Shown: piece after piece, positions 1 through 64,000 of the stretch
Position numbering within the stretch: the first letter of the stretch is position 1
How the letters are laid out: each line of letters starts with the position of its first letter
Virus record (IMG/VR): IMGVR_UViG_3300037483_001670
Location: 1 to 64,000 of that record
Length of the DNA stretch: 64,000 nucleotides
Source of the DNA: a virus
Direction: 5' to 3' (one strand)
Notes under the pieces: generated by a model
Seen by the model: only the letters and a program-made list of their open reading frames with translations
Databases searched by the model: none
Told to the model about the DNA's origin: nothing
Position numbers and translations under genes: made by a program

Positions 1-1
1 G

Positions 2-697
2 GCACCCCCCCCGCCGCCGCCCGTGCAGGTGCCCGTTGCGGTGGCGCCGATCGTCATCCCGCCGGCGCAGCCCACGTACGTCTCGCCGACGCCGCCACCG
101 TTGCCCATTACGGCAGCGCCGCCCCCTCCTCCGCCACCCCCGCCGCCCCCTCCTCCGCCGATCATGGTGCCGGCTGCACTGCCTCCGGTTCCGGTGACGG
201 CGTCGCCCGCGGCGCCGATGCCGACGATGGCTCCGCAAGTGACGGCGATCCCGAACGGGCCCACCGTGGTGACGATGCCGAGTGCGCCGCCGCCCGCTCC
301 GCCCGCAACGGCGCCGCCTATGGTGCTGCCGCCGATGCCCACCACCGGGCCGATGGCGCCGAAGGGTCCGGCCCCCGAGGCGCCAGCGATTCCCATGACG
401 CAGTCGTCGATCCCTTTTCCGACGTTCGTGCCGCCGCCAAATGCGCAGGTGACGACGGTGCCGTACGGGCCGACGGTAATGACGTTGCCGGCCGAGACGT
501 ACGACGCGCCGGTGCAGCGGCAGCAGCAGATGGTGCAGGTGCCGAGCTACGTGCCGCAGGTCGCGCCAGCCGCGCCGGCGGGAGGCCAGACCTGGTGGGC
601 GGCGCAGCCGAAATCGACACAGTACGCCATCCTCGGGGGCGGCGCGCTAGCGCTCCTGCTCGGCATTTCACTTCTCACGCGCACGGACGCCGCATAA
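2..697 (+). CDS. Proline-rich membrane-anchored protein, 5' end probably cut by the window edge; putative virion protein
   Basis: Frame is open from the window start. Poly-Pro tracts; C-terminal WWAAQPKSTQYAILGGGALALLLGISLL hydrophobic segment. Confidence 0.8.
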   Translation, partial: APPPPPPVQVPVAVAPIVIPPAQPTYVSPTPPPLPITAAPPPPPPPPPPPPPPIMVPAALPPVPVTASPAAPMPTMAPQVTAIPNGPTVVTMPSAPPPAPPATAPPMVLPPMPTTGPMAPKGPAPEAPAIPMTQSSIPFPTFVPPPNAQVTTVPYGPTVMTLPAETYDAPVQRQQQMVQVPSYVPQVAPAAPAGGQTWWAAQPKSTQYAILGGGALALLLGISLLTRTDAA

Positions 698-712
698 GGG
701 AGACGCAGGGCA

Positions 713-1390
713 ATGTCATACACCACGTACGGACTCGGCGAGGCGCTGCCCGATCTCATCATCCAGTGGAGCGATGGGTACGGGATGCAGTCGGCGATCT
801 TGTCGGCGAAGGGGCCGGAGTGCGGCTACCAAATCGCGACGCAGGTGGCCCTCAATAACCTCGGTTACGGCGCGGGCAAGCCGAACATGAAGGACCCGAC
901 GTGGCTCGATGCGGTTGCGAAGTTTGCCGCGGCGCGCGGGATTGTGCAGCCGGCCGGGCAGCCGCCGACCGATGCGGTATGTGCGCGCATGATGTCGGAC
1001 TGGAAATCCATGGCCGAGCCGACGCCCGCGAACGCGCGCGTGTGGCAGGTGAAGCCCGGTGCCGCGCCGCCGGCGCCAAAGGCGTGCGCGCCAGGCTTCG
1101 ATTGGAACCAGGCCGAGCAGCGGTGCCAGCTGCCGGAGCCGCCGCCTCCCGCGGTGGTACCGGTCGCGATGCCGCCCATTCCGATCACGTCGGTCGCGCA
1201 GCCGACGACGCCCGGGGGGCTTACTCCTGGACCGATGCCGTTCGCGCCGCCGCCCGGTCCGGCGGCTATGCCGGCCATGCCGGACACGGTGAAGTACGCG
1301 ATAATCGGGGGCGGCGCGCTCCTGCTCGTCGGGATCATGCTCGCGTCGCGTCCGAAGAGGAAGCCGCCGGCCGCAGCGCCGGCGGCCTAA
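713..1390 (+). CDS. Membrane-anchored Pro-rich protein with a PG-binding-like N-terminal domain; putative virion protein
   Basis: GGGAGA RBS. MSYTTYGLG start; QVALNNLGYGAG motif; C-terminal TM YAIIGGGALLLVGIML followed by RPKRK. Paralog of 1401..2258. Confidence 0.8.
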   Translation: MSYTTYGLGEALPDLIIQWSDGYGMQSAILSAKGPECGYQIATQVALNNLGYGAGKPNMKDPTWLDAVAKFAAARGIVQPAGQPPTDAVCARMMSDWKSMAEPTPANARVWQVKPGAAPPAPKACAPGFDWNQAEQRCQLPEPPPPAVVPVAMPPIPITSVAQPTTPGGLTPGPMPFAPPPGPAAMPAMPDTVKYAIIGGGALLLVGIMLASRPKRKPPAAAPAA

Positions 1391-1400
1391 GAGGAGACCC

Positions 1401-2258
1401 ATGTCCTATTCGGCCAGCGGAGGTTTCGGCGACATGATCGTGCGCTGGAGCAACAACATTTCCAGCTCGATGTTCATCGCCAAAGGGCCGACGTGCGGAT
1501 CGCAGCGCGCGGCGCAGCGCATGCTGCAAGATCTCGGGTACGGCGCGGGACGCAGCGACATCGAAGACCCGAACTTCGTGTCCGACATGGAGAAGTTTGC
1601 GAACGACCGCAACATCCGGCACACGGTCGGCACTGTGGATCAGGCCATGTGCCACATCCTGAGCCAGGAATGGATGCTGATGGCGCGGCTCGATCCGAAG
1701 GCGGCGCCGTACCTCGTGTACGAGCGCGACCCGGCCAAGCCGAAGCCGGCGCCGATGGTGGTGGACTACGAGGCCGAAAATAGGCCTCCGGTGATCATGC
1801 CGCCGGGCAGTATCATTCCGATCGACCAGTTGCCGCCGGCGTTGCGCCCGCAGAGCTCGACGGCCCCGCCTCCGCCTTTGCCGCCGGCTCCCACGGTGGT
1901 GACGATGCCATCGGCTCCCACTCCGTCGGTCGCGCCGCAGGTTTCCGCGCCAACGCCGTCGCCCGCGGTCGTGCCGCAGGTCGTGACGATGACGACGGTG
2001 CCGCAGGTGTCCCAGCCGCAGGTGACGCCGGTGTATGCCTCGGCTCCGCTCCCCGCGCGCGCGGTGGAGGTGCCGGTCATGCAAGCGATGTCGCCGGCGC
2101 TGGCAGTTCCGGCATGGAAGCGTCCCGCGGTGGTCGCAGGGGGCGCGACGGTGGGCTTGGCTGTTGGCCGTGCGATTGGGGGAGGCAGCGCGGTCGGATC
2201 GATCGTGGGCATGCTCGCGGGCGGCGCGGCGGGTTGGTTTCTAGGGGCACGGGTCTAA
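1401..2258 (+). CDS. Paralog of 713..1390; Pro-rich, C-terminal glycine-zipper hydrophobic segments
   Basis: AGGAG RBS. MSYSASGGFG start; AKGPTCG and QRMLQDLGYGAG align with AKGPECG and QVALNNLGYGAG. Confidence 0.8.
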   Translation: MSYSASGGFGDMIVRWSNNISSSMFIAKGPTCGSQRAAQRMLQDLGYGAGRSDIEDPNFVSDMEKFANDRNIRHTVGTVDQAMCHILSQEWMLMARLDPKAAPYLVYERDPAKPKPAPMVVDYEAENRPPVIMPPGSIIPIDQLPPALRPQSSTAPPPPLPPAPTVVTMPSAPTPSVAPQVSAPTPSPAVVPQVVTMTTVPQVSQPQVTPVYASAPLPARAVEVPVMQAMSPALAVPAWKRPAVVAGGATVGLAVGRAIGGGSAVGSIVGMLAGGAAGWFLGARV

Positions 2259-2269
2259 AGGAGACGCTC

Positions 2270-3370
2270 ATGTCGTACTCGGTGATGGGATCGGCTGGTT
2301 TCGGAGCCTTCACGGGCAACCCGACGATCGGTCGCAACAAGACGGCCAACGCGGCCGTGACCAAGCAGTGGCAGACGTTCCTTGGGATCGGCGCGGACGG
2401 CATCTTCGGTGCCGGCACCGAGACAGCGACAAAACTCTGGCAGACGGCAAACGGGCTCACTCCCGACGGTGTTGTCGGTCCGGCCACCTGGGCGAAAGCG
2501 GACGCGGTGTCGACGGGTGGAACTGCGAGCGGCGGCGGAACGACGATCGTCATTCCGGGTATGGGCCCGGTGACCCTTCCGCCGGGCGTGCAGATTCCAC
2601 CCGGCGCCACGCTTCCTGCGATCCCGGGCATGCCCCCTTTGCCGGGCACCATCCCTCTCCCGGGGGCGTTGCCTCCGGCCGGCGCGGCATCGACCTCTTC
2701 TCCTATTCCACAGGCGTCGGTGCCGCCGCCGGAGCCGTCGTCCTCTCCGAGTTGGTGGGCGAGCCAGCCGAAGAGCACGCAGTACGCCGCGATGGGCGGG
2801 GGCGCGCTCCTTCTCGCTGGCGCGCTCTTTCTCTTGCTCGGCGGCGACGGCAAGAAGCCGGCGAAGGCAACGCCGAACCGACGGCGCCGAGCGCCAGCGC
2901 TGACGGCCGCCGATAAAAATCGCCTGCATGCGTACGGCGGCTCGGCAAGAATCGTTGCGTCGCTTGGTCTGCGCGGCACGAAGACGCGTGCGCTCAACAC
3001 GCTTTATCGAACGCTCACTCGGCGCCGCGCGCCGGTGGCGTTGCGTCGCAAGGTGGCCAGAGAGCTCGAAGGCCGGTCCGAAATGTACCACGCGAACGCT
3101 GCGTGCCATCGTAAGCCGCCGAAGAAGTACCGGTCGAAGGGCGCGACGGCGCGCGCGGACTACGCGGACCCGGCTTGCTACAAGTACCCGATCCGATTTC
3201 GGAAGAAGGGACGCGTGAAGCGCGCGCTCTCGGCGAAGCACATTCGCGCCGCTGCGTCGCGGTTCGGCAAACACAAGCGTCGCTACCCGAAGACGGTCCG
3301 CAAACAGATCGCTGGCCGCATCGCTGCGGCAGAAAGGAAGTACCGCATCGGTCCGTACCGGATGCGCTGA
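2270..3370 (+). CDS. Peptidoglycan-binding domain + Pro-rich linker + TM + basic DUF6582-like C-terminal domain
   Basis: ATG 2270 after AGGAG. ADGIFGAGTETATKLWQTANGLTPDGVVGPATW is a canonical PG_binding_1 motif; TM YAAMGGGALLLAGALFLLLGG; C-terminal YADPACYKYPI...HIRAAASRF resembles DUF6582. Confidence 0.85.
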   Translation: MSYSVMGSAGFGAFTGNPTIGRNKTANAAVTKQWQTFLGIGADGIFGAGTETATKLWQTANGLTPDGVVGPATWAKADAVSTGGTASGGGTTIVIPGMGPVTLPPGVQIPPGATLPAIPGMPPLPGTIPLPGALPPAGAASTSSPIPQASVPPPEPSSSPSWWASQPKSTQYAAMGGGALLLAGALFLLLGGDGKKPAKATPNRRRRAPALTAADKNRLHAYGGSARIVASLGLRGTKTRALNTLYRTLTRRRAPVALRRKVARELEGRSEMYHANAACHRKPPKKYRSKGATARADYADPACYKYPIRFRKKGRVKRALSAKHIRAAASRFGKHKRRYPKTVRKQIAGRIAAAERKYRIGPYRMR

Positions 3371-3373
3371 GGT

Positions 3374-4303
3374 ATGTACACGTCGATCGGTCTCGGTGCG
3401 GCTCCTGCCGCTGCGTGTCGGGTCCCCTCGGATCCGGGCGGCTGGATCACGCCCGCAGGCTTCGCTGCCATGGTGCAGCAAATCTTGGCGTCGGCCGCTC
3501 AGCCGTATTGGAACCTCCCGGTGCCAGCGCCCTACGAGACCGAGGTGCTGAACTGGGTCGTCAACTACGGCTACGTCGACGGCCGCAAAGCGGGCGCTTG
3601 CCAGCTGCAAGTCGCTGGCGACATGTCGATCTACAACGGCAAGGAGTGGCAGGGCTGGTTTCAGTCGGCGTGCCAGATTGCCGGCGCCGGCGACGCGTGC
3701 GGCCGGGTCGCGGCCGAGGCAGCGCAGTTCAACTTACCGTTCGCCACGTGGCTGAAGTCGGCCGCGGCGAATGCGAACGGTGTCGTCCTTGCGTCGCGCC
3801 CCACACCGGGCAGCTGGACCGTGCAGGAGGCGTACTTCGTAGCGCCGTCGATCGACGATGATCCGGTGATGGCGCTGCTCGCCAGCGTTCCGCCTCAGCT
3901 TCAGGCGCCGGCCAAGGCGTACCTCGCGGCGACGAAAGCCGTGCTGATGGCGAAACAGGGCAAGTTCGGCGCAGCGCGCGATCTCTTCGTCGTCTACGCG
4001 CCGAGCCTCGCGAACCTTGGCGTGGCGGTGAACGGCTTCGGTGAGACGTTCACGCTGCCACCGATGCCGCAGGTGCAGATCAGCTACCCGGACGGCAGCG
4101 GCGGAGCGATCACGATCGGCACTGCGAATCCGCCGAACCCGAACGCTCCGCCGCGGGGAGCGCCGCCGGTGAAGAAACCGGAAGAGGCGGGGCTGCCGAG
4201 CGAAAAACTCATGATGTGGACCCAGCTCATTGGCACGGGCCTCGGCATCGTGGTGGGCGGGACAACACTGTACTTCATGCTCCGCAATCGAAGAAAGAAA
4301 TAG
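3374..4303 (+). CDS. Membrane-anchored hypothetical protein; putative virion protein
   Basis: MYTSIGLG start; C-terminal TM LIGTGLGIVVGGTTLYFML followed by RNRRKK. Confidence 0.8.
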   Translation: MYTSIGLGAAPAAACRVPSDPGGWITPAGFAAMVQQILASAAQPYWNLPVPAPYETEVLNWVVNYGYVDGRKAGACQLQVAGDMSIYNGKEWQGWFQSACQIAGAGDACGRVAAEAAQFNLPFATWLKSAAANANGVVLASRPTPGSWTVQEAYFVAPSIDDDPVMALLASVPPQLQAPAKAYLAATKAVLMAKQGKFGAARDLFVVYAPSLANLGVAVNGFGETFTLPPMPQVQISYPDGSGGAITIGTANPPNPNAPPRGAPPVKKPEEAGLPSEKLMMWTQLIGTGLGIVVGGTTLYFMLRNRRKK

Positions 4304-4314
4304 GGAGACTCGTC

Positions 4315-4950
4315 ATGGAAATCGCAAGGCTCGTTCGTCGTACCGGAGGCATGAAGGGCGTTGGCGCGCCGCTTGGCGGCATGGGACGCCGGTCGTTCGA
4401 AGGCTTCGGCGACTTGAACACGCTCGAGCGCCAGGTCTTCGAATACCAGAACGGCATTTGGGCTGTGACCTCGCAGGGCGTGCCGATGATCGAGGGTCTG
4501 ATGGCTCCGTTCTCGACGACGCCAACGGCCTTCGCGTCGCCAAGCGCCAATGGGGACATCGTCATCGTGTGGTACGCCGGCTACCTGATCCCGCCGCCGG
4601 GCTCCGAGCCGGGGCCGTACAACACGTTGAACGAGCTCCTCATGAAGCACGACAAGCCGGGGCGCGTGCATCTCATCGAGACAGACATCATCCATCCGTT
4701 CCCGAAGAAGCGCTCGGTCATCTTGACCGACAACGCGGCCACGGTGGCCGAGCTCGCGAGCACGTCGAGCTCGACGACGCTGCCGGCGTTTGCGGTCGGC
4801 CAGGGAGCCAACCCGAACGTGATCGCTGCGGCGCGCATGATGGGCCCGCCGCGTACCGCGCTCGCGGGCATGTGGGGTGTTGGTGCGGTGGTGGTGGGCG
4901 GCGTGGTGCTGCTTTCGCTGCTCGGCGGACGCAAGTCGCGCCGGTCGTAA
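4315..4950 (+). CDS. Membrane-anchored hypothetical protein, paralog of 4993..5943
   Basis: GGGAGA RBS before ATG 4315. IVWYAGYLIPPPGSEPGPY shared with the next gene; C-terminal TM followed by RKSRRS. Confidence 0.8.
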   Translation: MEIARLVRRTGGMKGVGAPLGGMGRRSFEGFGDLNTLERQVFEYQNGIWAVTSQGVPMIEGLMAPFSTTPTAFASPSANGDIVIVWYAGYLIPPPGSEPGPYNTLNELLMKHDKPGRVHLIETDIIHPFPKKRSVILTDNAATVAELASTSSSTTLPAFAVGQGANPNVIAAARMMGPPRTALAGMWGVGAVVVGGVVLLSLLGGRKSRRS

Positions 4951-4992
4951 ACCGGGCCAAAAAGGCGTACGATTCAGACTGAGGAGGCTTTC

Positions 4993-5943
4993 ATGGTTTC
5001 GCCGATCCAAATGACCGAGATCTCCCACTTCAGGGCGCCCTACAAGGACGCCTACTTCGGAGCGGCGCTCGGCAAGCCCGTGTTCGCGCCCGACTACGCA
5101 CAGAGCGCGCAAGGCTACGGCGTCTACGAAGGCGTCGGCGACGAGACCGCGGCCGAGCTGACGCGGAACCTCCAAGGCCAGTGGGCCAAGGGGGCGGGTG
5201 GTCTCCTTGCGATGTGGGGCCAGAATCCGTGGGGCCAGCAGGGCGGAGGTCGAGGGCGAGCACGGCAGCGGCGAGGCGCGCCGGCGGTGAGCGGCTACGG
5301 TCGAGGAGGCGCCGACGGTTTCGGCGCGATTCCGACTCCGACGGGCAGTACGCCCATCGCGTCGCTCGATCCGTACTTCTCGGTGAAGGGCGGTATCACG
5401 TTCGCGACGCCGGCCACGGCCACGAACCTCGACACGACCCTCCAGAATTTCGGTGCGACCGATCCGGCGTTCGTCGTGCCTACCGCGGACGGGCGGACGG
5501 CGACGATCGTTTTCTACCACGGGATGACGGCACCTCCCGCGGGCGCGGAACCGGGGCCGTACCAGCCATTCGCGCAGGTGTACACGGCCGCGCACGACCA
5601 AGTTCTGAAAAACTCGAACGCTCAGCTGCCGATCGTGCGCTACCAGGGCATGACGCTCGTCGACAAGCAGCTCGCGACGCCGGTTCCGGGCCGACGCACG
5701 GTCATCTTCACGGTCGACCCGGTCGTCATCGCGACGCTGGCGCAATCGGGCGGGGACTACTTCCTCACCGAGGACGAGGTCGATTCGCTCTTGCTCGCCG
5801 CGTCGCGCGGGCAGCTGTCGAACGTGCCGAAGGCGGTCCGCACGGCGAGCTTTTTCTCGTCGCCATTCGGCGTCGCGACGGCGCTTGCTGCTGGTGCGGG
5901 CGTTCTCTACTTCGCATTCGGCAAGAAGCGCCGTCGGGCGTAA
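4993..5943 (+). CDS. Membrane-anchored hypothetical protein
   Basis: GAGGAGG RBS. IVFYHGMTAPPAGAEPGPY motif; C-terminal TM FGVATALAAGAGVLYFAFG followed by KKRRRA. Confidence 0.8.
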   Translation: MVSPIQMTEISHFRAPYKDAYFGAALGKPVFAPDYAQSAQGYGVYEGVGDETAAELTRNLQGQWAKGAGGLLAMWGQNPWGQQGGGRGRARQRRGAPAVSGYGRGGADGFGAIPTPTGSTPIASLDPYFSVKGGITFATPATATNLDTTLQNFGATDPAFVVPTADGRTATIVFYHGMTAPPAGAEPGPYQPFAQVYTAAHDQVLKNSNAQLPIVRYQGMTLVDKQLATPVPGRRTVIFTVDPVVIATLAQSGGDYFLTEDEVDSLLLAASRGQLSNVPKAVRTASFFSSPFGVATALAAGAGVLYFAFGKKRRRA

Positions 5944-5962
5944 CGGAGGACCGTTGAAGGGC

Positions 5963-6616
5963 ATGCCGTTCATCCACGGGATCGAGGGACTCGTCGCCGG
6001 CCTTTTCGGCGACGCGGTCGGCAAGATCGGCCAGCACCAGACGCATCCGCTGATGCGCTCCGGGCTCATGTGGGCGGGACAGGTCGTCAACAACCTCGTC
6101 GCCCGCTACGGCTCCATTTCGATGAGCGGCGTGCGGTGCGGCCTACGCCCGCGCGGTGCGGACGGTCAGTACGCGCAGTGTCCGGATCCGGCGATCGGCG
6201 TTTGCGGGTTCTGCCAGACGGTCACGTGCCTGAACCACGCCTTCGTCGATCGCAACGCGAACATCATTTGTCCGATGTGCATCGCGCGCGCGCAGAAGGC
6301 GCTCAACATCGACCCGAACCAGCAGCACAGCGCCCCTCCGCCGCCTCCTCCGCATGAGCATGCGGGACCGGCTGCCGAAGACGTGCAGGAGGTCAGGCGG
6401 AAGCGTCTTGCTGCGTTGAAGGCGCTCGGTCTCAAGGATCCGCTCGAGGAAGGAGAGCTCGAGCAGGCGTTCCGTAGCCTCATGAAGGCGTCGCATCCGG
6501 ATCGATCGTCGGACGAGAAGGATCGGCAGCGCCGCGAGAAGAAGTGCGCGGGGTATACGGCTGCGTACCACTACGTCAAAGAGCACCCCAAGGTTCGAGC
6601 GAGGAGCGCGGCATGA
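5963..6616 (+). CDS. Zinc-finger (B-box-like) plus C-terminal DnaJ-type J-domain protein
   Basis: CGFC..CLNH..CPMC cluster; ALGL...AFRSLMKASHPDR carries the HPD motif and J-domain helix pattern. Confidence 0.85.
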   Translation: MPFIHGIEGLVAGLFGDAVGKIGQHQTHPLMRSGLMWAGQVVNNLVARYGSISMSGVRCGLRPRGADGQYAQCPDPAIGVCGFCQTVTCLNHAFVDRNANIICPMCIARAQKALNIDPNQQHSAPPPPPPHEHAGPAAEDVQEVRRKRLAALKALGLKDPLEEGELEQAFRSLMKASHPDRSSDEKDRQRREKKCAGYTAAYHYVKEHPKVRARSAA

Positions 6617-6948
6617 TTTCGTACCACAACCCGTTTCCGGTGGCCTTTCCCTACGAGGGGCACGTGCCCGTTCCTGGCTGGGGCTTCACGCCGAACCTTG
6701 CCGGTCCGGCGATGCTCGCTGTCGGAGCCAGCGATCCCACCGGCTACGAGTGGGTGCCGGGGATGCTGATTCTCGCGGCGTTCGCGGCCGGCGGTTACTA
6801 CGGTGGCAAGGAGCTCGCGCGGCGTACGGGCCACAAGAAGGAGAAAGCCCTCTGGGGCGTCGTCGGCGCGGCCGCGCTCCCGACGTTGGTTGCCGGGTTC
6901 ACGGTCTACGCGGTGAACCAATTCGGCAGCGGCTTCAAGGCCATCTGA
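6613..6948 (+). CDS. Small two-TM membrane protein
   Basis: Overlaps the upstream stop (ATGA); two hydrophobic segments; N-terminal VPGWGFTPNLAGP. Confidence 0.7.
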   Translation: MISYHNPFPVAFPYEGHVPVPGWGFTPNLAGPAMLAVGASDPTGYEWVPGMLILAAFAAGGYYGGKELARRTGHKKEKALWGVVGAAALPTLVAGFTVYAVNQFGSGFKAI

Positions 6949-6957
6949 GGAGTGACC

Positions 6958-7359
6958 ATGAGCAAGAGAGCCATCGCGGTCATCGGCGACGTGAACTACG
7001 TCGAGCACGGCGGCATGGTCGTGTTCGACAACGGCGACCTCGAGCTCGTCCAGCCTGGCGAGAACGAGGAGGACCCGGTCGTCATCTACCGGTTCGCGGC
7101 CGATCAGGTGGCCGAGCCGAGCCGAGAATGGTTCGGCGACGACTTGAAAAATGTAGCGAAGTACGTCGACGTCGCCCTGGTCGATCTCGCGGCGGCGCTG
7201 AACAGCGAAGACGTTCGGGTGCGCGCGTCGGCATACTACGATCTCGTCGGCTATTTCGGTGGGCAAAACTTTGACGAGTCGCCGTTGACGCTGACGACGA
7301 AGGAAGCGGAGCGCCGCTACCGGAGCGTCGATCGGTCCCTCGCCAAGCGAAAGCGTTGA
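6958..7359 (+). CDS. Hypothetical acidic phage-type protein
   Basis: GAGGAG RBS; continuous ORF in the operon. Confidence 0.7.
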   Translation: MSKRAIAVIGDVNYVEHGGMVVFDNGDLELVQPGENEEDPVVIYRFAADQVAEPSREWFGDDLKNVAKYVDVALVDLAAALNSEDVRVRASAYYDLVGYFGGQNFDESPLTLTTKEAERRYRSVDRSLAKRKR

Positions 7360-8051
7360 ACCTGGTGAACCTCCTCGACGAAATCACCTTCTGGTCGCGG
7401 CAGCTCTCGGAGCACGCGCTGTTCCTGCATCTCGGGCTCGACCATCCCGGGATGAAGGCGCAGGCGTTCGCCCTGCACCGCCAGTGGGAAGCGTTTCGCG
7501 CAGAGCTCGGGCAGTTGACGGCGAACGAGGGGCCTGTGGCGCGGGATCGCGCCATCGTGCTCGCGATGGATCTGCGCGCGCTGAAGCTCGAGGTCTTCAA
7601 CACCCAGAAGACCGGCACGTGGCTCGGATGGCTCTTCCCGACGTTCGTCGACCACATGCGGCGCGAGCTCGACTACTTCATCGGCAAGATCACGGGCAAC
7701 CTCACCGACATGAACCAAGAGGCTTGCGTCTGGATGCGTTTCATGGCCGAGCACGCGTCTTTCGCGGCCCACCTCCTCGACCCGGAGGAAGTGCCGCTGA
7801 TCAAGCAGGCGGCGCGGCTCACGCACGACTTTCTGCGGATCGAGGATGGGTGCGGCAAGGTCACGTTGCCGTCGCTCCTCGAGCTCGGAAGGCGGTCGGG
7901 GCGCGAGCTCGACGAGTATTTTCAGCGGTCCGGCATTGGCACTGCGAAGGTGCGGTCGGTCATCCATCCGGTGCTCGCCGAGCACGTCGTCCGTGAGGGG
8001 ACGCGGTTCGTGCAGACGCTCGACCGGATGATGCCGAGGACGGTGGGCTGA
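7356..8051 (+). CDS. DUF2935-domain protein (two repeats)
   Basis: FWSRQLSEHALFL and WMRFMAEHASFAAHLLDPEE motifs; HVVREGTRF C-terminus. Confidence 0.8.
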   Translation: MNLVNLLDEITFWSRQLSEHALFLHLGLDHPGMKAQAFALHRQWEAFRAELGQLTANEGPVARDRAIVLAMDLRALKLEVFNTQKTGTWLGWLFPTFVDHMRRELDYFIGKITGNLTDMNQEACVWMRFMAEHASFAAHLLDPEEVPLIKQAARLTHDFLRIEDGCGKVTLPSLLELGRRSGRELDEYFQRSGIGTAKVRSVIHPVLAEHVVREGTRFVQTLDRMMPRTVG

Positions 8052-9793
8052 TGAGCTACGCAGCGTTCGGGCTCGACATCCAGGCGAACTTCGTCGCCGC
8101 CGCGGCTGAGGCGAAGACGCAGTCTCGCAGCGTGGCCGTTGACCGTGGCGTGCCGGCCGTGGTCTTCGACGCGTTCGATGACATCGCGGTGCGGGGGGCG
8201 GACCCTCAGACGGTGCTGCGGACGCGAGGGATCGATACCGCCCGCAGCCTGCTCTCGCAAAACGCGGCGCAGTTTTCGAAGACGACCGGCGTGCCGGCAG
8301 CCGCCATCGACGCGCTCCTGGAGGGCCTCCAAAGCGGTGACATCAAGAAGACCGCGCTCGACTCGGCGGCCATCATAGGAGGCGCCCTTGGGACAGCCGC
8401 GTGCGGGCCAGCGTGCGGAATGGTCGTGTCGATGGTCGCGACAGGGCTCGTGCAGGCGGTCGACAACGTTGCCCACGTGTGGATTCTCGGCGACTGGGAT
8501 CGGGACCGGCGCGCCGAAAATGAGCGCATGTACCGCCAAAACATCCAGGCGATCCAGGAGACGAGCAAGATCGTCAAGCAGTACAACAAGCTCGAGCTCG
8601 GCATCGTCTACGCTGCCGAGCTCGGGCCGGCGCGCACGTACAACGATCTGTTGGGGCTGAAGGTCACCATTCAGGTCGAGCAAGTGGTGGCCGCTGTGAT
8701 GCAATGGTGGGTGTTCGTCAACCTGCCGCAGTCGGCGCCCCCGTGGAGTAAGGATCTCACGCCGTACAAGGGACTTCTCTACGATGGCGGTTACACGCCC
8801 GACATGGCGAAGCGGGCCGACGCGGCCAACAAAGTGGCGTCGCAGGAGAACAGCATCGTCTATGCCACGCTCGGCAACATTTCGCGTCAATCGTTCGCTG
8901 ATCAGAACGGTGGATTGCGGGTCGAGGACACGGTGCTGCTCGAGGTCCGCAAGGCGTTCGTTGATGCGGTCAAAAAGGCGGTGGACGCGAAGTACCCTGG
9001 GCTCTGGGACCGGAACAAGACCGAGTCGATGTTCTACGAGCGTCTCGAGAAGTGGGTGGTATCGGAAAATTCGGGCCAAGGCTTCCCGGGTGGCGGCACG
9101 AACCCGAGCCTCGTGCCCGCCGCGGAAAACCGAGCCAACCTGTTTTGCAGCTGGAGCGATGCGGACTTAAATCAGATCGCCGGAGCTACCGATGCCAAGG
9201 GTGGCGAGTACCGGTGCGATCGGATTTATGGCGACGCTGCCCGGCCGGCCAACCTCGCCGATTGGCAGTGGTCAACGCCCGGGTACATCCCTCCTGCATT
9301 TGCCGACAACCGCTACGGAACGCCCTGCTGGCCGAACTTCTGCGGACCGTCGAATCCGAGAGATCCGTGCTTTGGCGGCCCGGCGCTGCTCCGTGCGTGG
9401 CGCTGCCATCTGCCGCGCCACTACGACTACATCGCGACGAACGCTGGCGACCTGGCGCAGCGCTGGCTCAAGGTGGCGACGCGCGACATTTCGATCCTCA
9501 CGATTTCCGATCAGATGAGGAAGGCCGCGCAGGATGCTACGAAAGCGGCGAGCTTGGCAGCCGCCACGGCGCTGATGCAGCAGAAGCCGGCGACGACGGT
9601 CGCTGCGGTTGCGACGGTCGCTGCCGAGAAGACGATTTCGGCGCAGGTGTCGGCATGGGGGAAGATGCGCGACGCGTTCACCGGCAAGAGCCTTTCGCCG
9701 ACGCAGAAAGCGCTCGCGATCAGCGGCGTCGGACTACTCGGCGCTGCGGCAGTGTTCCTCTTCGCCCCCGCTCCCGCCGCCAAGAGCGCTTGA
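8051..9793 (+). CDS. Large membrane-anchored protein, 580 aa; putative virion protein
   Basis: MSYAAFGLD start; Cys/Trp-rich central part; C-terminal TM ALAISGVGLLGAAAVFLFAP. Confidence 0.8.
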   Translation: MSYAAFGLDIQANFVAAAAEAKTQSRSVAVDRGVPAVVFDAFDDIAVRGADPQTVLRTRGIDTARSLLSQNAAQFSKTTGVPAAAIDALLEGLQSGDIKKTALDSAAIIGGALGTAACGPACGMVVSMVATGLVQAVDNVAHVWILGDWDRDRRAENERMYRQNIQAIQETSKIVKQYNKLELGIVYAAELGPARTYNDLLGLKVTIQVEQVVAAVMQWWVFVNLPQSAPPWSKDLTPYKGLLYDGGYTPDMAKRADAANKVASQENSIVYATLGNISRQSFADQNGGLRVEDTVLLEVRKAFVDAVKKAVDAKYPGLWDRNKTESMFYERLEKWVVSENSGQGFPGGGTNPSLVPAAENRANLFCSWSDADLNQIAGATDAKGGEYRCDRIYGDAARPANLADWQWSTPGYIPPAFADNRYGTPCWPNFCGPSNPRDPCFGGPALLRAWRCHLPRHYDYIATNAGDLAQRWLKVATRDISILTISDQMRKAAQDATKAASLAAATALMQQKPATTVAAVATVAAEKTISAQVSAWGKMRDAFTGKSLSPTQKALAISGVGLLGAAAVFLFAPAPAAKSA

Positions 9794-9979
9794 GAGCTCC
9801 GCGGTGTCGTAGTCGACGCTCACGATGCGACGGGCAGCGAAGCGCTTTCCGCAGTCGTCGCAGTCGACTTCGGTGTCTTCGTTGCCCGGGCGAAAGAACT
9901 CGTCGGGATCGCCGTGGCGATGCCCGCAGTACGGGCAGACGAGCGCAGAGTTATCGTAGGTTCGTTCAGCTTTCGGCAT
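9734..9979 (-). CDS. Small zinc-ribbon protein
   Basis: CPYCGH...CDDCGKRF; converges on and overlaps the end of 8051..9793. Confidence 0.65.
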   Translation of the reverse strand: MPKAERTYDNSALVCPYCGHRHGDPDEFFRPGNEDTEVDCDDCGKRFAARRIVSVDYDTAELSSALGGGSGGEEEHCRSAE

Positions 9980-10019
9980 CGACTACTTTTGTGTCCGAGG
10001 CGACTACTTGAGTGTCCGA
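9980..10019. repeat. 19-bp tandem direct repeat CGACTACTT(TT/GA)GTGTCCGA x2
   Basis: Copies at 9980..9998 and 10001..10019, 17/19 identical, directly upstream of the minus-strand zinc-ribbon gene. Confidence 0.8.
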
Positions 10020-10025
10020 CGGTGG

Positions 10026-10106
10026 CTCCAAAGTCTCCCACGAATTGCTCCGACTTCCTCCAGCTCCCAATCCGTTCCAGACGCGCCCATCCTCCAGCTT
10101 CCACGC
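10026..10106 (-). repeat. Three orphan degenerate units of the CRISPR repeat
   Basis: Minus strand reads GCGTGGAAGCTGGAGG, GTCTGGAACGGATTGGGAGCTGGAGG and GTCGGAGCAATTCGTGGGAGACTTTGGAG; array repeat is GTCGGAACG...GTGGGAGTTGGAGG. Confidence 0.7.
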
Positions 10107-10191
10107 CTTTTCCCCCACTAGCCTGCGTGCCCCGAATTGTCACCGGACAATGCGCCAACTCGGGTGTTGACTCGCTGCACTACGTTGCTGC

Positions 10192-10845
10192 ATGCTGCAA
10201 TATGTGACAACCGACTCCACGCCACCGGCTGAACCGACCGAAGCTGTTTCGACGATCGCAGAGCCGTCCGCGACTTACGGCGGTTTCCCGGCGGATGTCT
10301 TCGTCAAAGGCGGTACGACCACGATGCGCCACGACATGATGGTGCAGGAGCAGGAGGCGGATGCGGAGCGCCGCCGCGATCTGCTCGACAAGGAGCGCCA
10401 GATTGCCTCGCTGCCGTTCGAGCAGGGAGGGGGGCGCCTCTACAACAACTACCTGACGCCGAACCCGGAAGGGCTCCCTATGGAGAAGGCGAAGGTGCTG
10501 CTCCAGTACCTCACGCCGTCCGGGGATGTCGAGTACAACAAGGGCAAGCCGCTCAAGTGCCTCGCCGACGTGCTGGTCGGTCTCGATCCGGCGATGCCGA
10601 CCGAGCTCACGCTCGTTCTCGTCTGCCCGAAGTGCGAAACAAAAATGCCGCAAGGGCAGTGTCAGATCCAGATCCGACAGTCGAACCGGCGCTGGGAGCT
10701 CGACCAGCGGACGGCCGGCGAGCTGATCGTGTTCGAGGGCAAGCCCTTTCGATCGGCGGGCACCGTGATGGAATCGGAAAAATTCACGTGCGGTCGGTGC
10801 ACGTGGACGGCGCACATCGACAAGAATAGGGTGTGGCCCGAGTAG
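10192..10845 (+). CDS. Hypothetical zinc-binding protein; start uncertain
   Basis: CPKC and CGRC pairs; typical codon usage from about 10250 onward. Confidence 0.7.
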   Translation: MLQYVTTDSTPPAEPTEAVSTIAEPSATYGGFPADVFVKGGTTTMRHDMMVQEQEADAERRRDLLDKERQIASLPFEQGGGRLYNNYLTPNPEGLPMEKAKVLLQYLTPSGDVEYNKGKPLKCLADVLVGLDPAMPTELTLVLVCPKCETKMPQGQCQIQIRQSNRRWELDQRTAGELIVFEGKPFRSAGTVMESEKFTCGRCTWTAHIDKNRVWPE

Positions 10846-10863
10846 TCGAAAGGAACGGATACG

Positions 10864-11166
10864 ATGGACATTATCGGTACAGTGATCGACGTAGCGCAAG
10901 CGAAGTACGACGAGCCGGTCGAGAAGATGAGGGTGGTCGTGGAATCCGCGATCCGAGCTGCCAAAGAGCCGGCAGAGGACGCCAGCGGCGTGCTCACGTC
11001 GGTGGCGATTCTCTACTCGAACGGCGAGCCGTACGTGAAGGCCAGCGGAGGCTCGCCCGACGAGGCGATCAAGGCGCTCGGTAAAAAGGTGCTCGCGCAG
11101 GGGGATGCCTCGGTGGCGTCGCTGAAAGAGAAGTTGGAGATCCTGCGAGGGCTGGTCGGCGGGTGA
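10864..11166 (+). CDS. Hypothetical protein
   Basis: AGGA RBS; overlaps the start of the glycosyltransferase operon. Confidence 0.7.
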   Translation: MDIIGTVIDVAQAKYDEPVEKMRVVVESAIRAAKEPAEDASGVLTSVAILYSNGEPYVKASGGSPDEAIKALGKKVLAQGDASVASLKEKLEILRGLVGG

Positions 11167-13514
11167 GCGGCAGCGGCTCGATCATGGACTACCTGGCCCA
11201 CGGCCCCGCGGAGGTCGCGGAGGGCCAGGTGGCGGCGTTCAAGCCGGGCGAGCCGGCCGAGCACGCCGAGGGCTACAAATACATGGGGCCATGGGAGACG
11301 TTCGCCGACGGCTTTTCCGAGCACTCCCGCCGGTCCGCGCGCGCCCTCTTTGCGACCGGCGTGCCGGTTCATCTTCGAAGTCTGAACCAGGACAACCTGA
11401 AGTCGGACACGCCCGAGATGCAGCCGATCGAACAGCTGCTGCGGCCGATGCTCCGCGCTTCGATTCGGCAGTATGTGGCCGAGATCTACCAGATCGTTCC
11501 GCACGACTCGCTCCTCCAATTTCTGACGACGCACCAACACTACGGTGAGAGCGAGATGCGGGTATTGAACGCGCACCGCGTCCTCTACACCGTGTGGGAG
11601 CGCGACCGAATCACGGCCGCCGCCCGGGTGGCATTGAACCGCGTCGGTCAGGCCTGGGTCGCGGCGCAGGCGACCGCGGAGATGCTCGTCGCGAACGGAG
11701 TCGATCCGAGGAAGGTTCGCGTCGTGCCGTGTCCGTTCTTCCCGGACGATCCGCATCTGGCGCTGGCTGGCCGGAAGCGGCGCAAGGGGGTTCCGCGCTT
11801 TTACCACATCGGCAAATGGGAACCGCGGAAGGCGCAGACGCAGATCATCGGCACGTTCTTGCGGGCGTTTCGTCCGGGCGAAGCGGAACTCTACTTGAAG
11901 GTCTCTCCGTTTGCCGCGAACGTCGAGCTCGAGAACTACCCGAAGACCCCCGCGATCTCGGTACATGAGTGGCTGAGGGACGAGCGGGTTCGTCAGATGG
12001 GCTGGTCGCTCGCCGACTTGAACCGCTGCATATTTCTCATCCAGAAGCGGATGCCGACAGAGGATCTCGTACGCCTCCACGCCGCTGGCGACGTGTACGT
12101 GTCGATGTCGCGCGGCGAAGGCTTCGACATGCCGGCGCAGGACGCGAAGCTTGCCGGCAACCTCATGCTCTACACGCCGAGCGGCGGCACGCAGGCCTTT
12201 GCCGGTCCGCTGGACGTGCGGATTGAGGCGACCGGGCGAGTGCCGTGTCACCCGTTCTACAAGTGGAACGAAGACGCGGGCTACATCGACTACGATCTCG
12301 ACGAAGCCGTCGTGAAGATGCGTTACGCGGCGACGCTCGTGTCGCAGCCGCAAACGAGCTCGCAGGTGGGCATGACCTGGTGCTCCGCGGCCGTCGTAGG
12401 CGCAGCGATGCGGGCCAACATGGAGGAGCTTCGGGCCGACGGGCGCAAGGTTGCGATTGCTGTCGGGGAAGAACTGCTTGCTCGGGAGGCGCAGAGCGCG
12501 CCGGCGCCACCACTCGAGTCGATCGAGCAAGGTCGGATCGTCGAAGCCGGTCCGCGCATCTTTTTTGCGACCCATGGCGCCGCGGTCGATGCCCCATATG
12601 GCGGCGCTCGGGTGAATGCGCTCCTGGCTGAGCTACTTTACCGTCACCCGCTTATCGGAGCGGTCGAGAACGTCGGGCACGACATGATCCCCGAGAAGCC
12701 GACGGACATCGCGATGGTGGAGGTCCCGACGGGAGCGCCCTACGTTCGCCGGCTCAACGCGAAAAAGGTCGTGTTGCTCCGGTACGGCGATCAGGGGCAC
12801 GGGGCCTGCGCGTACGAGCTTTTCGAGCGCGGGGTGGACGCGGTCGTGCTCGTGCCGAGCGAGTACGCTTACCGCACGCTGAGCTACCGGATCCCGTACC
12901 GGGTGGTCTGGAATGCGTTCGAGCCGCCGGACATGGTCCGAGAGGGCGGAAGCCTTGGCAAGAAGGTGCTCTACACCGGTGCCTACCGCTTCGCGAAGGA
13001 CACGCCGCTCGCTGCCCGGGTCGCTACGGAGGCGCCGGATCTGCAATTCGTGTGGCGCCGGTCCACGGACATCGGTGAGCCGCTCGCGCCGATCGCGACG
13101 CCGCCGAACGTGGAGCTGCTCGATCCGACCGCGGACCGCGATGAGCTCTGGCGGGACATCGGGTGCGTGCTCGTGACGAGCCGGTATGAGTCATTCTGTC
13201 TCATCGCCTACGAGGCGGCGTGCCGTGGGATACCGGTCGTGTTTCATGAGGAACTCGCGTCAATTCGAGAATGGGCGGGCACGGTGGACGTTGCGTCGGA
13301 CACGCTGATCCATGGCGCGCAGTCGGCCGGCGACGGGCTACGTGCCTGTCGAACTCCGGTTGAGTTCGCGAAAGCTTGTCGGGCCGCGATTGGCCAGGTG
13401 GGTGATGGGGATCGGTTTCTCCCTTGGCAGCGGGTGGCCGATCGGACGCACGCGAGGTCCCTCGCGCAGCTCGACGCGTTCGTGCGCGAATACCTGACGG
13501 AGGGATTTCTCTGA
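11163..13514 (+). CDS. Two-domain GT-B (GT4-like) glycosyltransferase, 783 aa
   Basis: FYHIGKWEPRK; DVYVSMSRGEGFDMPAQDA; second domain with LVTSRYESFCLIAYEAACRGIPVV. Confidence 0.85.
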   Translation: MSGSGSIMDYLAHGPAEVAEGQVAAFKPGEPAEHAEGYKYMGPWETFADGFSEHSRRSARALFATGVPVHLRSLNQDNLKSDTPEMQPIEQLLRPMLRASIRQYVAEIYQIVPHDSLLQFLTTHQHYGESEMRVLNAHRVLYTVWERDRITAAARVALNRVGQAWVAAQATAEMLVANGVDPRKVRVVPCPFFPDDPHLALAGRKRRKGVPRFYHIGKWEPRKAQTQIIGTFLRAFRPGEAELYLKVSPFAANVELENYPKTPAISVHEWLRDERVRQMGWSLADLNRCIFLIQKRMPTEDLVRLHAAGDVYVSMSRGEGFDMPAQDAKLAGNLMLYTPSGGTQAFAGPLDVRIEATGRVPCHPFYKWNEDAGYIDYDLDEAVVKMRYAATLVSQPQTSSQVGMTWCSAAVVGAAMRANMEELRADGRKVAIAVGEELLAREAQSAPAPPLESIEQGRIVEAGPRIFFATHGAAVDAPYGGARVNALLAELLYRHPLIGAVENVGHDMIPEKPTDIAMVEVPTGAPYVRRLNAKKVVLLRYGDQGHGACAYELFERGVDAVVLVPSEYAYRTLSYRIPYRVVWNAFEPPDMVREGGSLGKKVLYTGAYRFAKDTPLAARVATEAPDLQFVWRRSTDIGEPLAPIATPPNVELLDPTADRDELWRDIGCVLVTSRYESFCLIAYEAACRGIPVVFHEELASIREWAGTVDVASDTLIHGAQSAGDGLRACRTPVEFAKACRAAIGQVGDGDRFLPWQRVADRTHARSLAQLDAFVREYLTEGFL

Positions 13515-14404
13515 TGAGCGGGCTCTCGGTGCTCTTTGCCAGTGAGTCGTTCGACGGGACGCTCTCCATGGGGGGCTCGAAGGCGAACGGCCTTCTTTTG
13601 GCGGCTCTGCGTGGCAATCCTCTGGTGGGTGAGGTTATGACGACCAAGCCGGACATGCCGAAGACGGGGCATGACATTTTGATCGTCGAGGCGCCAACGG
13701 GCACCCCCTTCATCGAGGCTTGCGCGCCGGCATTCACGTTTGTGCTGCGCCATGGCGACACGCCGCTCGGCAATTGTGCCTACGAGCGGTTCGATCGGCC
13801 GGATACGGCGATGCTGGTGCCGTCGAACTGGGCGACGCGGTCGTTGCCTCGGGTCGCCCATTTCGTCCAGTACATGGCGCTCGAGCGTCCGCCGGGCGAG
13901 GTTCCACCGATGGGCAAAAAGGTGCTCCACGCGCGAGCCTACGACTTCATGAAGGATACGCGGATGGCGATCGAGGTGGCGCGCGAGGCACCAGAGGTCG
14001 AGTTCGTTTTCCGGTTGACGCCCGGCGCGTTCGCTGGCGATCTGCCACCGAACGTGACCGTCGAGCTGGCGACCCACGGGCCGGAGCTCTGGGAGGACAT
14101 CGGCGCGGTGCTACTCACGTCGCGCGCCGAGACGTTTTCGATGATTGCGTACGAAGCGGTGTGTCGTGGCTTGCGGGTCGTTGCGCATGCTTCGCTCGGC
14201 GTTTTGCGCGAATGGGCGGATCCGTATCCGTGCACGTACCTGGCGGATACCGCGCAGGGGCTGGCGGAGTCGTGTCGGATGGCGCTCGAGGTCAATGAGC
14301 CGGCGCGGCTCGCGGCCATCGATTGCGCGCGCGATGTGCATCTCCGCTCTTTCGAGCAGATGAACTATTGGCTCGGGCGCGCCCACATGGAGATTCGTCG
14401 ATGA
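13514..14404 (+). CDS. GT4-like glycosyltransferase
   Basis: LLTSRAETFSMIAYEAVCRGLRVV; paralogous to the C-terminal domain of the upstream gene. Confidence 0.8.
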   Translation: MSGLSVLFASESFDGTLSMGGSKANGLLLAALRGNPLVGEVMTTKPDMPKTGHDILIVEAPTGTPFIEACAPAFTFVLRHGDTPLGNCAYERFDRPDTAMLVPSNWATRSLPRVAHFVQYMALERPPGEVPPMGKKVLHARAYDFMKDTRMAIEVAREAPEVEFVFRLTPGAFAGDLPPNVTVELATHGPELWEDIGAVLLTSRAETFSMIAYEAVCRGLRVVAHASLGVLREWADPYPCTYLADTAQGLAESCRMALEVNEPARLAAIDCARDVHLRSFEQMNYWLGRAHMEIRR

Positions 14405-15519
14405 TTCCGCTCTTCAAGGTATCGATGTCGGCCGAGGCGAAGGAGCTCGTCGGCGAGGTGCTCGACTCGGGCTACATCGGCCAGGGCGCGAAGGTCGAGC
14501 AATTCGAGAAGCAGTTCGCTGAGCTCGCGGAAGCGCCCCACGAGGTACTGACCGTCAACTCGTGCACCTCGGCGATCGATCTCGCGCTCCATCTCATCGG
14601 GGTCGGCCCGGGCGACGAAGTGATCACCACGCCGATGACGTGCACGGCGTCGAACAGCGCCGTCGTGACCCGCGGATCCACACCCGTCTGGGCGGATGTG
14701 GATCCGACGACGGGCCTCATCGATCCGGCTTCGGTGCACCGGCAGCTGACGCGCAAGACGAAGGCGATCATCGCCGTCGATTGGGCGGGCGAGCCTTGTG
14801 ACTACGCTGAGCTGAAGTCGTATGGCGTACCGGTCATCGAAGACGCGGCACACGCTCTCTTGGCCACGATTGGCGGGCAGCCCATTGCCCGCGTGGGAGG
14901 GGACTATGTTGCGTGGTCGTTCCAGGCCATCAAACACCTGACGACGGGCGACGGCGGTGCGCTCCTCGCTCCGGCGCACCAGATAGAGCGGGCGCGTCTG
15001 CTTCGTTGGTACGGGCTCGATCGTAAGAGCTCGGCGAACTTCCGGTGCGAGCAAAACATCCGCGAAGTTGGCTACAAGTACCACATGAACGACATTGCGG
15101 CGGCGATTGGCCTCGCGAACCTTCCAACTGCGAAGGCCGTCGTCGATCGGCATCGGCACAACGCCGCCATCTACGCCGAAGCGTTCGAAGGGTTCGGCGG
15201 ACGCGGTCGCGCGCCGCGTGCCTCGAAGCAGAGCTCGTGGTGGCTCTACACGCTCCTCGTCGACAGCCCCCAGGTCTTCGTGTCGTTCATGAAGTCCGAA
15301 GGCATCGAAGCGTCGCCGGTGCACGCCCGCAATGACAAGCACACGGCGTTTTTGCGCGTCGCGGAGCGACGGGGCGAGACGCTGAGGGGCGTCGATCTTT
15401 TCGCGGGTCACGAGGTGGCGATTCCGGTGGGCTGGTGGATCCGGGACCACGACGTCCAGCACATCATCGCGACGGTGCGGCGTTGGTACGAGCAGCGCGC
15501 GCGGATTCGGTTCGCCTGA
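14401..15519 (+). CDS. DegT/DnrJ/EryC1/StrS PLP-dependent sugar aminotransferase
   Basis: VNSCTSAIDLAL, GPGDEVITTPMT, VIEDAAHA, SFQAIKHLTTGDGG, GYKYHMNDIAAAIG. Confidence 0.95.
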   Translation: MIPLFKVSMSAEAKELVGEVLDSGYIGQGAKVEQFEKQFAELAEAPHEVLTVNSCTSAIDLALHLIGVGPGDEVITTPMTCTASNSAVVTRGSTPVWADVDPTTGLIDPASVHRQLTRKTKAIIAVDWAGEPCDYAELKSYGVPVIEDAAHALLATIGGQPIARVGGDYVAWSFQAIKHLTTGDGGALLAPAHQIERARLLRWYGLDRKSSANFRCEQNIREVGYKYHMNDIAAAIGLANLPTAKAVVDRHRHNAAIYAEAFEGFGGRGRAPRASKQSSWWLYTLLVDSPQVFVSFMKSEGIEASPVHARNDKHTAFLRVAERRGETLRGVDLFAGHEVAIPVGWWIRDHDVQHIIATVRRWYEQRARIRFA

Positions 15520-15959
15520 TGTGGGGTCTCGTGCAAGTGGTGACGTTCGAGCAGGTCGAGCACGTGCGACAGATCCGCAACACGTGCCGTGAGTTCATGA
15601 CGCGCGACCGGAGCGAGATCTCGGAGCAGCGCCAGCTTCAGTGGTGGGTGAACCGGACCGAGTCGTTCCAGCTCTTCCTCTTCTGCTTCGGGACGCGCGA
15701 GATCGGCTACGGTATGATCCGGCAGGACCCGGCGCCCGGCCGGCAGTGGCTGTCGGGAGGGCTGGCGCCCGGGTGGAGAGGGCTAGGGCTCGGCGACGTG
15801 CTCTTTCGGCTTTTGGCGCGCATCGCGGAGCCGCCGTGCCATCTCGAGGTGCTCGTGTCGAATGAGCGCGCCCGCAAGATCTACGAGCGCATCGGGTTTA
15901 ACGAGGTGGGTCGAGAAGGAGAGGTTGTGACCATGGAGCTGAAGGAGCGAGTGCAATGA
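15519..15959 (+). CDS. GNAT acetyltransferase, likely acting on an amino sugar
   Basis: WRGLGLGDVLF acetyl-CoA loop; LEVLVSNERARKIYERIGF. Confidence 0.85.
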   Translation: MWGLVQVVTFEQVEHVRQIRNTCREFMTRDRSEISEQRQLQWWVNRTESFQLFLFCFGTREIGYGMIRQDPAPGRQWLSGGLAPGWRGLGLGDVLFRLLARIAEPPCHLEVLVSNERARKIYERIGFNEVGREGEVVTMELKERVQ

Positions 15960-16762
15960 GGCTGCATCTGGGGATCGTGACTGCCACGCCGGCGCTTCTC
16001 TACGAGGCCGTTGAGCACGCTGCGCAGCGCGCGGCGCAGCCGTTCGAGCTGACCGTGTTCGCGAACGTCAACCGCGACATCGACGTTGCGGCACTGTCGG
16101 GCCCAAAGTGTCCGAACGTCACGGTTGGCGGCTCCGACGAAAACGTGGGCTGCACGCTGGGCATGCACCACATTTGGCAGTCGATCGAGGGGACGACGCA
16201 AGTGGCGGACGACGATCTCATCGTCTACATCCACGACGACCTCAACATTCTCGAAGACGGGTGGGACGATCGGATTCGGCGGCTTTTCGAGGCCCGGCCG
16301 CAGGCGATGCTGGCCGGCTTCGGTGGAGCGCGCCAACTAGGCGCCCCCCATCTCTACCGAGTGCCGTACCAGCTCCAGGATCTGGCGCGCTTCAACTTCG
16401 CGTCGAACATGGAGAACGCCGAGGTGCACGGCCGCCGGGTCACGGCCGAGGAACGATCCGCGACGCTCGACAGCTTCACGTTGATCCTGCGCGGGCAGTT
16501 TCAGCGTGAGCTCGGAGGGTGGGACTGGTGGCCGTACCCATGCCACAACTTCGACAACGCCGTCTGCTGCGAGGCCAAGCGGCGAAGCCACGAGGTCTGG
16601 CTCATTCCGGTGAAAGTTCATCATAAAGGTGGAATGACGAGCTGCGGGCCGATCTACCAGGACTGGGCCAAGGCGAAGTTCGGCGGCGACGGGAAGGTTC
16701 ACGCCGACAGTCACGACCTGCTCTACGACCGCTACCGGGACGTCCTTCCGATCTACGTGTGA
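15956..16762 (+). CDS. GT-A (GT2-like) glycosyltransferase
   Basis: IVYIHDD DxD-like motif; FDNAVCCEAKRR..VHHKGG pattern. Confidence 0.75.
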   Translation: MRLHLGIVTATPALLYEAVEHAAQRAAQPFELTVFANVNRDIDVAALSGPKCPNVTVGGSDENVGCTLGMHHIWQSIEGTTQVADDDLIVYIHDDLNILEDGWDDRIRRLFEARPQAMLAGFGGARQLGAPHLYRVPYQLQDLARFNFASNMENAEVHGRRVTAEERSATLDSFTLILRGQFQRELGGWDWWPYPCHNFDNAVCCEAKRRSHEVWLIPVKVHHKGGMTSCGPIYQDWAKAKFGGDGKVHADSHDLLYDRYRDVLPIYV

Positions 16763-16766
16763 CACC

Positions 16767-17507
16767 ATGACACTCATTCTCGGTGTCCCAACGTTGAATC
16801 GCTACGATCTCTTGAACGAGCTCGTGGCGTCGGCGGAGCGTGGGTCGCTGAAGCCGGATCGCTACTACATCGTCGACAATGGCGGGCAGATCGACGTCAA
16901 GGTGGCCGAAGGGAAGCTCGTTCTGCCCATGAATCGGGCCATCGTGTATCAGCCGGGCAGAAACCTCGGCGTTGCCGCGAGCTGGAATTTGATTCTAAAG
17001 GAGAACTACGAGAAGCAATTCTGCGCGGAAACGGAGGCCTCAACCGATGAGGAACCAATCTACATGGCGGAAGAGCGAACGGTCATTATCGCCGGCGACG
17101 ACATTGTACTTGGGGATCGCACGCTCGAGCTGATGGTGGCGAAGGCGCGAGAATCGACGAGGCTCTTCATCTGCGCCAACGGGGCGAGCGCGTGGTCGCT
17201 GTTTCTTCAGAAGCCGGAGCTCGCGCGGAAGATCGGTTGGTACGACGAGAAGTTTTGGCCGGCGTACTACGAGGACAACGACTACCACCGGCGCATGCTG
17301 CTCGCCGGAGAGGACTACGAGGGCGCGGTGGACGCTGCGGTGACGCACAAAAGGAGCTCGACCATCGAGGCGATGTCGAAAGAGGAGCGAACCGCGTTCG
17401 ATGTCGAGTTCAACAAGAACCAGCGGTACTACGGGATCAAGTGGGGCGGACCGCCTGGGCACGAGACTCTGGCGTCGCCGGCACCGAACTCCGAGGCGGA
17501 AAGGTAG
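16767..17507 (+). CDS. GT2-like glycosyltransferase
   Basis: GVPTLNR, IVDNGG, NLGVAASWN, GWYDEKFWPAYYEDNDYHRRM. Confidence 0.85.
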   Translation: MTLILGVPTLNRYDLLNELVASAERGSLKPDRYYIVDNGGQIDVKVAEGKLVLPMNRAIVYQPGRNLGVAASWNLILKENYEKQFCAETEASTDEEPIYMAEERTVIIAGDDIVLGDRTLELMVAKARESTRLFICANGASAWSLFLQKPELARKIGWYDEKFWPAYYEDNDYHRRMLLAGEDYEGAVDAAVTHKRSSTIEAMSKEERTAFDVEFNKNQRYYGIKWGGPPGHETLASPAPNSEAER

Positions 17508-17515
17508 CGGACCAA

Positions 17516-17833
17516 ATGAGTGGACTCTGGCGCAACAGGGACGATACGCGCGAGGGTAAGTACCTCGTGGCGCGGCGCGACGGGTCGGTGCCGGAGTGGC
17601 CGTATTTCGTGCTGGGGGCGCGCGACCCGGCGGCACCTGCGGCGCTCATCGCGTACGCGGCGCAGGCTGAGCGGCTCGGGCTCGATCACGAGTATGTGAC
17701 CGACCTTCGCCAGTTAGCCGCCGAGTTCGAGCGTTTCGCGAGCGAGCATGGGTATGGCAAGCCCGACGCGCCCCCCGACCGCATCGACGACATGGAGACG
17801 GTGCAAAGGATGCGTGAAGGGACGAAGATATGA
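17516..17833 (+). CDS. Hypothetical phage protein (FVLGARDPAAP family)
   Basis: YFVLGARDPAAPAALIAYA; similar motif in 28845..29177. Confidence 0.7.
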   Translation: MSGLWRNRDDTREGKYLVARRDGSVPEWPYFVLGARDPAAPAALIAYAAQAERLGLDHEYVTDLRQLAAEFERFASEHGYGKPDAPPDRIDDMETVQRMREGTKI

Positions 17834-18198
17834 TCGACGACACCGGCCGCGACCCCGAAAAGGACTTCACGCCAGGGCTCTACCGGCACATGAAAAGCGG
17901 CGGCCTCTATACGGCGATGCGGCTCATCCGCCACGGAGCGAACCGCAAGCCCATGGTCGTGTTCGTCTCGCACCGATACGGCGGGGAGAGCACGCGGGCG
18001 CTTTACGGATGGCCGGGTGACGAAGAGGCGTGGCTCGACATGGTGAAGATCGAGATCAAGGGCGTTCCGGTAGAAGTCCGTCGTTTCGCGCACATCGGAG
18101 CCTTGCCGAGCGACACACCGATCGAGGATCGGGCGCAGGTCTTCATGCAGGAGCTCGAGGCGCTTGCCGAAGCCTCGCGGCTGACGAGCGGGCCGTGA
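17830..18198 (+). CDS. DUF1653-like protein
   Basis: PGLYRHMKSGGLY...MVVFVS pattern. Confidence 0.65.
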   Translation: MIDDTGRDPEKDFTPGLYRHMKSGGLYTAMRLIRHGANRKPMVVFVSHRYGGESTRALYGWPGDEEAWLDMVKIEIKGVPVEVRRFAHIGALPSDTPIEDRAQVFMQELEALAEASRLTSGP

Positions 18199-18401
18199 AC
18201 GATCGGATGCTCACCGAGATGGAGGCAGCGCGCGTGCGCCGGTTGGTCCTCGACAGAGGTGAGCCCGAGGTGGTGAAGATGCTCATGGTGTCCCGCTCCA
18301 CGTTACCTCGTCTGATTGCTCGCCTCCCGATGCAGCGCGGTACCGTGGCGCTCGTGAGACAGAGGTTGAAAGAGAGGGCAAATGGCAGAGTGGACCGATA
18401 A
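18195..18401 (+). CDS. Small HTH-like protein
   Basis: GTG overlapping the upstream stop; EVVKMLMVSRSTLPRL HTH-like segment. Confidence 0.5.
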   Translation: MNDRMLTEMEAARVRRLVLDRGEPEVVKMLMVSRSTLPRLIARLPMQRGTVALVRQRLKERANGRVDR

Positions 18402-18750
18402 GGATGTTGAGCGGATCGTTGTGAATCCCATCTACACAGGGATGGGCACGGTGCCGCAAATTGTTACCGATGACATGTTCGTGAAAGCCGCACAGCTGGC
18501 GATTCGACGCATGGGATCGGAAGCGTTTTTGCGTAAAATGCTCAAAGAGCTACGGGAGTCTCTCGATGGTAGCCATGTACACGTGGCGGAGGACTCGATC
18601 CTCCCGTGTGACCGAACCGACGAGCACATGCATTGTACGTGTTGCGGTCGGGCGTACGCGGATGCGGATCTGCACGACGGCATGAAGTGCGAGTGCGGCG
18701 CGAGCTTTAGGTTGAGCAAAGAAGGAGAAGCCGATGGCAGAAATGTCTGA
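18382..18750 (+). CDS. Hypothetical protein with C-terminal zinc ribbon
   Basis: CTCCGR...CECG. Confidence 0.65.
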   Translation: MAEWTDKDVERIVVNPIYTGMGTVPQIVTDDMFVKAAQLAIRRMGSEAFLRKMLKELRESLDGSHVHVAEDSILPCDRTDEHMHCTCCGRAYADADLHDGMKCECGASFRLSKEGEADGRNV

Positions 18751-19078
18751 TGTGTTTTCGCAGTTCAGGGACTTGCTTGGCAATTTGGATGGCCAACGAC
18801 ATCAAGTTGCAGAAGCTGGTCCGCCAGCGCCGTCGTCTGCCGTTCGATCGGTTTTGGCGTTGTCGATGGCTCTTGTCGAAGTGGTACGCACCGCCGAAGA
18901 GGAAAGTCGGCGCGAAATCAACGAGCACATGAAAATGGCCAATATGGGATACGAGGCCATGCGTCGTGGTGCGGAGGAGCAAGTCCGAACGCTCGAACGG
19001 TTGTTGTCCGATGCACGAATGCAAAACGATCGGCTCGAGGAAAAGCTTCGCCAGGCGCAAGCGCAGTCGCCGGCATGA
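18734..19078 (+). CDS. Coiled-coil hypothetical protein
   Basis: AAGGAG RBS; heptad-like C-terminus. Confidence 0.6.
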   Translation: MAEMSDVFSQFRDLLGNLDGQRHQVAEAGPPAPSSAVRSVLALSMALVEVVRTAEEESRREINEHMKMANMGYEAMRRGAEEQVRTLERLLSDARMQNDRLEEKLRQAQAQSPA

Positions 19079-19755
19079 TGCCCCTGCCGCTCGCCGTCAC
19101 GGTGCTGAACCGCTACGACCTCTTGCGCAAGATGCTGGAGTCGCTCGCGGCGGGCAGTATGGTTCCGAGGCAGATCCTCGTGCTCGACAATGGCGGTCGC
19201 TGGACGAAGGACACGAGGAGCGCGGGGGCGATGCCGCTTTGGAACCGCATCACGGTGCGGTCGGTTCGGCCCGGGCAGGCGATCGGTTTGGCGGCGAGCT
19301 GGAACGAGGCGCTTCGGTGGAGAGAGATGCGCGGCCTGAACGAGGTGCTCATCATCACGAACGACGACCTGGTGTGGGGGCGGAGCTCGTACGAGGCGCT
19401 CGTTGCCGGTGTCGAGTACGGCAAGCCCGATCTGGCGACGAGCGGTAACGTGGGCGGGTTCGTCTGCTTCGCGGGGACGCCCGAGCTCGTGGAGCGCGTC
19501 GGCTATTTCGACGAGCGATTTTTTCCGGCGTACTTCGAGGACGAAGATTACCACTACCGCATGCGCCTCCAGGGGCTCCATCCTCGCGGCGTGCCAGGAT
19601 GCACAATCGACCATCTGGAGAGCGGCTCGGTGCAGGGGATGCCCGAGGCCGAGCGCGACATCTTCAAGGGCCATTTCCAGAAAAACGCGATGCTCTACCG
19701 CCAGAAGTGGGGCGGCATGGTAGGGGAGGAGCAGTACACGGAGCCTGCGATCTAG
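19075..19755 (+). CDS. GT2-like glycosyltransferase, paralog of 16767..17507
   Basis: VLDNGG, GLAASWN, IITNDD, GYFDERFFPAYFEDEDYHYRM. Confidence 0.85.
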   Translation: MMPLPLAVTVLNRYDLLRKMLESLAAGSMVPRQILVLDNGGRWTKDTRSAGAMPLWNRITVRSVRPGQAIGLAASWNEALRWREMRGLNEVLIITNDDLVWGRSSYEALVAGVEYGKPDLATSGNVGGFVCFAGTPELVERVGYFDERFFPAYFEDEDYHYRMRLQGLHPRGVPGCTIDHLESGSVQGMPEAERDIFKGHFQKNAMLYRQKWGGMVGEEQYTEPAI

Positions 19756-19764
19756 AGTTGGGAC

Positions 19765-20121
19765 ATGGAGCGCGAGAAACAAATCGATGGCGATCGGCCT
19801 GTCGTGCACGTCGACGATCATGGGCTCCCGATCTATTGGGACATCCGGCTCAACGTCGAGCAGCGGGACAACCTGCTTTGGCTCCTCTGCGACGTCATCG
19901 GATGCGTGCGTTCGTACGGCATCGATCCGTTCAAGCTCGCGAACACCGGGGACTGGGTCATGGAAATCGCGCTCATGCTAGCTAGCACGCCTGGTGGTCA
20001 GCTCGGCCGGCAGTTCACTCACGATCGGCCCGTCGTGTCGGCCGAGGAGTTCCAGCAGACGCTCAATGCATGGGTAGCCAGGGTAGTGTCGGCGGCGCAC
20101 GTCGACATCGACGTGCCATGA
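19765..20121 (+). CDS. Hypothetical protein
   Basis: ORF within the operon, overlapping the next start. Confidence 0.6.
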   Translation: MEREKQIDGDRPVVHVDDHGLPIYWDIRLNVEQRDNLLWLLCDVIGCVRSYGIDPFKLANTGDWVMEIALMLASTPGGQLGRQFTHDRPVVSAEEFQQTLNAWVARVVSAAHVDIDVP

Positions 20122-21170
20122 TTCGGCTCTACGGCACCACCATGGGCTACGGCTCGTTTGCGCGGGTGACGGCCGGGGTCCGCGCCGCGCTCGAGGAGCT
20201 CAAGGTGCTCGCCGGCGTTGTGCCGCTCGACGCCTACGACGGCGAGATGACGTACGACGGCTGGGACGCTCCGGTGGCCGTCTACATCGGCAATCCCCTG
20301 TCGGCCGAGATCATGACCACCATTGGCGACCACGCCAAGCGGTACGTGCTCTTGCCTCCCAACTCCACGTGGATGCCGCTCGAGCTCCTTCAGCATGTCG
20401 CGAAATCGGCGACGCACCTTCTCGCTCCGAGCAGGTGGGCGCACGAGGTGCACAAGAAGTACGCGAAGGAGATCGGTCTCGGGACCTCGTACTGGGCGCA
20501 CGGCGTAGATCTCGCGTTTCGACCGTGGGCGCCCGACCACCTGACCGCGCAGCGCGCCTACGAGAATGGGCACTTCAAGGTGCTGCACATGACGTCGACA
20601 GTCGGCGACCGCAAAGGCACGGGCGAGCTGATCGAGGCCTGGCAGGACGCCGTTGCGGAGAATTGGCTCGGGCCGCACCCGGAGCTGACGGTGGTCGTCA
20701 ACGCGGAGCCGCGCGGCGATTGGCGCCGAGCGGGGGACAAATCGATCCTGTGGGCGCTGAGGGGCCACGGTTTGCCTGAAGGCGTCGCGGCGCAGTACTA
20801 CCGGCAGTTTCATGTGGTGTGCCAGCCGAGCCGCGGAGAGGGCTTTGGGCTCGTGCCGCTGGAAGCGCGCTGCTGCGGGGTGCCGGTCGTGGTGACGGCG
20901 TGTACCGGCCACGAGGAGCACGTGCGCCCGGACGAGGCCGGCGTTGTGGAAGTGCCGCATGGCCCGTACGCACCGACCGATGACGGGCCTGGCGCGACGT
21001 CGCCGAGCGTCGCGCCAGCCTCCATCTCGCGTATGCTGCGCGTCGCGCACGCCAATTGGCAAGCGCTCTCGGACGAGGCGTTGCTATTTGCCGAAGGGCT
21101 CCGACGGAAGTGGACGTGGACGGCGGTAACGAAAGAGTGGTTGGAACGTGAGAAAGGGGCAGTCGAATGA
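20118..21170 (+). CDS. GT4-like glycosyltransferase
   Basis: VCQPSRGEGFGLVPLEARCCGVPVVVT. Confidence 0.85.
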   Translation: MIRLYGTTMGYGSFARVTAGVRAALEELKVLAGVVPLDAYDGEMTYDGWDAPVAVYIGNPLSAEIMTTIGDHAKRYVLLPPNSTWMPLELLQHVAKSATHLLAPSRWAHEVHKKYAKEIGLGTSYWAHGVDLAFRPWAPDHLTAQRAYENGHFKVLHMTSTVGDRKGTGELIEAWQDAVAENWLGPHPELTVVVNAEPRGDWRRAGDKSILWALRGHGLPEGVAAQYYRQFHVVCQPSRGEGFGLVPLEARCCGVPVVVTACTGHEEHVRPDEAGVVEVPHGPYAPTDDGPGATSPSVAPASISRMLRVAHANWQALSDEALLFAEGLRRKWTWTAVTKEWLEREKGAVE

Positions 21171-21493
21171 CGAATGAAGATCTGAAGCTCTTCGTGAATC
21201 GGTACGTGATGATGCAGTTTCGGAGCCAGCAGTGGCTCGTGCCGCACGAAGAGGGAGGCAAGCCCATGCCAACCGGGGTGCAGCGACGCACGTCGCAGGA
21301 CCAACCGCCCGAGATGGTGCCACTGACCGTGCCGTTCTTGGTAGGCAAGCTCGTCGAGCGCAACGGCTCGCTGCTCGTGCAGTTCATGGAGTTCAAGCCG
21401 GATAGCCCGACCAAAATCGAAGTGATCATCAATCCGGACATGATCTTCTCGGTGTCGGCGTTGAGCGAGGAGCGGCTCATCACCGCGCCCTAG
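21167..21493 (+). CDS. Hypothetical protein
   Basis: Coupled ORF, typical codon usage. Confidence 0.65.
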   Translation: MTNEDLKLFVNRYVMMQFRSQQWLVPHEEGGKPMPTGVQRRTSQDQPPEMVPLTVPFLVGKLVERNGSLLVQFMEFKPDSPTKIEVIINPDMIFSVSALSEERLITAP

Positions 21494-21496
21494 GCG

Positions 21497-22114
21497 ATGG
21501 CGCAGGTCGGGCCGGAGGTCTTTCGTCGCAAGCTGATTCAACGGCTCATCGACGAAACCAGGTGGCCGCGTCAGGCGGCGCTCTCCGGCGTCCATCCGCG
21601 TTTTGCAGAGAGGCTCGGCGTCACCGAGTCCGTGTTCCTCGAAGCGGTCGACGCGGTGCGGGCGGGCTACCGAACGAAACCGAGCGATCGGAAGCGATCG
21701 ACGCTCGTAACGCTCCGCATGGTGACGCCCATCGAGATCACGTACTTGGTCGACAACCTGGCCGTTACGCTCGATCGAACACGCACCGGGCTGATTCGGG
21801 ACCTCGTCCATGCGGCGATGCTCTCGACGCACGAGCCAACCCGGCAGCCGCGCGCGAAGATCAAGAAGATGGTTTTTCGTGATCGGCTGCTGTCGGGAAA
21901 GTGGCGGTACGACGGGCCGCGGATCTCGCAGGGGCTGAAGGCTGCCGTCGTGCGGCGAGCCCATGCGTTCGGGGAGGCGCCCAGCTTGTATGTGCGCGCG
22001 TGGCTTATTGATCTCGTTGAAGGGCGGCTCGGCGACCTCGAGATTCCTCCGATTCGGTCGGGGCAGATGTTCGACTCCCCGGAGGCCTACGTCTTGCCGG
22101 CGCGCACGAAATAG
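21497..22114 (+). CDS. Putative DNA-binding protein with two ribbon-helix-helix-like modules
   Basis: LVTLRMVTPIEITYLVDNLAVTLDRTRTGLIRDLV and PRISQGLKAAVVRRAHAFGEAPSLYVRAWL. Confidence 0.5.
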   Translation: MAQVGPEVFRRKLIQRLIDETRWPRQAALSGVHPRFAERLGVTESVFLEAVDAVRAGYRTKPSDRKRSTLVTLRMVTPIEITYLVDNLAVTLDRTRTGLIRDLVHAAMLSTHEPTRQPRAKIKKMVFRDRLLSGKWRYDGPRISQGLKAAVVRRAHAFGEAPSLYVRAWLIDLVEGRLGDLEIPPIRSGQMFDSPEAYVLPARTK

Positions 22115-22134
22115 CGCTACGATGTCGAATTGAA

Positions 22135-22602
22135 GTGACCGCAGCTGTACAAATAGGCAATTGCCTGCTCGACGTGACGAAGGTGGGGCGCAAGCTCTAC
22201 CAAGGATCGCAGCCGGTTCCGGGGCCCTCGGTGCGCCGTTGCGGGTTCGACGTGCTCGTGCTGGCAGCAAAAGAAATTCAGCCGCCGCCGAGTCTCTATC
22301 CGGGGGTCGAGATCGTGCGGGCACGCATCGACGACAGCGGGCCTCCGCTCACGCGCGAGGAATGGATCGAAGCGGTGCGCGCCGGGCGGCACGTGGCCGG
22401 CAAGGTCGTCGCGGGCCAACGCGTGCTGACGACCTGCGCGAAGGGTTTGAACCGCAGCGGCATGGTGAACGCGATTGCGCTGCATCTGCTCACCGGTCGA
22501 TCGGGCGCCGAGATCGTTGACTACCTGCGCAAAAAGCGACAAGGCGCGCTCAGCAACAGGTATTTCGTGCACGCGCTGTCGCAGCTGACAGCGAAGCGCT
22601 GA
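22135..22602 (+). CDS. Dual-specificity (CX5R) phosphatase
   Basis: RIDD general-acid loop and VLTTCAKGLNRSG P-loop. Confidence 0.85.
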   Translation: MTAAVQIGNCLLDVTKVGRKLYQGSQPVPGPSVRRCGFDVLVLAAKEIQPPPSLYPGVEIVRARIDDSGPPLTREEWIEAVRAGRHVAGKVVAGQRVLTTCAKGLNRSGMVNAIALHLLTGRSGAEIVDYLRKKRQGALSNRYFVHALSQLTAKR

Positions 22603-22812
22603 GCGCGCGGGCCCGGTCGACGAGCCTCGTGCAGTTGCCGCATTTCTGAAAGCCGTTCTCGATGAGACGGCCCGGGGCGACAATCCCGCATGGCGAAGCG
22701 AAGCGCGCGGGCATGGGTCGGCCGACGCCGGTCTGCGCCGCATGCTGTTCGAGGACCGCGTGCGCGACGTTGGAGTAGCCCGGAAACTCCGGCCGAAACC
22801 AACGGACCCGTG

Positions 22813-23523
22813 TCAGATCCATCGCAGATGCTTCGACGTCTGTTGCTGCATCTTGCGCGTGGCCATGAACCCAACGTAGGCGCCCACGGCCGAAACGAGG
22901 GTGATGGCCCACGGCTTGGGCGACGGGTAGAGCGGCGGGATCGGGACATTCGGCGAGCCGAAGCCGTTGTCGAGCGCGCCGTTCGATCCTTGGATGACCC
23001 AGAGCGGGTAGGGGCTCCCGTCCGTGCAGACGCCCCAGTAGCCCTTCTGGCACTTCGTGGTGGCGCTGAGGCAGATGATTTGGCCCGCGTTGTAGGCGAT
23101 GGCGGCCGACACGAACTCGCCCTTGTAGCGCTTCAGGAGCCCGGCAAAGTGGGCCACGCCGAGCTCGAGGTTGTAGAGCGGATCGTAGAGATCGCTGTTG
23201 CTCGTCAGCGGCTTGCCGATGCTCGCACCCACGATTTTGGCCGTGCCGGGCATCAGCTGCATGAGTCCGATGGCGCCGGCCGACGACGTGGCTTTGGGGT
23301 CGCCGGCGGGGTCTTCCACGGCCATGAGGGCCGCGATCCAGTGTGGAGGCGTGTTGTACTGCGCCGAGAGCGCGAGGATCGCGTCCTTCCACTTCGTCAC
23401 GCCGGCTGGCCACTTCTTCGGCTTGACGACGCCTACGTCCTCGACCTCGATGCGGCCGTCGTCCAAGTACCGCCAGCGCGCCTGAACGCTGGAGCATGGA
23501 AAGGTGATCCAGGCGCTCGCCAT
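22813..23523 (-). CDS. SLT-family lytic transglycosylase with C-terminal membrane anchor
   Basis: ALMAVE, SSAGAIGLMQLMPGTA, AAIAYNAG; C-terminal TM WAITLVSAVGAYVGFMA. Confidence 0.9.
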   Translation of the reverse strand: MASAWITFPCSSVQARWRYLDDGRIEVEDVGVVKPKKWPAGVTKWKDAILALSAQYNTPPHWIAALMAVEDPAGDPKATSSAGAIGLMQLMPGTAKIVGASIGKPLTSNSDLYDPLYNLELGVAHFAGLLKRYKGEFVSAAIAYNAGQIICLSATTKCQKGYWGVCTDGSPYPLWVIQGSNGALDNGFGSPNVPIPPLYPSPKPWAITLVSAVGAYVGFMATRKMQQQTSKHLRWI

Positions 23524-23555
23524 CCACTCGAGCGTACCACGGGCTTTCCGCCGAG

Positions 23556-23834
23556 TCAGCCGGAGGTCGGCTTGTCGTCTTCGATGGGAATTGCGACGGC
23601 GATGAGCCTGTACTTTCCGGGCTTCAGCTTGGGCAGACCTGAAGGCTCTGTGCTACCCAAAGTCGCACCGCCAAAGCTCAAGTTGCGGAGCGTGCGGTCG
23701 AGGAGGCAGACGTCGAAGGCGAGCTGACCGTCCCGTGTGCCGCTCACATGGGCCGGTGCGAGCGTGAACTCTCGCATCCATACGGCCTCCGCCTTCTCGA
23801 GAAGTCTGATCTGGTTGTTTTCGAGCCATCGCAT
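23556..23834 (-). CDS. Hypothetical protein
   Basis: ORF with plausible composition; overlaps 23744..23965. Confidence 0.5.
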   Translation of the reverse strand: MRWLENNQIRLLEKAEAVWMREFTLAPAHVSGTRDGQLAFDVCLLDRTLRNLSFGGATLGSTEPSGLPKLKPGKYRLIAVAIPIEDDKPTSG

Positions 23835-23969
23835 TTCGATTGCTGCTCGACGAGGAATTGATCGGTGATGGTTTTGCGTTGGCGCTCGAGCTCGTCGACG
23901 GCGTTTCTGATCGTGCGGTCGAGCTCCGCCTGAAGGGCGTCTAGGTCGGTGGTCGGTCGGGCCATGGCG

Positions 23970-24239
23970 TCACCCTACTGCGATTTCATGGTGCTTGCCC
24001 TGTCGAATCGCGTCGACGAGCTCGCGGAGCGTGCGCGCGCGGCCATACGCTGCTGCGGAGTTGGTGCCCACGTGGAGGCGCCGACCGGCGTCTTCCCACC
24101 GCTCGGCTGCCATCTCGAGCAAATGAAGAACGTTGGCGCGCTCGATCGCGGCCGCCATGTCACTCGTTTTGGGGCAGAAGGGGCAGCCGTTGCGTTGGTC
24201 GTAATGGCAGCTGTGCACGTCGCAGCGTCGGATGTCCAT
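23970..24239 (-). CDS. Small Cys-rich hypothetical protein
   Basis: CDVHSCH...CPFC. Confidence 0.55.
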   Translation of the reverse strand: MDIRRCDVHSCHYDQRNGCPFCPKTSDMAAAIERANVLHLLEMAAERWEDAGRRLHVGTNSAAAYGRARTLRELVDAIRQGKHHEIAVG

Positions 24240-24263
24240 CGAGTTGTGGTACGATCATAACCG

Positions 24264-24827
24264 ATGGACTCTGCCCGAAGGGCTTGGATCTACAGCGGTC
24301 TAGCGCTTCAAGGGGACGTAGGACTCGTCGCCACGTCCCCGAGCCACGCAGCGCCCGAGTCCTTGCAGCTTCTCACGCACCGCGGAGATCTGGCTCTTTT
24401 TGGCGACGAGCTCGCGGTGGGGCTCGGGACGCCGCTCGCCGAGCTCGCACACGGCCATGTCCGGTTCGGGATGCGCGCCCACGACAAATCGGCGCCGTAC
24501 GATTGGGTGCGGTTCCAGTGGATGGCCGATTTCGTTCGAACGCAGCCAGGACCGACGGTGTTCCTGGGCGTCTTCCGCGGCGGGTACGCGGCGGATCACT
24601 CCGACTACGTGATGCAAACGATCGAGACCATTGCCAGCACGAACGGCAGCACGGTGGCGTGGCTCGGTCCCCCCGGGCAGAGCGTGCTCACGTACGGTGG
24701 AAAACTGGGCCCGCACCAGCTGTTCGCCGCGGACGACCTCGACATCCAGCTCGGCCCGGACGAGTCCCACCCGACGGCGGTGGGTTACGCCGGCTGGGCG
24801 GGGGCCATCTGGGCCTGGTTGACCTGA
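24264..24827 (+). CDS. SGNH/GDSL-like protein with Ser-to-Glu at the nucleophile position
   Basis: FGDELAVG in place of GDS(L); DESHPTAVGY block V. Confidence 0.7.
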   Translation: MDSARRAWIYSGLALQGDVGLVATSPSHAAPESLQLLTHRGDLALFGDELAVGLGTPLAELAHGHVRFGMRAHDKSAPYDWVRFQWMADFVRTQPGPTVFLGVFRGGYAADHSDYVMQTIETIASTNGSTVAWLGPPGQSVLTYGGKLGPHQLFAADDLDIQLGPDESHPTAVGYAGWAGAIWAWLT

Positions 24828-25707
24828 CGGTTCACGCCTTTCGGAGCATGTGACGCTGTTTGTCGAGAGCCGCCCGCCCTGCGCGTGTGAGCCGGAACGC
24901 CGGCCGCGGCCTGCTGTGTAGGGTGCTCATGATGAGCCCGCGATCCATCAGCGCGTCGTAGGTTGATTTTCCGAACCCGCCTCGAGACGCCGGCATGTGC
25001 TGCGCGCCATGGCCCTCCGCGTCGATGTCAGCGAGAGCCCGAAGCTGAACGAGGGTGACGCGGCATGGCCACGGTTCCGGCTCCTTCTCGGGATCGAACG
25101 GAATGATCTCGTACGGCGTGTCGGGACGCTCGCCCTTGAAGACGGCCAGCGTGCGCTCCGCTTCTTCGCGTGTGCCCGAATGCGGATGCTCCGGGTTGGG
25201 CAGGTGAAAATAGCACCACCCGCCAGGAGGTCGGCCGCCCCACACCCCGAAGAGCTCGTCAGTCACGTCTGCCTCGCGCAGGGCTCCACCGACAAGATGA
25301 GCAAGTGTTTGCGCTCGCGCATCTTGATCGTCCCGAGCTTCTTGGGGTTGTCGGGCGGGTAGTCGCGCATCGACTCGATCGCCTCTTTGCGCAGCGACAT
25401 CTGTACCTGAAAGACGGCCTGCGTGGCGTCGAAGGCCAGCACCTCCACCACGCGGGTCTCCGGCGAGCCGAACGCTTCCTTGCAGCCCGCCCGCATCTCG
25501 GGCGACGTGTACAGGAGACCGTAGCCGAACTCGAACTTGACCGAGAATCGGAAGGGGCCGTCCACGACTACGAGCCCTCGGTCTCGAGCTTGCGCCGGAG
25601 CTCCGCTTCCTGGGCCTGTAGCTGGCGCAGACGGTCGAGATCGGCGGCGCGCGCCCGCTCGACGGCCGGATCGGCCGGCGCTTCGTAGGGGCGTTCAGAA
25701 GCCGCGC

Positions 25708-26268
25708 CTAGCGTCGGCTTCCAGCGGAACGGGCCGGCGCGCCAGACTTCGCGGGCAATTTGCATCGGGCAGGAGACGAGGTGGTCGTTCGGGCCGAGGC
25801 GACGCTCGGCGTGGCCACAGTCGCAGAGGACGCCCGAGCGCTTTTGGTAGTCTTCGAGCGACTCGGAATAGCCCTGGGGGCGGGGGTAGGGGTTGGCGAG
25901 CTCCGATGTAGGCTTGGGGACGGGCTTGGGCATGGGGCGACCTCTCCGTTGTGGTGAGCGAGAAACTGCGCCGAGTTTGCGAAGCAGAGGGTTTTGTTCG
26001 GCGGCAGGACTAGGATCTCGCGATCCCGCGGCACCTTGCAAACGTTGCCGCGGTAGATGGCGCCGCCGGCGCACTGGGCTCCGATGAGCGTGTGGCAATC
26101 GAGGCGCGCCTCGCCGTGCGCGTCGCGCTGCCACTCTTCGGGCGTCGACTCGCCGAGCCATCCGGGAACGGCGGTTCGCGCGAATGGGCAATCGGAGCAC
26201 GGTTTCTTGTGCTGCCCCTTGGCGGGCTTGCCTTCGAGGTAGGTGAGGAGCTGTCGGCGCCGCTTCAC
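25708..26268 (-). CDS. Cys-rich phage protein, DUF6283-like; C-terminal part runs into the next gene
   Basis: KPCSDCPFARTAVPGWLG...LDCH...QCAG. Confidence 0.5.
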   Translation of the reverse strand: MKRRRQLLTYLEGKPAKGQHKKPCSDCPFARTAVPGWLGESTPEEWQRDAHGEARLDCHTLIGAQCAGGAIYRGNVCKVPRDREILVLPPNKTLCFANSAQFLAHHNGEVAPCPSPSPSLHRSSPTPTPAPRAIPSRSKTTKSARASSATVATPSVASARTTTSSPARCKLPAKSGAPARSAGSRR

Positions 26269-26578
26269 GTCGGTTCGTCCTTCCAAACGTCGGCGACGAA
26301 GAGGCGCGGGGGAGGGGGCGCTTCGAGCAAGCCGATCAGCGCGACATCGGGCGTTTGGTAGTCGTCGGGGTAGAAGTCCCAGAAGTGCCCTTGCCTTGGG
26401 CCTCCACTGTGCCGAAGAAACTGATCGGCGTAGCGCACGACGCAGATCTGTTTGAGCGTGACGGCGTTGACGTAGGTCGGGTCGATGCGCGCATTTCGGC
26501 GCCAGTGGTGCCAGTTGCCGTGTTGGCTGTCGAGCAGCGCCGCGAGCAGCGATTCGACGGTGAAGAGCTTCGGATCGA

Positions 26579-27133
26579 TCATCGTCCGGAGCCTGCACGC
26601 GAGCATGGAAGGAAGTGAGCGGTTACCCCTGGTCGCTGGACGTGTCCGCAATTGGGGCAACGGTTGGCCAGCAAAGGCATGCTGACCTCCTCGAAAACAG
26701 CCAGTGCTCGAGCCTCGGTCGCGCCGTACGTGTCGAGTCCAGGATGATCGGGAAGGTGCGCGCGAAACCGACCGTCTGCCTGCTGTTCCACTTTAACTTT
26801 AATTTGTGGACGGCTGGACCACTTAGCGATCCAGCCGTCGATGTCCGACGATCGGGGGCTGCCGAGTGCGACCAGCAACGAGCCGAGGCGCTCCAGGTGG
26901 CCGCCGTCGAGCGTGCCGATGATTTCGTTGAACGGCACTTTGGCTTCGCCGTTCCACAGGTCGAAGCAAACGAGCAACATGACGGCCTCCCCGTGCGACA
27001 TGCCGCCGCCGCGCGTTCCCAAGAGAGGGATCGCTTCGGGCGTGGGGCCGTCGTTCGTCCAAAGGCGCTCGAGTCGAACGCCCTTCAGGAGTATCTGGAC
27101 GGCGCGGCTGATCTGGCGGTCATCCCGGAACAT
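26579..27133 (-). CDS. Hypothetical protein with C-terminal HicB-like domain and zinc ribbon
   Basis: VKVEQQADGRFRAHLPDHPGLDTYGATEARAL; CPNCGH. Confidence 0.6.
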   Translation of the reverse strand: MFRDDRQISRAVQILLKGVRLERLWTNDGPTPEAIPLLGTRGGGMSHGEAVMLLVCFDLWNGEAKVPFNEIIGTLDGGHLERLGSLLVALGSPRSSDIDGWIAKWSSRPQIKVKVEQQADGRFRAHLPDHPGLDTYGATEARALAVFEEVSMPLLANRCPNCGHVQRPGVTAHFLPCSRAGSGR

Positions 27134-27971
27134 GAGAGGCCTCTTTCGGTTGCTCGACGCGCTGGACGGTCATGTCAGCTGCTGCCGTTGTGCGATGCGG
27201 TGGAGAATGGCTTGCGCAAGCGCTTCCGTGTCCACCCTGTCGAGTGCCGGCAGACCAGCGCCCGAGACCGTGCGGTGCCACGCGGACAAGGCTTCCACGA
27301 TGGTGTCGCCGAGATCGCGGTAGCGCATGGCCGGAATGGAAGCCTGGCCGCGCTCGCCGCCCCACGTATGCGCTTGACCCGTGAACGGTCGACCGCGGTC
27401 GCCGCCGAGGCTGCCGGTGTGAACGGCATGGGCGAGCACCTGGACCATGCCCATCGGCAAGACGGGCAAGCGCCGAACCGCGGAGAGCTGGTCCGGCGAG
27501 AGGAGAATGCGGTGGCCTTCGTCGTATTCGTAGTTCTGCCCGCAGAAGTCGCAGGTCCAGTCACCGTAGGTGTCCACGAGGTTGTACCTGTCGCAGACGA
27601 TGCACGTGGCTTGGTGTTGCATCATGTGGCGGCTTTCGGTGCGGGCGCCGCTTCCTGCCGCAGGCGCTTCGAGTGGTAGTCGGAGAGGCCGGCCTTCTTG
27701 GCGAGCGCTTTCGCCCCCAGCAGGAGATCGTAGTGGTTGGCAACGAGGATGCCGTCCGCCGTAACGACGGCCGGAGCGATGCAAGGTTCGAAAAGGTACC
27801 AGGGGGCGTCCGAATCCTTGGAGCAGGCCTCGATGTAGCTTTCGGCCATGGAGCGGTGCTGGAAGAAGGCCACGAACGTCGGGTCCTCGCCCTCGGAGCC
27901 CGTGAAGAGCGCCCATCCCGTGCGATCGTCTTGGGTCTCGATGTTGACGTCGTCGACGCGGTCGTTCTCGT

Positions 27972-28340
27972 TCATGGGGATCCTTTCTTGTTCCCGTAGA
28001 CGAGCTCGGGAAACAACGGTTCGGTGAGACGCGTTTCGTAGATGGGGTCGCGGAGCGCAGCCGTCACGGCGGCTCCGCGCTTCTTCCGCAGGACGCCCAC
28101 GAACGTTGCGCGATCGATTTGAACGGCGCCGGCGGCGAGCGCCGCGGGGACGCGACCTTCGAACATGTCGTAGTGCTCCCGCCAGGTGCCCCCGTGCTGG
28201 AGCCATGCGGGTTTCAGCCCGATCCGTCGCGCGAAGGTGGCGAGCTCGGAAGGGTCCCCGTCGGTGATCAGGTGCGCGGCCTTCCCGAGGCGCGCGCAGA
28301 GCGGTCCTGGCCAAATTTGCGGGGTATCGAAGTAGATCAT
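27972..28340 (-). CDS. DUF4031-like protein
   Basis: HLITDGDPSELATFARRIGLKPAWLQ...EHYDM. Confidence 0.8.
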   Translation of the reverse strand: MIYFDTPQIWPGPLCARLGKAAHLITDGDPSELATFARRIGLKPAWLQHGGTWREHYDMFEGRVPAALAAGAVQIDRATFVGVLRKKRGAAVTAALRDPIYETRLTEPLFPELVYGNKKGSP

Positions 28341-28397
28341 CCGCGCCGCGAGGCTCCGGGTTGCGTTGGACTCGGTGGGTCGTTTACACTAGGGATC

Positions 28398-28643
28398 ATG
28401 GCTGTTGTCGTAGAGGGCTACATCACGTTCGTGGCGCCGGGGTCGAAGACGCCATGGCAGGCGATGTACCGCCCCAAGGCAGGCGAGACGCTCCAGGCGA
28501 ACCAGTCGAATACGCTTCCCACGCTCTTCCAGTCCGTGAAGGACGCGGAAGTGGCGATCGAGGCGCGCGTCGGCAAGAAGCTCGCCTGGACGCCCCCCTC
28601 GCCCGGCGCGACGGTGTTGACGTACATCGGGCGGTCCTCGTAG
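28398..28643 (+). CDS. Small hypothetical protein, lone plus-strand gene in the minus-strand block
   Basis: AGGGA RBS before ATG 28398; TACACT -10-like hexamer upstream. Confidence 0.6.
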   Translation: MAVVVEGYITFVAPGSKTPWQAMYRPKAGETLQANQSNTLPTLFQSVKDAEVAIEARVGKKLAWTPPSPGATVLTYIGRSS

Positions 28644-28844
28644 CGTCTCAACCGCCCCCCTTGCCCAGAGCTTCGAGTTGGCTGGCGCACTCCATGAGCG
28701 CGCTCGCTTTCGCCGAGTTGACACGTTCTTCGGCGCTTCCAATGAGTTGTCCAAGCGCCTGCGCTTCGTAGACGCGCGCCTTCCGGCGCCATCGGAGAAC
28801 GAGAGCTTTGTGCGCCGTTGCTCTTTCGTGCTCGACCTCGGCCA

Positions 28845-29177
28845 TTAGATCGTGCCGGCGACAGGTCCGGCCAGCGGTGGCTGCTTCGGTCCGAAGTGCT
28901 CCGGGTCGAGTTTGCGGATGGCGGCGCGAAGGAGCTCGAGCGAGGCCTTCATCTTCTCGGTCTTGCCAAGCTTGATCGCCCACTCCTCCATCTGGCTCGC
29001 GACGACGGTGGCGTTGGCGCACTTCGCCGGATCTTCGCCGGCCTCGATGCGCATCAGCACCCAGAGACAGACGAGCGTCGGCGCGTGCGGGTCACGACCG
29101 AGCAGCGCGAAGTAGGGCTCGTCGGGGTGAGCAGCGGCGATGCAGTCGTACGGTCCAGGATTGTTTTTGGTGGCCAT
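28845..29177 (-). CDS. Hypothetical phage protein (DEPYFALLGRD family)
   Basis: HPDEPYFALLGRDPHAPTLV; AGGGAG RBS. Confidence 0.75.
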   Translation of the reverse strand: MATKNNPGPYDCIAAAHPDEPYFALLGRDPHAPTLVCLWVLMRIEAGEDPAKCANATVVASQMEEWAIKLGKTEKMKASLELLRAAIRKLDPEHFGPKQPPLAGPVAGTI

Positions 29178-32100
29178 GTTGATCTCCCTTTTTCAGTTCG
29201 GCCCGAAGGTAGCATCCCACCCTCGGCGGTACGCGTTGGTCGACACGCGGGCAGGGCCCTCGTGTCGGTAGACGATTTCCATCGTGCACTCGCCGTCGGG
29301 CGTGACGGTCAGTGTGCCGAGATCGTGGTTCGGCGGGATGGGCTGGCCCTCGCGCGCGGGACGCAGCTTCGCGACGTGCCCGCATTGCTGGGCCACGAGA
29401 AGGTTGCCGTCGGGCGCCAAGCCGAGCACCTGCACCTTTTCCTTTGGATTGGCGGTCTCTTTCTTCACGGCGGGCTCTCCTCTGGTGGGGTCGGCGGCGT
29501 CGGATCGGTTGGTGGCTCTGCCGGCGGTGCGGGCATCTCGGGTGGCGCTTCGTCGGGGTCCACTGACACGAAGTACCGGGCATCGAAGAGAAGCGGCTCG
29601 ACGACGACCGTGGCGGCCGCCGCAGCACGATCGATGTCGATCTTGGCGAGACCGCGCGCGGCGCTGTCCTTGGCCGGCAGGCTCAGCACCTCGCGGGCGA
29701 CCTCGACGTAGTACTCCCTGGCCTTGCCGCCCGCGGCGATGATTGCAGCGGCTTGCAGCATGCGGTTCCACCGCACGAAGGCCTCCTTGCCGGTGGCCGT
29801 GGCGGCGACGGCGCGCGCCCGGTGGACGAACTGCTCGATCGCGGCGTCTTCCTCTTCCTGGGTCTTAGGCGTCTCGTTCAGATCGTCCGGACCGGCCTCG
29901 AGCTCGACCGCCTGGTGGAGCATGGCGCGGAGCTCGGCGACGAAGAGCTCGGTCGACGCGATGCGGTTCCAGCAGGCGCGGATGTGTTTTGCGAGGCGCT
30001 GCTCGCGCGTGGTACCGTTCTTCTCGACGTCGGCAAGCTCGGGAGGTCCGATGAAAGTCGTGAACGCGGTCATGTGACTCCTTTGGTTCCAGCGGTGGGG
30101 GCATCCTGCGTCGCGTCGGTCACCGGCTCCCAGTAGCCGACACGCTGAGACGCGAGGACGCCGCGCATCACCCAGCATCCCTTGCCTGAGCGCGTGGGGA
30201 AAATGAGAACGCGGTCGATGACAAGGTTCGTCTTGCAGAGCCCGAAGGCCAGGTCGACGCTCTTCACGCCGACGATAAAGTCGGCATCCTTGGTGGTGTC
30301 GTCGATGGTCTCCTCCAGGTCGAGCAACGTGTCGACGCACGGCACGCTCATGCTGCGAAACCGGTAGGTCCCTCCCTCCTTCGGCATCCAGCGAATTTCC
30401 CCGAGGCGAGCCATCAGACGCCCTCGTCGCGCAGCGCGTCGGCATGCTTCAGGCAGCTGTTGGCGGCCCGACGCAGCACCGCAGCGGCTGCCGTCTCGCC
30501 CTCGGCGAGGCGGGCTCGGCGATGGCCGCGCAGGACCCGGTAGAGCGCGCGGAGCGTCGCCCCGGCGCCGTAATCGGCCACGAGCCGATCGAGCGAGAGC
30601 TTCGGCTCGTCGGTCGCTTCGTCGAGGCGGTGGGCAGCAGCTGGCATCAGTGTCCTCGCGGGAGGAGGCTGCTGAACCGGCCGCCGGACGCCACGACGGG
30701 ATCGGTCTGGCGCCACGCGCCGAGGATCGGCTTCAGGGTGGGGGTAATCATTGCGATCCAGCACGCAGCCTTGCCCCGCAGGTGCTCGAGCGACACGAAG
30801 ATCGCGCGGATGCGGTTCGGGTCGTTCGAGATGGTGCCGCCCCTCTTGCGACGCTCGGCCGCCTCGGCCTCGCTGGCCATCTTGAGGATGAACGTCTCGG
30901 ACACGAAGAGCGAAGCGACGGCCTTGTGCTGCACGGCGAGCGACTGGATCGTGCCCGCGTAGAGCTCCTTGCCGGCGGCATCGTCGCTGGCCGGCGGCGA
31001 TACCACGATCATGTGGCTCATGGGTTTCTTCGTCTTCGGATCGAAGGTGGCGTAGAGAAAGCATGCCGGGCGCACCTTGCCGATCTCGGCAAACTTCTTG
31101 TCGATGTGATCGCGGCACTGCTTGGAGCGCATCAGGATCTCGTCGTACGTCCAGAGGGAGTCCCCGCTGACAACGATCGCAACGTTCTCGCTCATCAGTC
31201 AGCCACGCGATGGAGGATGGGTCCCGCAGCGCCGACGGTCTCGATGACGCGCCCGCCCTCCTGAATCTCGGCGATGACGACCTCTTGGTCGAAGGCGCCG
31301 GCGATGGCCTCGGCGAGCTCGATGATTTGATCGGTGAACGCCTCGACGCTGTCGCCGCTCAAGTTGATGAGGATGACCTGCGCGCCTTCCTCGACCTCGA
31401 GCTGGCCGCTGACCTGGCTCGTGTAGATCCCCTTCTGCGCGAGGAAGCTCGAGTCGGTTGGCTTGCCCTGCGCAAGACGCACGTCCCGCACGACGCGGAT
31501 CAGGTCGTCCATGCTCCACGTTGGCTGACCCTGGACGTTGAACCCGACGAAGAGCCGGGCCGCGAGCGTCTTGCCGCCCGGCTCGCGCCAGGTGCGAGGG
31601 TCCGGGTTGGGCGTCGCCGTGTCCTTGTGGGTGACGAGGTAGAGGCGCCCCTTCGGTCGGAACGTTCCGGTGCGGCCGTTCTTGTGGTGCCAGGAGGCGT
31701 GGCCAATGTTAGCCGGAAGGACAGTCATGGTGGACTCCTACTTTGAGGGTGACGATGCTACCACAGTCGTTACAAACGTAATAGCTGCGCGGATTCTCTG
31801 CTTCGGGTACGCGGCATTCGAACCAGACGCGGTTGCCGAGGAGAGAAATCTGGACAAGCAAGTGGTCGGTTTGTTCGAAACGGCGGCGCGTCGACGGCGC
31901 CATGCCGAGGTATGCGAGCCATTGGCTGATCGGGCCGAGTGGTTTCATGGTGCGCGGCACGTGGCTCATGATACGCCCACGTCGGCGACCGGTGGGGGTT
32001 CCTCGCGGCGGCGCTTCCGGTAGTGGGCAAGCGCAGCGTCGCCGAAGGCCACATAGGCATCCTCCCGTTCGGTGTAGAGCTCGCTGTAGGGTTTGGACCC

Positions 32101-34476
32101 AGGCGGTGCGAAATCGGCCGCATCGCACGCCAGGCAGAGCATCGCCACTCGGTGGAGCGGCTCACGCAGCGCCCGGGGCACGCGTCCGCTGTTTGCGATG
32201 TCGGTGACCACCATGTACGCCAGGCGCCGCCCGGACGACACGTCGTCGCCGCCAGCGTGGGCGTCGAGGGCCTTGCGGAGATCGCGCTTGTTCATTCGGC
32301 CGGCGCGATCGATTGCAGGAGACCCTGGTCGTCGACGATGTACCGCACGCGCACTTTGTCGACGGGACCTTTCGGGTACTCCGACGGGGGAAAGAGCGCG
32401 ACCAGCGCGCGCACGGTGGCGTTGCGGTCGCACGGGACTTGTCGGCGGCCGACGTGAAAGGTCGCGACACCGCTGGCCGGGAGGCCGCTGATGCCGTGAA
32501 AGATGGCCGTACCTTTGGTCATGCGTCGGTGCTCCGGTCGTGAAGAGTGGGGTGGCGAGCGCGCAAGACAGCGCGCTCCTCGTCGCTGAGCTCGATGGGC
32601 GTGCCGTGAAGCACGATGGCGTTTCCGACGGACCAGGCCTCAATGACGTCCTCGACGATGTGCCGGACGTGTACGTAGATCATGGGCGAGCGAAGGACAG
32701 GCGTCGACATCGGGTTGCCGGCGGGCACAGGCAGATCTGGGTTGGGGATCCAGCCCGTGGGAGTGGAGTAACCGTCCTCCGAGAGGATGAGCCCGACGAT
32801 GGCGTAGGCGTCGAGCGTGTCGAGAGAAATGGCATCGACGTCCGCGGGCCGAACGTTGGCCCAGCCGTTTTGCAGGAAGTACTCGAGCATCGCGCGCACC
32901 TGGGTGTCCGGCTCGATCTCTCGCTCTTCGCGGAGCGCCAGGCACTTCTGGGCCACGATGGTGCCGAGTGCGGTCGGCTCGAGCGTGAGCTTGTCCGCGA
33001 TCTTGCGCAGCGTGAGAAACAGGCTCCGCTGGACGCAGCGCTCGCAACCGATCTCGGCGATGTAGAGGGCGCCGTCGGAGTTGCGCGCGATGCGTTCGCA
33101 GCCCCACCAGCCGCCGCCCACCGGGACGAGCGTGATGCTGCCCGGCTTCCGGGGAACGGCCTGGCCGCAATATTCGCAGGTGACGACGGCCACGACTAGT
33201 CTTCCTCGATTCTTTCTTCTACGACTTCTTCGTACCCGCGGCCCGATAACACTTCCGGCTTGTACCGCGACAAAGCCACTTCCCTACAATCTTCGCAGAC
33301 GCGGCAAAGTGGAATGCCACGTGCGTCGTTCTCCCACCACGAATTGGACTTGTCGTGCGTCAGCTGGTGGTCAGGCAGATTGGCTTGCGTGACTTTCTCC
33401 ATTGGCTTATCCGCCGATCAGCTTGTCGAGCATGAGCCGCGAGAACTCGAGATTGTCCATGTTGCCGGTGGTCTTGACGCGGCGCAGGGTGAGGGCGCCA
33501 TCCGCCAAGGTGAGCTCTGTTTTGTACGGCGCATCGGGCGAGGCGCGCATCAGCAGCGAAATGGCCGCGCGCTTCAGCTCGGCGAGGTCGATCTCGACGG
33601 CGAAGTGCACGGGCGTTGTGTCCTGGCGATTCAAGTGCGAGAGCTCGCCGAGCTCGAACTCGACTGTCTCCTTCACGATGTGCGGTGTGCCGATGCTGCT
33701 TTTCATTGGGGTCCCCTTTCGTTGGCGCGGTCTACGTCGGGAAAATGCAGTGGAAGAGATCGCCACGGCTTACCCATTGTCGACTTCCACCATCTCCTTG
33801 TAACGTCGTTCCGCCTCGTCCAGCGTCCACCCGGGGCTCGGTTCTTTGGCGGCGTGTTCGAATGAGGCGACGAGCGCCAAAACCTTGGAGGCCTGACACG
33901 GTGTCAGGCAGCGAACGTCGAGGCGCACGGTGCACTCTTCGTCGGAACCGTCTTGATCCTCGCGCGGATCGCACCACACGTGGACGTCGTACTCCTTGCC
34001 GTTGCGCTCCTCGTGGAACGACGCACCATCGCCGGGGACGCTGTGCTGATGATGTTCGGTGATGCCCGCATGGCCGAGCATGCGCGCGAGTCCGGAGGCC
34101 ACCCGAATCCGCGCGACGCGGCGGAGCTCCTTGCTGGCCTTGTCAGCGCGGTCGTCGCGCAGCGCGGGCAGGTACTCGGGTAAGAGCCGGCGCCGGATTT
34201 CGGCAGAGACCTGTTCGGGGGTGGCGCTCGACCGAACGGTGATCTTGCTTTGCGTATGATGGCGATGCGCGTCGAGCTTGCCGACGAGGTAGATGCGGTT
34301 CGGTCCGGCCCATGCATTGTGGGCGTGGAGCACGCTGCCGTTCGGGCCGATGAGGGTGCCCCAGTCCTTTGCGTCGCTGCACGATGCTTCGTCGCCCGAC
34401 GGCGGTTCGTAGCGGTAGTCGCCGAGCGCGGCGGCGACGGCGGTCAGGTACTTGCCGAAGGTGGTGAGCGCGGGCT

Positions 34477-35307
34477 TCACGACGACGGTACCGTGGTGCC
34501 CGCGACCTTCTTCGCGATCTCGCGGGCGTAGTACAGTGCCCCGGCGCTGGTGTGTCGCTGCCAGGCGCCTTCGGTCGGGGACCAACGAAAGCCGCTTGAC
34601 TTGAGCTCGCGACGGATGGGTTCGGCGGGCTTGCCGGGGAAATAGATGCGGATCCGGTTTTCGCTCTCTTCGATGCGGATGTCGCCGAAGTGTTCCGGCG
34701 CGATGGCGGGCCTCGCGGCGGCCGCCTCGAGCTGCGTGATCCGCTGCTGGACGCGCCGGATATTGGCGCTGAGGTTCGAGAACTCGTAGTCCGCGATCCC
34801 GATGCGCCCGCAAATGTCGGGCTTGACTTGGCTCGTGGCGTTCGGCTCGGAGAGGCCCATGTCGACGAGGCCCTTGATCGCGATCGGCTCCCACGGCTCG
34901 CCTGAGTTCTTGGCGTGCCGCTGGGCCGTACGGATGGTGACGTTGATCTCCTTGTACCGTGCGCGAATCTCCTCGAGCTCGGTAACCTTCGTCTTCAGCT
35001 TCACGACCGCTTCGGGATCGTCGCTCGAGATGGCGTCGTTGGTTGCGGCGGCCTCGGCGCGCCGCTCGAGCTCGTCGGCTGCCTTCAGCGCGGCGAAGCC
35101 CTTGCCGAGGTTCGTGTGGATGCGCTCGATGTCGCGTCGGTGGCGGCGCTCGCTGTGGTGCCCGACCAAGATCGGCTGGCCCAGCGGGATCACGTTGGAG
35201 ATGGCGTCGGCGGCCCCGATGCGTCGTTCCCCCTCGGCGCGCACTTTGACGGCACGGGTCTGGAGTCGCACAACCCTGTCGGCTTTGCGTTCAGCGTACG
35301 GTTTCAT
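34477..35307 (-). CDS. DUF3560-like protein
   Basis: IPLGQPILVGHHSERRHRRDIER; ISSDDPEAVVKLKTKV; GFRWSPTEGAWQR; AAGGAG RBS. Confidence 0.85.
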   Translation of the reverse strand: MKPYAERKADRVVRLQTRAVKVRAEGERRIGAADAISNVIPLGQPILVGHHSERRHRRDIERIHTNLGKGFAALKAADELERRAEAAATNDAISSDDPEAVVKLKTKVTELEEIRARYKEINVTIRTAQRHAKNSGEPWEPIAIKGLVDMGLSEPNATSQVKPDICGRIGIADYEFSNLSANIRRVQQRITQLEAAAARPAIAPEHFGDIRIEESENRIRIYFPGKPAEPIRRELKSSGFRWSPTEGAWQRHTSAGALYYAREIAKKVAGTTVPSS

Positions 35308-36225
35308 TGTCTGGCCTGATCTCCTTCACTTTAGACGATGTTACGTTCGTAACGGTACAATTTTTTACCTGGCCCGATTGCTGAGCTCTTCCAGTACCAT
35401 CGGTGTGACTTGGTACTCGTAGGCGGCGTTCGCTTCTCCCTCGGCGCCGCGACGGGCTCTACGTTGCAGGAGGCCTCTCGTGTGCAAGCTGGCGAGCGTG
35501 ACCCGTTCGCCGGAGCTGGCGGCCCGGTGCCATGTCGCGCGGCGAGTGGCGCCGTAGACCGTGGCGAGCGCGCCGAGCTGGAGCTTGGTTAGGGTCGGTC
35601 GGCTCATTCGCTGACCTCGTAGCTTTCGACCCGCCCGACGTACGTGAAAGCCTCACCTGACTTGTTAGTGCATCGCTCTTTGGCCGTTCCGTCGGCATAC
35701 GCTCGGGCTGCCGCCTCGGTCGTGAAGGCCTTGGACCAGTTCCAGACTCCCGTTGCCTGATCGACAACGAAGCCGACGTGAATTACGTCAGCTCGCGAGA
35801 GCGCCGACGTCACGCAGAGCTTTCCTGCATCGTCGAGAGCATGATCGTTGATCGCTTCCTGAAGGACGCCGGTATCGAGCACGTGATCGACGACGTCGAA
35901 AGCCGCTTCGTCGTCTCCTTCGATCTCCAATTGGACCAGGACTTTCATGGGCGGCCTCCGTTGAGCGTGTAGACGAGCGTGTCGCGTAAGAGCTTCAGGA
36001 CGCGCGACCAGTCCGCGCGGGGAACCGGATCGCCGCGCACGGGCAACCAGCGGCGAATCTCGAACTCTCCGCCGGTCCGAGGCCATTGACCGCGCGCCAG
36101 GGCGTAGCGAGCCTCGCCGGTCTCGTCGGTCGGAGTGGCCGTGCGGAGCAGGGTGACCACGCGCGTCGTCGGGTCGTAGTCGACCTCCCAGATGTAGCCG
36201 GAGATCTGTGCGTAGGCTTGTTGGC

Positions 36226-36804
36226 TCATTCTTGCTTTTCCCTGTAACTAGCGCCCGAGATGACCCTGCGGACGCACCGTCTCGAAATGTCGAATAGTCG
36301 CGCAAGTTGAGAAACGCTTTCGCCGTCGGCAGCGAGATCGCGCACGCGTCGCGCCGATCGGGTTGTAAGTTTGGCGTTGTGGTTGCGGGCTCCACCGTCA
36401 GATCGTTGGCGGCGATTGGCTGCCTGTTCGCGCGGGGTGGCCCATCGGCAATTAGCAGGCGAATATCCACGATCGTTCTTTTCCCGTTCAAGTGTCTTGC
36501 CGTGTGGGCGTGATCCCATGTCACTCAGAAAGCGCGGGAAGCCGCCTGGACGACGCCATCGAACACAGACGGTGATGCCTCGCGCACCGTATCGGCGATA
36601 CTCTGGAAAGCGCTCGTTAAAGCACCTGGCTAGCATCATGTGCCAAGAGTTCCATTCGCGCGGGTGCGTCGTTCTTGTGGCGATCAGCGAGGAGTCTCCA
36701 CGATTTGGCCGGACACCACGTCTACGAAGCCGACAAGCAGGTACCGCCAATTGATTCTTGTTCGCGTGTCGGGTAGTCGATCGGGTGGTGTTTTGATGGT
36801 GCAA
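36226..36804 (-). CDS. HNH-type endonuclease with C-terminal HTH; start uncertain, first Met at 36639
   Basis: SWHMMLARC..YRRYGARGITVCVRW..TLEREKNDRGYSPANCRWATPREQAAN. Confidence 0.8.
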   Translation of the reverse strand: MHHQNTTRSTTRHANKNQLAVPACRLRRRGVRPNRGDSSLIATRTTHPREWNSWHMMLARCFNERFPEYRRYGARGITVCVRWRRPGGFPRFLSDMGSRPHGKTLEREKNDRGYSPANCRWATPREQAANRRQRSDGGARNHNAKLTTRSARRVRDLAADGESVSQLARLFDISRRCVRRVISGASYREKQE

Positions 36805-37767
36805 AGCGCGCCGTACTTGAGAAATTGCAATTGCCCCATGTCAGCGTGGCCGAGGTCGTGGCACTGGTACGCGGCCCACGTTCCACCTCGTTCGCGCATC
36901 TTGGCGAGCGACTCCGGGTGAACGGCGCTGTCGCCGAGGAGCTGGTTCATGGCTTGACCTTTCGTCCGATGGCGACCGCGCCGTAGAGCTTGGCGAGCCG
37001 GCCGCCCTTGGTGGTGCGGGCCTCGACGCAGAGCGCGCCTAGTTTCTGGAGTACGATCACGATGTCGAAGGTTTCGGCCTCGACCTGGTCGCGGCCGAGC
37101 TCGCCGGGCGCGAACTGGTATTCGAGCCGGATGTGGCTGCCAGGGGCAGCGGGGCCCGGGTACGGTTCACCGTTGAGCAGCACGACCATGGGAAAGTCCT
37201 TTCTCGTCTTGGATGTTGCGGTGCCATCGGCGGAGCGCGCGGTAGCGGGAACGGATCGCAAAGTCGTTGTCGTTTTGAGGCGCTGCCACGACGAGGCGGC
37301 GCGCTGGTCGCTGGCCTATGCGCAGCGCTGTCGGCCAGCAATACGACCAACAGAGGAGCTTGCCGGCAACGAGGCGTTTCACGGCTTGTCCAGATCGGGC
37401 GAGCTGTCGCGCGCTTTCAGCTGCGCGGTGTGGTGCGGGCAAAGCCATTGAGGGCTCTTGCGCTCGTCGCGCACCGGACGGCCCTCCTTGTCGCGTAGCT
37501 GGGTGAACCCCGCGCGCTGTGCGTTGCGGTAGGCCTCGGATTTGCGCGGTGCCGGGTCGCTGCTCGTCCCGCATAGCGTGCACCGAACCTGATGGTTCTC
37601 CGGTTCCTCGAGCGGTGCGGAGGGTTCGGCGCGCTGGGTTCGACCGCTCGACGGGAACTTGGTCGCGAGCTGGTTGTTCCACTTGTGGTAGCGGGTCGCG
37701 AAGCCCTCGAGCGTTTCGCCGTCGCGACGCGGGCCGACCAGGTTGGTGTCGGGGGGAATGCTTTTCG

Positions 37768-38265
37768 TCATGAGTCGTCCTTCATCAGGCCAGCGTTGAG
37801 AAATGATGTGTGGCGCCCGTTCGCGCTGACGATGACGTGGTCAACGAGCGGGGTGCCGAGCGCTCCGGCGAGCTTGCGCACGAGGCTCGTCAATTCCTTG
37901 TCTTCCTCGCTCGGGGTCGGATCGCCGGACAGGTGGTTGTGGCCCATGATGAACGCGCTGGCGTTGGCGAGCAGTAGACCTTTCAAGATGTCGCGCGGCG
38001 CGAGGCCGCACGAATGCATGCCTCCGATGGCGACGATCTCGGCGCCGATGAGCACGTTCTGGCCGTTGAGGTAGAGGCACACGACCTTTTCTCGGTCGGC
38101 GTCGTCGAGCAGGGCGTGGAGCACGCGAGCCGCGATCTCGGCCGCCTCGACACGGTAGGGTGGCGATTCGGTTTCACCGGCGCGCACCGGGTAGCTGATT
38201 GTCCGCTCGCGGACGAGCTTGACGCGGTACTGCGGGATCTTCCAGACGGGACCCTTGGGTTTCAT
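37768..38265 (-). CDS. radC: RadC/JAB-domain protein
   Basis: DREKVVCLYLN..AFIMGHNHLSGDPTPSEED..LVDHVIV. Confidence 0.9.
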   Translation of the reverse strand: MKPKGPVWKIPQYRVKLVRERTISYPVRAGETESPPYRVEAAEIAARVLHALLDDADREKVVCLYLNGQNVLIGAEIVAIGGMHSCGLAPRDILKGLLLANASAFIMGHNHLSGDPTPSEEDKELTSLVRKLAGALGTPLVDHVIVSANGRHTSFLNAGLMKDDS

Positions 38266-39289
38266 TTGCTGGGCTCCGGCGCGGGGGCCGCGCAGTTGTT
38301 CGGCGACCAGGTGGGCGCGAGCGTGCGCGGCAGGACGATGACGTGGCCGACCGGGTAGCCGGCTCCACCGATCTGACTGGGCACGGCGGCGACGAGGCGC
38401 ACGCGCATCGACTTGCGGTTCAACTTCACGACCACGGCGCTGGCCCGGTAGTAGCAGTGGGAATTGGTCCACCGCGCCTCGACGACGGCGCCCTCGGCGA
38501 GCTTTTCGTCGAGGCGCACAAGGTCGGAGATCTGGGGTTGAAATTTCATGGTGGTTATCCGCAGTTGATGGAGCGAGCGTCCTGGGCGAGCTCGGCGACG
38601 AGATCGCCGTCACGGTCGACGTGCGTGCGGTGAGGCACGCCGCTGAAAAACGCTTCGAAGGCGACGTGCTGGTACTTGCGCGCGGCCGGGTGAGACACCG
38701 AGCCGTTGCCGTCCGGGTAAAACGGGCGGAGCGCGTACCACCGGCGCATGCCGCTCGCTGCGTGCAGGTTCAGGCTGACGCCGTCGGCGAACGATGCTTC
38801 GAGCACGCCGTGCTTGTCACGGAAACCAACGAGAGGCGCGACCTTGTTGCTAGCCATGGGAGACTCCTTTCTACCGTTTGAGACCGCGGAGGGCGTCGAG
38901 CACGCGCAGGACGAGCTGGTAGCGCCGCCACGGGCGCCCGGTGTGGTTCGCCTGAGACGAGATGTTGCGGAGACGCACGACGATTCGCTGAAGTCGAGCG
39001 CGGCGCGCCTTGGTCATCATGTTCGGCACGCGGAGCCGAAACCGGCGTAGCCAGCTCGGCCCGAACTCGTTGCGGACTTGTTGGAGCTCGGCGCTGATCT
39101 CGCCGTCGACTCGAGCGCGCGCGTACGACCAGTCGACCGACAGCTTCGACTTCCACGTGCGCCCGTTGGCGCGCGCGTACGCGATGAGCGCCGCCAGCTG
39201 CGCCGGGTTCGGTTGCTTTGCCACGCCCGCCTTGGCGGCGGCGGGTTTCGGCTCGGTCTTGACGTTGCGCATGCGGGGCCAGCTCATGA

Positions 39290-39655
39290 TCACCGTGCCC
39301 GGGCGGCGCCGTACGGAGTCACGCCCTTGACTGCGTCGCTCTCGTAGATGTTGCCGCGGGCACCCTTGGCGGGCCCCTTCCAGCTGGCGGGCTTCAGGAT
39401 GTTGCCGTTCGTCGTGTCGACGAAACAGTAGCAGCACCCGCGGCCGTGCTCCTTGAGTCCTTGCTCCGTGTTTTTCCACACGCGCACGTAGCGCTTGCCC
39501 ATCTCGGGCTTCAGCACCTCGCGCGGAATGTTTGGGAAGTTGCGGGTGCGGTGCGCGTCGATCATGGCTTGCGCCTGCTCGAGGAACTTGGCGAGGGCCG
39601 CCTCGAAGTCTTGGGTCGGGGCGGTCGAGACGGTCGGCTCGGTCGCGTCGTTCAT
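39290..39655 (-). CDS. Conserved phage protein
   Basis: GKRYVRVW...FVDTTNGNILKPASWKGPAKGARGNIY. Confidence 0.75.
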   Translation of the reverse strand: MNDATEPTVSTAPTQDFEAALAKFLEQAQAMIDAHRTRNFPNIPREVLKPEMGKRYVRVWKNTEQGLKEHGRGCCYCFVDTTNGNILKPASWKGPAKGARGNIYESDAVKGVTPYGAARAR

Positions 39656-40249
39656 GGTTGGGTCACCTCCGGTTCGGGTTGATCGTTGGCTTGCGGCACG
39701 TCGAGGCCGGCCGCGATGGCGAGCATTTGCAACCCGACGAGAGCGCCCCAGCTTGGGGCCCAGATCATGTCGGGCGTGGTCGGCGGGTGCTTGTCGCGCC
39801 ACGCGTAGAACTCGCCGAGGAGAACCGCGGCAGCGTGGGTCGATACCCACAGACTCTCGGCGTTGCCCCACGTGCCTTTACGGGAGGAGAGATCGCCGCC
39901 TTCGGTGAGCTCGCCGGCCGCGTTGAATGCGTGCGTGCGGATGAGCGCGGGGAGGGCGAAGGGTTGCGCGATCGGTGCGAGCCTTCGGTCGTAGTCGCCC
40001 GCGTAGTTCGTCATCCGCGAGATCTGCGAGCGCGTGTCTTCCGACAGCAGCACGTAGCGGCGCACCTTCACGGTGTCGCGCGGAACGCGAATCTCGGCGA
40101 CGAGTACCGGGGCCGGCACGGTGCACGAGTCAATGATCGCAATGCAATGCACTTTGATCTTCATGAGTTGTCCTCCGTGTAGACGGTCGGTTCGGGAGCG
40201 ACGTACGAGGCCACGGAGAACGTGCCATCGACGCGGTCAGTGCAATATC

Positions 40250-40810
40250 TCACGGGTGGTTCTCCCAGACCTTGGCGGTCGCCAGGTCGATCACGAAGCC
40301 GAACTCCGCACGCGTTTCGTACTGCGCGGCGGTGAGGAGAAAGTAGCGTTCGGTGTCGCGCTTGGTGCGGTCGCCACCGAGGCAGGCGACGACGCCGACG
40401 TGGTCCTTGGGCACCGCGCCGTGCCAATCGCCCCACGCCGAGGTGACGACGTGGTCGTTCGCATGCGTGGTGTGGAACTCTCGTTCGCGCAGCACGCGGC
40501 TTTCGGCCAGCGTGACCGGGTTCCCGGTGGCCGCGGTGTAGGTGTCGGGGTAGTACTGTTTTGCCGTGTGGTGCGCCTGCTCGACCTCGGCGCTTGTGTA
40601 GAGCGCGTGGAAATTCAGGACGACCTTCGCATACTCGCAATCTTCCTCATACCAGCCGCCTTTCCTGCGGAGCGCGGGGTGCACCGCGGCGTTGCGCGCG
40701 CGGTCGAGTTTGTAGCCGCCGTGGCCCGGCGTGCTGTATTGCCAGATCCCGGGCGCTTTCAGCGTCACGTGGTCGGCTTTGCCGTGGGGTGTGCTTGATC
40801 CGATTTTCAT
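40250..40810 (-). CDS. DUF7007-like protein
   Basis: TPHGKAD...PGIWQYSTPGHGGYKL...GWYEEDCEYAKV. Confidence 0.7.
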   Translation of the reverse strand: MKIGSSTPHGKADHVTLKAPGIWQYSTPGHGGYKLDRARNAAVHPALRRKGGWYEEDCEYAKVVLNFHALYTSAEVEQAHHTAKQYYPDTYTAATGNPVTLAESRVLREREFHTTHANDHVVTSAWGDWHGAVPKDHVGVVACLGGDRTKRDTERYFLLTAAQYETRAEFGFVIDLATAKVWENHP

Positions 40811-42917
40811 CTTGATCTCTCCGGAAAAAAGTAGAGCGGAGCCGCTGGCGGTTCTTGCCAGTAGAAAAACGTTTGGCCGTTTTGACGCTCGCCAAGCGCG
40901 AAGCGCGGCGGGGTCGACGGGAGGGGAGCGGACTTCCTGACGCGAACGGGCAGGCCCAAGACGGGGCACGGTTTCGGTTCCTCGGGCAGCCAAGTGCCGA
41001 GGTGTGATGCCAACGTTTGGGCGAGGCCCGCGGCGTAGGATCGGCGGCCCTCGTTGACGCGCGCGTCGGCGCTTCGGAGCTCCGGGCGGTACTGTCGCAA
41101 GTAGATGGCGCCGTCGAGTAGGATGCGCCGGTGGAGCATGGCGGCCTTGTTCACGCGGCCCTTCCGCCGCGCATCGGCTGATCGAGCGCTGCCCAGATCA
41201 GGGCAGGATTCCCGCAGAGCGCGCTGCCCTTGCGGTGAGGGTATTTGTACGCGCCGCACCAGCATGGTTTGCCACGCTTGGCGCGCATCCAGCGACACAG
41301 GGGGCGGCCGAGCCGGCACCCTTTCTTGTGCTGGCAGGCGTCGGGTCCGAAGCAAATGGTGGGCCGTTTCATCCGCCGACCTGTAGCTCTCGGGAGGGCA
41401 CCACCTCGCCCGTGACGAGGCGCGAGGCCCAGTCCCATGCGCGTGAAAATTCGGTCGTGCTTTCGGAGTAGGTGAGACTTGCGATCTTGCTCGAGAAAAG
41501 AAGCGCGATCGGGTGTCGGTTCAGGGCGTCCGTGCCCTCCCAGCCTTCGGCGCGCGCGATCTCGCGGAGATCGGTCATGACCTGCGAAAACGAGTGGACG
41601 ACGCCGGAGAGGTTGCACGCGTCCTGGACGTCGAGGGCGAGCTGTGCGAGCTGCGTGATCGTTTTCATGAATCGTCCTCCGCGGCGAGCGCCGGCAGATT
41701 GACCCCGAAGAGTCGGAGAATGTTGGCTTCTTCGTTGCTGAGAAGAAGCGCCACCGCGGCGAGCGCGGACTTCGAAGCGTTGAGCCGGCCGTCCGAATCG
41801 ATGATTTCGACGTCGCCGGACTCGAACTGGAGCACCATGCGCGGGCCTCGCCCGATGCCGGCGCCGATGAAAGCGGCGACACTTTGCGGGGTGGCGAATG
41901 TGCGGACCCGCCACCCGTACGCGTACCTGCTGACTTTGGGCGGAGGGACGGCCTCGTACGAGTACCCGCCCGACCTGATGCCCTTGAATCCCGTGTGAGC
42001 CATGAGTGCCCTCCGTTGGGCCGCGGCGAGCCTAGGCCGCCGCGGATCCGTACCAAGAGCGCGACGCGCGAACCTTGGCACCGTTGTACGAGGCGCGGGT
42101 GTCGCGCCAGACCGGGTGATGGGTCACCCCGTTGCACTCTTCGATGGCGCGCCCGCCGTCGATCGTCTCGACCCGACCGTCGGGCCCGAGGACTTCGCCC
42201 CGGCGGATCCCGCCTGTTTTGGCGATGACGCGCACCGCGGCGCCGCGTGATCCGACCTCGCGCACTTCCGAGAGCACGCCCTGGAACGTGTAGAGGCGAA
42301 CGAGAAACTTGGGGCGCGGGGTTCGCGCCGGCGCGGCGACGGGCTCGGGTTGCGAGCGGAGCACGAGCTCCGCGTCGACGCGCACGACGTCGCCGTCCGA
42401 GTCACGAAGCGAGACCACCCGCGGGCCGACCGCTTCGACGATGCCGCGGATAACGCCCGCGTCCGTCTGCACTTCCACCGGCTCGCCTACTTTGATCTCG
42501 CTCATTGTCTCATCCTCCTGCCGGCCCGCGGCGAGCCCCTTTTGGGTCCCGACCGCTCCGGCTTACGTCCCTAGTTCGGCCGCGGCGAGCTCGAGGTGTC
42601 GCGGGCTCATAGCATCGGGTACATGACCGTGGTATGGTGCCGCGGGCTCATAGCGGACGTTATGAGCCCGCTGCCTGCCGGGCCCCGCCGCGGCCGAACT
42701 AGACTCGGAAGCAGGCAGTAACCGGGGGGCCGCGGGGCTCGCCGCAGTCGAACAAGGGTCACGAAACGAGAGCAAGAAAGGGAGGTGCAACGACAACGAC
42801 GGGCAGGGCGAGAACGGACGGACGAACGGCGCGTGACAAGACACGCGACGCTTCCCAGGGAGACCTGGCCAGTCCCCGGCCCTGCTGAGTGAAACGCAAG
42901 GGGCGGCATGGGCCGCT

Positions 42918-43275
42918 CGCTTTGCAGAGTGCCCGAACGGTTCGGGGACTCCGTCAAGCGGGAAGGAGACAAAGTGGCAGGACCGACGCGAAACGCTGAA
43001 TACAATGCGGTACTCGCGAGCTGGAAAGAGCAGGGGGCGCCAAGCGATCCGCAGTGCGAGGAATGCGGGTGCGATCTCACCGGCAAGGAAGTCGTCGAGA
43101 TCACGATCGGTTGGTACTGCGAAACGTGCGCGGAAACGTACGACGGTGACGTCACTGGGGGCGAGTGGCCCCACGACAGGGAGGACTTCCACTCGGACGG
43201 TTGAAAGTAGTGCGCGGGCAATGTGGTCCGCGCGCTTTGCAGAGTGCCCGAACGGTTCGGGCGCTCCGTCAAGCG
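42918..43275. repeat. 43-bp direct repeat x2 with internal palindrome CCCGAAC-G-GTTCGGG
   Basis: Copies at 42918..42960 and 43233..43275, 41/43 identical. Confidence 0.9.
42974..43204 (+). CDS. Small zinc-finger protein between the two repeat copies
   Basis: AAGGAG RBS and GTG start; CEEC..CETC. Confidence 0.7.
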   Translation: MAGPTRNAEYNAVLASWKEQGAPSDPQCEECGCDLTGKEVVEITIGWYCETCAETYDGDVTGGEWPHDREDFHSDG

Positions 43276-43611
43276 AAAGGATGGTTTGAATCGGTTTCAC
43301 GCAACCCGCCGGGGAAGAGGTTCAATTCCTCCGGTGGCAGCGCCCGGCCGGGCTCTGACTGCGACGACTTGGGGACGCCCGAATCGCGCGCCTTGGTGGT
43401 TGACCCTGGCGGGTTGCGTGAAGTCGAATCAAGCGAAGGGAAGGAGGTTGAACGTGCCGAACAAGAATGTAGTGGAGCGTCCGACCATTCGGGTCCCTCG
43501 CTCGGAAACGACGGACGCGGCGCTCCTCGGTGAGTGGCGCAAGGTGCAAGCGGTGCGCGACGCGCGACGGGTCAACCCCTCGCTGAGTGAGCTCGCCGCG
43601 GAGGTGCAGTC

Positions 43612-43929
43612 ATGAAACGGTGGGCAATTCTTCTGGCGGTTTCTGCGGTCGGTTGTGCTGGCCGCCTCGTTCCCGATTCGACCGATGGCGCTGTCGTGGC
43701 GCTCCCCGATGTCTGCCACGCGCCCGAGTTCACTCCCGCGGAGTGCAAGCCCGACGTCCTCAACGACGGCAAGGGCAGCGACGATCACCGCGTGGTCTGT
43801 GTCCGCGGCAACGATCAATGGATCTTCTACCCCTCGGGCGAGTTCTTTCGCCTGGCGATTCAACCCCCGGACGTGCTCTGTCGCGTCCTCCCCACGGGCG
43901 AGGTGGCTTGGCCCCTCGCGGATCGGTGA
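43612..43929 (+). CDS. Putative lipoprotein
   Basis: MKRWAILLAVSAVGC signal and lipobox. Confidence 0.7.
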   Translation: MKRWAILLAVSAVGCAGRLVPDSTDGAVVALPDVCHAPEFTPAECKPDVLNDGKGSDDHRVVCVRGNDQWIFYPSGEFFRLAIQPPDVLCRVLPTGEVAWPLADR

Positions 43930-43933
43930 CCCG

Positions 43934-44230
43934 ATGAAACGCTTCGCTGCCATTCTCCTGCTCGCCCTGCCGGGTTGCTCTGCGAGCTTCCTCGGCGACT
44001 CGGAAGCCGCCTGCGAGATCATCGTCAACGCGATTCACGAGTTCGAAGCGCGGTGCAATACGCACCTGCTCGGTCACGTGCAAGTCTGCGATGAGGTGCT
44101 GTTTTCATCGAACACAACGGCGAGCGTCGCCTACGACTGCGAGCGGGAGCTACGCGCTACCGCCTGCAATCCGGAGTTCGTAGCGATTCCGGAAAGCTGC
44201 AAACCCATCTACTTCGCGCCGGGGCTCTAA
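43934..44230 (+). CDS. Putative Cys-rich lipoprotein
   Basis: MKRFAAILLLALPGC signal and lipobox. Confidence 0.7.
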   Translation: MKRFAAILLLALPGCSASFLGDSEAACEIIVNAIHEFEARCNTHLLGHVQVCDEVLFSSNTTASVAYDCERELRATACNPEFVAIPESCKPIYFAPGL

Positions 44231-45186
44231 TGCTCAACACAGAAGCGTTCGTGGTGCTCGCTGGAAACTCGGCGCCGTGGGATGGCGAGATACGCGCGAG
44301 GTGCGCGCCGGGCATCCACGAGGGAACGTTCGAGTCGGAGGGCCTGTGCAAGGTCCAGGAAGATCAGTGGGCGCGCGGCCGTCGCGGTGCGCGCCTCCAT
44401 CGCACGATGTACGGGTGGAGCGTGCGCCACGACTCCGGTCTCGAAAACTGGGGCATCCTCTACTCGCAACGGCACCTACCCGAGAGCGAGCGCACCCTTG
44501 CCGCCGCGGTGGCCTTCGGTACCGCGTGGGTGAACGAAGATCCGGAACACCGCGAGTTCTACGCGTACCGCAAGGACGTCGAGGGACTCCTTCCGACGGC
44601 GGGGCTGTGAGGTCACCAATGGCTCTCAACAACTACGGATACATGGGATCAATCGAGCTGGGGCCGGCCGCTGGCCCGCTCGGCAAGTACTTTGCGCAGG
44701 GCGCTCGGTGTGGCGCCATCGAAGGCAAGGGGCGCGCTGGCCAGTACGTCATCGGCGAAGAGACCGAGCTTTCGTGGGAAGCGGCCGATGCGAACACGGC
44801 TGGCAAGGATCGCGTTTTTAACTGCGCGTGGTCGGCGGGGTACCGGTACGGGTACCTGCGCGCCGCGGAAGGTTCGACCGTTCACCCCGACGTCTACACA
44901 ACCGAATTGCCGCCGACGGCGGGCGCGTGAACCGCGCCACGGCCCTCGCGATTGCGGTCAACTTGATCGCGGAACAATTGTGCGGGGGCGACCCCCCGAA
45001 CGTCGTGCGCTGTATGTGCACGTACTGCCTCGAAGAGATCGATCCACGGGCGGAGCTGTCAGTGCAACGCGCCCCCGACAACGGGGAATGCTTGCGCTGC
45101 GGCGACCCGGTGCGTGAACGAATGGGCGGCCTCGTCTTCGTGACGACGCCCCGCAATTGGCTCGCCGCGGGCGAGTAGGGACTACC

Positions 45187-46491
45187 ATGACGAACGAAAC
45201 GACCGAAACACACGGCGCGCTCGCCGCCTACCAGATCCCGGACGCGCGGCTCGCCACGCTCCAGACCAAGGTCTCGCGGCTCGCGCGACGGTGCGCCAAG
45301 CTCAAGATGCCGGCCCTCGTGCTCCGTGAGGTGCGCAAGGACGCACGGATCAAGCGCCTTCCGAGAGAGAGCGGCGGCCCGCCGCGCATTCTCGAATTGC
45401 CGTGCACGTGGTGCGAGCTCGAGGGCCCTAGCCCGAAGCTCTCGGGCTACGACTTTCTCGCGCGGCTGGAACATACCGAAACGGGGAACCTCGTTTCGAA
45501 AACGCCCGCCGCTGGCGAGGTCGACCTGATTGCGTACCGGTCGGCCGGCCCGAACTGCGATCACTGCAAGTCGAAACGCAAGCGTGCCGACACGTTCGTG
45601 CTCCGCGCCCCCGATGGGACGCTCAAACAGATCGGCCGCAATTGCCTGGCCGACTATCTGCGCTCCGCGAACGTCGAGGTGGTTGTTGCCATCCTGGAAT
45701 TGACTCACGAACTGTCGATCTCGACGGACGGCGAAGAAGCCGACGACTACGATGGCGAGGGCGGCGGCGGTGGGTGGCGTTCGATTCTGCCCGTCGATCG
45801 GTTCCTGGCGGCGGCCGTTGCGGCCGTGCGTCAAAAGGGTTGGACGTCGCGCGGCGCGGCCAGCGCCTACCTCGAAGCGACCGGCGGCCAAGCGGCCAAG
45901 CAGTCGACCGCGGACTTTGCGTCGTTCATATCGGGCCGTGCCCCGACCTCGGCGCGTGAGCTCGAGTACTGGCGTTCGGCCCAGCCGACGCCGGGCGACG
46001 TCGAGCGCGCGGGCGTCGTTCTCGCGTGGCTGCTCGCCACGACGGACGCGAGCGATTACATGTACAACCTCCGCACGGCGGCGCAGCAGTCCAGCGTCAC
46101 GCACCGCACGGTTGGGTTGCTCGCGTCGGCGGTGCAAGCCTACGCGCGGGAGATCGAGAAAGTCGAGGCCGCCAGGCGCGCGCCCGCGACTTCGACCGAG
46201 TATTTCGGCGAGATCAAAAAGCGGTACGACCTCACGGGCACCGTGACGTTCGTTCGCGAGATCGCCGGTTGGCGTGACAGCGTCAAGACCGTGGTCGGGA
46301 TCGAGTCGCCCGAGGGGCACCGGTTCACTTGGTTCGCTACCGGCTGGAAGGACTACGCGCCAGGCGACACCCTCGAGTTTCGCGGGACCGTCGTCAAGCA
46401 CGAGATCTTCCGCGACCGCAAGCAGACGGTGCTTTCGCGCTGCGAGATCTCGAAGGTCAGCAAAAAAAAGGATAAGGAGCTCGCCTCGTGA
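45187..46491 (+). CDS. Phage protein with zinc finger and C-terminal OB-fold-like domain
   Basis: CDHCKSKRKR; C-terminal TVTFVREI..FTWF..GTVVKHEIFRDRKQTVLSRC. Confidence 0.7.
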   Translation: MTNETTETHGALAAYQIPDARLATLQTKVSRLARRCAKLKMPALVLREVRKDARIKRLPRESGGPPRILELPCTWCELEGPSPKLSGYDFLARLEHTETGNLVSKTPAAGEVDLIAYRSAGPNCDHCKSKRKRADTFVLRAPDGTLKQIGRNCLADYLRSANVEVVVAILELTHELSISTDGEEADDYDGEGGGGGWRSILPVDRFLAAAVAAVRQKGWTSRGAASAYLEATGGQAAKQSTADFASFISGRAPTSARELEYWRSAQPTPGDVERAGVVLAWLLATTDASDYMYNLRTAAQQSSVTHRTVGLLASAVQAYAREIEKVEAARRAPATSTEYFGEIKKRYDLTGTVTFVREIAGWRDSVKTVVGIESPEGHRFTWFATGWKDYAPGDTLEFRGTVVKHEIFRDRKQTVLSRCEISKVSKKKDKELAS

Positions 46492-47644
46492 AAACGGAAC
46501 GAATCAAGTCGCCCGAAGAACGGGCGCAAGAAACCGAGTACCAGCGACGGCGCTCGCTGCCGGGTGTCGAGGTGCGGCGCATGCACACCGCTCGGTCGAG
46601 TGACCAAGTGCTTTCGCATAACGGGTGCGAGCTCGGATCGCGATCCGAGCTGATGACGCGCGGCAAGGTGGTGAGCGTTCACTACGCGCTGCCCCCGCTG
46701 CCGGCGGACTTGACCAAGCCCTCCCGTGCGAAGCTGGAACGGCTCGTCTGGCAGCATACGCCCAGCGCCTATCGAGGGACGCTCGCGGACGGCCAGAAGT
46801 CGATCCTGATGCTCGAGAAGTCCACCGGGGCCACCGTGCTCGCGCCGCTATCGACCCTGACCGAGGCGCAACTGCTCGACAAGCTGCCGAGCGCCGTGCG
46901 CGCCGAACTGGAGTCCCAATGACGGCTCGATCGGGTTACGGAGGATGGCCGCTCGTTCCGTCGAAAAACTTCCCCGGTGAGACGACGATCGCGTGCAAGG
47001 CGTGCGGCTCGACGGACGTCAAGTTGACAGGCTGCTACGGCTACCCCGGTACGGGTCCGGGTGGCAGGGGCCGGCTCGGCGACCCGGGCGGGCTCGATTG
47101 GGCGGAGTGCAGTGCGTGCAAGGCGCGCGGCTACGCCAGCCAGAAGCTCCGTTTCGTGGTCAAGCTCGAGAACCTGGACGACCGCGAAGGATCCGTGATG
47201 GCGGAGGTTCGCGGGGATGGCGCGCTCGCGTGGGCGCTTTCCGATCAGGCGATTGGCGGGGCGCGCTGGGAGGGCGTCGATCGCGACCCTGACTACGCGC
47301 TTGCGTTTCCGGCCGACTGGTCGGGCCTCGTCGAGCAGTTGCAAAAAGAGGGCTACGAGCTCGACCTGGACGACTACTGCCCGCCCACCCCCAATAACCG
47401 GGGGACCGATGCAAGCGGGTGATTGTTTCTACGTCGCCTTCCCCGATGGGGTCGAGATCGTGGAGTTCGTGACCGAGGGGACGGGCAACCACAACGTCAA
47501 GTCAGGGCACTTCCACGATCCCGTGGTCGTGCGTATGCGTGTTCCGGAGGGCGGCGATTACGTCGTCAGCCGCGCTGAATTGTACACGTCGCCGCTCGCA
47601 GCGGCGATTCGATCGGCCGAACTGGCCAAGGAGATCGACACCGA

Positions 47645-49033
47645 ATGAAACCGGACATGAAAGCAACGCTCTACTCGAGCGCCCTCGTGGGCCTGGTCGC
47701 GCACCGCGTTCGGGTGGACGTCGAGGTCGTCGCTTCGGGCGGCGTTTCGCGTGGCCTCGTTCTTCCCGACCTGCCCGAGATCGCCGCGAAGGAATCGCGC
47801 ATCCGCGTGATGGCGGCGCTCGCCCAGCTCGGCGTCGAGCTCGACGGCGTGAGCCTCAAGGTCAAGTTGACGTCTGATGCCTCGCTTCAGCATGCGAGCG
47901 GAGCGCTCGATCTCGCCATCGCCGTCGGCGCCATGGCGGCCATCGGCAAGGTGCCCGCGTCGCGGTGCGACGAGGCGACGCTCTTTCTCGGCGAGCTTGC
48001 CATGGACGGCGGCGTGCGGGCCATTCGCGGCGCGTATGCGCACTTGGCCGGCGCTGCCGACAACGGCTTTCGTCGCGCGATTCTGTCCGTCGGCAACCAC
48101 GGCGAGGCAGCAGGCTACACCGTCGGAACGGCGGAGCACCTGCGCGACGTCCGCGCGTGGCTTTGCGGCGAGGAGACCTTGCCGAAGGCGCTGCCAATCG
48201 CTCCGGCGCGTAACGCGTCGACGCCGTTCGACATGTCGGACATCGTCGGTCAGGCCCTAGCGTGTCGGGCCCTCGAGATAGCGGCCGTCGGCGGCCACAG
48301 CGTCCTCCTCCTCGGCGCGGCGGGCACCGGCAAAACGATGCTAGCGCGCCGGCTCACCTCGATCCTGCCGGAGCTGAACGCCGCCGAGCGCGACGAGGCG
48401 AGCAAGATTCATAGCGTCGCCGGCCTCTTGGGGCACGGCGCCGGACCGTTGCAAACGCGGCCGTTCCGCGCGCCGCACCACACCGTCAGCTCGACCGGTC
48501 TCGTGGGAGGTGGCACCCCGGCGCGGCCCGGCGAGGTGTCGCTCGCGCACGCGGGCGTCCTCTTCCTCGACGAGGTGCACGAGTTTCGCAAGAGCACGAT
48601 CGAAGCACTCAACGGCTCCCTGACGCAAGGCGCGACCCGCGTCGTCTCGGATGCGGGTCGGCAGACGGCGACGTTTCCGGCGCGCCCGTGGCTCGTTGGG
48701 TCGGCGCCCCTTTGCTCGTGCGGTTGGTCGCGCGTGCCCAATGCGCGACAGTGCAAGTGCTCACCCGAGCAAATCGCGGTCTTCACGCGACGGCTCCCGA
48801 CGTACTTGTTCGACCTGGTCGTGCATGTTGACCCGGTGGTCGTGGCAGCGATGAAGGACCACATCCCCGGCGAGTCGTCGGCGGAAGTGCGGGAGCGCGT
48901 CGTACGTGCTCGCGAGTTTGCGCGTCGCGAAGGTGGTACGGGCGACGTTGCCCGTACGATCGCCGACCTCGACGGTTCGTCGAACGTCATGGCGCGTCAC
49001 ATGGAGGAAGCGCAGAGCTTTCGCGCGCAGTGA
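47645..49033 (+). CDS. comM: ComM/YifB (Mg-chelatase-like) AAA+ ATPase
   Basis: ALDLAIAVG; GAAGTGKTMLARRL; RPFRAPHHTVS; PGEVSLAHAGVLFLDE; VARTIADL. Confidence 0.9.
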   Translation: MKPDMKATLYSSALVGLVAHRVRVDVEVVASGGVSRGLVLPDLPEIAAKESRIRVMAALAQLGVELDGVSLKVKLTSDASLQHASGALDLAIAVGAMAAIGKVPASRCDEATLFLGELAMDGGVRAIRGAYAHLAGAADNGFRRAILSVGNHGEAAGYTVGTAEHLRDVRAWLCGEETLPKALPIAPARNASTPFDMSDIVGQALACRALEIAAVGGHSVLLLGAAGTGKTMLARRLTSILPELNAAERDEASKIHSVAGLLGHGAGPLQTRPFRAPHHTVSSTGLVGGGTPARPGEVSLAHAGVLFLDEVHEFRKSTIEALNGSLTQGATRVVSDAGRQTATFPARPWLVGSAPLCSCGWSRVPNARQCKCSPEQIAVFTRRLPTYLFDLVVHVDPVVVAAMKDHIPGESSAEVRERVVRAREFARREGGTGDVARTIADLDGSSNVMARHMEEAQSFRAQ

Positions 49034-50979
49034 GGCCGTACGTCGGCAAGCACGTTGCGACGGGCGGGCGACGCGTCTTCTGGAGCGCCCGCAAGCCGAC
49101 GCAAGAATCGCACGGGCGACTCTATCGCTACGCGATTGGACCCTTTCGAATGGTGGCCGGCGCGCGCTACATGGCGCGCTACGGCGCGAACAATCCACAG
49201 CTGCGAACCGTCGACGATGCCGAGCGGGCCGCGGCAAAGGCTGAAGAATGAGCGAAACCATCGTAGGCACTTGCATCGTTTGCAGCCGCGAGATTGCGGT
49301 GACCAAGCCGGGCCGGTTGCGCGTGCCCGCCGACCAGCCCGTCTTCCAGCTCGTGCACCACGGATATCGGAGACCGGGCGACGGCTTCATTGTGGGCGAC
49401 TGCTTTGCGGTCAAGCTTCCGCCCCACGAGCAGGCGAGCCACGCCGCCGAGAAGTACAAGGGTGCGGCGATCGGTTGGCGCATCGGTGCCGAGCTCCACT
49501 TGGAAGCCCTGCGTACGGGCAAGGTACGCGTGCTCCACCGCCCGCTCAAGGTCCCCGTGCCGACTACGGCGAGGCGACCGTTCGACATGTGGGGCGGGGG
49601 TCATTGGCGCAACCGCGCGAATGACGATCCGGGCTGGACCGAATGGGCGGAGCCCTTCACGGCCGATGAGACCGATCTAGCGCGACAAGAGGTTTGGGCG
49701 AAGCTTCTGGACGGCAACATTCGAACGACCGAGCGAGGCGTCGAGTTTTACAAGGAGGAGATCGCCCGCATGGAGGTCGCGATCAAGACCTGGGAAAAGA
49801 AACCGCTGCGGGACCGGCTGAAGGTCGAGCCCGATCCGAAGCGGCGGCGCCGACGACGCCGAGCGTTCTGATGCAAACAGGAGGAGACAATGAACGATCT
49901 GGGAGACGTGCCAATCGATGTACTCCTGGGATGGATCGAGCGAGGTCGCGCCGGCACGGTGCTCCTGGGTCGCTGTCGAGACGGCCACCGTCGCCGATCT
50001 CGCGCCCAGGTGTCGCGTCGGGGGCCGGATTCGCTCCGGCCTCCCTCGCGGCATCAGAGCCGCGGAAAGAACAACCACCATGACCACCGAAAAAAAGTAC
50101 CTCACGATCACGATGTCCGAGCGCAGCCCGATCAAAATCGACAAGGCCGAATGGCCCACGATCGCAGATGTCTCCGAGCACGACGGGGTGGTCCGGTCCC
50201 AGGCCAATACGGAGTGGTACATTCGGGTGCGTGAGCATGCCGATGGTCGTCGCATCGTCTATGGCGCGCGTGTTGCGGGCGGCGGCGGGCAGCACGTCGG
50301 GTTTCGCGAGGACCGCGCTGGATTTCTCGTCGATGTACCGCGTAATTTTGCGGGCTCTCCCGTCGACATGACGAGCGATGGCGTGCGACATTCGATCGCG
50401 GATGAAACGATCCGCGCGATCCGTCGCGTGGCCGGAATCGTCGGTGACGACAAGATGGGCGACGAGTGCATCGGGAGTCTGCCTGCCGAGAGTATCTGAG
50501 TGTTGCACGCTGGGCCGCAGTATGCGGCTCGGCATGGAGGACTCATGATCGACGAGAAAAATGGCCAGCACAGTACCACCCCGCAACCGACCGAAGAGGT
50601 GGTCAGCGAGAGGCGCATCGAGCTCTACGAGCACGGGAGCCTCGTGGCCGTGTATACGCTGGACGAGGCGAGGCAGCACGCGAGGGCGCACGTAGGAGCT
50701 CCGCTCGCTCCGGCGAGCTACCGCGACAAGCAGACAGGGGAGTGGCTCCACGGCTCTAGCTGGTACGCGTGACAGCCCCCACGGAGTCGCCCCGGCGACG
50801 CAGACACGTCCAGGGGCCGTGGGCCCAACCTAGATACGAAGTGTACATGGCGGCCCTCCGCAAGCTGAGACCCCCGGTTCGCGTCTCGTCGACGCCGCCG
50901 ACGCCGCCGGTGGGCGTCTCGTCGATGTCGCGAATGTACCGCGCCGTGCTGCGCAGACTGCGACCGAAATAGTTCACTC

Positions 50980-51010
50980 TTGCACTAGTACGATCGTACT
51001 AGTACGATTC
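50980..51010 (+). promoter_or_regulatory. Sigma70-like promoter overlapped by a 20-bp perfect palindrome
   Basis: TTGCAC-N17-TACGAT; ACTAGTACGATCGTACTAGT at 50984..51003; upstream of 51036..51722. Confidence 0.8.
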
Positions 51011-51035
51011 TAACCTCAAGCGGCGGAGATCAAAC

Positions 51036-51722
51036 ATGGTGGACGTGGTCATATCGGAGGAGTCGGCCCGTGGATGCGGGTACCGCAAGCCGGCGAAGGA
51101 CGGCGTGGGCGTGTACCTTGTTGGCCCGAGCGAAGGTGTTGGCTGCGGGCGCCTCCCGTTCAAGCTCCACGCGTGCCCCGTCTGCGGCGGCGGGATCAGG
51201 GCGAGCCGTGGGTGGAACTGGATCGAGCCGTCGAAGCTCTTCGTCATGCCGGAGGACGGTCGGCTGCCCAGCGCGCCGTGTCAGCTCGGCCGGCGGATTT
51301 GCGAGTCGTGTCCGCTCGGTCTCGGCATTCCCGAGGGCAGGCATGGCCTGCTCTGGATCGGCGAGTCGTTCTACAAGACGCCGGACGACTTCTCGAAAGA
51401 GTCGAACCGCATGGGGGTCAGCCGCAAGATCAAGACGGTGCCCAAGGGGTTCGAGATCGGCAAGACGTGGGTCTACCTCGCGCACCGGTTGACGCCCGTC
51501 GGACCGTTTGACGCCGAGAAGGGCGAGGTTCCGAAGGAGCCCGCGATCTTTTCGACGTTCAAACCGACCGGCATCGATCTCGTGATCGCCGACGAGAACA
51601 AGGTGCCGGACCGAGCGGTGAAGCTCGCCGAGGAGCACGGGGCGCGCATCGTGCGCGTCGTGCCGAAGGTGCCGCCGGCCGCGGAGCCGGAGCAGCACAA
51701 CCTCCCGATGGTGCCAGGCTGA
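51036..51722 (+). CDS. Cys-rich hypothetical phage protein
   Basis: GGAG RBS; RGCGYRK, CPVCG. Confidence 0.75.
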   Translation: MVDVVISEESARGCGYRKPAKDGVGVYLVGPSEGVGCGRLPFKLHACPVCGGGIRASRGWNWIEPSKLFVMPEDGRLPSAPCQLGRRICESCPLGLGIPEGRHGLLWIGESFYKTPDDFSKESNRMGVSRKIKTVPKGFEIGKTWVYLAHRLTPVGPFDAEKGEVPKEPAIFSTFKPTGIDLVIADENKVPDRAVKLAEEHGARIVRVVPKVPPAAEPEQHNLPMVPG

Positions 51723-53458
51723 TGCCCGCAGCAGCCGCAAGCGAGAGCGCATGGGGAACCGACAAGCCGCTGGCGGTCGCTGGCCTAACCAGCTACCGCT
51801 ACCGCGGTAGATTCGGGTGGGTAATGATCGGCGCGCGTGACAACGCGGATGCCTTGCGCGAGGCGGCGCGCAGCGTCGACAACGAGCCCGTGATCGACCA
51901 CCTCGAAGTTTGGAACGGCACGGCATACGAAGCCGCACGCTAAGACCACCGGTGGGAGCCAAACGGACAAGCATGGGTGTTTCTATTGCCAGGAGGGCAT
52001 ACCGGGAGCGCCTCTTTGCCGGGCTGTCGCCAAGCGGGAGGCGTGTGCACCTTGCGCGCGCCGATGGGTCGCCCGTCTGCGGCTCGAACGTCATTGCTGG
52101 GTGTCGCGTTCGAGCGCGCATCACGTGCCCCCAGTGTCGCGCCAAGCGCCCGCGGAAGGCGGCGCGCTGCGAAGGTCGCCCCCACATCGTCGGCGTGGAT
52201 TGGTCGCCGTACTATGCGGCGCTCGGCCGCGCGCTCGCCAACGGAGCGACACGCGAGCCGCCGGTCAAGGTCCGTTTTTGGCCGGTGCTGGCGAAGTTGG
52301 AGAGAACCGGATGAAGAACCCACGCGACCTGACCTCGGCGGAGCTCCTCGTGTCCCTGGCTGACTGGTGGCGCCGGGACCGCAAGTCCGAGGCCGTGCGG
52401 CGGAATATGGAGCCGCCGATGGTGGCGCTGCTCGACGAGGTTGTTCGTCGCGATCGGACCTGCACCTGCCTCAACAAGACGGGTCAGCATCCGATATCGT
52501 GTCCAGCAAGGGAGTCGTCGTGATCGGCGTTGGGGGTGCGTATGGCAAAGCTCTATCGCGTGAAGGTGCGGGCAATGGCCGAGACGACCGTAGTCGTGCG
52601 GGCTGAATCTATCACTGACGCGCAGAACGCAGCGCACGTGCTGGCACCATCGCGCCCGTGGATCGTGCGGGCGGGTCCGCGCGACATCGTGTCGATCGAC
52701 TACGACGAGGTGCAAGAGGTGTTGAGCGAGGTCGAGTGCGATGAGGCTCAAGCGAGGTGACGGCTGCGCGTACGCCCACCGATGCCGAGGTTCGCATTCT
52801 GGCGGTCCTCGCACGCATGCCCTACCTGGCGCTGCCCGAGGTAGCGGAGCCGACGCGGTCGCTGCGCGACGCGGTGAAGCTCGAGGGAGGCATGTCGCTC
52901 CGGCTCGAGCTCGTGGCCGACTACCTCGAGCGGCTCTGCGTCGTGCTCGAGGAGTTCAGCTTGCGCTACCAGGACAAGGAAATGCAGCTCGGCGATCTCT
53001 TGGCGGACATGCGATCGGTCGGGCGGGTCGTCCGGCTCGTCTGGGAGGAGCACAGCTGGGATCGTGAACGCAGGACGAAAGAGCGCGACGAGCGCAAAGG
53101 CAAAGGAGGCGGCGGACGTGGGTGAAACCAATCAGACGCAACTCGCGAAGGGTAAGGCAACGGCGGCGAAGATCGTGAAGCTCTTCGCGACGCGCCGCTT
53201 CTGTTACTACATCCCGCCCGACGGACTCGTCGAGGGCGATGGCTACCGGGTGTCGATCGTGTTCGAGCACGAGCCGGGACACTATCCGACTGGCGACTGG
53301 CCGTACGAGGCGAAGCTCGACCAGAAGATGCCCTGGTTTTGGGGGCACGACTACGCCGCCGCCGTCGCGATTGCGGACGAGTCGAACGACCGGATCGGCA
53401 TCGACAAGAAGACTTCCGTCGAGATCATCGCCTCGTCGATGGGCAAGGCGCGCAACTG

Positions 53459-53980
53459 ATGGCGACCCAGTTCAAGGTCAAACGTCGCATTGAGTCGGTG
53501 CGGTTCGTTGTGAGCGGATCGGGCGAGTTCCCGTTCGACCTGCTCCGCAAGCAGTGCTGCTTTCCGATCGTCGAGCACGATGCACGGCTGCTCGAGTCGA
53601 GCGGAGAGAGGCGGCTCGTTCTCGAGCATCGGGACAACGGGCAGGCTCCCGCCATGTCCGTGTGGCGCGACGCGCGCTGGCCCGTTGTGGAAATTCTCGA
53701 CGATTGGGCGCCCGGGCTCAAGAACTACAAGCTGAAGCGGGCCGTCGAAGCGGTGCGATTCGTCGTGCAGGGCGGCGGGGACTTCCCCTTCGACATGCTG
53801 CGCTACGACTGCTGTTTCCCGGTCCACGAGGCCGAAGCGAAGGATCTCGGCAATCGCGGGCCGAAGCTGGTGACGCTCGAGCATCGCGGCAACGGGATGG
53901 CGCCCACGGCTGGCAGGTGGAGCTCGTTCCTGTGGAAAGTGGTCGACATCGTCGCGACGCGCGATTGGGTGACGCCGTGA
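53459..53980 (+). CDS. Protein made of two tandem copies of an FPFDMLRYDCCFP-type domain
   Basis: GSGEFPFDLLRKQCCFP and GGGDFPFDMLRYDCCFP repeats. Confidence 0.75.
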   Translation: MATQFKVKRRIESVRFVVSGSGEFPFDLLRKQCCFPIVEHDARLLESSGERRLVLEHRDNGQAPAMSVWRDARWPVVEILDDWAPGLKNYKLKRAVEAVRFVVQGGGDFPFDMLRYDCCFPVHEAEAKDLGNRGPKLVTLEHRGNGMAPTAGRWSSFLWKVVDIVATRDWVTP

Positions 53981-54301
53981 GCATGCGCCGACGCGACCGC
54001 GCGGCGCGCCTCCGCGCCGAGCTGAAGAAGCTCGAGGCCTTTCGTGGCGACGCGCGCATCTTCGTCGACGCGCTGGAGAACCGCATGCCGTCCACGTTCG
54101 CGTCGATCGTGTGCGAGGACATTGACGACGCGCCGGCAACGCCGGATGAAGAGGTGCGCCAGCTCGCCGACTCCGTTCTCCGTGAATCGCTCTTGGGCGC
54201 GCTCGTGCAGTACGAGCAAGCGCTGAAGGCCAGGCTCGAAGAAGTCTCTCGGAAGAAGCTGGTGGTCTGATGGTGCTCGGCAAGCCGTGGTGGAGGTGGG
54301 C

Positions 54302-54913
54302 ATGAAAGTTCGCAACGCAACGGCGTACAACACGAGAGACCTGCGCCGCTTCTTTGCGGCCGGCCTCCGCGCCATGAACGCGAAGCCCGACAAGGTCATC
54401 GAGGTGAAGTACATCACCGGCGGCCGGCACATCTGCTGGGCCTCTCTCGGCAGCGTGACCCGGACGACCGTGGTGCACGAGGGCGATGTGGTGACGCGGC
54501 CATTTCGAACGGTCGAAGGCCGGTGGATTCGGATGCTTTTGCCGAAGCCTGGCCTCCCGATCGATTACCGCTGGTTCGCCCGCGTGTTCGAACATGAAGT
54601 TCATCACAATAAGGGCGCCACGCATCGCGAGATGACCCAGCATCAGAAGGACTGCGATCTCCCGCTCCCCGAGTGGGCCGCGGGTCTCGAGATCCGTGAG
54701 GTGCAGGTGTTGGAGTTGAGCGTGGGCGAGCGCAAGGCGCTGCGGGCGCAGAAGCGCGAGGAGCACGCCCGGGCGAAGCTCGCGGCGGCGCTCCGCAAAA
54801 AGAAGTTGATCGAGACCCTTATCAAACGCTGGCGCAAACGCGTGTATTACTACGACCGCAAGATGGCGGCGAAACGAGGAGCCCATGCCGAAAAGCCAAG
54901 CAGCGAAGAGTGA
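54302..54913 (+). CDS. SprT-like HExxH metallopeptidase-domain protein
   Basis: FARVFEHEVHHNKG. Confidence 0.6.
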   Translation: MKVRNATAYNTRDLRRFFAAGLRAMNAKPDKVIEVKYITGGRHICWASLGSVTRTTVVHEGDVVTRPFRTVEGRWIRMLLPKPGLPIDYRWFARVFEHEVHHNKGATHREMTQHQKDCDLPLPEWAAGLEIREVQVLELSVGERKALRAQKREEHARAKLAAALRKKKLIETLIKRWRKRVYYYDRKMAAKRGAHAEKPSSEE

Positions 54914-55273
54914 GAAGAAGAAGCCTCCGATGCGCAGGTTTTGGGTGCAGATGGAGGTCGAGGTCATGGTCTCGCAGGCGTTGCTCGATTCGGTGCTGAC
55001 CGAAGAGTGGCGCTCGATCATGTACCCGACCGTCAACACGCCGGCTCTCGTGGCGGAGCATATCGCGTTCAACTTGGTGCAGGGTCGAGGCCTGACCAAC
55101 TTGGACGGGTTTGCGGACCAGAAGGAGGATGCCGCTACGTGCACCGATCCGGAAGTCGTCGACTCGCACGAGCTCGAGCTGTTCAAGAGAGGCGTGCGCC
55201 CTCGGATCAAAAAAGCAAAAAAGTCTGCACGAGGAAGGCCCGTCGCGCGCACAAGGTGACGGGAGGCCACCAA

Positions 55274-57265
55274 ATGCGAGAAGAATATCGGTCCAAGAAA
55301 TTCACGACGGAGTCGCTCGATCGTATCGGGCAGTGCAACGAGATCATCGACGACTACGCGGCGCAAGGTCTGCGGCTGACCTTGCGGCAGCTCTTCTACC
55401 AGCTCGTCTCGCGGGCGCTTCTCTCGAACGAGCAGCGGAGCTACAAGAATTTGTCGACGCTCGTTAGCGACGCCCGGCTGGCGGGCCTGATGGACTGGGA
55501 TGCCATCGAGGACCGCGGAAGGCAACCGCGGGCCGCGTCGGAGTTCAAAGACCTGGCCGAGCTCGCCGAGGCGGCGATTCAGAGCTACCGCCTGCCTCGC
55601 TGGCACAACCAGGACTCCTATGCGGAATTGTGGTGTTTTCCACCAACGACGCTGGTTACCACGCCGGATGGCGTTGCGCCCATTGCGGCACTCGAAGTCG
55701 GAGATCTGGTCATCGACGCTCAGGGCGTTGCTCGACGGGTGCGCAGCCTGTTTCGGCGCCGCTATGTTGGTCGCTTGGTCGAGGTGCGAGCGCGGGGGCT
55801 ATTGCCATTTTGTCTTACGCCGAACCACCCGGTACGGGTGGAGCAGTGGACCGGGACAGGAGTGGGCAGCTCTCGTGGTTATTCGCCGCGCGAATTTGTG
55901 CGAGCCGATCGTTTGCGGAAGCATGATCTTGTCATCGTGCCACGCGTCGGTCTGGTGCGTGACCGGCGGACGCTGCGCATGGCTGGAGGACCAAGGACGG
56001 TCAATACACCAACGGTGAAGGTCGATAGCGCGTTCTGCTCCGTAGCTGGGCTGTATCTGGCCGAAGGCAGTGTGCGCGGCGATGGGCGGACTTTGCAGTT
56101 CACGTTTCATCGGAAAGAAACGGCGTACGCCGAGGTGGTCAAGGCCTGGGCCACCGTTGCCGGATTTAAGTGGAGCGAAGCTTTCGGCGCAGGGACAAGA
56201 ATCGTGTACGTCTTCGGTAAAGCTGCGGCCAAGTTCTTCGGAGACGCTTTCGGCTCTGGGTCGTGGAACAAGCGGTTCCCGTTGTGGGCGATGACGCTGC
56301 CGCACGCCAAACAGATGAAAATGTTGGAATACTATTTTCGTGGCGATGGCTCGCTCTGGGACGTTAGTCGTTCAGCATTGTCCGTGGGTACCCGTAGTGA
56401 AACATTGGCAAGGCAGGTGCAACTCGTATTGATGCGATGCGGCCACGCTGCGTCGCTCTGCGTTGTTCAAGATCATGGGCAACCGTTTTTTCGCGTGACG
56501 ATCGGCGGTGTCAACGCGGCTGCGGTTGGCAAAAAATGGAGCCTACCTTTGCCAGTTCGTAAGTACAGATTCTCGCACATGAAAGTGCGTGTCGACGGCG
56601 TGGCGTGTCCGATTGGTACCCTTCGTGAGGTGCCGTACGAAGGGGACGTCTACAATATCGAGGTCGAGAAGACGAACTCCTATTGTGTTCCGTGTGCCGT
56701 GCATAACTGTGAAAAAGACGCTCTGGCCGGCATCTTGTGGCCGCTCGCACGTCAGTTTCACGTGTCCCTGCAAGTGAATAAGGGTTACTCGTCCCAATCG
56801 GCAATGTACGAGGCGGCCGCCCGCTTTAAGGCGAAGGAGTACTACGAGAACACGTCGACCGAGCCTGCGCATTCCGTTCAGCGCCGACTCGTGCTGCTCT
56901 ACCTCGGCGACCACGACCCGTCCGGCGAGGACATGGTGCGCGACATCCGGGAGCGGCTCAGCATGTTCGGGGTCGAGGTCGACGTGCGCAAGATCGCACT
57001 GACGATTCGGCAGGTGCGTCAGTACAACCCGCCGCCGAACCCCGCCAAGATTACGGACCCGCGCGCGGTCGATTACATCCGCAAGCACGGCGAGAAGTCG
57101 TGGGAGGTCGACGCGCTGCCGCCCGAGGTGCTGTCGCAGTTGATCCGCGCGGCGTTCGCCGAGCTTGTCGACGAGAGCGAGCTCCGGCGGGTGCTCAAGC
57201 TGGAGGAGCGTGACAAGAAGCGACTACGCAAGGCCGTCGAGAAGCTCACGGATCAGGCCAAATGA
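55274..57265 (+). CDS. Toprim-domain protein (Topo VI-A/DUF2399-like) interrupted by an intein
   Basis: LTLRQLFYQLV, YKNLSTLVSDARLAG, W|C-EKDAL, NKGYSS, YLGDHDPSGEDM, WEVDALPP. Confidence 0.85.
   Translation: MREEYRSKKFTTESLDRIGQCNEIIDDYAAQGLRLTLRQLFYQLVSRALLSNEQRSYKNLSTLVSDARLAGLMDWDAIEDRGRQPRAASEFKDLAELAEAAIQSYRLPRWHNQDSYAELWCFPPTTLVTTPDGVAPIAALEVGDLVIDAQGVARRVRSLFRRRYVGRLVEVRARGLLPFCLTPNHPVRVEQWTGTGVGSSRGYSPREFVRADRLRKHDLVIVPRVGLVRDRRTLRMAGGPRTVNTPTVKVDSAFCSVAGLYLAEGSVRGDGRTLQFTFHRKETAYAEVVKAWATVAGFKWSEAFGAGTRIVYVFGKAAAKFFGDAFGSGSWNKRFPLWAMTLPHAKQMKMLEYYFRGDGSLWDVSRSALSVGTRSETLARQVQLVLMRCGHAASLCVVQDHGQPFFRVTIGGVNAAAVGKKWSLPLPVRKYRFSHMKVRVDGVACPIGTLREVPYEGDVYNIEVEKTNSYCVPCAVHNCEKDALAGILWPLARQFHVSLQVNKGYSSQSAMYEAAARFKAKEYYENTSTEPAHSVQRRLVLLYLGDHDPSGEDMVRDIRERLSMFGVEVDVRKIALTIRQVRQYNPPPNPAKITDPRAVDYIRKHGEKSWEVDALPPEVLSQLIRAAFAELVDESELRRVLKLEERDKKRLRKAVEKLTDQAK
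55634..56707 (+). mobile_element. Intein (358 aa) with LAGLIDADG homing endonuclease
   Basis: Starts CFPPTTLVTT and ends VYNIEVEKTNSYCVPCAVHN before +1 Cys; GLYLAEGS and EYYFRGDGS motifs; visibly more AT-rich codons. Confidence 0.92.
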
Positions 57266-57350
57266 ACGTTCTGTTTTGGCTGGCTATTGTGGCTTTCATT
57301 GCGTTCATCGTCTTCGAGATGGTGAGGGGGCACGACGACGGAGGAAGCCC

Positions 57351-57641
57351 ATGAAAACGAAGAAGAAGGCGGCCAAGCTCAAGCGTCATCGGTTGACGAC
57401 GGCTCTCGATCGCCACGAGCTTCGCCAGTTCAAGAAAGTCGCGAAGTTCGTGCGGGGGCACTGCGGTCCGGTCTCGGACGCCGAGGTGCTCCGCTACCTC
57501 GTGCGGAATTGGAGCGAGTCGTCCACGACGACCTGGTTTGTCGACACGGTGAACGGCAACGACACGAACGACGGACTCACCTCGAAGACGCCGCTCCGCA
57601 CGCCAGGGGAGCTGCGGCGGCGCATGGGAGTGGACCGGTGA
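57351..57641 (+). CDS. RHH-like protein fused to a WFVDTVNGNDTNDG motif
   Basis: GGAGG RBS; see findings. Confidence 0.6.
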   Translation: MKTKKKAAKLKRHRLTTALDRHELRQFKKVAKFVRGHCGPVSDAEVLRYLVRNWSESSTTTWFVDTVNGNDTNDGLTSKTPLRTPGELRRRMGVDR

Positions 57642-58111
57642 GCGACCCTACGTCACCGCGGTGCTTTTACTTCGGTTGCTGGAACCAGGCGGGGCACTAC
57701 CTGCGCGCGCCCGGTGGCCGTTCGTCCAAAGACGCTTACTCCATCGAGTACTACGGGGAGGGTGTGCACCTCGACGGGACGCTCGCGCCGAGAAAGATGC
57801 ACCGCACGGGAGAGCTGTGCTGGGCCGGCATGGGCTCGTCGGTTACCAAACGGCAGCGTATCTCGTACGACTCGGACGAGTACAAGCAGGGCCTGTTCTT
57901 GCGGCACGAGCTCAGCACCGGGTTTACGGCCATCCAGTGGTGGGATCGCTGTCAGGGCGACAGCCGCGGGGCGTGCAACAGCACGATCCTGCTCGAGGGC
58001 AAGCGCCCGACCGCCGAGATGTTGGCCGCGTTGGAGACGCATTTTCCCCACGTGCTCGCGAACCTGACCCGCGCCGGGGTGGTCCTCGTCGAGGTCATCC
58101 CGCCAGCGTGA
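57638..58111 (+). CDS. Hypothetical phage protein
   Basis: YFGCWNQAGHYL...FTAIQWWDRCQGDSRGACNS. Confidence 0.7.
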   Translation: MSDPTSPRCFYFGCWNQAGHYLRAPGGRSSKDAYSIEYYGEGVHLDGTLAPRKMHRTGELCWAGMGSSVTKRQRISYDSDEYKQGLFLRHELSTGFTAIQWWDRCQGDSRGACNSTILLEGKRPTAEMLAALETHFPHVLANLTRAGVVLVEVIPPA

Positions 58112-58294
58112 GCCTTTTCTCTGGCTGCTACTCCGGCTCGGTGTCGTGCATCGAGTGCGCCGGCACCGGCGCCGAGCATTTCTGCGACATGGATCCCGAC
58201 AGCCCGACGTACCTGTGGTGCGTACAGTGTCGGTGTCCCGACGACCCAAAAAAGCCGAACGGCACGGGCGCGAATCCGGGTAATGTGGAAAGTC

Positions 58295-58861
58295 ATGAAA
58301 GCCGCGTGCCTGCTCCTGCTCCTGAGCCTTTTGATGTTGACGAGTTCATGTGAGCCGTCGTGCCGTGCGGCGCGGTGGGGCTACAGCATTTCGAACGGCG
58401 TGACCTACGAGGTCGCGCCGACGTCGACCACGCCGGGCGGTATCAAGTACGACGCGACGGGCCAGAACGTGCCGCCCGAGCTCATCGACCGGTTGACGCG
58501 CGAGGTCGGCGACTGCCTGAAGATGTCGATCGATCCCGCGTCGTTCGTCGTGAAGATTCCGGCGGGCTGGTCGAAGTCGTGCGACGGCTCGCAGGAGATG
58601 CTTCCGTCAGGCGCCCCTGAGATCGGGTGCATGGCGAAGGGTCTCGGTGACCCAGATCCGAAGTGTCCGTGCCGCTGGCGCGCGCTCATCCAGTGCCCGA
58701 ACACGATCGTTGCGACGCCGAGCCTCTATTTGTTCAAGGACGCGCTCACGCGGTTCGTGACCGGTTCGGTCAACCCGTGGGCCGATCCAAAGCTCGTCGC
58801 GTGCGCGTCGCCGAGCACGCCTCCTCTCAGTTCGTATCCACCGCTCACCTCGGGAACGTAA
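58295..58861 (+). CDS. Putative Cys-rich lipoprotein or exported protein
   Basis: MKAACLLLLLSLLMLTSSC signal. Confidence 0.7.
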   Translation: MKAACLLLLLSLLMLTSSCEPSCRAARWGYSISNGVTYEVAPTSTTPGGIKYDATGQNVPPELIDRLTREVGDCLKMSIDPASFVVKIPAGWSKSCDGSQEMLPSGAPEIGCMAKGLGDPDPKCPCRWRALIQCPNTIVATPSLYLFKDALTRFVTGSVNPWADPKLVACASPSTPPLSSYPPLTSGT

Positions 58862-59168
58862 GATGCCGAAGCTTCCGTACGTCGCGCCGAAACTGCGCGA
58901 GCTCGACCTGCACGAAGAAATCGCGAAGCAGATAAGCCGTGAGCTCCATGGACCGGACTCCGGTCGGTGGACGAGTGAACGGCCAGGCGATGCAGCGGTG
59001 CAGCATCTGAAGCACTACATCGAAGGCTACCGCTCTCGCATCTTCGGCCTCAGCGACTGCCCCTACTCGCCGGGCAGCGCGCGCGGTCTCTCGTGGCTGC
59101 GTGGGTGGACGATCGCCGGCATCGATTTGCCGAGGCCGAACGCCGCGACGGGGTAAGCTTGCAGCCGC

Positions 59169-59194
59169 TAGTACGAACGTGATAGTACGATCGT
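59169..59194. promoter_or_regulatory. Tandem 14-bp operator-like boxes
   Basis: TAGTACGAACGTGA TAGTACGATCGT upstream of 59199..59612. Confidence 0.75.
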
Positions 59195-59198
59195 CACG

Positions 59199-59612
59199 AT
59201 GACGTTCGACCCCGCGGTGCACTTCCAGATCGCCGACGACCCGCGCAAGGTGGCGCTCCTCTTGGACCCGGTCGCGACCGATCCGAAACCGACAACGATT
59301 GCGGAGCTGCTCGAGTTCGGGGAAGACACGATCGTCGTGGGCACGCATTTCTCCGACGACATCTTTCGCACCACGTTCGATCGGTTTACCGGGCTCGCGC
59401 TCGACAATGGGCGACTGAAGACCAACACGATTCCGCCGAAGGAGCTCGCTCGCCTCGAGCGCTTTGCGGCCGAAGGGGCGTACAAGACGAGGCCAGCCGA
59501 GTGGGGCCAAGTGACTCCGGCAGCAGCGACACCGGCCCAGGTCCCGGTTCACGCGTCTGCTCCTGCTCCGGTGGCAGCCGAGGCAGCGTTCGATCCCGAT
59601 GCGTTCCTGTGA
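59199..59612 (+). CDS. Hypothetical protein
   Basis: ORF directly after the operator motif. Confidence 0.65.
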   Translation: MTFDPAVHFQIADDPRKVALLLDPVATDPKPTTIAELLEFGEDTIVVGTHFSDDIFRTTFDRFTGLALDNGRLKTNTIPPKELARLERFAAEGAYKTRPAEWGQVTPAAATPAQVPVHASAPAPVAAEAAFDPDAFL

Positions 59613-60034
59613 GTGAGAGCGGGGAGGCGCTCGCGGTAGCGTTCGAGCCGCCACCGGCCGATGGGCCACCGCTTGCGTCGACCGCTCTGGTCTGCGATCA
59701 CTGCGGTGCGCCTTGCAACATGGCCGAGTACGTGACCGAGCACGTGACGCGCGTCGTGGACGGGTGGGCGGCGCCCGGCGGCCTCGGACCGGAGAAGCTG
59801 ACGCGCAAGGAGCTCCTGGTCACGCATCTTTTGCTGCGAGGCTACATGGTCGACGAGCTCGCGACCGTGTTGGGTAACACGACGAAAACGGTGAAGTGCC
59901 ACATCACGTCGATCTATCGGAAGCTCGGCATTCAGGCTCGCCATGAGCTCTTCGCGCGAGTCTTCGGGTTCGACGACATGCCGATGCCGGAGAGCGCGTG
60001 GCAGAACCAAAACCCGCGCTGTCCGCAGGTCTGA
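59609..60034 (+). CDS. LuxR/NarL-type HTH regulator with N-terminal CxxC
   Basis: LTRKELLVTHLLLRGY..ELATVLGNTTKTVKCHITSIYRKLGI. Confidence 0.85.
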   Translation: MSESGEALAVAFEPPPADGPPLASTALVCDHCGAPCNMAEYVTEHVTRVVDGWAAPGGLGPEKLTRKELLVTHLLLRGYMVDELATVLGNTTKTVKCHITSIYRKLGIQARHELFARVFGFDDMPMPESAWQNQNPRCPQV

Positions 60035-60053
60035 TCGAAAACTTGCCGTGCAA

Positions 60054-60081
60054 GTTACGATCGTGCTAGTACGATCGTAAC
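60054..60081. promoter_or_regulatory. Operator-like inverted/tandem motif at the promoter of the type V locus
   Basis: GTTACGATCGT-GCTAGT-ACGATCGTAAC; TACGAT -10-like hexamer. Confidence 0.75.
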
Positions 60082-60082
60082 G

Positions 60083-60380
60083 ATGTCAAATCGTCGAACA
60101 GCGGTAGCAAGGTCCGCGTCTCTGCCGTACGGGTCGACTCCACGACCCTTAGGCGACGAAGCTGGGGAACATGACGGCCCTCGGGCCGAGGAAGCAAGCT
60201 CGCCAGCGCTCGCTATAAAGTCGCACGTTGGTGCATCTGTCCCAACCTTCCCCCTCGTGATTGATTCGAAAGAACTGATCGTCGGTCTTGGGGACAACCG
60301 TGGCCAGGTGCTCGAGGGCCCCACGCTCTCGAATCAACCAACAAGTGACACTCCCACGCACCCTCCCGCAAGGGAGGAGG
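60083..60380 (+). ncRNA. Candidate tracrRNA-like structured RNA overlapping the atypical 5' part of the effector ORF
   Basis: Hairpins GGGTCG-ACTCCA-CGACCC, GGCCC-TC-GGGCC and CCTCCC-GCAA-GGGAGG; ACTCCCACGCA is complementary to repeat TGCAGTGGGAGT with one bulge. Confidence 0.45.
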
Positions 60381-61873
60381 GCGGAGATGCGGACCTTGCT
60401 GCTGCTGTTCCGGGCGCCGAGCCGGCGCCTGAGTTTCGGGTCACGCGCAACACGACGCGGTTCGAGATCGATCTGCGCGCGATGTCCGATCGTCTCAACG
60501 CGAAGCGAGAGAAGGGCCAGAAGCGCGTCATGGGGCCCGAAGAGAAGGAGCTCCGCGGTGCGCTCGAGAACGTGGCGCGGCTTGCGACGACGGCGCGCAA
60601 CGTGGCGATGCGCGCGAACGAGCGACGGGACGCCGAGGCGCTCGATCGCTACTTGCTCGAGCATGGGGCGATGCCGCGGAAGATGGCCGGCATCTTTGCC
60701 CCGGTCCGGAAGTCGGGCGTCGACACCGGCGGGCACGAGGTTTACTCCTACCCGCTGATGCGCCGGGCGTGCCCCGAGCTCTCGACCAACATGGTGGCCA
60801 CGCTCCAGAAGGACGTGGACGGCAAGTGGGTGCAGGAGCGCTACGACGTGCTCGTGCGGCAGACGCGCAGCCGGCCGCACTTCAAGATGGGGCAGCCGTT
60901 CCCGATCCCGGCGGCCTCGCTCAATCTCAAGGCGGCGGGCGATTCCCTGCTCTTGTCGATGGCGTTCTACTCGCAGTCGCACGAGGGGACTCGTCGGTTC
61001 ACGGTGCCGATGCGTCCGCGGGACGACCACCAGACGAACATCCTGGCGCGCATCGCGTCGGGCGAGTGGAAGCACGGCCAGGCCGTCTTCGAGCAGGACC
61101 GACTCCGTCCGTGGAAATGGTACGTGCGGCTCGCGTACAAGCGGCTCATCCCGAAGGCCCGGCAAGGGATCGCGGCCGGCATCAACCGCGGCTGCCGGGC
61201 GATGATCGCGGCGTGGACCGAGACCGGCGAGGCGTGGATCTACGACGGCCAGGACATCGAGGCCTACCTGAAGCAGATGCAGGCGAGGCGTCGTCGGTTC
61301 CAGAACGCGTCGAAGGCGTCGGGCCGGCACGGCCATGGTCGAGCTCGCATGCTCCGGCCGACGGAGGCGCTCGAGGGCAAGGCGCAGCGCTACCGGCAGA
61401 CGCGCTGCCAGGTCATCGCCCGCCGCCTCGCGCGCTGGCTTTTCGAGCGGCACGTCAACATCGTCTACATCGAGGACTTCGGCGGCATCCGCGACGGCTT
61501 GCCCGAGAACCTCGAAGGCGGCAAGTACGTTTGGGACCGCATCCAGGAGTGGCCGTATTCCCAGCTCCAGATGCGTCTCGTGGCGTGTCTCGAGGAGCTC
61601 GGCATCGAGGCCACGTCGGTCAGCGCGTCGTACATTTCGCAGACGTGTCCCGCGTGCGGACACACCGCGGAAGCGAACCGCGATTGGAAGTTCTGGCGGT
61701 TCAAGTGTACCGCGCCGGGCTGCAAGTATCGGCGGCACCTCGACGTGGCGGCCGCGCAAAACGTTTGCGCGAGAGGCAAGGCAACGACGGCGGAAGGGGT
61801 CAGCGAAAACGCGGCGTTGCCGAACGGCCCGAAGGGCTCGAAGCGAACCGCTCGCAAACCTAGGCGTAAGTAG
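60083..61873 (+). CDS. cas12: Compact TnpB/Cas12f-like type V effector with RuvC-I D-to-N substitution; true start uncertain, core about 480 aa
   Basis: AAGINRG (RuvC-I), VYIEDF (RuvC-II), SQTCPACGH..FKCTAPGC zinc finger, HLDVAAAQNV (RuvC-III); stop codon 28 bp before the array. Confidence 0.88.
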   Translation: MSNRRTAVARSASLPYGSTPRPLGDEAGEHDGPRAEEASSPALAIKSHVGASVPTFPLVIDSKELIVGLGDNRGQVLEGPTLSNQPTSDTPTHPPAREEGGDADLAAAVPGAEPAPEFRVTRNTTRFEIDLRAMSDRLNAKREKGQKRVMGPEEKELRGALENVARLATTARNVAMRANERRDAEALDRYLLEHGAMPRKMAGIFAPVRKSGVDTGGHEVYSYPLMRRACPELSTNMVATLQKDVDGKWVQERYDVLVRQTRSRPHFKMGQPFPIPAASLNLKAAGDSLLLSMAFYSQSHEGTRRFTVPMRPRDDHQTNILARIASGEWKHGQAVFEQDRLRPWKWYVRLAYKRLIPKARQGIAAGINRGCRAMIAAWTETGEAWIYDGQDIEAYLKQMQARRRRFQNASKASGRHGHGRARMLRPTEALEGKAQRYRQTRCQVIARRLARWLFERHVNIVYIEDFGGIRDGLPENLEGGKYVWDRIQEWPYSQLQMRLVACLEELGIEATSVSASYISQTCPACGHTAEANRDWKFWRFKCTAPGCKYRRHLDVAAAQNVCARGKATTAEGVSENAALPNGPKGSKRTARKPRRK

Positions 61874-61901
61874 TGGAAAGTGTTGCTGTGCGGAACGAGC
61901 C

Positions 61902-62824
61902 GTCGGAACGAGTGAAGAATGCAGTGGGAGTTGGAGGAGCATCATCCAAAGCGCCAAGATCGATTGGGCCGATCTGTCGGAACGAGTGAAGAATGCAGTG
62001 GGAGTTGGAGGTTAATCCGCACTTACGCCCGTCGACGACCGATGGGCCGCGTCGGAACGAGTGAAGAATGCAGTGGGAGTTGGAGGTTGGAAGTCGGCGC
62101 TCTTCACGTCGATTCCAGCGGTAGGTCGGAACGAGTGAAGAATGCAGTGGGAGTTGGAGGAACCACCCCAACGACGACGTCGACTTTTCGATCAAGGTCG
62201 GAACGAGTGAAGAATGCAGTGGGAGTTGGAGGGTGCACGCGGTCTCGAAACATATGAATCGCACTTCGGCGGTCGGAACGAGTGAAGAATGCAGTGGGAG
62301 TTGGAGGGCGTCCCGATACGTCACCACGATCGAACTCTGCGCCGTCGGAACGAGTGAAGAATGCAGTGGGAGTTGGAGGAACATAGCGACGCGCGCAAAC
62401 TACGGTTGCATGCTCGCGTGTCGGAACGAGTGAAGAATGCAGTGGGAGTTGGAGGCAGATCCAGCAGTCGAAGACTAAGACACCTGTTGAGATGGTCGGA
62501 ACGAGTGAAGAATGCAGTGGGAGTTGGAGGGACGTTGCTCGGGGCTGCTCTCGACGCACAGGGCGTCGGAACGAGTGAAGAATGCAGTGGGAGTTGGAGG
62601 CCGGTGATGCGTGAGCGGCCGCTCGGCTCGTGCGAGGTCGGAACGAGTGAAGAATGCAGTGGGAGTTGGAGGCGTATGAGAGAAATACAACCGCACCGCG
62701 CCAAACCCAGGTTCGTCGGAACGAGTGAAGAATGCAGTGGGAGTTGGAGGTTGGCACGGGGCTTATCGTCGTCCGACGCTTCGCGGCGGTCGGAACGAGT
62801 GAAGAATGCAGTGGGAGTTGGAGG
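61902..62824 (+). CRISPR. CRISPR array: 13 identical 36-bp repeats GTCGGAACGAGTGAAGAATGCAGTGGGAGTTGGAGG and 12 unique spacers of 34-42 bp
   Basis: Repeats start at 61902, 61976, 62051, 62125, 62197, 62272, 62344, 62420, 62495, 62565, 62637, 62715 and 62789. Orientation inferred from decay at the distal end. Confidence 0.98.
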
Positions 62825-62864
62825 CTAGAAGGCCAAGTGGATCCCCGCCCGTAGCGCGCGTAGG

Positions 62865-63191
62865 GTCGGAGCGAAGCGCAGTGGAAGTTTGGAGGAACGC
62901 TGGTAACCATCTCGCTGTTGTTACCAACTTTGCCGGAGCGAGCGCAAAAACGCAGTGGAAGTTGGAGGATGGGCTGCCTGCCGTGAGCTGATTAGCTGGC
63001 CCGCGGGCCCGGAACGAGTGAAGAATGCAGTGGGAGTTGGAGGCGGCAGCATTCACCCTATTGACGACGTGAGTGCCCGACGGAAATGAGCGAAGATGTT
63101 GTGGGAGTTTGGAGGTCCGGTTCGATACGTGTCGTTCGATGGAGCTGGAGGTCAAACGGAGGTCGCGAAAAGAGGCAGTGGGAGTTGGAGG
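62865..63191 (+). CRISPR. Degenerate trailer of the array, about 6 units
   Basis: Decayed repeats at 62865..62895 and 62932..62968, near-perfect at 63008..63043, remnants ending 63115, 63151 and 63191. Confidence 0.85.
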
Positions 63192-63222
63192 ACCGTGTCC
63201 ATGGATTTCTCAGGTGCAGTCG

Positions 63223-63642
63223 ATGAAAAAGTCAACCAAGAGACGTGAAGCGCGGCCGTCGCGCGTGGAGCTGATCGACGTCGTGCGCGAACTGCTCCTG
63301 GGCGTGCGCCTCACGCGTCAGACGGTCATGCGCATGGGCGTGTCGTCAGCAACCGCGGACCGCTGGCTCGAGATTATCCTCAGCAAGATCCCGCGGGTCG
63401 TGAAGATGCGCAGCGGCAACACGTCGGCGTACGAGTGGCGTGGGCACCTGGTCGTTCCGAAGCCGACGGAGTTTCATGTGGATCCCGAGAACGGGAGCGA
63501 CGACAACTCAGGCACGAGCATCGCGCCGTTCAAGACGTTCGCGAAGTTGAACAGCGTGCTTCGGCAGGGCCCAATGGTGTACCCAGGCGGGCTGACGATC
63601 AACCTGCCGAGCGTCAACGTATCGAAGCGGAAGCGTCGGTAG
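63223..63642 (+). CDS. Winged-HTH-like protein between two decayed repeat tracts
   Basis: LTRQTVMRMGVSSATADRWLEII followed by beta-wing-like VVKMRSGNTSAYEW. Confidence 0.6.
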   Translation: MKKSTKRREARPSRVELIDVVRELLLGVRLTRQTVMRMGVSSATADRWLEIILSKIPRVVKMRSGNTSAYEWRGHLVVPKPTEFHVDPENGSDDNSGTSIAPFKTFAKLNSVLRQGPMVYPGGLTINLPSVNVSKRKRR

Positions 63643-63660
63643 TGGAATTGGTGGCTGGCA

Positions 63661-63927
63661 GCGTGGGAGTTTTGGAGGCGCATGATGGCGAACCCGTAGC
63701 AGTTGCGTCGGCTGTGAAGAATGGAAGCGTGGAAGCTGGAGGTCGGGACTTTCTCGAGGGTTTGGGAGTTGGAGGCATGTAGTCGTCGATTACCGCGTGG
63801 GAAGTTGGAGGCATATACTCTCGCGTGCCGGCGGGAGCGGAGGAACCGTGGACCATTGGTGGTTCCGCCAGGGTGCGTGAAGCTGGAGGCAATGAGGTCG
63901 AAATCGGAAGGCTGGGAGCCATGGAGG
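63661..63927 (+). repeat. Second cluster of about 6 degenerate CRISPR-repeat units
   Basis: E.g. GTCGGCTGTGAAGAATGGAAGCGTGGAAGCTGGAGG (63707..63742), TGGGAGTTGGAGG (63763..63775), GCGTGGGAAGTTGGAGG (63795..63811). Confidence 0.8.
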
Positions 63928-64000
63928 AACGAGGGCGTCCGGCTGCGTGTTGCGTCTGCCAACGTACGCAGCACGACGACGGGTCGAGCGTGACGTGGAA

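Follow-up and report, generated by a model that had tools for sequence, protein, structure and literature searches.

A short N-terminal peptide shared by tail-anchored proteins of a large, apparently tailless virus

Gene content of the module

We analysed a window of 64,000 nucleotides (positions 1 to 64,000 of IMG/VR record IMGVR_UViG_3300037483_001670). The window belongs to a circular contig of 182 kb with 269 genes, the ends of which overlap by 126 nt. The contig is an uncultured virus from sediment metagenomes, large and apparently tailless. The module of interest includes the following genes in the window (TM, transmembrane segment):

2..697, + strand: gene 1, 3' portion; complete ORF of 400 aa from genome position 181788 across the contig junction to window position 697. 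The protein begins MSYSIVGGRRGLDG; its N-domain is of family A (PG_binding_1-like) and is followed by ~250 aa of Pro-rich linker and by a TM at the C-terminus (WWAAQPKSTQYAILGGGAL...).
713..1390, + strand: gene 2 (225 aa), tagged MSYTTYG-LG; the family-A domain contains two conserved Cys and leads into a Pro-rich linker, a C-terminal TM (196-212) and a basic tail.
1401..2258, + strand: gene 3 (285 aa), tagged MSYSASG-GFG; after the family-A domain come a linker rich in Pro, Thr and Val (PTVVTMPSAP) and a Gly-rich hydrophobic segment at the C-terminus.
2270..3370, + strand: gene 4, 366 aa; starts MSYSVMGSAGFG; tag MSYSVMG-SAGFG; PG_binding_1 (Pfam E 3.5e-10), Pro-rich linker, TM (174-190) and, at the C-terminus, ~175 aa forming a very basic domain.
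3374..4303, + strand: gene 5, 309 aa; tag variant MYTSIG-LG; C-terminal TM, tail RNRRKK.
4351..4950, + strand: gene 6, 199 aa counted from 4351 (start uncertain: 4216, 4315 or 4351); G-M-G and EGFGD near the start; C-terminal TM.
4993..5943, + strand: gene 7, 316 aa; N-terminal extension of ~108 aa (...TEISHFRAPYK...) ending DGFGA, then a conserved domain (GAEPGPY), C-terminal TM, tail KKRRRA.
5954..6616, + strand: J-domain protein, 220 aa; N-terminal amphipathic segment, 7-Cys zinc-finger-like region, C-terminal J domain with an HPD invariant in the alignment (Pfam DnaJ E 4e-4, below cut-off).
6613..6948, + strand: small tail-anchored protein, 111 aa; starts MISYHNPFP...VPGWGFTPNLAGP.
6952..7359, + strand: acidic soluble protein, 135 aa, function not assigned; no tag, no TM.
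7356..8051, + strand: DUF2935 protein, 231 aa (Pfam E 8.2e-29); no tag, no TM.
8051..9793, + strand: gene 12, 580 aa; tag MSYAAFG; internal hydrophobic stretch at ~106-126, C-terminal TM at 555-571.

Related genes lie elsewhere in the genome:

178608, upstream: tagged gene, starts MSYYMLNG.
179615, upstream: tagged gene, starts MSYTSFGEE.
179898, upstream: tagged gene, starts MSYAVMGARRGLG.
180834, upstream: tagged gene, starts MSYAGIE.
152095, - strand: further tagged gene.
22813-23523: tail-anchored SLT transglycosylase.

A first-pass annotation of the window had described a family of tail-anchored proteins with a common N-terminal motif. That observation is confirmed, and the cluster is larger than described, extending upstream to a jelly-roll capsid-like gene. 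The starts it quoted are all in the sequence (MSYTTYGLG at 713, MSYSASGGFG at 1401, MSYSVMGSAGFG at 2270, MYTSIGLG at 3374 and MSYAAFGLD at 8051), as are the internal EGFGD (in the 4216/4315/4351 ORF) and DGFGA (in 4993). Its shuffled modules likewise hold: genes 1 and 4 have WWAxQPKSTQYA-GGGAL in common, genes 1 and 3 PTVVTMPSAP, and genes 6 and 7 G(S/A)EPGPY. Gene 1 is a family member with an MSY start, but the gene within the window is only a 3' part.

Genes 6 and 7 are paralogues whose homology starts at the GFG motif, and gene 7 homologues form 10 clusters in metagenomes. The gene 4 protein matches DUF6582 weakly (E 0.058), and its C-terminal end (...RIGPYRMR) is kept in relatives. The J-domain gene is syntenic in 5/5 related loci and has orthologues with precomputed PF00226 matches. 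The syntenic loci of relatives lack the DUF2935 gene, which is therefore probably an insertion.

Six tail-anchored proteins (genes 1-4, 178581 and 180834) have peptidoglycan-binding domains. Pfam detects PG_binding_1 in 2270 and 180834, and the family-A domain is connected to PG_binding_1 by orthologues that exceed the Pfam cut-off and by an HMM link. In an AlphaFold2 model of gene 2 residues 1-125 (pLDDT 81.5), the tag (residues 1-11) is a disordered extension preceding a folded domain with a three-helix core, the best fold match of which is the peptidoglycan-binding region of phiKZ gp144.

The N-terminal tag

We identified MSY starts in 10 of the 269 genes, against 0.35 expected, and about ten membrane-anchored proteins of the genome open with a Met-Ser-Tyr-x-x-hydrophobic-Gly peptide. 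The core of this tag is ^M(S/T)Y-x-x-hydrophobic-Gly, usually followed by Gly-hydrophobic-Gly. Eight of the ten MSY proteins are strictly tail-anchored and the remaining two also have a TM (Fisher 2e-6); basic residues come after almost every TM in the module. None of the cluster proteins has a hydrophobic segment in its first 40 residues and thus none has a Sec-type signal, in line with the first reading. Ser2 is encoded by five different codons (TCA, TCC, TCG, TCT and AGC), which argues for selection at the protein level.

The proposed motif MSY..G[LF]G is shared and enriched, but its most constant part is the Tyr-x-x-hydrophobic-Gly right at the N-terminus rather than G[LF]G. In a set of 1209 proteins from this virus and its relatives (26 MCP-linked and five syntenic loci), the strict motif ^M[ST]?YxxΦG occurs on 33 tail-anchored and 3 other proteins (p = 4.5e-18), compared with 1.4 in shuffles. 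G[LFM]G is found within the first 40 residues of 12/37 tail-anchored proteins versus 10/232 others (2e-6), and the 14 sites compare with 2.2 +/- 1.4 in shuffles. Gly-x-Gly is no commoner in tail-anchored proteins with the Tyr tag (26/59) than in those without it (47/117). The 8051 protein has no G-x-G at all, and Gly-x-Gly is also missing from the tagged 180834 N-terminus and 179615 protein, so that cutting at this site cannot be universal.

Family A comprises 181788, 713, 1401 and part of 180834, which have a homologous N-domain in common. The N-termini of 2270, 3374, 8051, 179615, 179898, 178581 and 152095 are unrelated to it. Paralogy, as judged from these comparisons, accounts for only part of the tag sharing. 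Where paralogues are homologous, the similarity sets in at G-F-G: the N-terminus of 2270 is homologous to the internal G-F-G junction of 180834, and 4351 resembles 4993 from residue 109 onward.

We compared the tag with 26 MCP-linked related viral loci, five syntenic loci and two complete relatives, in which the motif recurs on unrelated tail-anchored proteins. In the 26 loci, the dipeptide that most often follows Met is SY, and the two complete relatives show the same tag pattern. The tag is kept in orthologues of 2270/180834, 178581, 8051 (520-547 aa; MSYAGLG, VSYAGLG or VSYALGA) and 6613 (MSYWMVPD, MSYVNTPD and MSYVALPN), and orthologues of gene 5 start MYVAVGA. It persists in viruses with no more than 33-70% identity in the capsid-like protein. 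As far as the literature could be searched, nothing like this shared tag was found.

Candidate capsid, packaging and protease genes

The genome does not appear to be that of a standard tailed phage. Pfam searches of the genome found no HK97 capsid, TerL, Terminase_6N or portal, and head, tail and portal families are absent from the best 25 of 63 and best 25 of 43 PHROG families in the two genome halves. The first-pass annotation had proposed the proteins as a candidate structural module of a membrane-containing large virus and suggested looking for a double-jelly-roll capsid, a packaging ATPase and a cysteine protease. A double jelly roll was not found; a conserved 255-aa protein encoded directly upstream of the module has a predicted single jelly-roll fold (pLDDT 82). 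Its top fold matches are capsid proteins of internal-membrane viruses (SPV1 MCP, Z 7.9; P23-77 VP17, Z 6.9), and those of HHIV-2 and HCIV-1 are also among the best. These matches are moderate (Z < 8; Foldseek E >= 4e-3), so a capsid role for this candidate is probable rather than proven.

No packaging ATPase conserved across the relatives was found. The only FtsK/HerA-like ATPase of the genome is missing from five relatives, and we therefore rejected it as a hallmark packaging enzyme. A Cys-His-Asp enzyme, a candidate protease, is kept in 5/5 large relatives checked. It has an invariant D-C-D, H and D (7 sequences) and is weakly related to the structural protein gp34 of SSIP-1 (phmmer 4.7e-6), the only cultured distant relative.

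Discussion

These data partly support the earlier interpretation. We consider a sorting or assembly label for inner-membrane and entry proteins of the particle about equally likely to be right or wrong as the function of the tag, and additional trimming at Gly-x-Gly a doubtful extension of it. With M(S)Y-x-x-hydrophobic-G placed strictly at the N-terminus, a tag for recognition or sorting is a better fit than a bare protease site. The first 9.8 kb of the window would then be the middle of a ~17-kb late particle-building operon (genome position 174.8 kb, across the junction, to 9.8 kb), encoding mostly tail-anchored membrane proteins of a jelly-roll-type virus whose host would be a bacterium with peptidoglycan. 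The shared peptide would recruit otherwise unrelated proteins into the particle, and the Cys-His-Asp enzyme may trim it. N-terminal domains kept on the cytoplasmic face would come to lie on the capsid-facing side of an internal virion membrane, with the short basic tails and the basic domain of gene 4 facing the DNA. This lipid membrane and cleavage at G[LF]G, both put forward in the first-pass annotation, are inferences. The peptidoglycan-binding domains of genes 1-4, 178581 and 180834, on long Pro-rich stalks, would most plausibly act, together with the SLT transglycosylase, as wall-gripping entry proteins similar to PRD1 P7.

Several observations speak against this particle-sorting reading. 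Basic residues after the TM favour the opposite topology, with the N-terminus outside (positive-inside rule). Peptidoglycan-binding domains, like a conserved pair of Cys, typically occur in proteins outside the cytoplasm. The space separating an inner membrane from a capsid shell is far shorter than Pro-rich stalks of up to ~250 residues. Finally, SSIP-1 lacks MSY starts, and no packaging ATPase conserved among the relatives was identified.

The basic tails, PG_binding_1 domains, family-A Cys pair and long linkers, along with an endolysin-type PG_binding_1 paralogue and the SLT enzyme in the same genome, would suit proteins of the host envelope. The basic tail would then be cytoplasmic, the tag an unconventional export or topology signal for the peptidoglycan-binding N-domain and the stalk a periplasm-spanning element as in TonB or TolA, in proteins that tether, remodel or lyse the wall (spanin-, exclusion- or egress-type). 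We regard this as unlikely: the first 40 residues have no hydrophobic core, and we know of no bacterial export signal that lacks one. The tag is also present on proteins without a wall-binding domain (8051, 3374, 179615 and 152095), the module follows the jelly-roll gene in every relative and the counterpart region of SSIP-1 codes for structural proteins.

Slightly less likely still is a tag that serves only as a protease recognition and maturation site, with C-terminal anchors deciding particle incorporation. Many viral cysteine proteases (adenain, ASFV pS273R, poxvirus I7) cut Gly-Gly-type sites, and the enriched Gly-hydrophobic-Gly, the homology beginning at G-F-G and the conserved enzyme all agree with such a role. 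Yet a cut site needs no fixed place at residues 1-7, whereas M-S-Y is invariant at the very start, and Gly-x-Gly is lacking from several tagged proteins and does not track the tag.

The tag might instead direct a covalent modification, either Ser acetylation after Met removal or Ser/Tyr glycosylation, by a conserved glycosylation cluster (GT, DegT and GNAT) that comes directly downstream of the module and does so in all relatives. Its strictly N-terminal position and a Ser2 that permits Met removal are compatible with this, and the GNAT weakly matches RimI (3.7e-8). However, this match is far below the cut-off (33.6 versus 86.4 bits), the GNAT also matches PseH and shows translational coupling with a PseC-like aminotransferase (4e-59), a pairing usual in sugar pathways, and MY-variant tags would retain Met; we consider modification improbable. 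A functionless tag, inherited by gene duplication or reflecting a translation-initiation preference, is hardly credible: four MSY genes are indeed paralogues with homologous N-domains, but seven or more tagged proteins have unrelated N-termini, Ser2 comes from both TCN and AGC codon families, the tag outlasts divergence of the capsid-like protein and it is tightly linked to tail anchors.

For the particle-sorting reading, the closest functional precedent, by analogy, is the capsid targeting sequence (CTS) of T4, which lies at the N-terminus of internal proteins and is removed by the gp21 prohead protease. Both are short common leaders at the extreme N-terminus of unrelated proteins, in T4 leading to the assembling particle and then cut at a consensus site. 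T4 differs in being a tailed HK97-type phage, with soluble CTS proteins that attach to the scaffolding core. Its CTS (MKTYQEFIAE-type) and serine protease are unrelated to the tag and enzyme described here, the carriers of which are tail-anchored and the cutting of which is putative.

SSIP-1 is a tailless phage with an internal membrane, and its late genes code for many small proteins with C-terminal TMs. Its gp34 shares the D-C-D, H and D residues, and G[LM]G occurs near the start of gp36, gp37, gp52 and gp53. Its genome is 44 kb rather than 182 kb, no SSIP-1 protein has an MSY start or YxxΦG, and no significant protein pairs with this virus were found besides the gp34 pair and an endolysin-like pair.

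Adenoviruses combine a jelly-roll capsid, Gly-x-Gly-type sites near the ends of several particle proteins and a virion cysteine protease, adenain, which cuts precursors at (M/I/L)XGX-G or (M/I/L)XGG-X. The present enzyme has the D-C-D...H...D signature of SSIP-1 gp34, unlike adenain, and the matching P4 is M, I or L in only 14/31 tags and position 9 is Gly in only 7/31. Nothing in adenoviruses corresponds to the strictly N-terminal Tyr element.

PRD1 P7 and other membrane-associated lytic or entry proteins of tectiviruses place wall-acting domains in the internal virion membrane for use at entry, much as the SLT enzyme and six peptidoglycan-binding proteins may do here. There is no sequence relationship, and the PRD1 proteins have no common N-terminal tag. 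To our knowledge, Pro-rich stalks and an expansion to six peptidoglycan-binding paralogues are unseen in tectiviruses.

In Escherichia coli, DnaK prevents aggregation of tail-anchored proteins (DjlC, Flk and model TAMPs) during targeting (PMC6794478). The module proteins resemble these in having a single C-terminal TM, no signal peptide and, presumably, post-translational insertion; cellular tail-anchored proteins have no common N-terminal tag. The position of a J-domain protein with an intact HPD inside the viral module suggests that it probably recruits host DnaK, keeping the tail-anchored proteins insertion-competent.

Because relatives repeat the peptide, it has the look of an address label used in assembling the virus particle, and perhaps of a cutting site as well.

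A shared N-terminal peptide on unrelated tail-anchored proteins

Using a codon-usage model, we called 270 genes, here named by their start positions in the window or, where so marked, in genome coordinates of the full contig. We identified MSY starts in 10 of 269 genes, against 0.35 expected from composition.

Genes with MSY starts
713, 1401, 2270 and 8051: four genes in the window
Genome 178608 (also listed from 178581), 179615, 179898, 180834 and 181788: five genes just upstream of the window start
Genome 152095, minus strand: the remaining gene

The starts and shared sequence modules quoted in the first-pass annotation were all found in the sequence. Ser2 is encoded by TCA, TCC, TCG, TCT or AGC among the MSY genes, and this variety of codons points to selection on the protein rather than on the mRNA.

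We defined tail-anchored proteins by a single hydrophobic transmembrane segment within ~45 residues of the C-terminus in a Kyte-Doolittle scan. Of the ten MSY proteins, eight fit this definition strictly, and the remaining two have a transmembrane segment as well (Fisher 2e-6). The definition covers the products of 713, 1401, 3374, 4351, 4993, 6613, 181788, 180834, 179898, 179615, 178581 and 152095. The 8051 protein has a C-terminal transmembrane segment and weaker internal hydrophobic stretches in the same scan, and the transmembrane segment of 2270 is followed by a 175-aa basic domain. No cluster protein has a hydrophobic window in its first 40 residues, in agreement with the earlier statement that these proteins lack a Sec signal. 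Of 37 tail-anchored proteins, 12 have a G[LFM]G sequence within residues 1-40, against 10 of the 232 others (14 sites observed; 2.2 +/- 1.4 in shuffles).

In an all-against-all BLAST comparison, a homologous N-domain was confined to family A (181788, 713, 1401 and part of 180834). Two pairs, 2270 with 180834 and 4351 with 4993, are related elsewhere than in this domain, and at the N-terminus 3374, 8051, 179615, 179898 and 152095 show no relationship to the rest. Paralogy therefore does not account for the shared start. The tagged proteins have one feature of the T4 capsid targeting sequence system, namely a shared extreme N-terminal leader on unrelated proteins.

Conservation of the tag in related viruses

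An alignment of 31 MSY proteins, taken from this virus and from five relatives, showed no variation at positions 1-3. Ala, Tyr, Ser or Thr predominate at position 4, and Gly occupies position 7 in 22 of the 31. The MY variants MYTSIG, MYVAVG and MYAGLG leave the Tyr-to-Gly spacing unchanged, and this constancy in both forms defines the core as ^M(S/T)?-Y-x-x-hydrophobic-G.

The strict motif was counted in 1209 proteins. Their sources were this genome, two complete relatives, four of the five syntenic loci (all but L016, an incomplete near-copy of L015) and 22 of the 26 capsid-linked viral loci (those that were neither duplicates nor already contained in the whole genomes). The motif occurred 36 times, in 33 tail-anchored and 3 other proteins (p = 4.5e-18), giving the motif enrichment that had been proposed as a check; shuffling residues 2-13 gave a mean of 1.4 and a maximum of 6. 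No dipeptide follows Met more often than SY across the 26 capsid-linked loci (33 of 539 proteins), and tail-anchored proteins are enriched both in Tyr at positions 2-4 (1e-9) and in G[LFMIV]G within the first 40 residues (8e-11). The two complete relatives, both with terminal repeats, carry 9 tagged genes, 7 of them tail-anchored (G001, 143.7 kb), and 8 tagged genes, 6 of them tail-anchored (G002, 136 kb).

The first-pass annotation had named loss of the motif in homologues as grounds for abandoning its reading. The tag is instead kept in the orthologues of 8051 (MSYAGLG, VSYAGLG or VSYALGA), of 6613 (MSYWMVPD, MSYVNTPD or MSYVALPN) and of a 450-aa peptidoglycan-binding protein (MSYAMRG or MSYAMHG). 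At one related locus, the tagged membrane-protein genes are interrupted by an IS605 OrfB/TnpB (Cas12f-like) gene (L017:1191-2294, minus strand).

Genome layout and virus type

The contig, of which the window covers the first 64 kb, is 182,423 nt long (64.7% G+C). DNA of this virus was found in sediment metagenomes, two of which may be the sample of origin, and no RNA data set was listed among its occurrences. The contig ends overlap by 126 identical bases (window 1-130, genome 182293-182423) and then diverge inside a poly-proline-coding repeat, which indicates that the assembly closes into a circle of ~182.3 kb (circular or terminally redundant). Its collection entry describes the contig as linear and 73% complete, despite the overlapping ends. 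A plus-strand operon containing the tagged cluster runs from ~174.8 kb over the contig junction to 9.8 kb. The 400-aa open reading frame that starts at genome 181788 with MSYSIVGGRRGLDG also crosses this junction, and gene 1 (window 2-697) corresponds to its 3' portion. Megablast of window 1-10 kb against phages gave no match, searches of viral contigs for loci related to gene 8051 or family A found none, and a homologous-protein search with gene 8051 returned only itself.

Two genes bear on the type of virus.

Candidate capsid and ATPase genes
Genome 174808-175572: 255-aa capsid-like protein, directly upstream of the tagged genes, 87 homologue clusters
Genome 79396-81222 (L001:15396-17222): 609-aa HerA/FtsK-like P-loop ATPase, over the DUF87 cut-off

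The AF2 model of the 255-aa protein (pLDDT 82, pTM 0.82) is an all-beta sandwich of jelly-roll type. VIA-align matched it best to capsid proteins of viruses with an internal membrane, namely the SPV1 major capsid protein (Z 7.9, rmsd 3.4, 134 aligned), P23-77 VP17 (Z 6.9), HHIV-2 (Z 6.2) and HCIV-1 (Z 5.7); the top Foldseek rows were viral capsids at E values of at least 4e-3. Given these moderate scores, we consider the modelled protein a probable capsid protein. Contigs that encode it are 60-171 kb long. A second capsid-like protein, of 364 aa, also belongs to the conserved module. Solely from the abundance of tail-anchored proteins beside this capsid-like gene, we infer a lipid membrane inside the capsid.

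The earlier observation that tailed-phage head and tail genes are not recognisable holds for the whole genome within the reach of the searches. No match to HK97 capsid, TerL, Terminase_6N or portal families (PF05065, PF03354, PF03237, PF04860) was found at E <= 0.1, given the limited sensitivity of the HMMs. PHROG families in the two genome halves (best 25 of 63 and best 25 of 43 matches) concern replication, nucleotide metabolism, lysis and glycosylation, with no head, tail or portal family among the matches listed. Two PHROG rows are labelled 'terminase large subunit' (phrog_2666 and phrog_19299), and phrog_2666 maps to the HerA-like P-loop protein.

A packaging ATPase had also been proposed as a check. 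The 609-aa protein, the sole FtsK/HerA-type candidate, resembles defence-system HerA proteins in the PDB. It was rejected as a hallmark packaging enzyme because it has no counterpart in five large relatives, and it is probably an accessory or defence-related gene rather than the packaging motor, a role that a divergent ATPase could fill. No Erv1/ALR thiol oxidase was found.

Peptidoglycan-binding domains and reshuffled modules

Two tagged proteins match PG_binding_1 (Pfam accession PF01471, gathering score 23 bits): 2270 at 40.3 bits and 180834 at 58 bits. The family-A copies of this virus (181788, 713 and 1401) have no Pfam match, and hhalign against the virus's own PG_binding_1 domains gave a probability of 2%. 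Family-A orthologues at two related loci exceed the gathering score in the same region (L018:14837, 25.6 bits; L021:15541, 24.5 bits), and the family-A HMM finds Pfam-positive orthologues in relatives at 1e-16 to 3e-7. In the AF2 model of residues 1-125 of the 713 protein (pLDDT 81.5), the tag is disordered (residues 1-11), and a beta-hairpin and a core of three helices make up the folded part. Its only notable Foldseek match is phage phiKZ gp144 (prob 0.75, E 0.34), which has an N-terminal peptidoglycan-binding domain. The Pfam matches of 2270 and 180834, the HMM link of family A to Pfam-positive orthologues and the AF2/Foldseek result together identify genes 1-4 (181788, 713, 1401 and 2270), 178581 and 180834 as six predicted peptidoglycan-binding proteins with Pro-rich stalks and C-terminal anchors.

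In relatives, the tag, A domain, PG_binding_1, transmembrane segment and basic domain are combined in one 450-aa protein. The shuffling of modules noted in the first pass thus corresponds to an expansion and reshuffling of the peptidoglycan-binding family here. Homology links the N-terminus of 2270 (…GSAGFGAF..PTIG) with the GFSGFLGLGAFGLGAFG..PTIG junction inside 180834 (genome 180834-181775; L006:16834-17772). The GFSGFLGLGAFGLGAFG run occupies residues ~143-162 of 180834, between two peptidoglycan-binding domains, and three roles are conceivable for it: cutting site, linker or membrane-active segment. Homology between 4351 and 4993 begins at (E/D)GFG, which in 4993 is preceded by an extension of 108 aa, and such starts of paralogue homology suggest that Gly-Phe-Gly marks domain boundaries. 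This position fits a processing site and also a plain linker.

The remaining proteins 3374, 4351/4993 and 8051 belong to no recognisable family in Pfam, PHROGs or ESM Atlas; ESM Atlas returned only unnamed viral clusters for 8051 and 4993, with scores below 0.9. Among ten module proteins, the only PHROG matches were peptidoglycan-binding/endolysin families, for 2270.

Conserved genes associated with the module

Several further genes lie within or near the module or are conserved with it.

Associated genes
5954-6616: J-domain protein, inside the module of tail-anchored proteins
11163-21170 (window): glycosylation cluster directly after the module, here and in relatives, with a PseC-like aminotransferase, a GNAT and several GT2/GT4 enzymes
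22813-23523, minus strand: SLT lytic transglycosylase (Pfam E 4e-21), C-terminal transmembrane segment, no signal peptide
Genome 176877-177785 (L006:12877-13782): conserved protein of ~300 aa (302 aa in this virus), always flanked by the capsid-like genes on one side and the first tagged gene on the other
Genome 157059-157721, minus strand: 220-aa Cys-His-Asp enzyme, present in all five large relatives checked

The J-domain gene is syntenic in 5 of 5 related loci. Its product has an invariant HPD and seven conserved Cys in a zinc-finger-like region, and may recruit host DnaK. In this genome only, a DUF2935 gene (7356-8051, E 8e-29) is inserted in the module. The glycosylation cluster, whose PseC-like aminotransferase matches at 4e-59 and whose GNAT has weak RimI and PseH matches, may act on the Pro/Thr-rich stalks. 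The SLT transglycosylase shares the architecture of the tagged family. The 176877 protein, a candidate scaffold or tag receptor, carries G-[TG]-LGA close to its N-terminus and ends in a conserved ...R(M/V)RPR sequence.

The Cys-His-Asp enzyme has D146-C147-D148, H179 and D196 invariant in seven sequences (its own and six relatives). The same D-C-D, H and D residues are found in gp34, a structural protein of SSIP-1, a cultured tailless internal-membrane phage that is a distant relative. The triad stands in the order conserved in transglutaminase-like and papain-like cysteine enzymes. Pfam Transglut_core (PF01841) has no match in the genome, and a PDB profile search with the enzyme returned nothing significant. 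Complex prediction of enzyme residues 40-219 (7-row alignment) with the first 45 residues of family A gave a score of 0.01 and a mark of 0.32, which counts neither for nor against binding. Another enzyme candidate, L005:17538-18431, was dropped; tblastn against phages gave no match.

Role and topology of the tagged proteins

The best-supported reading places the tagged proteins, by their tail anchors, in a membrane inside the particle. They would insert into this membrane post-translationally, with their N-domains toward the capsid and their basic tails toward the DNA, and the tag would be a recognition label for recruitment into the particle. Fixation of the tag at residues 1-7 points to recognition of the N-terminal peptide as such rather than to a bare cutting site, much as with the T4 capsid targeting sequence. 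Tail-anchored proteins of E. coli need DnaK against aggregation (PMC6794478), which suggests a plausible job for the J protein of the module. Cutting at the downstream Gly-x-Gly by the putative Cys-His-Asp protease is plausible, and some tagged proteins have no such site. During entry, the peptidoglycan-binding stalks and the SLT enzyme would work on the cell wall, a role comparable to that of PRD1 P7.

The main rival is a reversed topology, in which the N-terminus lies outside and the basic tail inside, the proteins belong to the host envelope and the tag is an unconventional export signal. This orientation is what the positive-inside rule predicts, and it is favoured by the peptidoglycan-binding domains, the great length of the stalks and a pair of conserved Cys. 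Against it, the tag lacks any hydrophobic core, some of the proteins that carry it have no wall-binding function, and the tagged genes are syntenic with a capsid-like gene. A conventional Sec, Tat or lipoprotein signal peptide is rejected, as the tag consists of 7-12 small, aromatic and Gly residues without a hydrophobic core.

A broader version of the particle-membrane reading, which we put forward as a tentative and rather doubtful proposal, is that tailless bacterial viruses of 116-182 kb have a trafficking code of their own. A Tyr-x-x-hydrophobic-Gly label, read by the capsid or scaffold, would load dozens of tail-anchored proteins into the internal membrane with the help of the viral J protein and host DnaK, and the virion Cys-His-Asp protease would then remove the label at Gly-x-Gly.

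Significance for membrane-containing phages

We found no published description of this lineage or of the tag in a non-exhaustive literature search. New here are the Y-x-x-hydrophobic-G core with its statistics across relatives, and selection on it at the protein level. The peptidoglycan-binding identity of family A, gene fission at G-F-G, the conserved J-domain protein and the non-conservation of the HerA-like ATPase are also new. SSIP-1 has many C-terminally anchored late proteins, some with G[LM]G near the start; unlike in this virus, none of its proteins starts with MSY. The genomes of the present lineage are 3-4 times larger than that of SSIP-1 (44 kb), the largest characterised tailless membrane phage compared here.

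To our knowledge, the way in which membrane-containing phages choose proteins for their internal membrane has yet to be explained, including in PRD1 and PM2. An N-terminal label that is short, portable and statistically clear-cut, carried by unrelated tail-anchored proteins, makes this selection directly accessible, as it could be fused to a reporter, mutated, or used to search for a binding partner or cutting enzyme. The six peptidoglycan-binding proteins with long proline-rich stalks, beside a virus-encoded glycosylation cluster, point to an unusual entry apparatus. Through the label, the particle-membrane proteome of an uncultured virus lineage can also be picked out, and the trafficking code, if true, would be a complete sorting-plus-maturation system without a described bacterial or phage counterpart.

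Follow-up and report, generated by a model that had tools for sequence, protein, structure and literature searches.

Shortened copies of a viral Cas12f-type CRISPR repeat far from their array: a possible satellite mini-array for a nuclease-dead effector

In type V-F systems the Cas12f effector uses a guide located 3' of the repeat, and the unstructured repeat pairs in trans with a separate scaffold RNA, the tracrRNA, via two separate stretches. The viral locus described here shares these traits, with a Cas12f-like effector and a tracr-like RNA. It differs in that the RuvC-I aspartate is replaced by asparagine, the functional part of the repeat has a length of only about 15 nt, repeat units are found outside the array at distances of up to 52 kb, and no adaptation genes were seen near the locus. 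A cluster of CRISPR-associated nuclease-dead Cas12f proteins with 'discontinuous arrays' has recently been reported (Hoffmann et al., Nature 2026, PMC13472631). There, as here, dead Cas12f homologues lie by arrays with interspersed repeat-derived guide modules, and repression by binding was proposed for them. In contrast to that cluster, which is bacterial and was described as C-terminally truncated, the present protein is viral and of full length with a point change, and its units are dispersed across the genome. Moreover, the sigma-E-linked branch of the cluster uses single guide RNAs without tracrRNA, whereas a tracr-like RNA is present here. Stand-alone degenerate repeat-like sequences outside the main array, from which crRNA-like RNAs are produced, are also known as CreA/CreR, scaRNA and solitary repeat units (10.1101/2023.03.03.530964). 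The known regulatory mini-arrays and crRNA-like RNAs sit inside cas loci and have spacers that partly match a promoter; type V-F was outside the coverage of this survey by Shmakov et al. (10.1101/2023.03.03.530964). Unlike CreA/CreR and scaRNA, the site studied here is 50 kb from cas12f and no promoter match was found. Finally, viral genomes may carry mini-arrays or repeat mimics such as the Racrs, phage RNA anti-CRISPRs (PMC10651486), but these mimic host repeats to block or exploit host Cas proteins, whereas effector, tracr-like RNA and array are in this case the virus's own. Racrs and solitary repeats are, in addition, near full-length repeat copies, and only the 3' 13–16 of 36 nt are kept here. 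Judged by these analogies, the locus is best regarded as a variant of the known mini-arrays, solitary repeat units, crRNA-like regulators, Racrs and dead Cas12f cluster, and not as a separate kind.

The virus record comprises 182,423 bp with 64.7% GC; the window, i.e. the whole stretch of DNA that was analyzed, is its first 64 kb. The following elements make up the CRISPR locus, where box 1 and box 2 are two parts of the 3' end of the repeat and box 2 is defined as the last five or six bases before the spacer:

60083–61873, plus strand: nuclease-dead Cas12f-like gene (longest ORF 596 codons; the likely true start is the ATG at 60387)
60131–60389, plus strand: tracr-like scaffold RNA at the 5' edge of the Cas12f gene
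60131–60148, plus strand: tracr hairpin 1, with loop ACTCCA at 60137–60142
60350–60359, plus strand: tracr anti-repeat, a single-stranded stretch pairing with box 1
60361–60377, plus strand: tetraloop-capped GNRA hairpin of the tracr-like RNA
61902–63191, plus strand: main CRISPR array following the Cas12f-like ORF, with a 36-nt repeat in 13 perfect copies plus degenerate ones

The Cas12f-like product has a Pfam Cas12f1-like TNB domain, and its best PDB matches are Cas12f proteins (E 1e-23). Its RuvC-I motif reads GINRG instead of GIDLG, and this Asp-to-Asn change is nearly invariant in an alignment of 16 homologues, so that the term 'dead Cas12' used in the preliminary description of this DNA is a fair one. 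A whole-repeat duplex scan of the genome gave a background too high, at 65% GC, to single out the anti-repeat, which was located by comparing the loci of relatives. The scaffold copy of the window has about 118 extra nt between its long stem and the anti-repeat. Both the longest Cas12f ORF and the 538-aa database gene call include the scaffold, which ends at the ATG at 60387, where the genes of several relatives begin. No family reached the Rfam gathering score over the whole window. Directly upstream of the Cas12f locus, at 59501–60034, a 177-aa protein with a LuxR/GerE-type HTH domain and a weak phrog 'sigma factor' match is encoded; this neighbour is absent from the relatives' loci examined.

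The short repeat units that are the subject of this study lie about 50 kb from this locus, in a 398-nt gap (9794–10191) between two plus-strand genes:

8051–9793, plus strand: 580-aa gene (strand from third-position GC)
9734–9979, minus strand: 81-aa zinc-ribbon gene, antisense to the surrounding plus-strand operon
9980–10020, minus strand: 21-nt tandem repeat in two copies, TCGGACAC-NN-AAGTAGTCG, ending exactly at the zinc-ribbon ATG at 9979
10091–10106, minus strand: short repeat unit 1, GCGTGGAAGCTGGAGG, made of box 1 (GCGTGGAAGC), box 2 (TGGAG) and G, identical to 63727–63742
10070–10090, minus strand: variable segment 1, 21 nt, a possible short guide, or else a decayed remnant of the 5' part of the following repeat
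10057–10069, minus strand: short repeat unit 2, TGGGAGCTGGAGG, an exact match to the repeat-end pattern
10041–10056, minus strand: variable segment 2, 16 nt, between units 2 and 3
10026–10040, minus strand: short repeat unit 3, TGGGAGACTTTGGAG, degenerate, with a 3-nt insertion before TGGAG
10192–10845, plus strand: 217-aa gene (strand from third-position GC)

Sequence comparison confirmed the unit sequences and coordinates that had been reported, the identity with 63727–63742 and the 18/19 match of a 19-mer starting in unit 1 with 62956–62974, as well as the run into a tandem repeat before the ATG, which is a 21-nt repeat extending from 10020 to 9980. This tandem repeat is found nowhere else in the genome and might serve as an operator or in translation. 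The cluster itself lies between genes and shares the strand of the zinc-ribbon ORF, its units being 47–127 nt upstream of the start codon. Unit spacing is 34 and 31 nt, which fits the period of the short-unit mini-arrays of the clade, and GTCGGA recurs locally. The 81-aa product matches phrog_6504 (E 2.5e-11), its Pfam zinc-ribbon matches are weak, and its nearest Atlas clusters are viral hypothetical proteins; the ORF was also predicted by an independent gene caller and has a GC3 of 0.77. No Shine-Dalgarno sequence precedes its ATG. A promoter and terminator scan of 9600–10400 returned nothing, including no sigma-70-like promoter upstream of the units and no intrinsic terminator, and a promoter-like TTGACT read from the sequence precedes the plus-strand 217-aa gene. 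The cluster is not a canonical CRISPR array. Such arrays have at least three near-identical direct repeats of about 23–50 nt, unique spacers of about repeat length and adjacent cas genes; here conservation is limited to 13–16 nt in each unit, the variable segments measure 21 and 16 nt and cas12f is 50 kb away. Nor is it a tracrRNA, in which an anti-repeat is joined to a structured scaffold, since the scaffold is absent at 10 kb.

The distribution of the motif in the genome is not random. In the window, the repeat-end pattern TGGRAGYTGGAGG was matched 20 times, versus 0.00 in 100 shuffles. The whole genome contains 21, confined to the array, to a trail at 63.65–64.23 kb and to 10057–10069 and 10091–10103 on the minus strand. 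A relaxed, indel-tolerant pattern allowing 1–5 inserted bases gave 27 matches versus 0–3 in ten Markov controls, with same-strand clusters in none of six controls. Chance is thus excluded by both kinds of control, and the genome scan with shuffled controls that had been suggested earlier yields matches far above background (21 vs 0). Besides the 10-kb cluster, two groups of short units lie outside the array:

63650–64000, continuing to 64231 past the window, plus strand: trail of short units containing two paralogous three-unit cassettes
116701–116805 of the genome, outside the window, minus strand: second remote cluster of 3–4 short units, found by the relaxed pattern scan

The 116.7-kb cluster is located between a 180-aa gene and tRNA-Ser(UGA), directly upstream of the tRNA, and its last unit overlaps the 5' end of the latter. 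This tRNA gene is one of 38 viral tRNA genes at 113.7–131.3 kb, all on the minus strand. Like the 10-kb cluster, the second cluster is intergenic and co-oriented with the next gene; one of its inter-unit gaps is just 5 nt. The 10-kb site is remote, about 52 kb from the array, as had been noted, but it is not the sole orphan. An 84-codon ORF, from 63921 in the window to 64175 in the genome, begins within one of the short units of the trail and reaches into the second trail cassette, where it ends. It contains four CxxC-type pairs, but its GC3 is just 0.69 and its coding status is uncertain; it has no similarity to the 81-aa zinc-ribbon protein.

The short units derive from the repeat of the virus itself. 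When all 17 of them were aligned with the repeat, gapped identity was 0.83 for the 3' 16 nt versus 0.51 for random sequence, and 0.58 versus 0.55 for the 5' 20 nt (random 40-mers). Both repeat ends had been thought to be kept; this holds for the 3' end, whereas the 5' end is near background. Three further three-unit cassettes are collinear with the 10-kb cluster: the two of the trail (63700–63815 and 64120–64235) and the 116.7-kb cluster. Compared with the first trail cassette the boxes of the 10-kb cluster are about 91% identical (40/44 positions, hand count on the alignment), while identity in the two segments between them is about 47%, a level that random sequence also attains in such gapped alignments; for variable segment 1 and the matching segment of a trail cassette identity is about 45%. 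This contrast indicates diverged paralogues in which only the boxes were maintained, by selection or gene conversion. Paralogy with the trail is also indicated by an exact 14-mer shared between variable segment 2 plus the first bases of unit 3 and the last trail unit (64208–64221).

What the retained part of the repeat could do is best seen in relatives, whose loci were taken as the regions around effector homologues with 35–54% identity. Six loci (the window, L001, L002, L003, L125 and L140) have a common scaffold immediately upstream of the likely Cas12f start. It opens with hairpin 1, followed by a long stem and a small hairpin; a single-stranded stretch then leads to a last hairpin capped by a tetraloop, which is of GNRA type in most loci. 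RNAalifold on four sequences predicted 30 pairs, 13 of them with compensatory changes. Box 1 is complementary to the anti-repeat of its own genome and changes with it across the six loci:

Window: box 1 ACTCCCAC(GC) with anti-repeat (GC)GTGGGAGT
L001: box 1 ACTCCAAC with anti-repeat GTTGGAGT
L002: box 1 TCCACGAC with anti-repeat GTCGTGGA
L003: box 1 ATCCACTCCG with anti-repeat CGGAGTGGAT
L125: box 1 CCCACGAC with anti-repeat GTCGTGGG
L140: box 1 CCACACAGC with anti-repeat GCTGTGTGG

The loop of hairpin 1 matches box 2 in a similar manner. It is ACTCCA with TGGAG in four loci, but the tail in L003 is CGGAG, with four bases paired. Loop and box 2 co-vary in L002 (ACTCTA with TAGAG), L125 (CCTCCA with TGGAGG) and L140 (ATTCCA with TGGAA). 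It follows from this two-box pairing that the short units, in keeping these 13–16 nt, have retained everything in the repeat that pairs with the tracr-like RNA. In many short units of the window GCG precedes TGGGAG where the canonical repeat has CAG, which lengthens the pairing from 8 to 10 bp.

Three of these loci have no full-length array within 10 kb of the effector gene and carry 19–35 short units each; in L002 and L125 there are about 30–35, with repeats of 15 nt recurring roughly every 30 nt:

L002, 6858–12951: short units GTCGTGGAATAGAGG, period 25–32 nt
L003: short units CGGAGTGGATCGGAGG
L125, 5278–14613: short units GTCGTGGGMTGGAGG, period 27–37 nt

The units occupy five intergenic gaps each in L002 and L125. 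Throughout the three loci, units have the orientation of the genes beside them without exception, and the segments between units are unique. Given that full-length arrays are lacking there, short units must be the working repeats in these loci. L140 and L001 have full arrays with tails of shortened or internally deleted repeats; L140 has the same layout as the window, an array with a short-unit tail, plus two solitary units 5–7 kb away. Dispersal over tens of kb is not general, since two IMG/VR records scanned whole have units only beside the effector gene; in G001 (105 kb, the single relative record that has terminal repeats, CheckV completeness estimate 64%) units occur in its array only. 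No similarity was found among the neighbours of clusters in five loci that would point to a conserved small zinc-binding partner gene. Two gene searches for synteny in distant relatives gave just a 13-residue match and a 1.4-kb fragment, and a scan of IMG/VR with a 14-nt motif gave random single matches. A shared 'leader' motif, TAGTGG, upstream of clusters was rejected, as it mostly corresponds to stop codons of upstream genes.

With this knowledge, the predicted pairing of the three units at 10 kb can be considered. The canonical repeat end forms a predicted duplex of -17.8 kcal/mol with the anti-repeat. Unit 1 has 8/10 pairs with two mismatches (-13.7 kcal/mol, shuffle mean -11.1), unit 2 has six contiguous pairs (-11.5 kcal/mol, shuffle mean -12.0) and unit 3 eight contiguous pairs (-16.9 kcal/mol, shuffle mean -9.7). 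Only unit 3 stands out among them, and its box 2 is displaced by three bases. Box 2 (TGGAG) is present in 3/3 units and complementary to the ACTCCA loop of tracr hairpin 1. The minus-strand RNA of 9975–10191 has less structure than 197/200 shuffles, as expected for repeat pairing in trans, and the plus-strand RNA across the cluster is also poorly structured. The three units are certainly derivatives of the virus's own repeat that belong to its dCas12f system and retain the tracr-pairing boxes. The proposal of a crRNA-like or effector-binding module is, in view of this origin and of the part that was kept, a reasonable reading; the pairing check that accompanied it singled out unit 3 (-16.9 vs -9.7), whereas units 1 and 2 do barely or no better than shuffles. 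The plus strand at 10 kb was also considered as a tracrRNA and rejected: its complementarity to the repeat end arises only from the inversion of the copy, and the real tracr-like RNA is at 60131–60389.

Strain data were available as contigs of a diverged lineage from two sediment runs. A 368-nt contig covers 10038–10407 with 12 substitutions, one of them unlisted and unplaced. Its 154 intergenic bases (10038–10191) have one listed substitution and 1-nt deletions at 10072 and 10145, and the next 216 coding bases have ten substitutions, eight of them at the 72 third-codon positions. The substitution at 10097, G>A on the plus strand, turns the variable Y position of unit 1 into the canonical T. 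Compared with the adjacent gene, the scarcity of changes in 10038–10191 looks like constraint on the units. Another contig of the same run, however, shows no difference over 9670–9820, which is partly plain coding sequence, beside a stretch with 10% divergence. The tract 9670–10191 as a whole is nearly identical in related sediment strains, and flanking coding sequence differs by 5–10%. The quiet 9670–9820 stretch suggests that the low-divergence tract may be a recently exchanged module, i.e. a recombination tract covering the zinc-ribbon module, rather than a mark of unit constraint. Part of the quiet tract is explained by the promoter-like TTGACT of the next gene.

The variable segments of the cassette have no 16-nt match in the genome at up to 2 mismatches. 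Their 11-nt seed matches (157971–157981, 178019) show no extension and no shared PAM or flank. The ten hits, with two sites counted twice, compare with about 6 expected, which is chance level; the sites are inside genes and none is near cas12f. A PAM-proximal spacer match to a promoter, which characterizes regulatory mini-arrays, was not found for the 10-kb cassette. Conversely, no guide from any array or short unit matches the 10-kb region. The idea that the dead Cas12 controls a switch between structural and glycosylation modules at this place finds no support; no guide matches the region, and no target of the segments was found in the genome. Cross-targeting among the viral loci of the relatives was at noise level. 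Elsewhere, the first 16 nt of array spacer 3 (62087–62102) match 159249–159264 on the minus strand exactly, with unrelated following bases. This self-match falls in an 898-aa minus-strand gene of the virion region, and about 0.005 such matches are expected over all guides; it might be a 16-nt site in the virus's own genome at which the dead effector acts as a regulator.

The 10-kb cluster may be a satellite mini-array providing minimal crRNA handles for the dead Cas12f, transcribed together with the zinc-ribbon gene, a reading to which we give about even credence. According to it, three shortened and degenerate copies of the virus's own type V-F-like repeat, each reduced to the 13–16-nt 3' module, would form an unstructured, purine-rich leader on a minus-strand transcript shared with the zinc-ribbon gene. 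Box 1 would pair with the single-stranded anti-repeat of the tracr-like RNA and box 2 (TGGAG) with the hairpin-1 loop, and the paired RNA would then load into dCas12f. This would supply two or three extra crRNA-like RNAs, whose 16–21-nt variable segments could act as short guides for non-cutting DNA binding, and would tie their expression to a transcription unit other than that of the main array. In its favour are the confinement of the motif to the CRISPR region and two remote intergenic clusters, the co-variation of both boxes with the tracr-like RNA in six loci, the maintenance of the boxes among the four cassettes and the relatives that have short units only. Such a reading is weakened by units 1 and 2, which pair with the anti-repeat no or hardly better than shuffles, and by the 5-nt gap at 116.7 kb, too short for a guide. 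The aberrant tail of unit 3, the lack of a target match in the genome, the lack of a predicted promoter and a relative, G001, without remote units weaken it further.

Several of these observations would also fit an inert relic. Recombination would have placed a copy of part of the trail at 10 kb (and at 116.7 kb), perhaps in one inserted cassette with the zinc-ribbon gene, and the copy would have no function of its own. The mosaic identity to trail units, with an exact 16-mer and an exact 14-mer, speaks for it, as do the weak anti-repeat pairing of units 1 and 2, the variable segments for which no target was found, the G001 record devoid of remote units, and a low-divergence tract that spans the whole 9670–10191 module as for a recently exchanged segment. 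Nevertheless, neutral decay would not give boxes at about 91% with segments at background, and in this genome as in L125, L002 and L140 all remote clusters lie between genes, in the orientation of the gene that follows. We consider such a relic unlikely, yet a serious competitor. The units could instead bind the tracr-like RNA and dCas12f without directing them, as a guide-less decoy that titrates the effector, or as a cis-acting leader for processing or masking of the 5' leader of the zinc-ribbon mRNA (and of the tRNA precursor at 116.7 kb). This would account for inter-unit gaps that are short or absent (5 nt at 116.7 kb), for inter-unit segments resembling decayed repeat 5' ends and not independent spacers, and for a cassette 47–127 nt before a start codon without Shine-Dalgarno sequence; Cas-sequestering repeat mimics are known (PMC10651486). 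Yet the only arrays of some relatives use the same geometry with clearly unique spacers, and the small protein by such clusters is not conserved, which makes a decoy or leader quite improbable in our view.

It is also conceivable that the plus strand is the functional one, with read-through from the 580-aa gene giving a C-rich unstructured tract that serves as a Rho-loading site, at which this transcription unit would end, or as an antisense crRNA sponge. The flanking genes are indeed on the plus strand with no intrinsic terminator predicted, the RNA is poorly structured and the promoter-like TTGACT lies before the next gene. This would leave unexplained why the units point the same way as the zinc-ribbon gene, why a sister cluster lies in the minus-strand tRNA operon and why the sequence derives from the repeat, and the complementarity to handles is a trivial consequence of inversion; we give it very little credit. 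That the motif has nothing to do with CRISPR and matches the repeat end by coincidence, being instead a protein-binding site, a promoter or a Shine-Dalgarno-like sequence, might be suggested by the GGAGG in the units, their position upstream of genes and the LuxR-type HTH gene adjoining cas12f. But in six viruses that differ in their flanking genes the partner with which the motif co-varies is an RNA and no protein. The distance of the units to start codons is too great for ribosome-binding sites, one cluster precedes a tRNA, and the HTH neighbour is not conserved. Such a coincidence is hardly to be believed.

If the units are inert, the site does no more than record recombination of the array with other parts of the genome. 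If short units do work, a handle of about 15 nt would suffice for loading a compact Cas12f that is non-cutting by nature, which would be useful for miniature CRISPRi. Standard CRISPR finders, which look for repeats of at least 23 nt, would then overlook the greater part of the guides in these viruses: L125, L002 and L003 seem to have no array, but dozens of units are present in them. A more far-reaching and rather doubtful extension is that the working repeat of the clade has shrunk to a 15-nt two-box handle and that guide modules are deliberately scattered in the leaders of genes and tRNAs, to be made with different (early, late or tRNA) units for timed RNA-guided silencing; new guides would possibly arise by duplication and drift and not by Cas1-Cas2 acquisition. 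Provided that the short units work, guide modules placed in other transcription units would represent a new wiring of RNA-guided regulation into the viral expression programme.

Follow-up and report, generated by a model that had tools for sequence, protein, structure and literature searches.

The window, a stretch of 64,000 nucleotides, formed the start of a virus record of 182,423 nt (65% G+C), the ends of which overlapped by ~130 nt. The effector was present as a single copy in the whole record. The listing of reading frames and repeats bore out the original prediction that this TnpB/Cas12f-like ORF ended 28 bp before an array of 13 repeats with 12 distinct spacers. The absence of cas1, cas2 and cas4, which had been stated for the window, held for the entire record, in which no match to Cas1, Cas2 or Cas4 was found. 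The predicted extent of the array was revised in part: the 13 repeats stood, but the array did not end with them, as five degenerate repeats followed and units with a minimal handle were found at 63663-64231. The features are collected in Table 1.

Table 1. Features of the effector locus and of the remote guide clusters; positions refer to the window unless marked as genome positions
Feature	Position	Strand	Remarks
Minimal-guide cluster, remote, three units	10025..10104	-	found by the handle search
LuxR/GerE HTH gene	59720..60034	+	Pfam GerE; not conserved with the effector
Promoter-like motif	60067..60078	+	~15 genomic copies; this one 4 nt upstream of the effector ATG
Cas12f1-like effector, RuvC-I Asp to Asn	60083..61873	+	596 aa; folded core from ~60434
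Putative tracrRNA in the 5' coding region	60096..60410	+	closed by a 31-bp helix (60096-60126 with 60380-60410)
Predicted tracrRNA hairpin, short anti-repeat, pseudoknot-type	60131..60148	+	loop pairs with repeat positions 31-35
Predicted long anti-repeat	60350..60360	+	pairs with repeat positions 19-30
AAC codon of Asn368	61184..61186	+	aligns with SpCas12f1 Asp228
CRISPR array	61902..62824	+	13 identical 36-nt repeats, 12 distinct spacers of 34-42 nt
Degenerate array tail	62866..63191	+	five decayed repeats, 3' handle retained
Winged-HTH-like gene between guide clusters	63223..63642	+	structure look-alikes, TM 0.6-0.7; not conserved with the effector
Minimal-guide cluster	63663..63927	+	13-16-nt handle, ~20-33 nt between handles
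Minimal-guide cluster	genome 64128-64231	+	outside the window
Minimal-guide cluster	genome 116701-116771	-	outside the window

The promoter-like motif was also located 4-5 nt ahead of the ATG in the genes at 59199, 131554 and 127877, and its closeness to the effector ATG suggested a leaderless effector transcript. The motif was a 12-nt near-palindrome, often doubled, which occurred at 50986-51011, 59169-59194 and 60053-60078 of the window and at ~10 more sites of the genome, in intergenic gaps as well as 4-5 nt upstream of several ATGs. It probably serves the virus as a promoter of leaderless mRNAs or else as the site of a regulator. Elsewhere in the window, an intein-bearing gene with Hint and LAGLIDADG domains was found at 55274-57265, and a small gene at 58863-59156 carried an Rmf/CrpP-like motif scoring just under the NCBIfam cut-off. 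Terminase_6N had no match in the whole genome, a 364-aa candidate structural protein had no relative among GenBank phages, and the search for a host via PyrF and GroES reached no named cellular relative.

By the agreement of a search of solved structures, profile comparisons and a confident structure model, the effector was confirmed as a relative of Cas12f1 (V-U3 group). It matched the PADLOC Cas12u3 profile (E 1.7e-44), reached 99.9% in hhalign against SpCas12f1 and was below the NCBIfam cut-off for TnpB (77.5 vs 100 bits); no match to the Cas12u1 profile was obtained. The model (pLDDT 91) retained the whole Cas12f1 fold and was superimposed on AsCas12f1 with Z 26.8 and rmsd 5.5 over 399 aligned residues. 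In profile and sequence alignments, Asn368 was placed opposite the RuvC-I Asp of AsCas12f1, OsCas12f and SpCas12f1 (497 aa). Glu464, Asp554 and the C4 zinc finger were kept, just as had been claimed for RuvC-II, RuvC-III and the zinc finger alongside the RuvC-I Asn. The mutations D228A in SpCas12f1 and D225A in AsCas12f1, at the position equivalent to Asn368, are standard dead mutants (PMC8548392). The effector protein, including the Asn, was letter-for-letter identical in two Logan assemblies of public runs (SRR12684493 and SRR12684511), hence an error of the present assembly was unlikely. In the same contigs the gap between the effector and the winged-HTH gene was 244 bp, compared with 1350 bp here, which corresponded either to an array collapsed in assembly or to a short-array variant.

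Further, the residue was followed through the homologues of the effector, which were separated from further homologues by a clear score gap. The RuvC-I Asp was kept in none of the 149 family proteins, the query included (N 107, H 18, T 10, R 6, other 5, gap 3); as several loci were near-duplicates, this and the other counts given here overstate independence. Among the next-best matches outside the family, Asp was found in 38 of 47. The non-Asp proteins formed one branch, apart from the D-E-D proteins, in a midpoint-rooted FastTree phylogeny (support 0.93-0.99). A recent pseudogenising mutation, which the original prediction had left as a possible refutation, was therefore rejected. RuvC-II was partly relaxed (acidic in 85% vs 100%) and was also lost in some members. 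The RuvC-III Asp was acidic in 99% of the family, and the family had gained conserved Arg/Lys residues, one of them adjoining the lost RuvC-I Asp, as well as two specific glutamates after RuvC-II, E475 and E489, which were acidic in 86-87% of the family vs 5-15% outside. Together with the tree, these observations indicated that the loss of the Asp was old and that the protein was under continuing selection.

No family member was detected in 185,579 species genomes searched with one peptide pattern. The contexts seen were virus-like and included a 105-kb viral genome with terminal repeats, and the family appears to be confined to viruses. A deeper-branching Asn-E-D group was also observed (proteins P0165, P0178, P0180, P0187 and P0195); its one seen locus (L046) was a tight phage operon in which the tracr model found nothing significant.

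Two features of the family were counted against reading the protein as a DNA binder, namely the nearly invariant RuvC-III acid and the strong, non-random preference for Asn at RuvC-I. The kept RuvC-III acid and the two glutamates leave room for a rearranged active site, in which E475/E489 or coordination by Asn/His would support nicking, slow cleavage or guide processing, so that the protein would serve as a phage nuclease against competitors. The conservation of E464, D465 and D554, the active maintenance of the array and the argument of Altae-Tran et al. that conserved rearrangements often retain activity (PMC10691335) agree with it. However, the rearrangements that they describe affect RuvC-II and RuvC-III, and in the present family RuvC-I tolerated His, Thr, Arg, Cys, Ser and Gln, with RuvC-II lost in some members too. 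Moreover, many of the guides described below look too short for cleavage. A rearranged, active site was considered unlikely, and a protein that binds DNA was preferred.

The first ~330 nt of the effector frame (~115 codons) were covered by the putative tracrRNA, and all in-frame start candidates of the effector were located before or inside it. The first 350 nt of the ORF folded far above shuffled sequences (z -8.3), and the coding scores there were low. The hairpin loop formed five of five Watson-Crick pairs with its repeat positions in 14 of 14 loci, which represented four loop/repeat variants, and the anti-repeat matched 8.9 nt of the cognate repeat vs 4.5 nt of foreign repeats. Two-sided changes were recorded for 17 of the 24 predicted pairs in the alignment of related loci, where kinship inflates such counts. 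The pairing of the long anti-repeat was estimated at -17.8 kcal/mol, compared with -7.6 kcal/mol for shuffles; it was computed without the closing helix, because co-folding with the helix bars the pairing by construction. A naive duplex scan using the whole repeat was uninformative. The predicted RNA of the effector locus would thus form both the long and the short repeat:anti-repeat pairing known for Cas12f1 (PMC11246509).

A helix of 25-35 bp enclosed the tracrRNA in 21 of 22 loci. The distance between the hairpin and the protein core varied, though in 19 of 25 loci no stop codon interrupted the frame joining them and its phase was the same; it was open in another phase in two and interrupted in four. 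In one locus the tracrRNA was detached and lay 1.3-1.4 kb upstream of the ORF. No match to the tracrRNA was found in Rfam. A branched insertion of ~130 nt occupied positions 60218-60349 of the window, where relatives had a short hairpin, and the frame was still kept. A strong ribosome-binding-like site with an out-of-frame ATG (60373-60389) fell within the closing helix. In Virus Rctr197k (KX853510), which encodes a sister non-Asp protein, a homologous RNA (E 2e-4) was located between the gene and the array. Its presence in the usual place suggests, without proving it, that the loss of the Asp preceded the relocation of the RNA.

The perfect repeats of the array were located near the gene and decayed outward with the 3' handle kept, and the gene-proximal end is likely the end of acquisition. 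The minimal guides consisted of a handle of ~14 nt, corresponding to no more of the repeat than its tracr-pairing 3' half, and a short guide. When handles were predicted from the tracrRNA of each locus, 30 were found in this genome vs 1.8 in shuffles, and up to 65 vs 0.4 in one relative. Loci that seemingly had no array also revealed guides, nearly all on one strand; three such loci, for instance, had 41, 30 and 15 units, compared with ~1 in shuffled sequences. At least two handles were present in 20 of 22 related loci, and the other two loci ended less than 300 nt past the stop codon. The spacing of the handles was bimodal, at ~25-45 nt (79 gaps) and at 70-79 nt.

The full-length spacers scored as coding-like (1.33, compared with 0.27 for shuffled sequences and 2.38 for coding DNA) and were drawn from both strands, with 71 in sense and 55 in antisense orientation. 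Their codon phase was biased at the 5' end (p=8e-5), whereas the 3' end showed no such bias (p 0.79). The analysis was post hoc, pooled the lineages and assumed the codon usage of this virus. The best-fitting candidate 5' motifs were AAG, ATC, TTC and AAC. The phase bias fits a PAM-dependent acquisition from double-stranded DNA and confirms the orientation of the array. The matching of spacers to targets, which had been proposed as a check, yielded none for this array among GenBank phages or PLSDB plasmids, and the arrays of two relatives likewise gave no target. Exact and codon-degenerate spacer patterns found no target in viral contigs, and ~340 guides cross-matched to all DNA collected in the study remained near the control level. 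Two 18-nt matches of spacer 1 did not extend and were at chance level.

The first 16 nt of spacer 3 matched the virus's own genome at 159249-159264 on the minus strand, when none of 342 foreign guides gave a self-genome match of at least 15 nt. This match would fit a locus that mainly regulates the virus's own genes. It was the only one in 30 units, its 5' flank was outside the best-fitting PAMs, and a second whole virus had no self-match above 12 nt. The minimal guides were rarely common to close relatives, which is compatible with self-regulation and also with short units that are functionless decayed repeats. Against decay, the short units kept exactly the tracr-pairing half of the repeat, on one strand and with the regular spacing of 25-45 nt. 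Both explanations were regarded as very improbable.

The gene flanking the effector upstream was a LuxR-type HTH gene, as predicted, by its Pfam GerE match. The winged-HTH assignment of the downstream neighbour stood on structural look-alikes, whereas no Pfam HTH match was found for it; one of the look-alikes was the WYL proteins of Myxococcota, a weak lead to the host. This gene and another small gene shared a similar C-terminal motif of a short beta-helix type (at 63470-63620 and 57530-57610, respectively), which in the winged-HTH gene gave a weak Pel9A-like match. The suggestion that these flanks belong to the system was not sustained, with no homologue of either gene near the effector in 28 related loci.

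In those 28 loci no neighbour family was present in more than four lineages, and the annotated neighbours included neither a transposase nor a sigma factor. These results weigh against a dead effector that recruits a partner such as an integrase, a sigma factor or a nuclease, in the manner of Cas12k and dCas12f-sigmaE, instead of acting as a lone roadblock. No tnsB, tnsC or tniQ was seen among the neighbours of the effector, and no ECF sigma factor gene was found in the window or the annotated loci. Such recruitment has a precedent (PMC13472631), and two candidates were noted. In four lineages a viral protein of ~320 aa was encoded no more than ~3 kb from the effector, and it was also found near the Rctr197k loci, including the sister system. 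In this genome the corresponding 324-aa gene (78425-79399; L030 14426-15400), with no Pfam or confident Atlas match, was 16.5 kb away. A ParB-like gene was near the effector in three lineages. Recruitment of a partner was judged improbable, slightly more so than a rearranged active site. Virus Rctr197k itself (L045, KX853510.1 110803-121176) contained two type V loci within 10 kb. The first encoded a 622-aa Cas12m-like protein that kept the RuvC-I Asp and had a long array; the second encoded the sister non-Asp Cas12f1 (His), annotated only as transposase-like, with a tracrRNA and four repeats.

It was proposed that the virus-restricted branch of Cas12f1 binds DNA under RNA guidance and so stands in the way of transcription or replication, with a probability of about 0.66. 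The loss of a key cutting residue, together with the tracrRNA, the array and the short guides, most likely means that the virus blocks genes by binding rather than cutting; the viral Cas12f1 system would then most likely be a natural CRISPRi. Both the absence of cutting and the silencing of genes are what we infer from the sequences. A single transcript would be either translated or processed into the tracrRNA, which a cut at the long flanking helix could plausibly free. The tracrRNA would pair with the repeat handles of the array and the minimal guides, and the complex would find PAM-flanked double-stranded targets on either strand, where it would hinder transcription or replication while leaving the DNA uncut. 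The array probably gains its new spacers at the gene-proximal end through Cas1-Cas2 of the host, and older array units probably decay into minimal guides. The targets may be competing mobile elements or host genes. A more specific version is tentative and rather doubtful as a whole. In it a single transcript would serve a dead Cas12f1 as mRNA and also as tracrRNA, and dozens of minimal guides dispersed between genes would form a multiplexed, fast-evolving programme that silences genes of the host or competitors. If true, the production of the scaffold would consume the message and couple the supply of protein to that of RNA.

If the proposal is correct, the family would comprise more than 140 naturally non-cutting CRISPR effectors of ~480 aa, apparently confined to viruses, and would make it possible to test directly whether, as has long been proposed, phages employ CRISPR for silencing and not for cutting. 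The placement of a tracrRNA within the 5' part of a coding sequence is unusual and raises a testable idea of self-regulation, and the natural 14-nt handles, spaced at 25-45 nt, point to a very compact way of building multiplexed CRISPRi. Minimal guides are overlooked by standard array finders, and filters that require the D-E-D triad discard the proteins of this family.

The original prediction held that the locus fits none of the known arrangements. Its virus-borne Cas12f1 origin stood, but the arrangement was less unprecedented than stated (PMC7162821, PMC13472631). The embedded tracrRNA, the dispersed minimal guides and the coding-like spacers with a 5' phase bias went beyond that prediction. 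A dead Cas14 in a phage has already been proposed in print (PMC7162821), and the overlap of a scaffold with a gene is known at the 3' end from Cas12n. A literature search covering largely openly readable papers found no description of the family, of a tracrRNA embedded in 5' coding sequence or of scattered minimal guides.

The closest relatives were the type V-F Cas12f1 proteins (AsCas12f1, SpCas12f1 and OsCas12f1), which gave the best sequence, profile and structure matches and share the C4 zinc finger, the tracrRNA with long and short pairings (PMC11246509) and the array downstream of the gene. Unlike them, the family lost the RuvC-I Asp, so the D-E-D triad is not intact, and was found in virus-like contigs with dispersed minimal guides. 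The tracrRNA of Cas12f1 is usually located between the gene and the array (PMC8548392), where only 28 bp are available here. The sigmaE-linked dCas12f and the CRISPR-linked Bacteroidota cluster (PMC13472631) are naturally dead Cas12f derivatives, as the present effector would be, with short guides, their 14-16-nt guides resembling the minimal units, and repression was proposed for the CRISPR-linked cluster. [quoted passage not shown] By structure alignment the effector was closer to AsCas12f1 than to dCas12f (22% vs 17%).

Cas12m (V-M) has an inactivated RuvC, silences by binding, as proposed here, and occurs on plasmids and prophages without adaptation genes (PMC11656645), but it is a separate lineage (Z ~14 with the effector model, vs 26 for Cas12f1). 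TldR and TnpB have a single 3' guide RNA and no array, in contrast to the array and separate tracrRNA found here. Cas12m is not known to use a tracrRNA. The phage 'dCas14' of Al-Shayeb et al. 2020 (PMC7162821) is a phage-borne small type V effector that misses one catalytic residue and was proposed as a repressor; it was one case, from an AT-rich phage, and the signature peptide of the present family was absent from 200 supplementary files, the Cas14 list included. Cas12n (V-N) and TnpB also have a guide scaffold that shares sequence with the effector gene (bioRxiv 10.64898/2026.03.27.714800), but there the overlap involves the 3' end of the gene and the enzymes cut, whereas in the present locus it involves the 5' end, where a long helix directly behind the start codon encloses the RNA. 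Viral crRNA-like RNAs and Cracr arrays (bioRxiv 10.1101/2024.10.29.618823) are similarly compact, multiplexed viral guides for silencing, yet Cracr arrays hijack Cas proteins of the host, while the handles described here vary in step with the tracrRNA and effector of the virus itself. V-U24 (Altae-Tran 2023) has a non-canonical RuvC-I and an HTH gene, and V-U24, V-U43 and V-U44, unvalidated groups described in that source (PMC10691335), could be the same proteins as this family. On this comparison, the locus would act like Cas12m, TldR and the CRISPR-linked dCas12f but descends from Cas12f1, while departing from each of them in its defining features.
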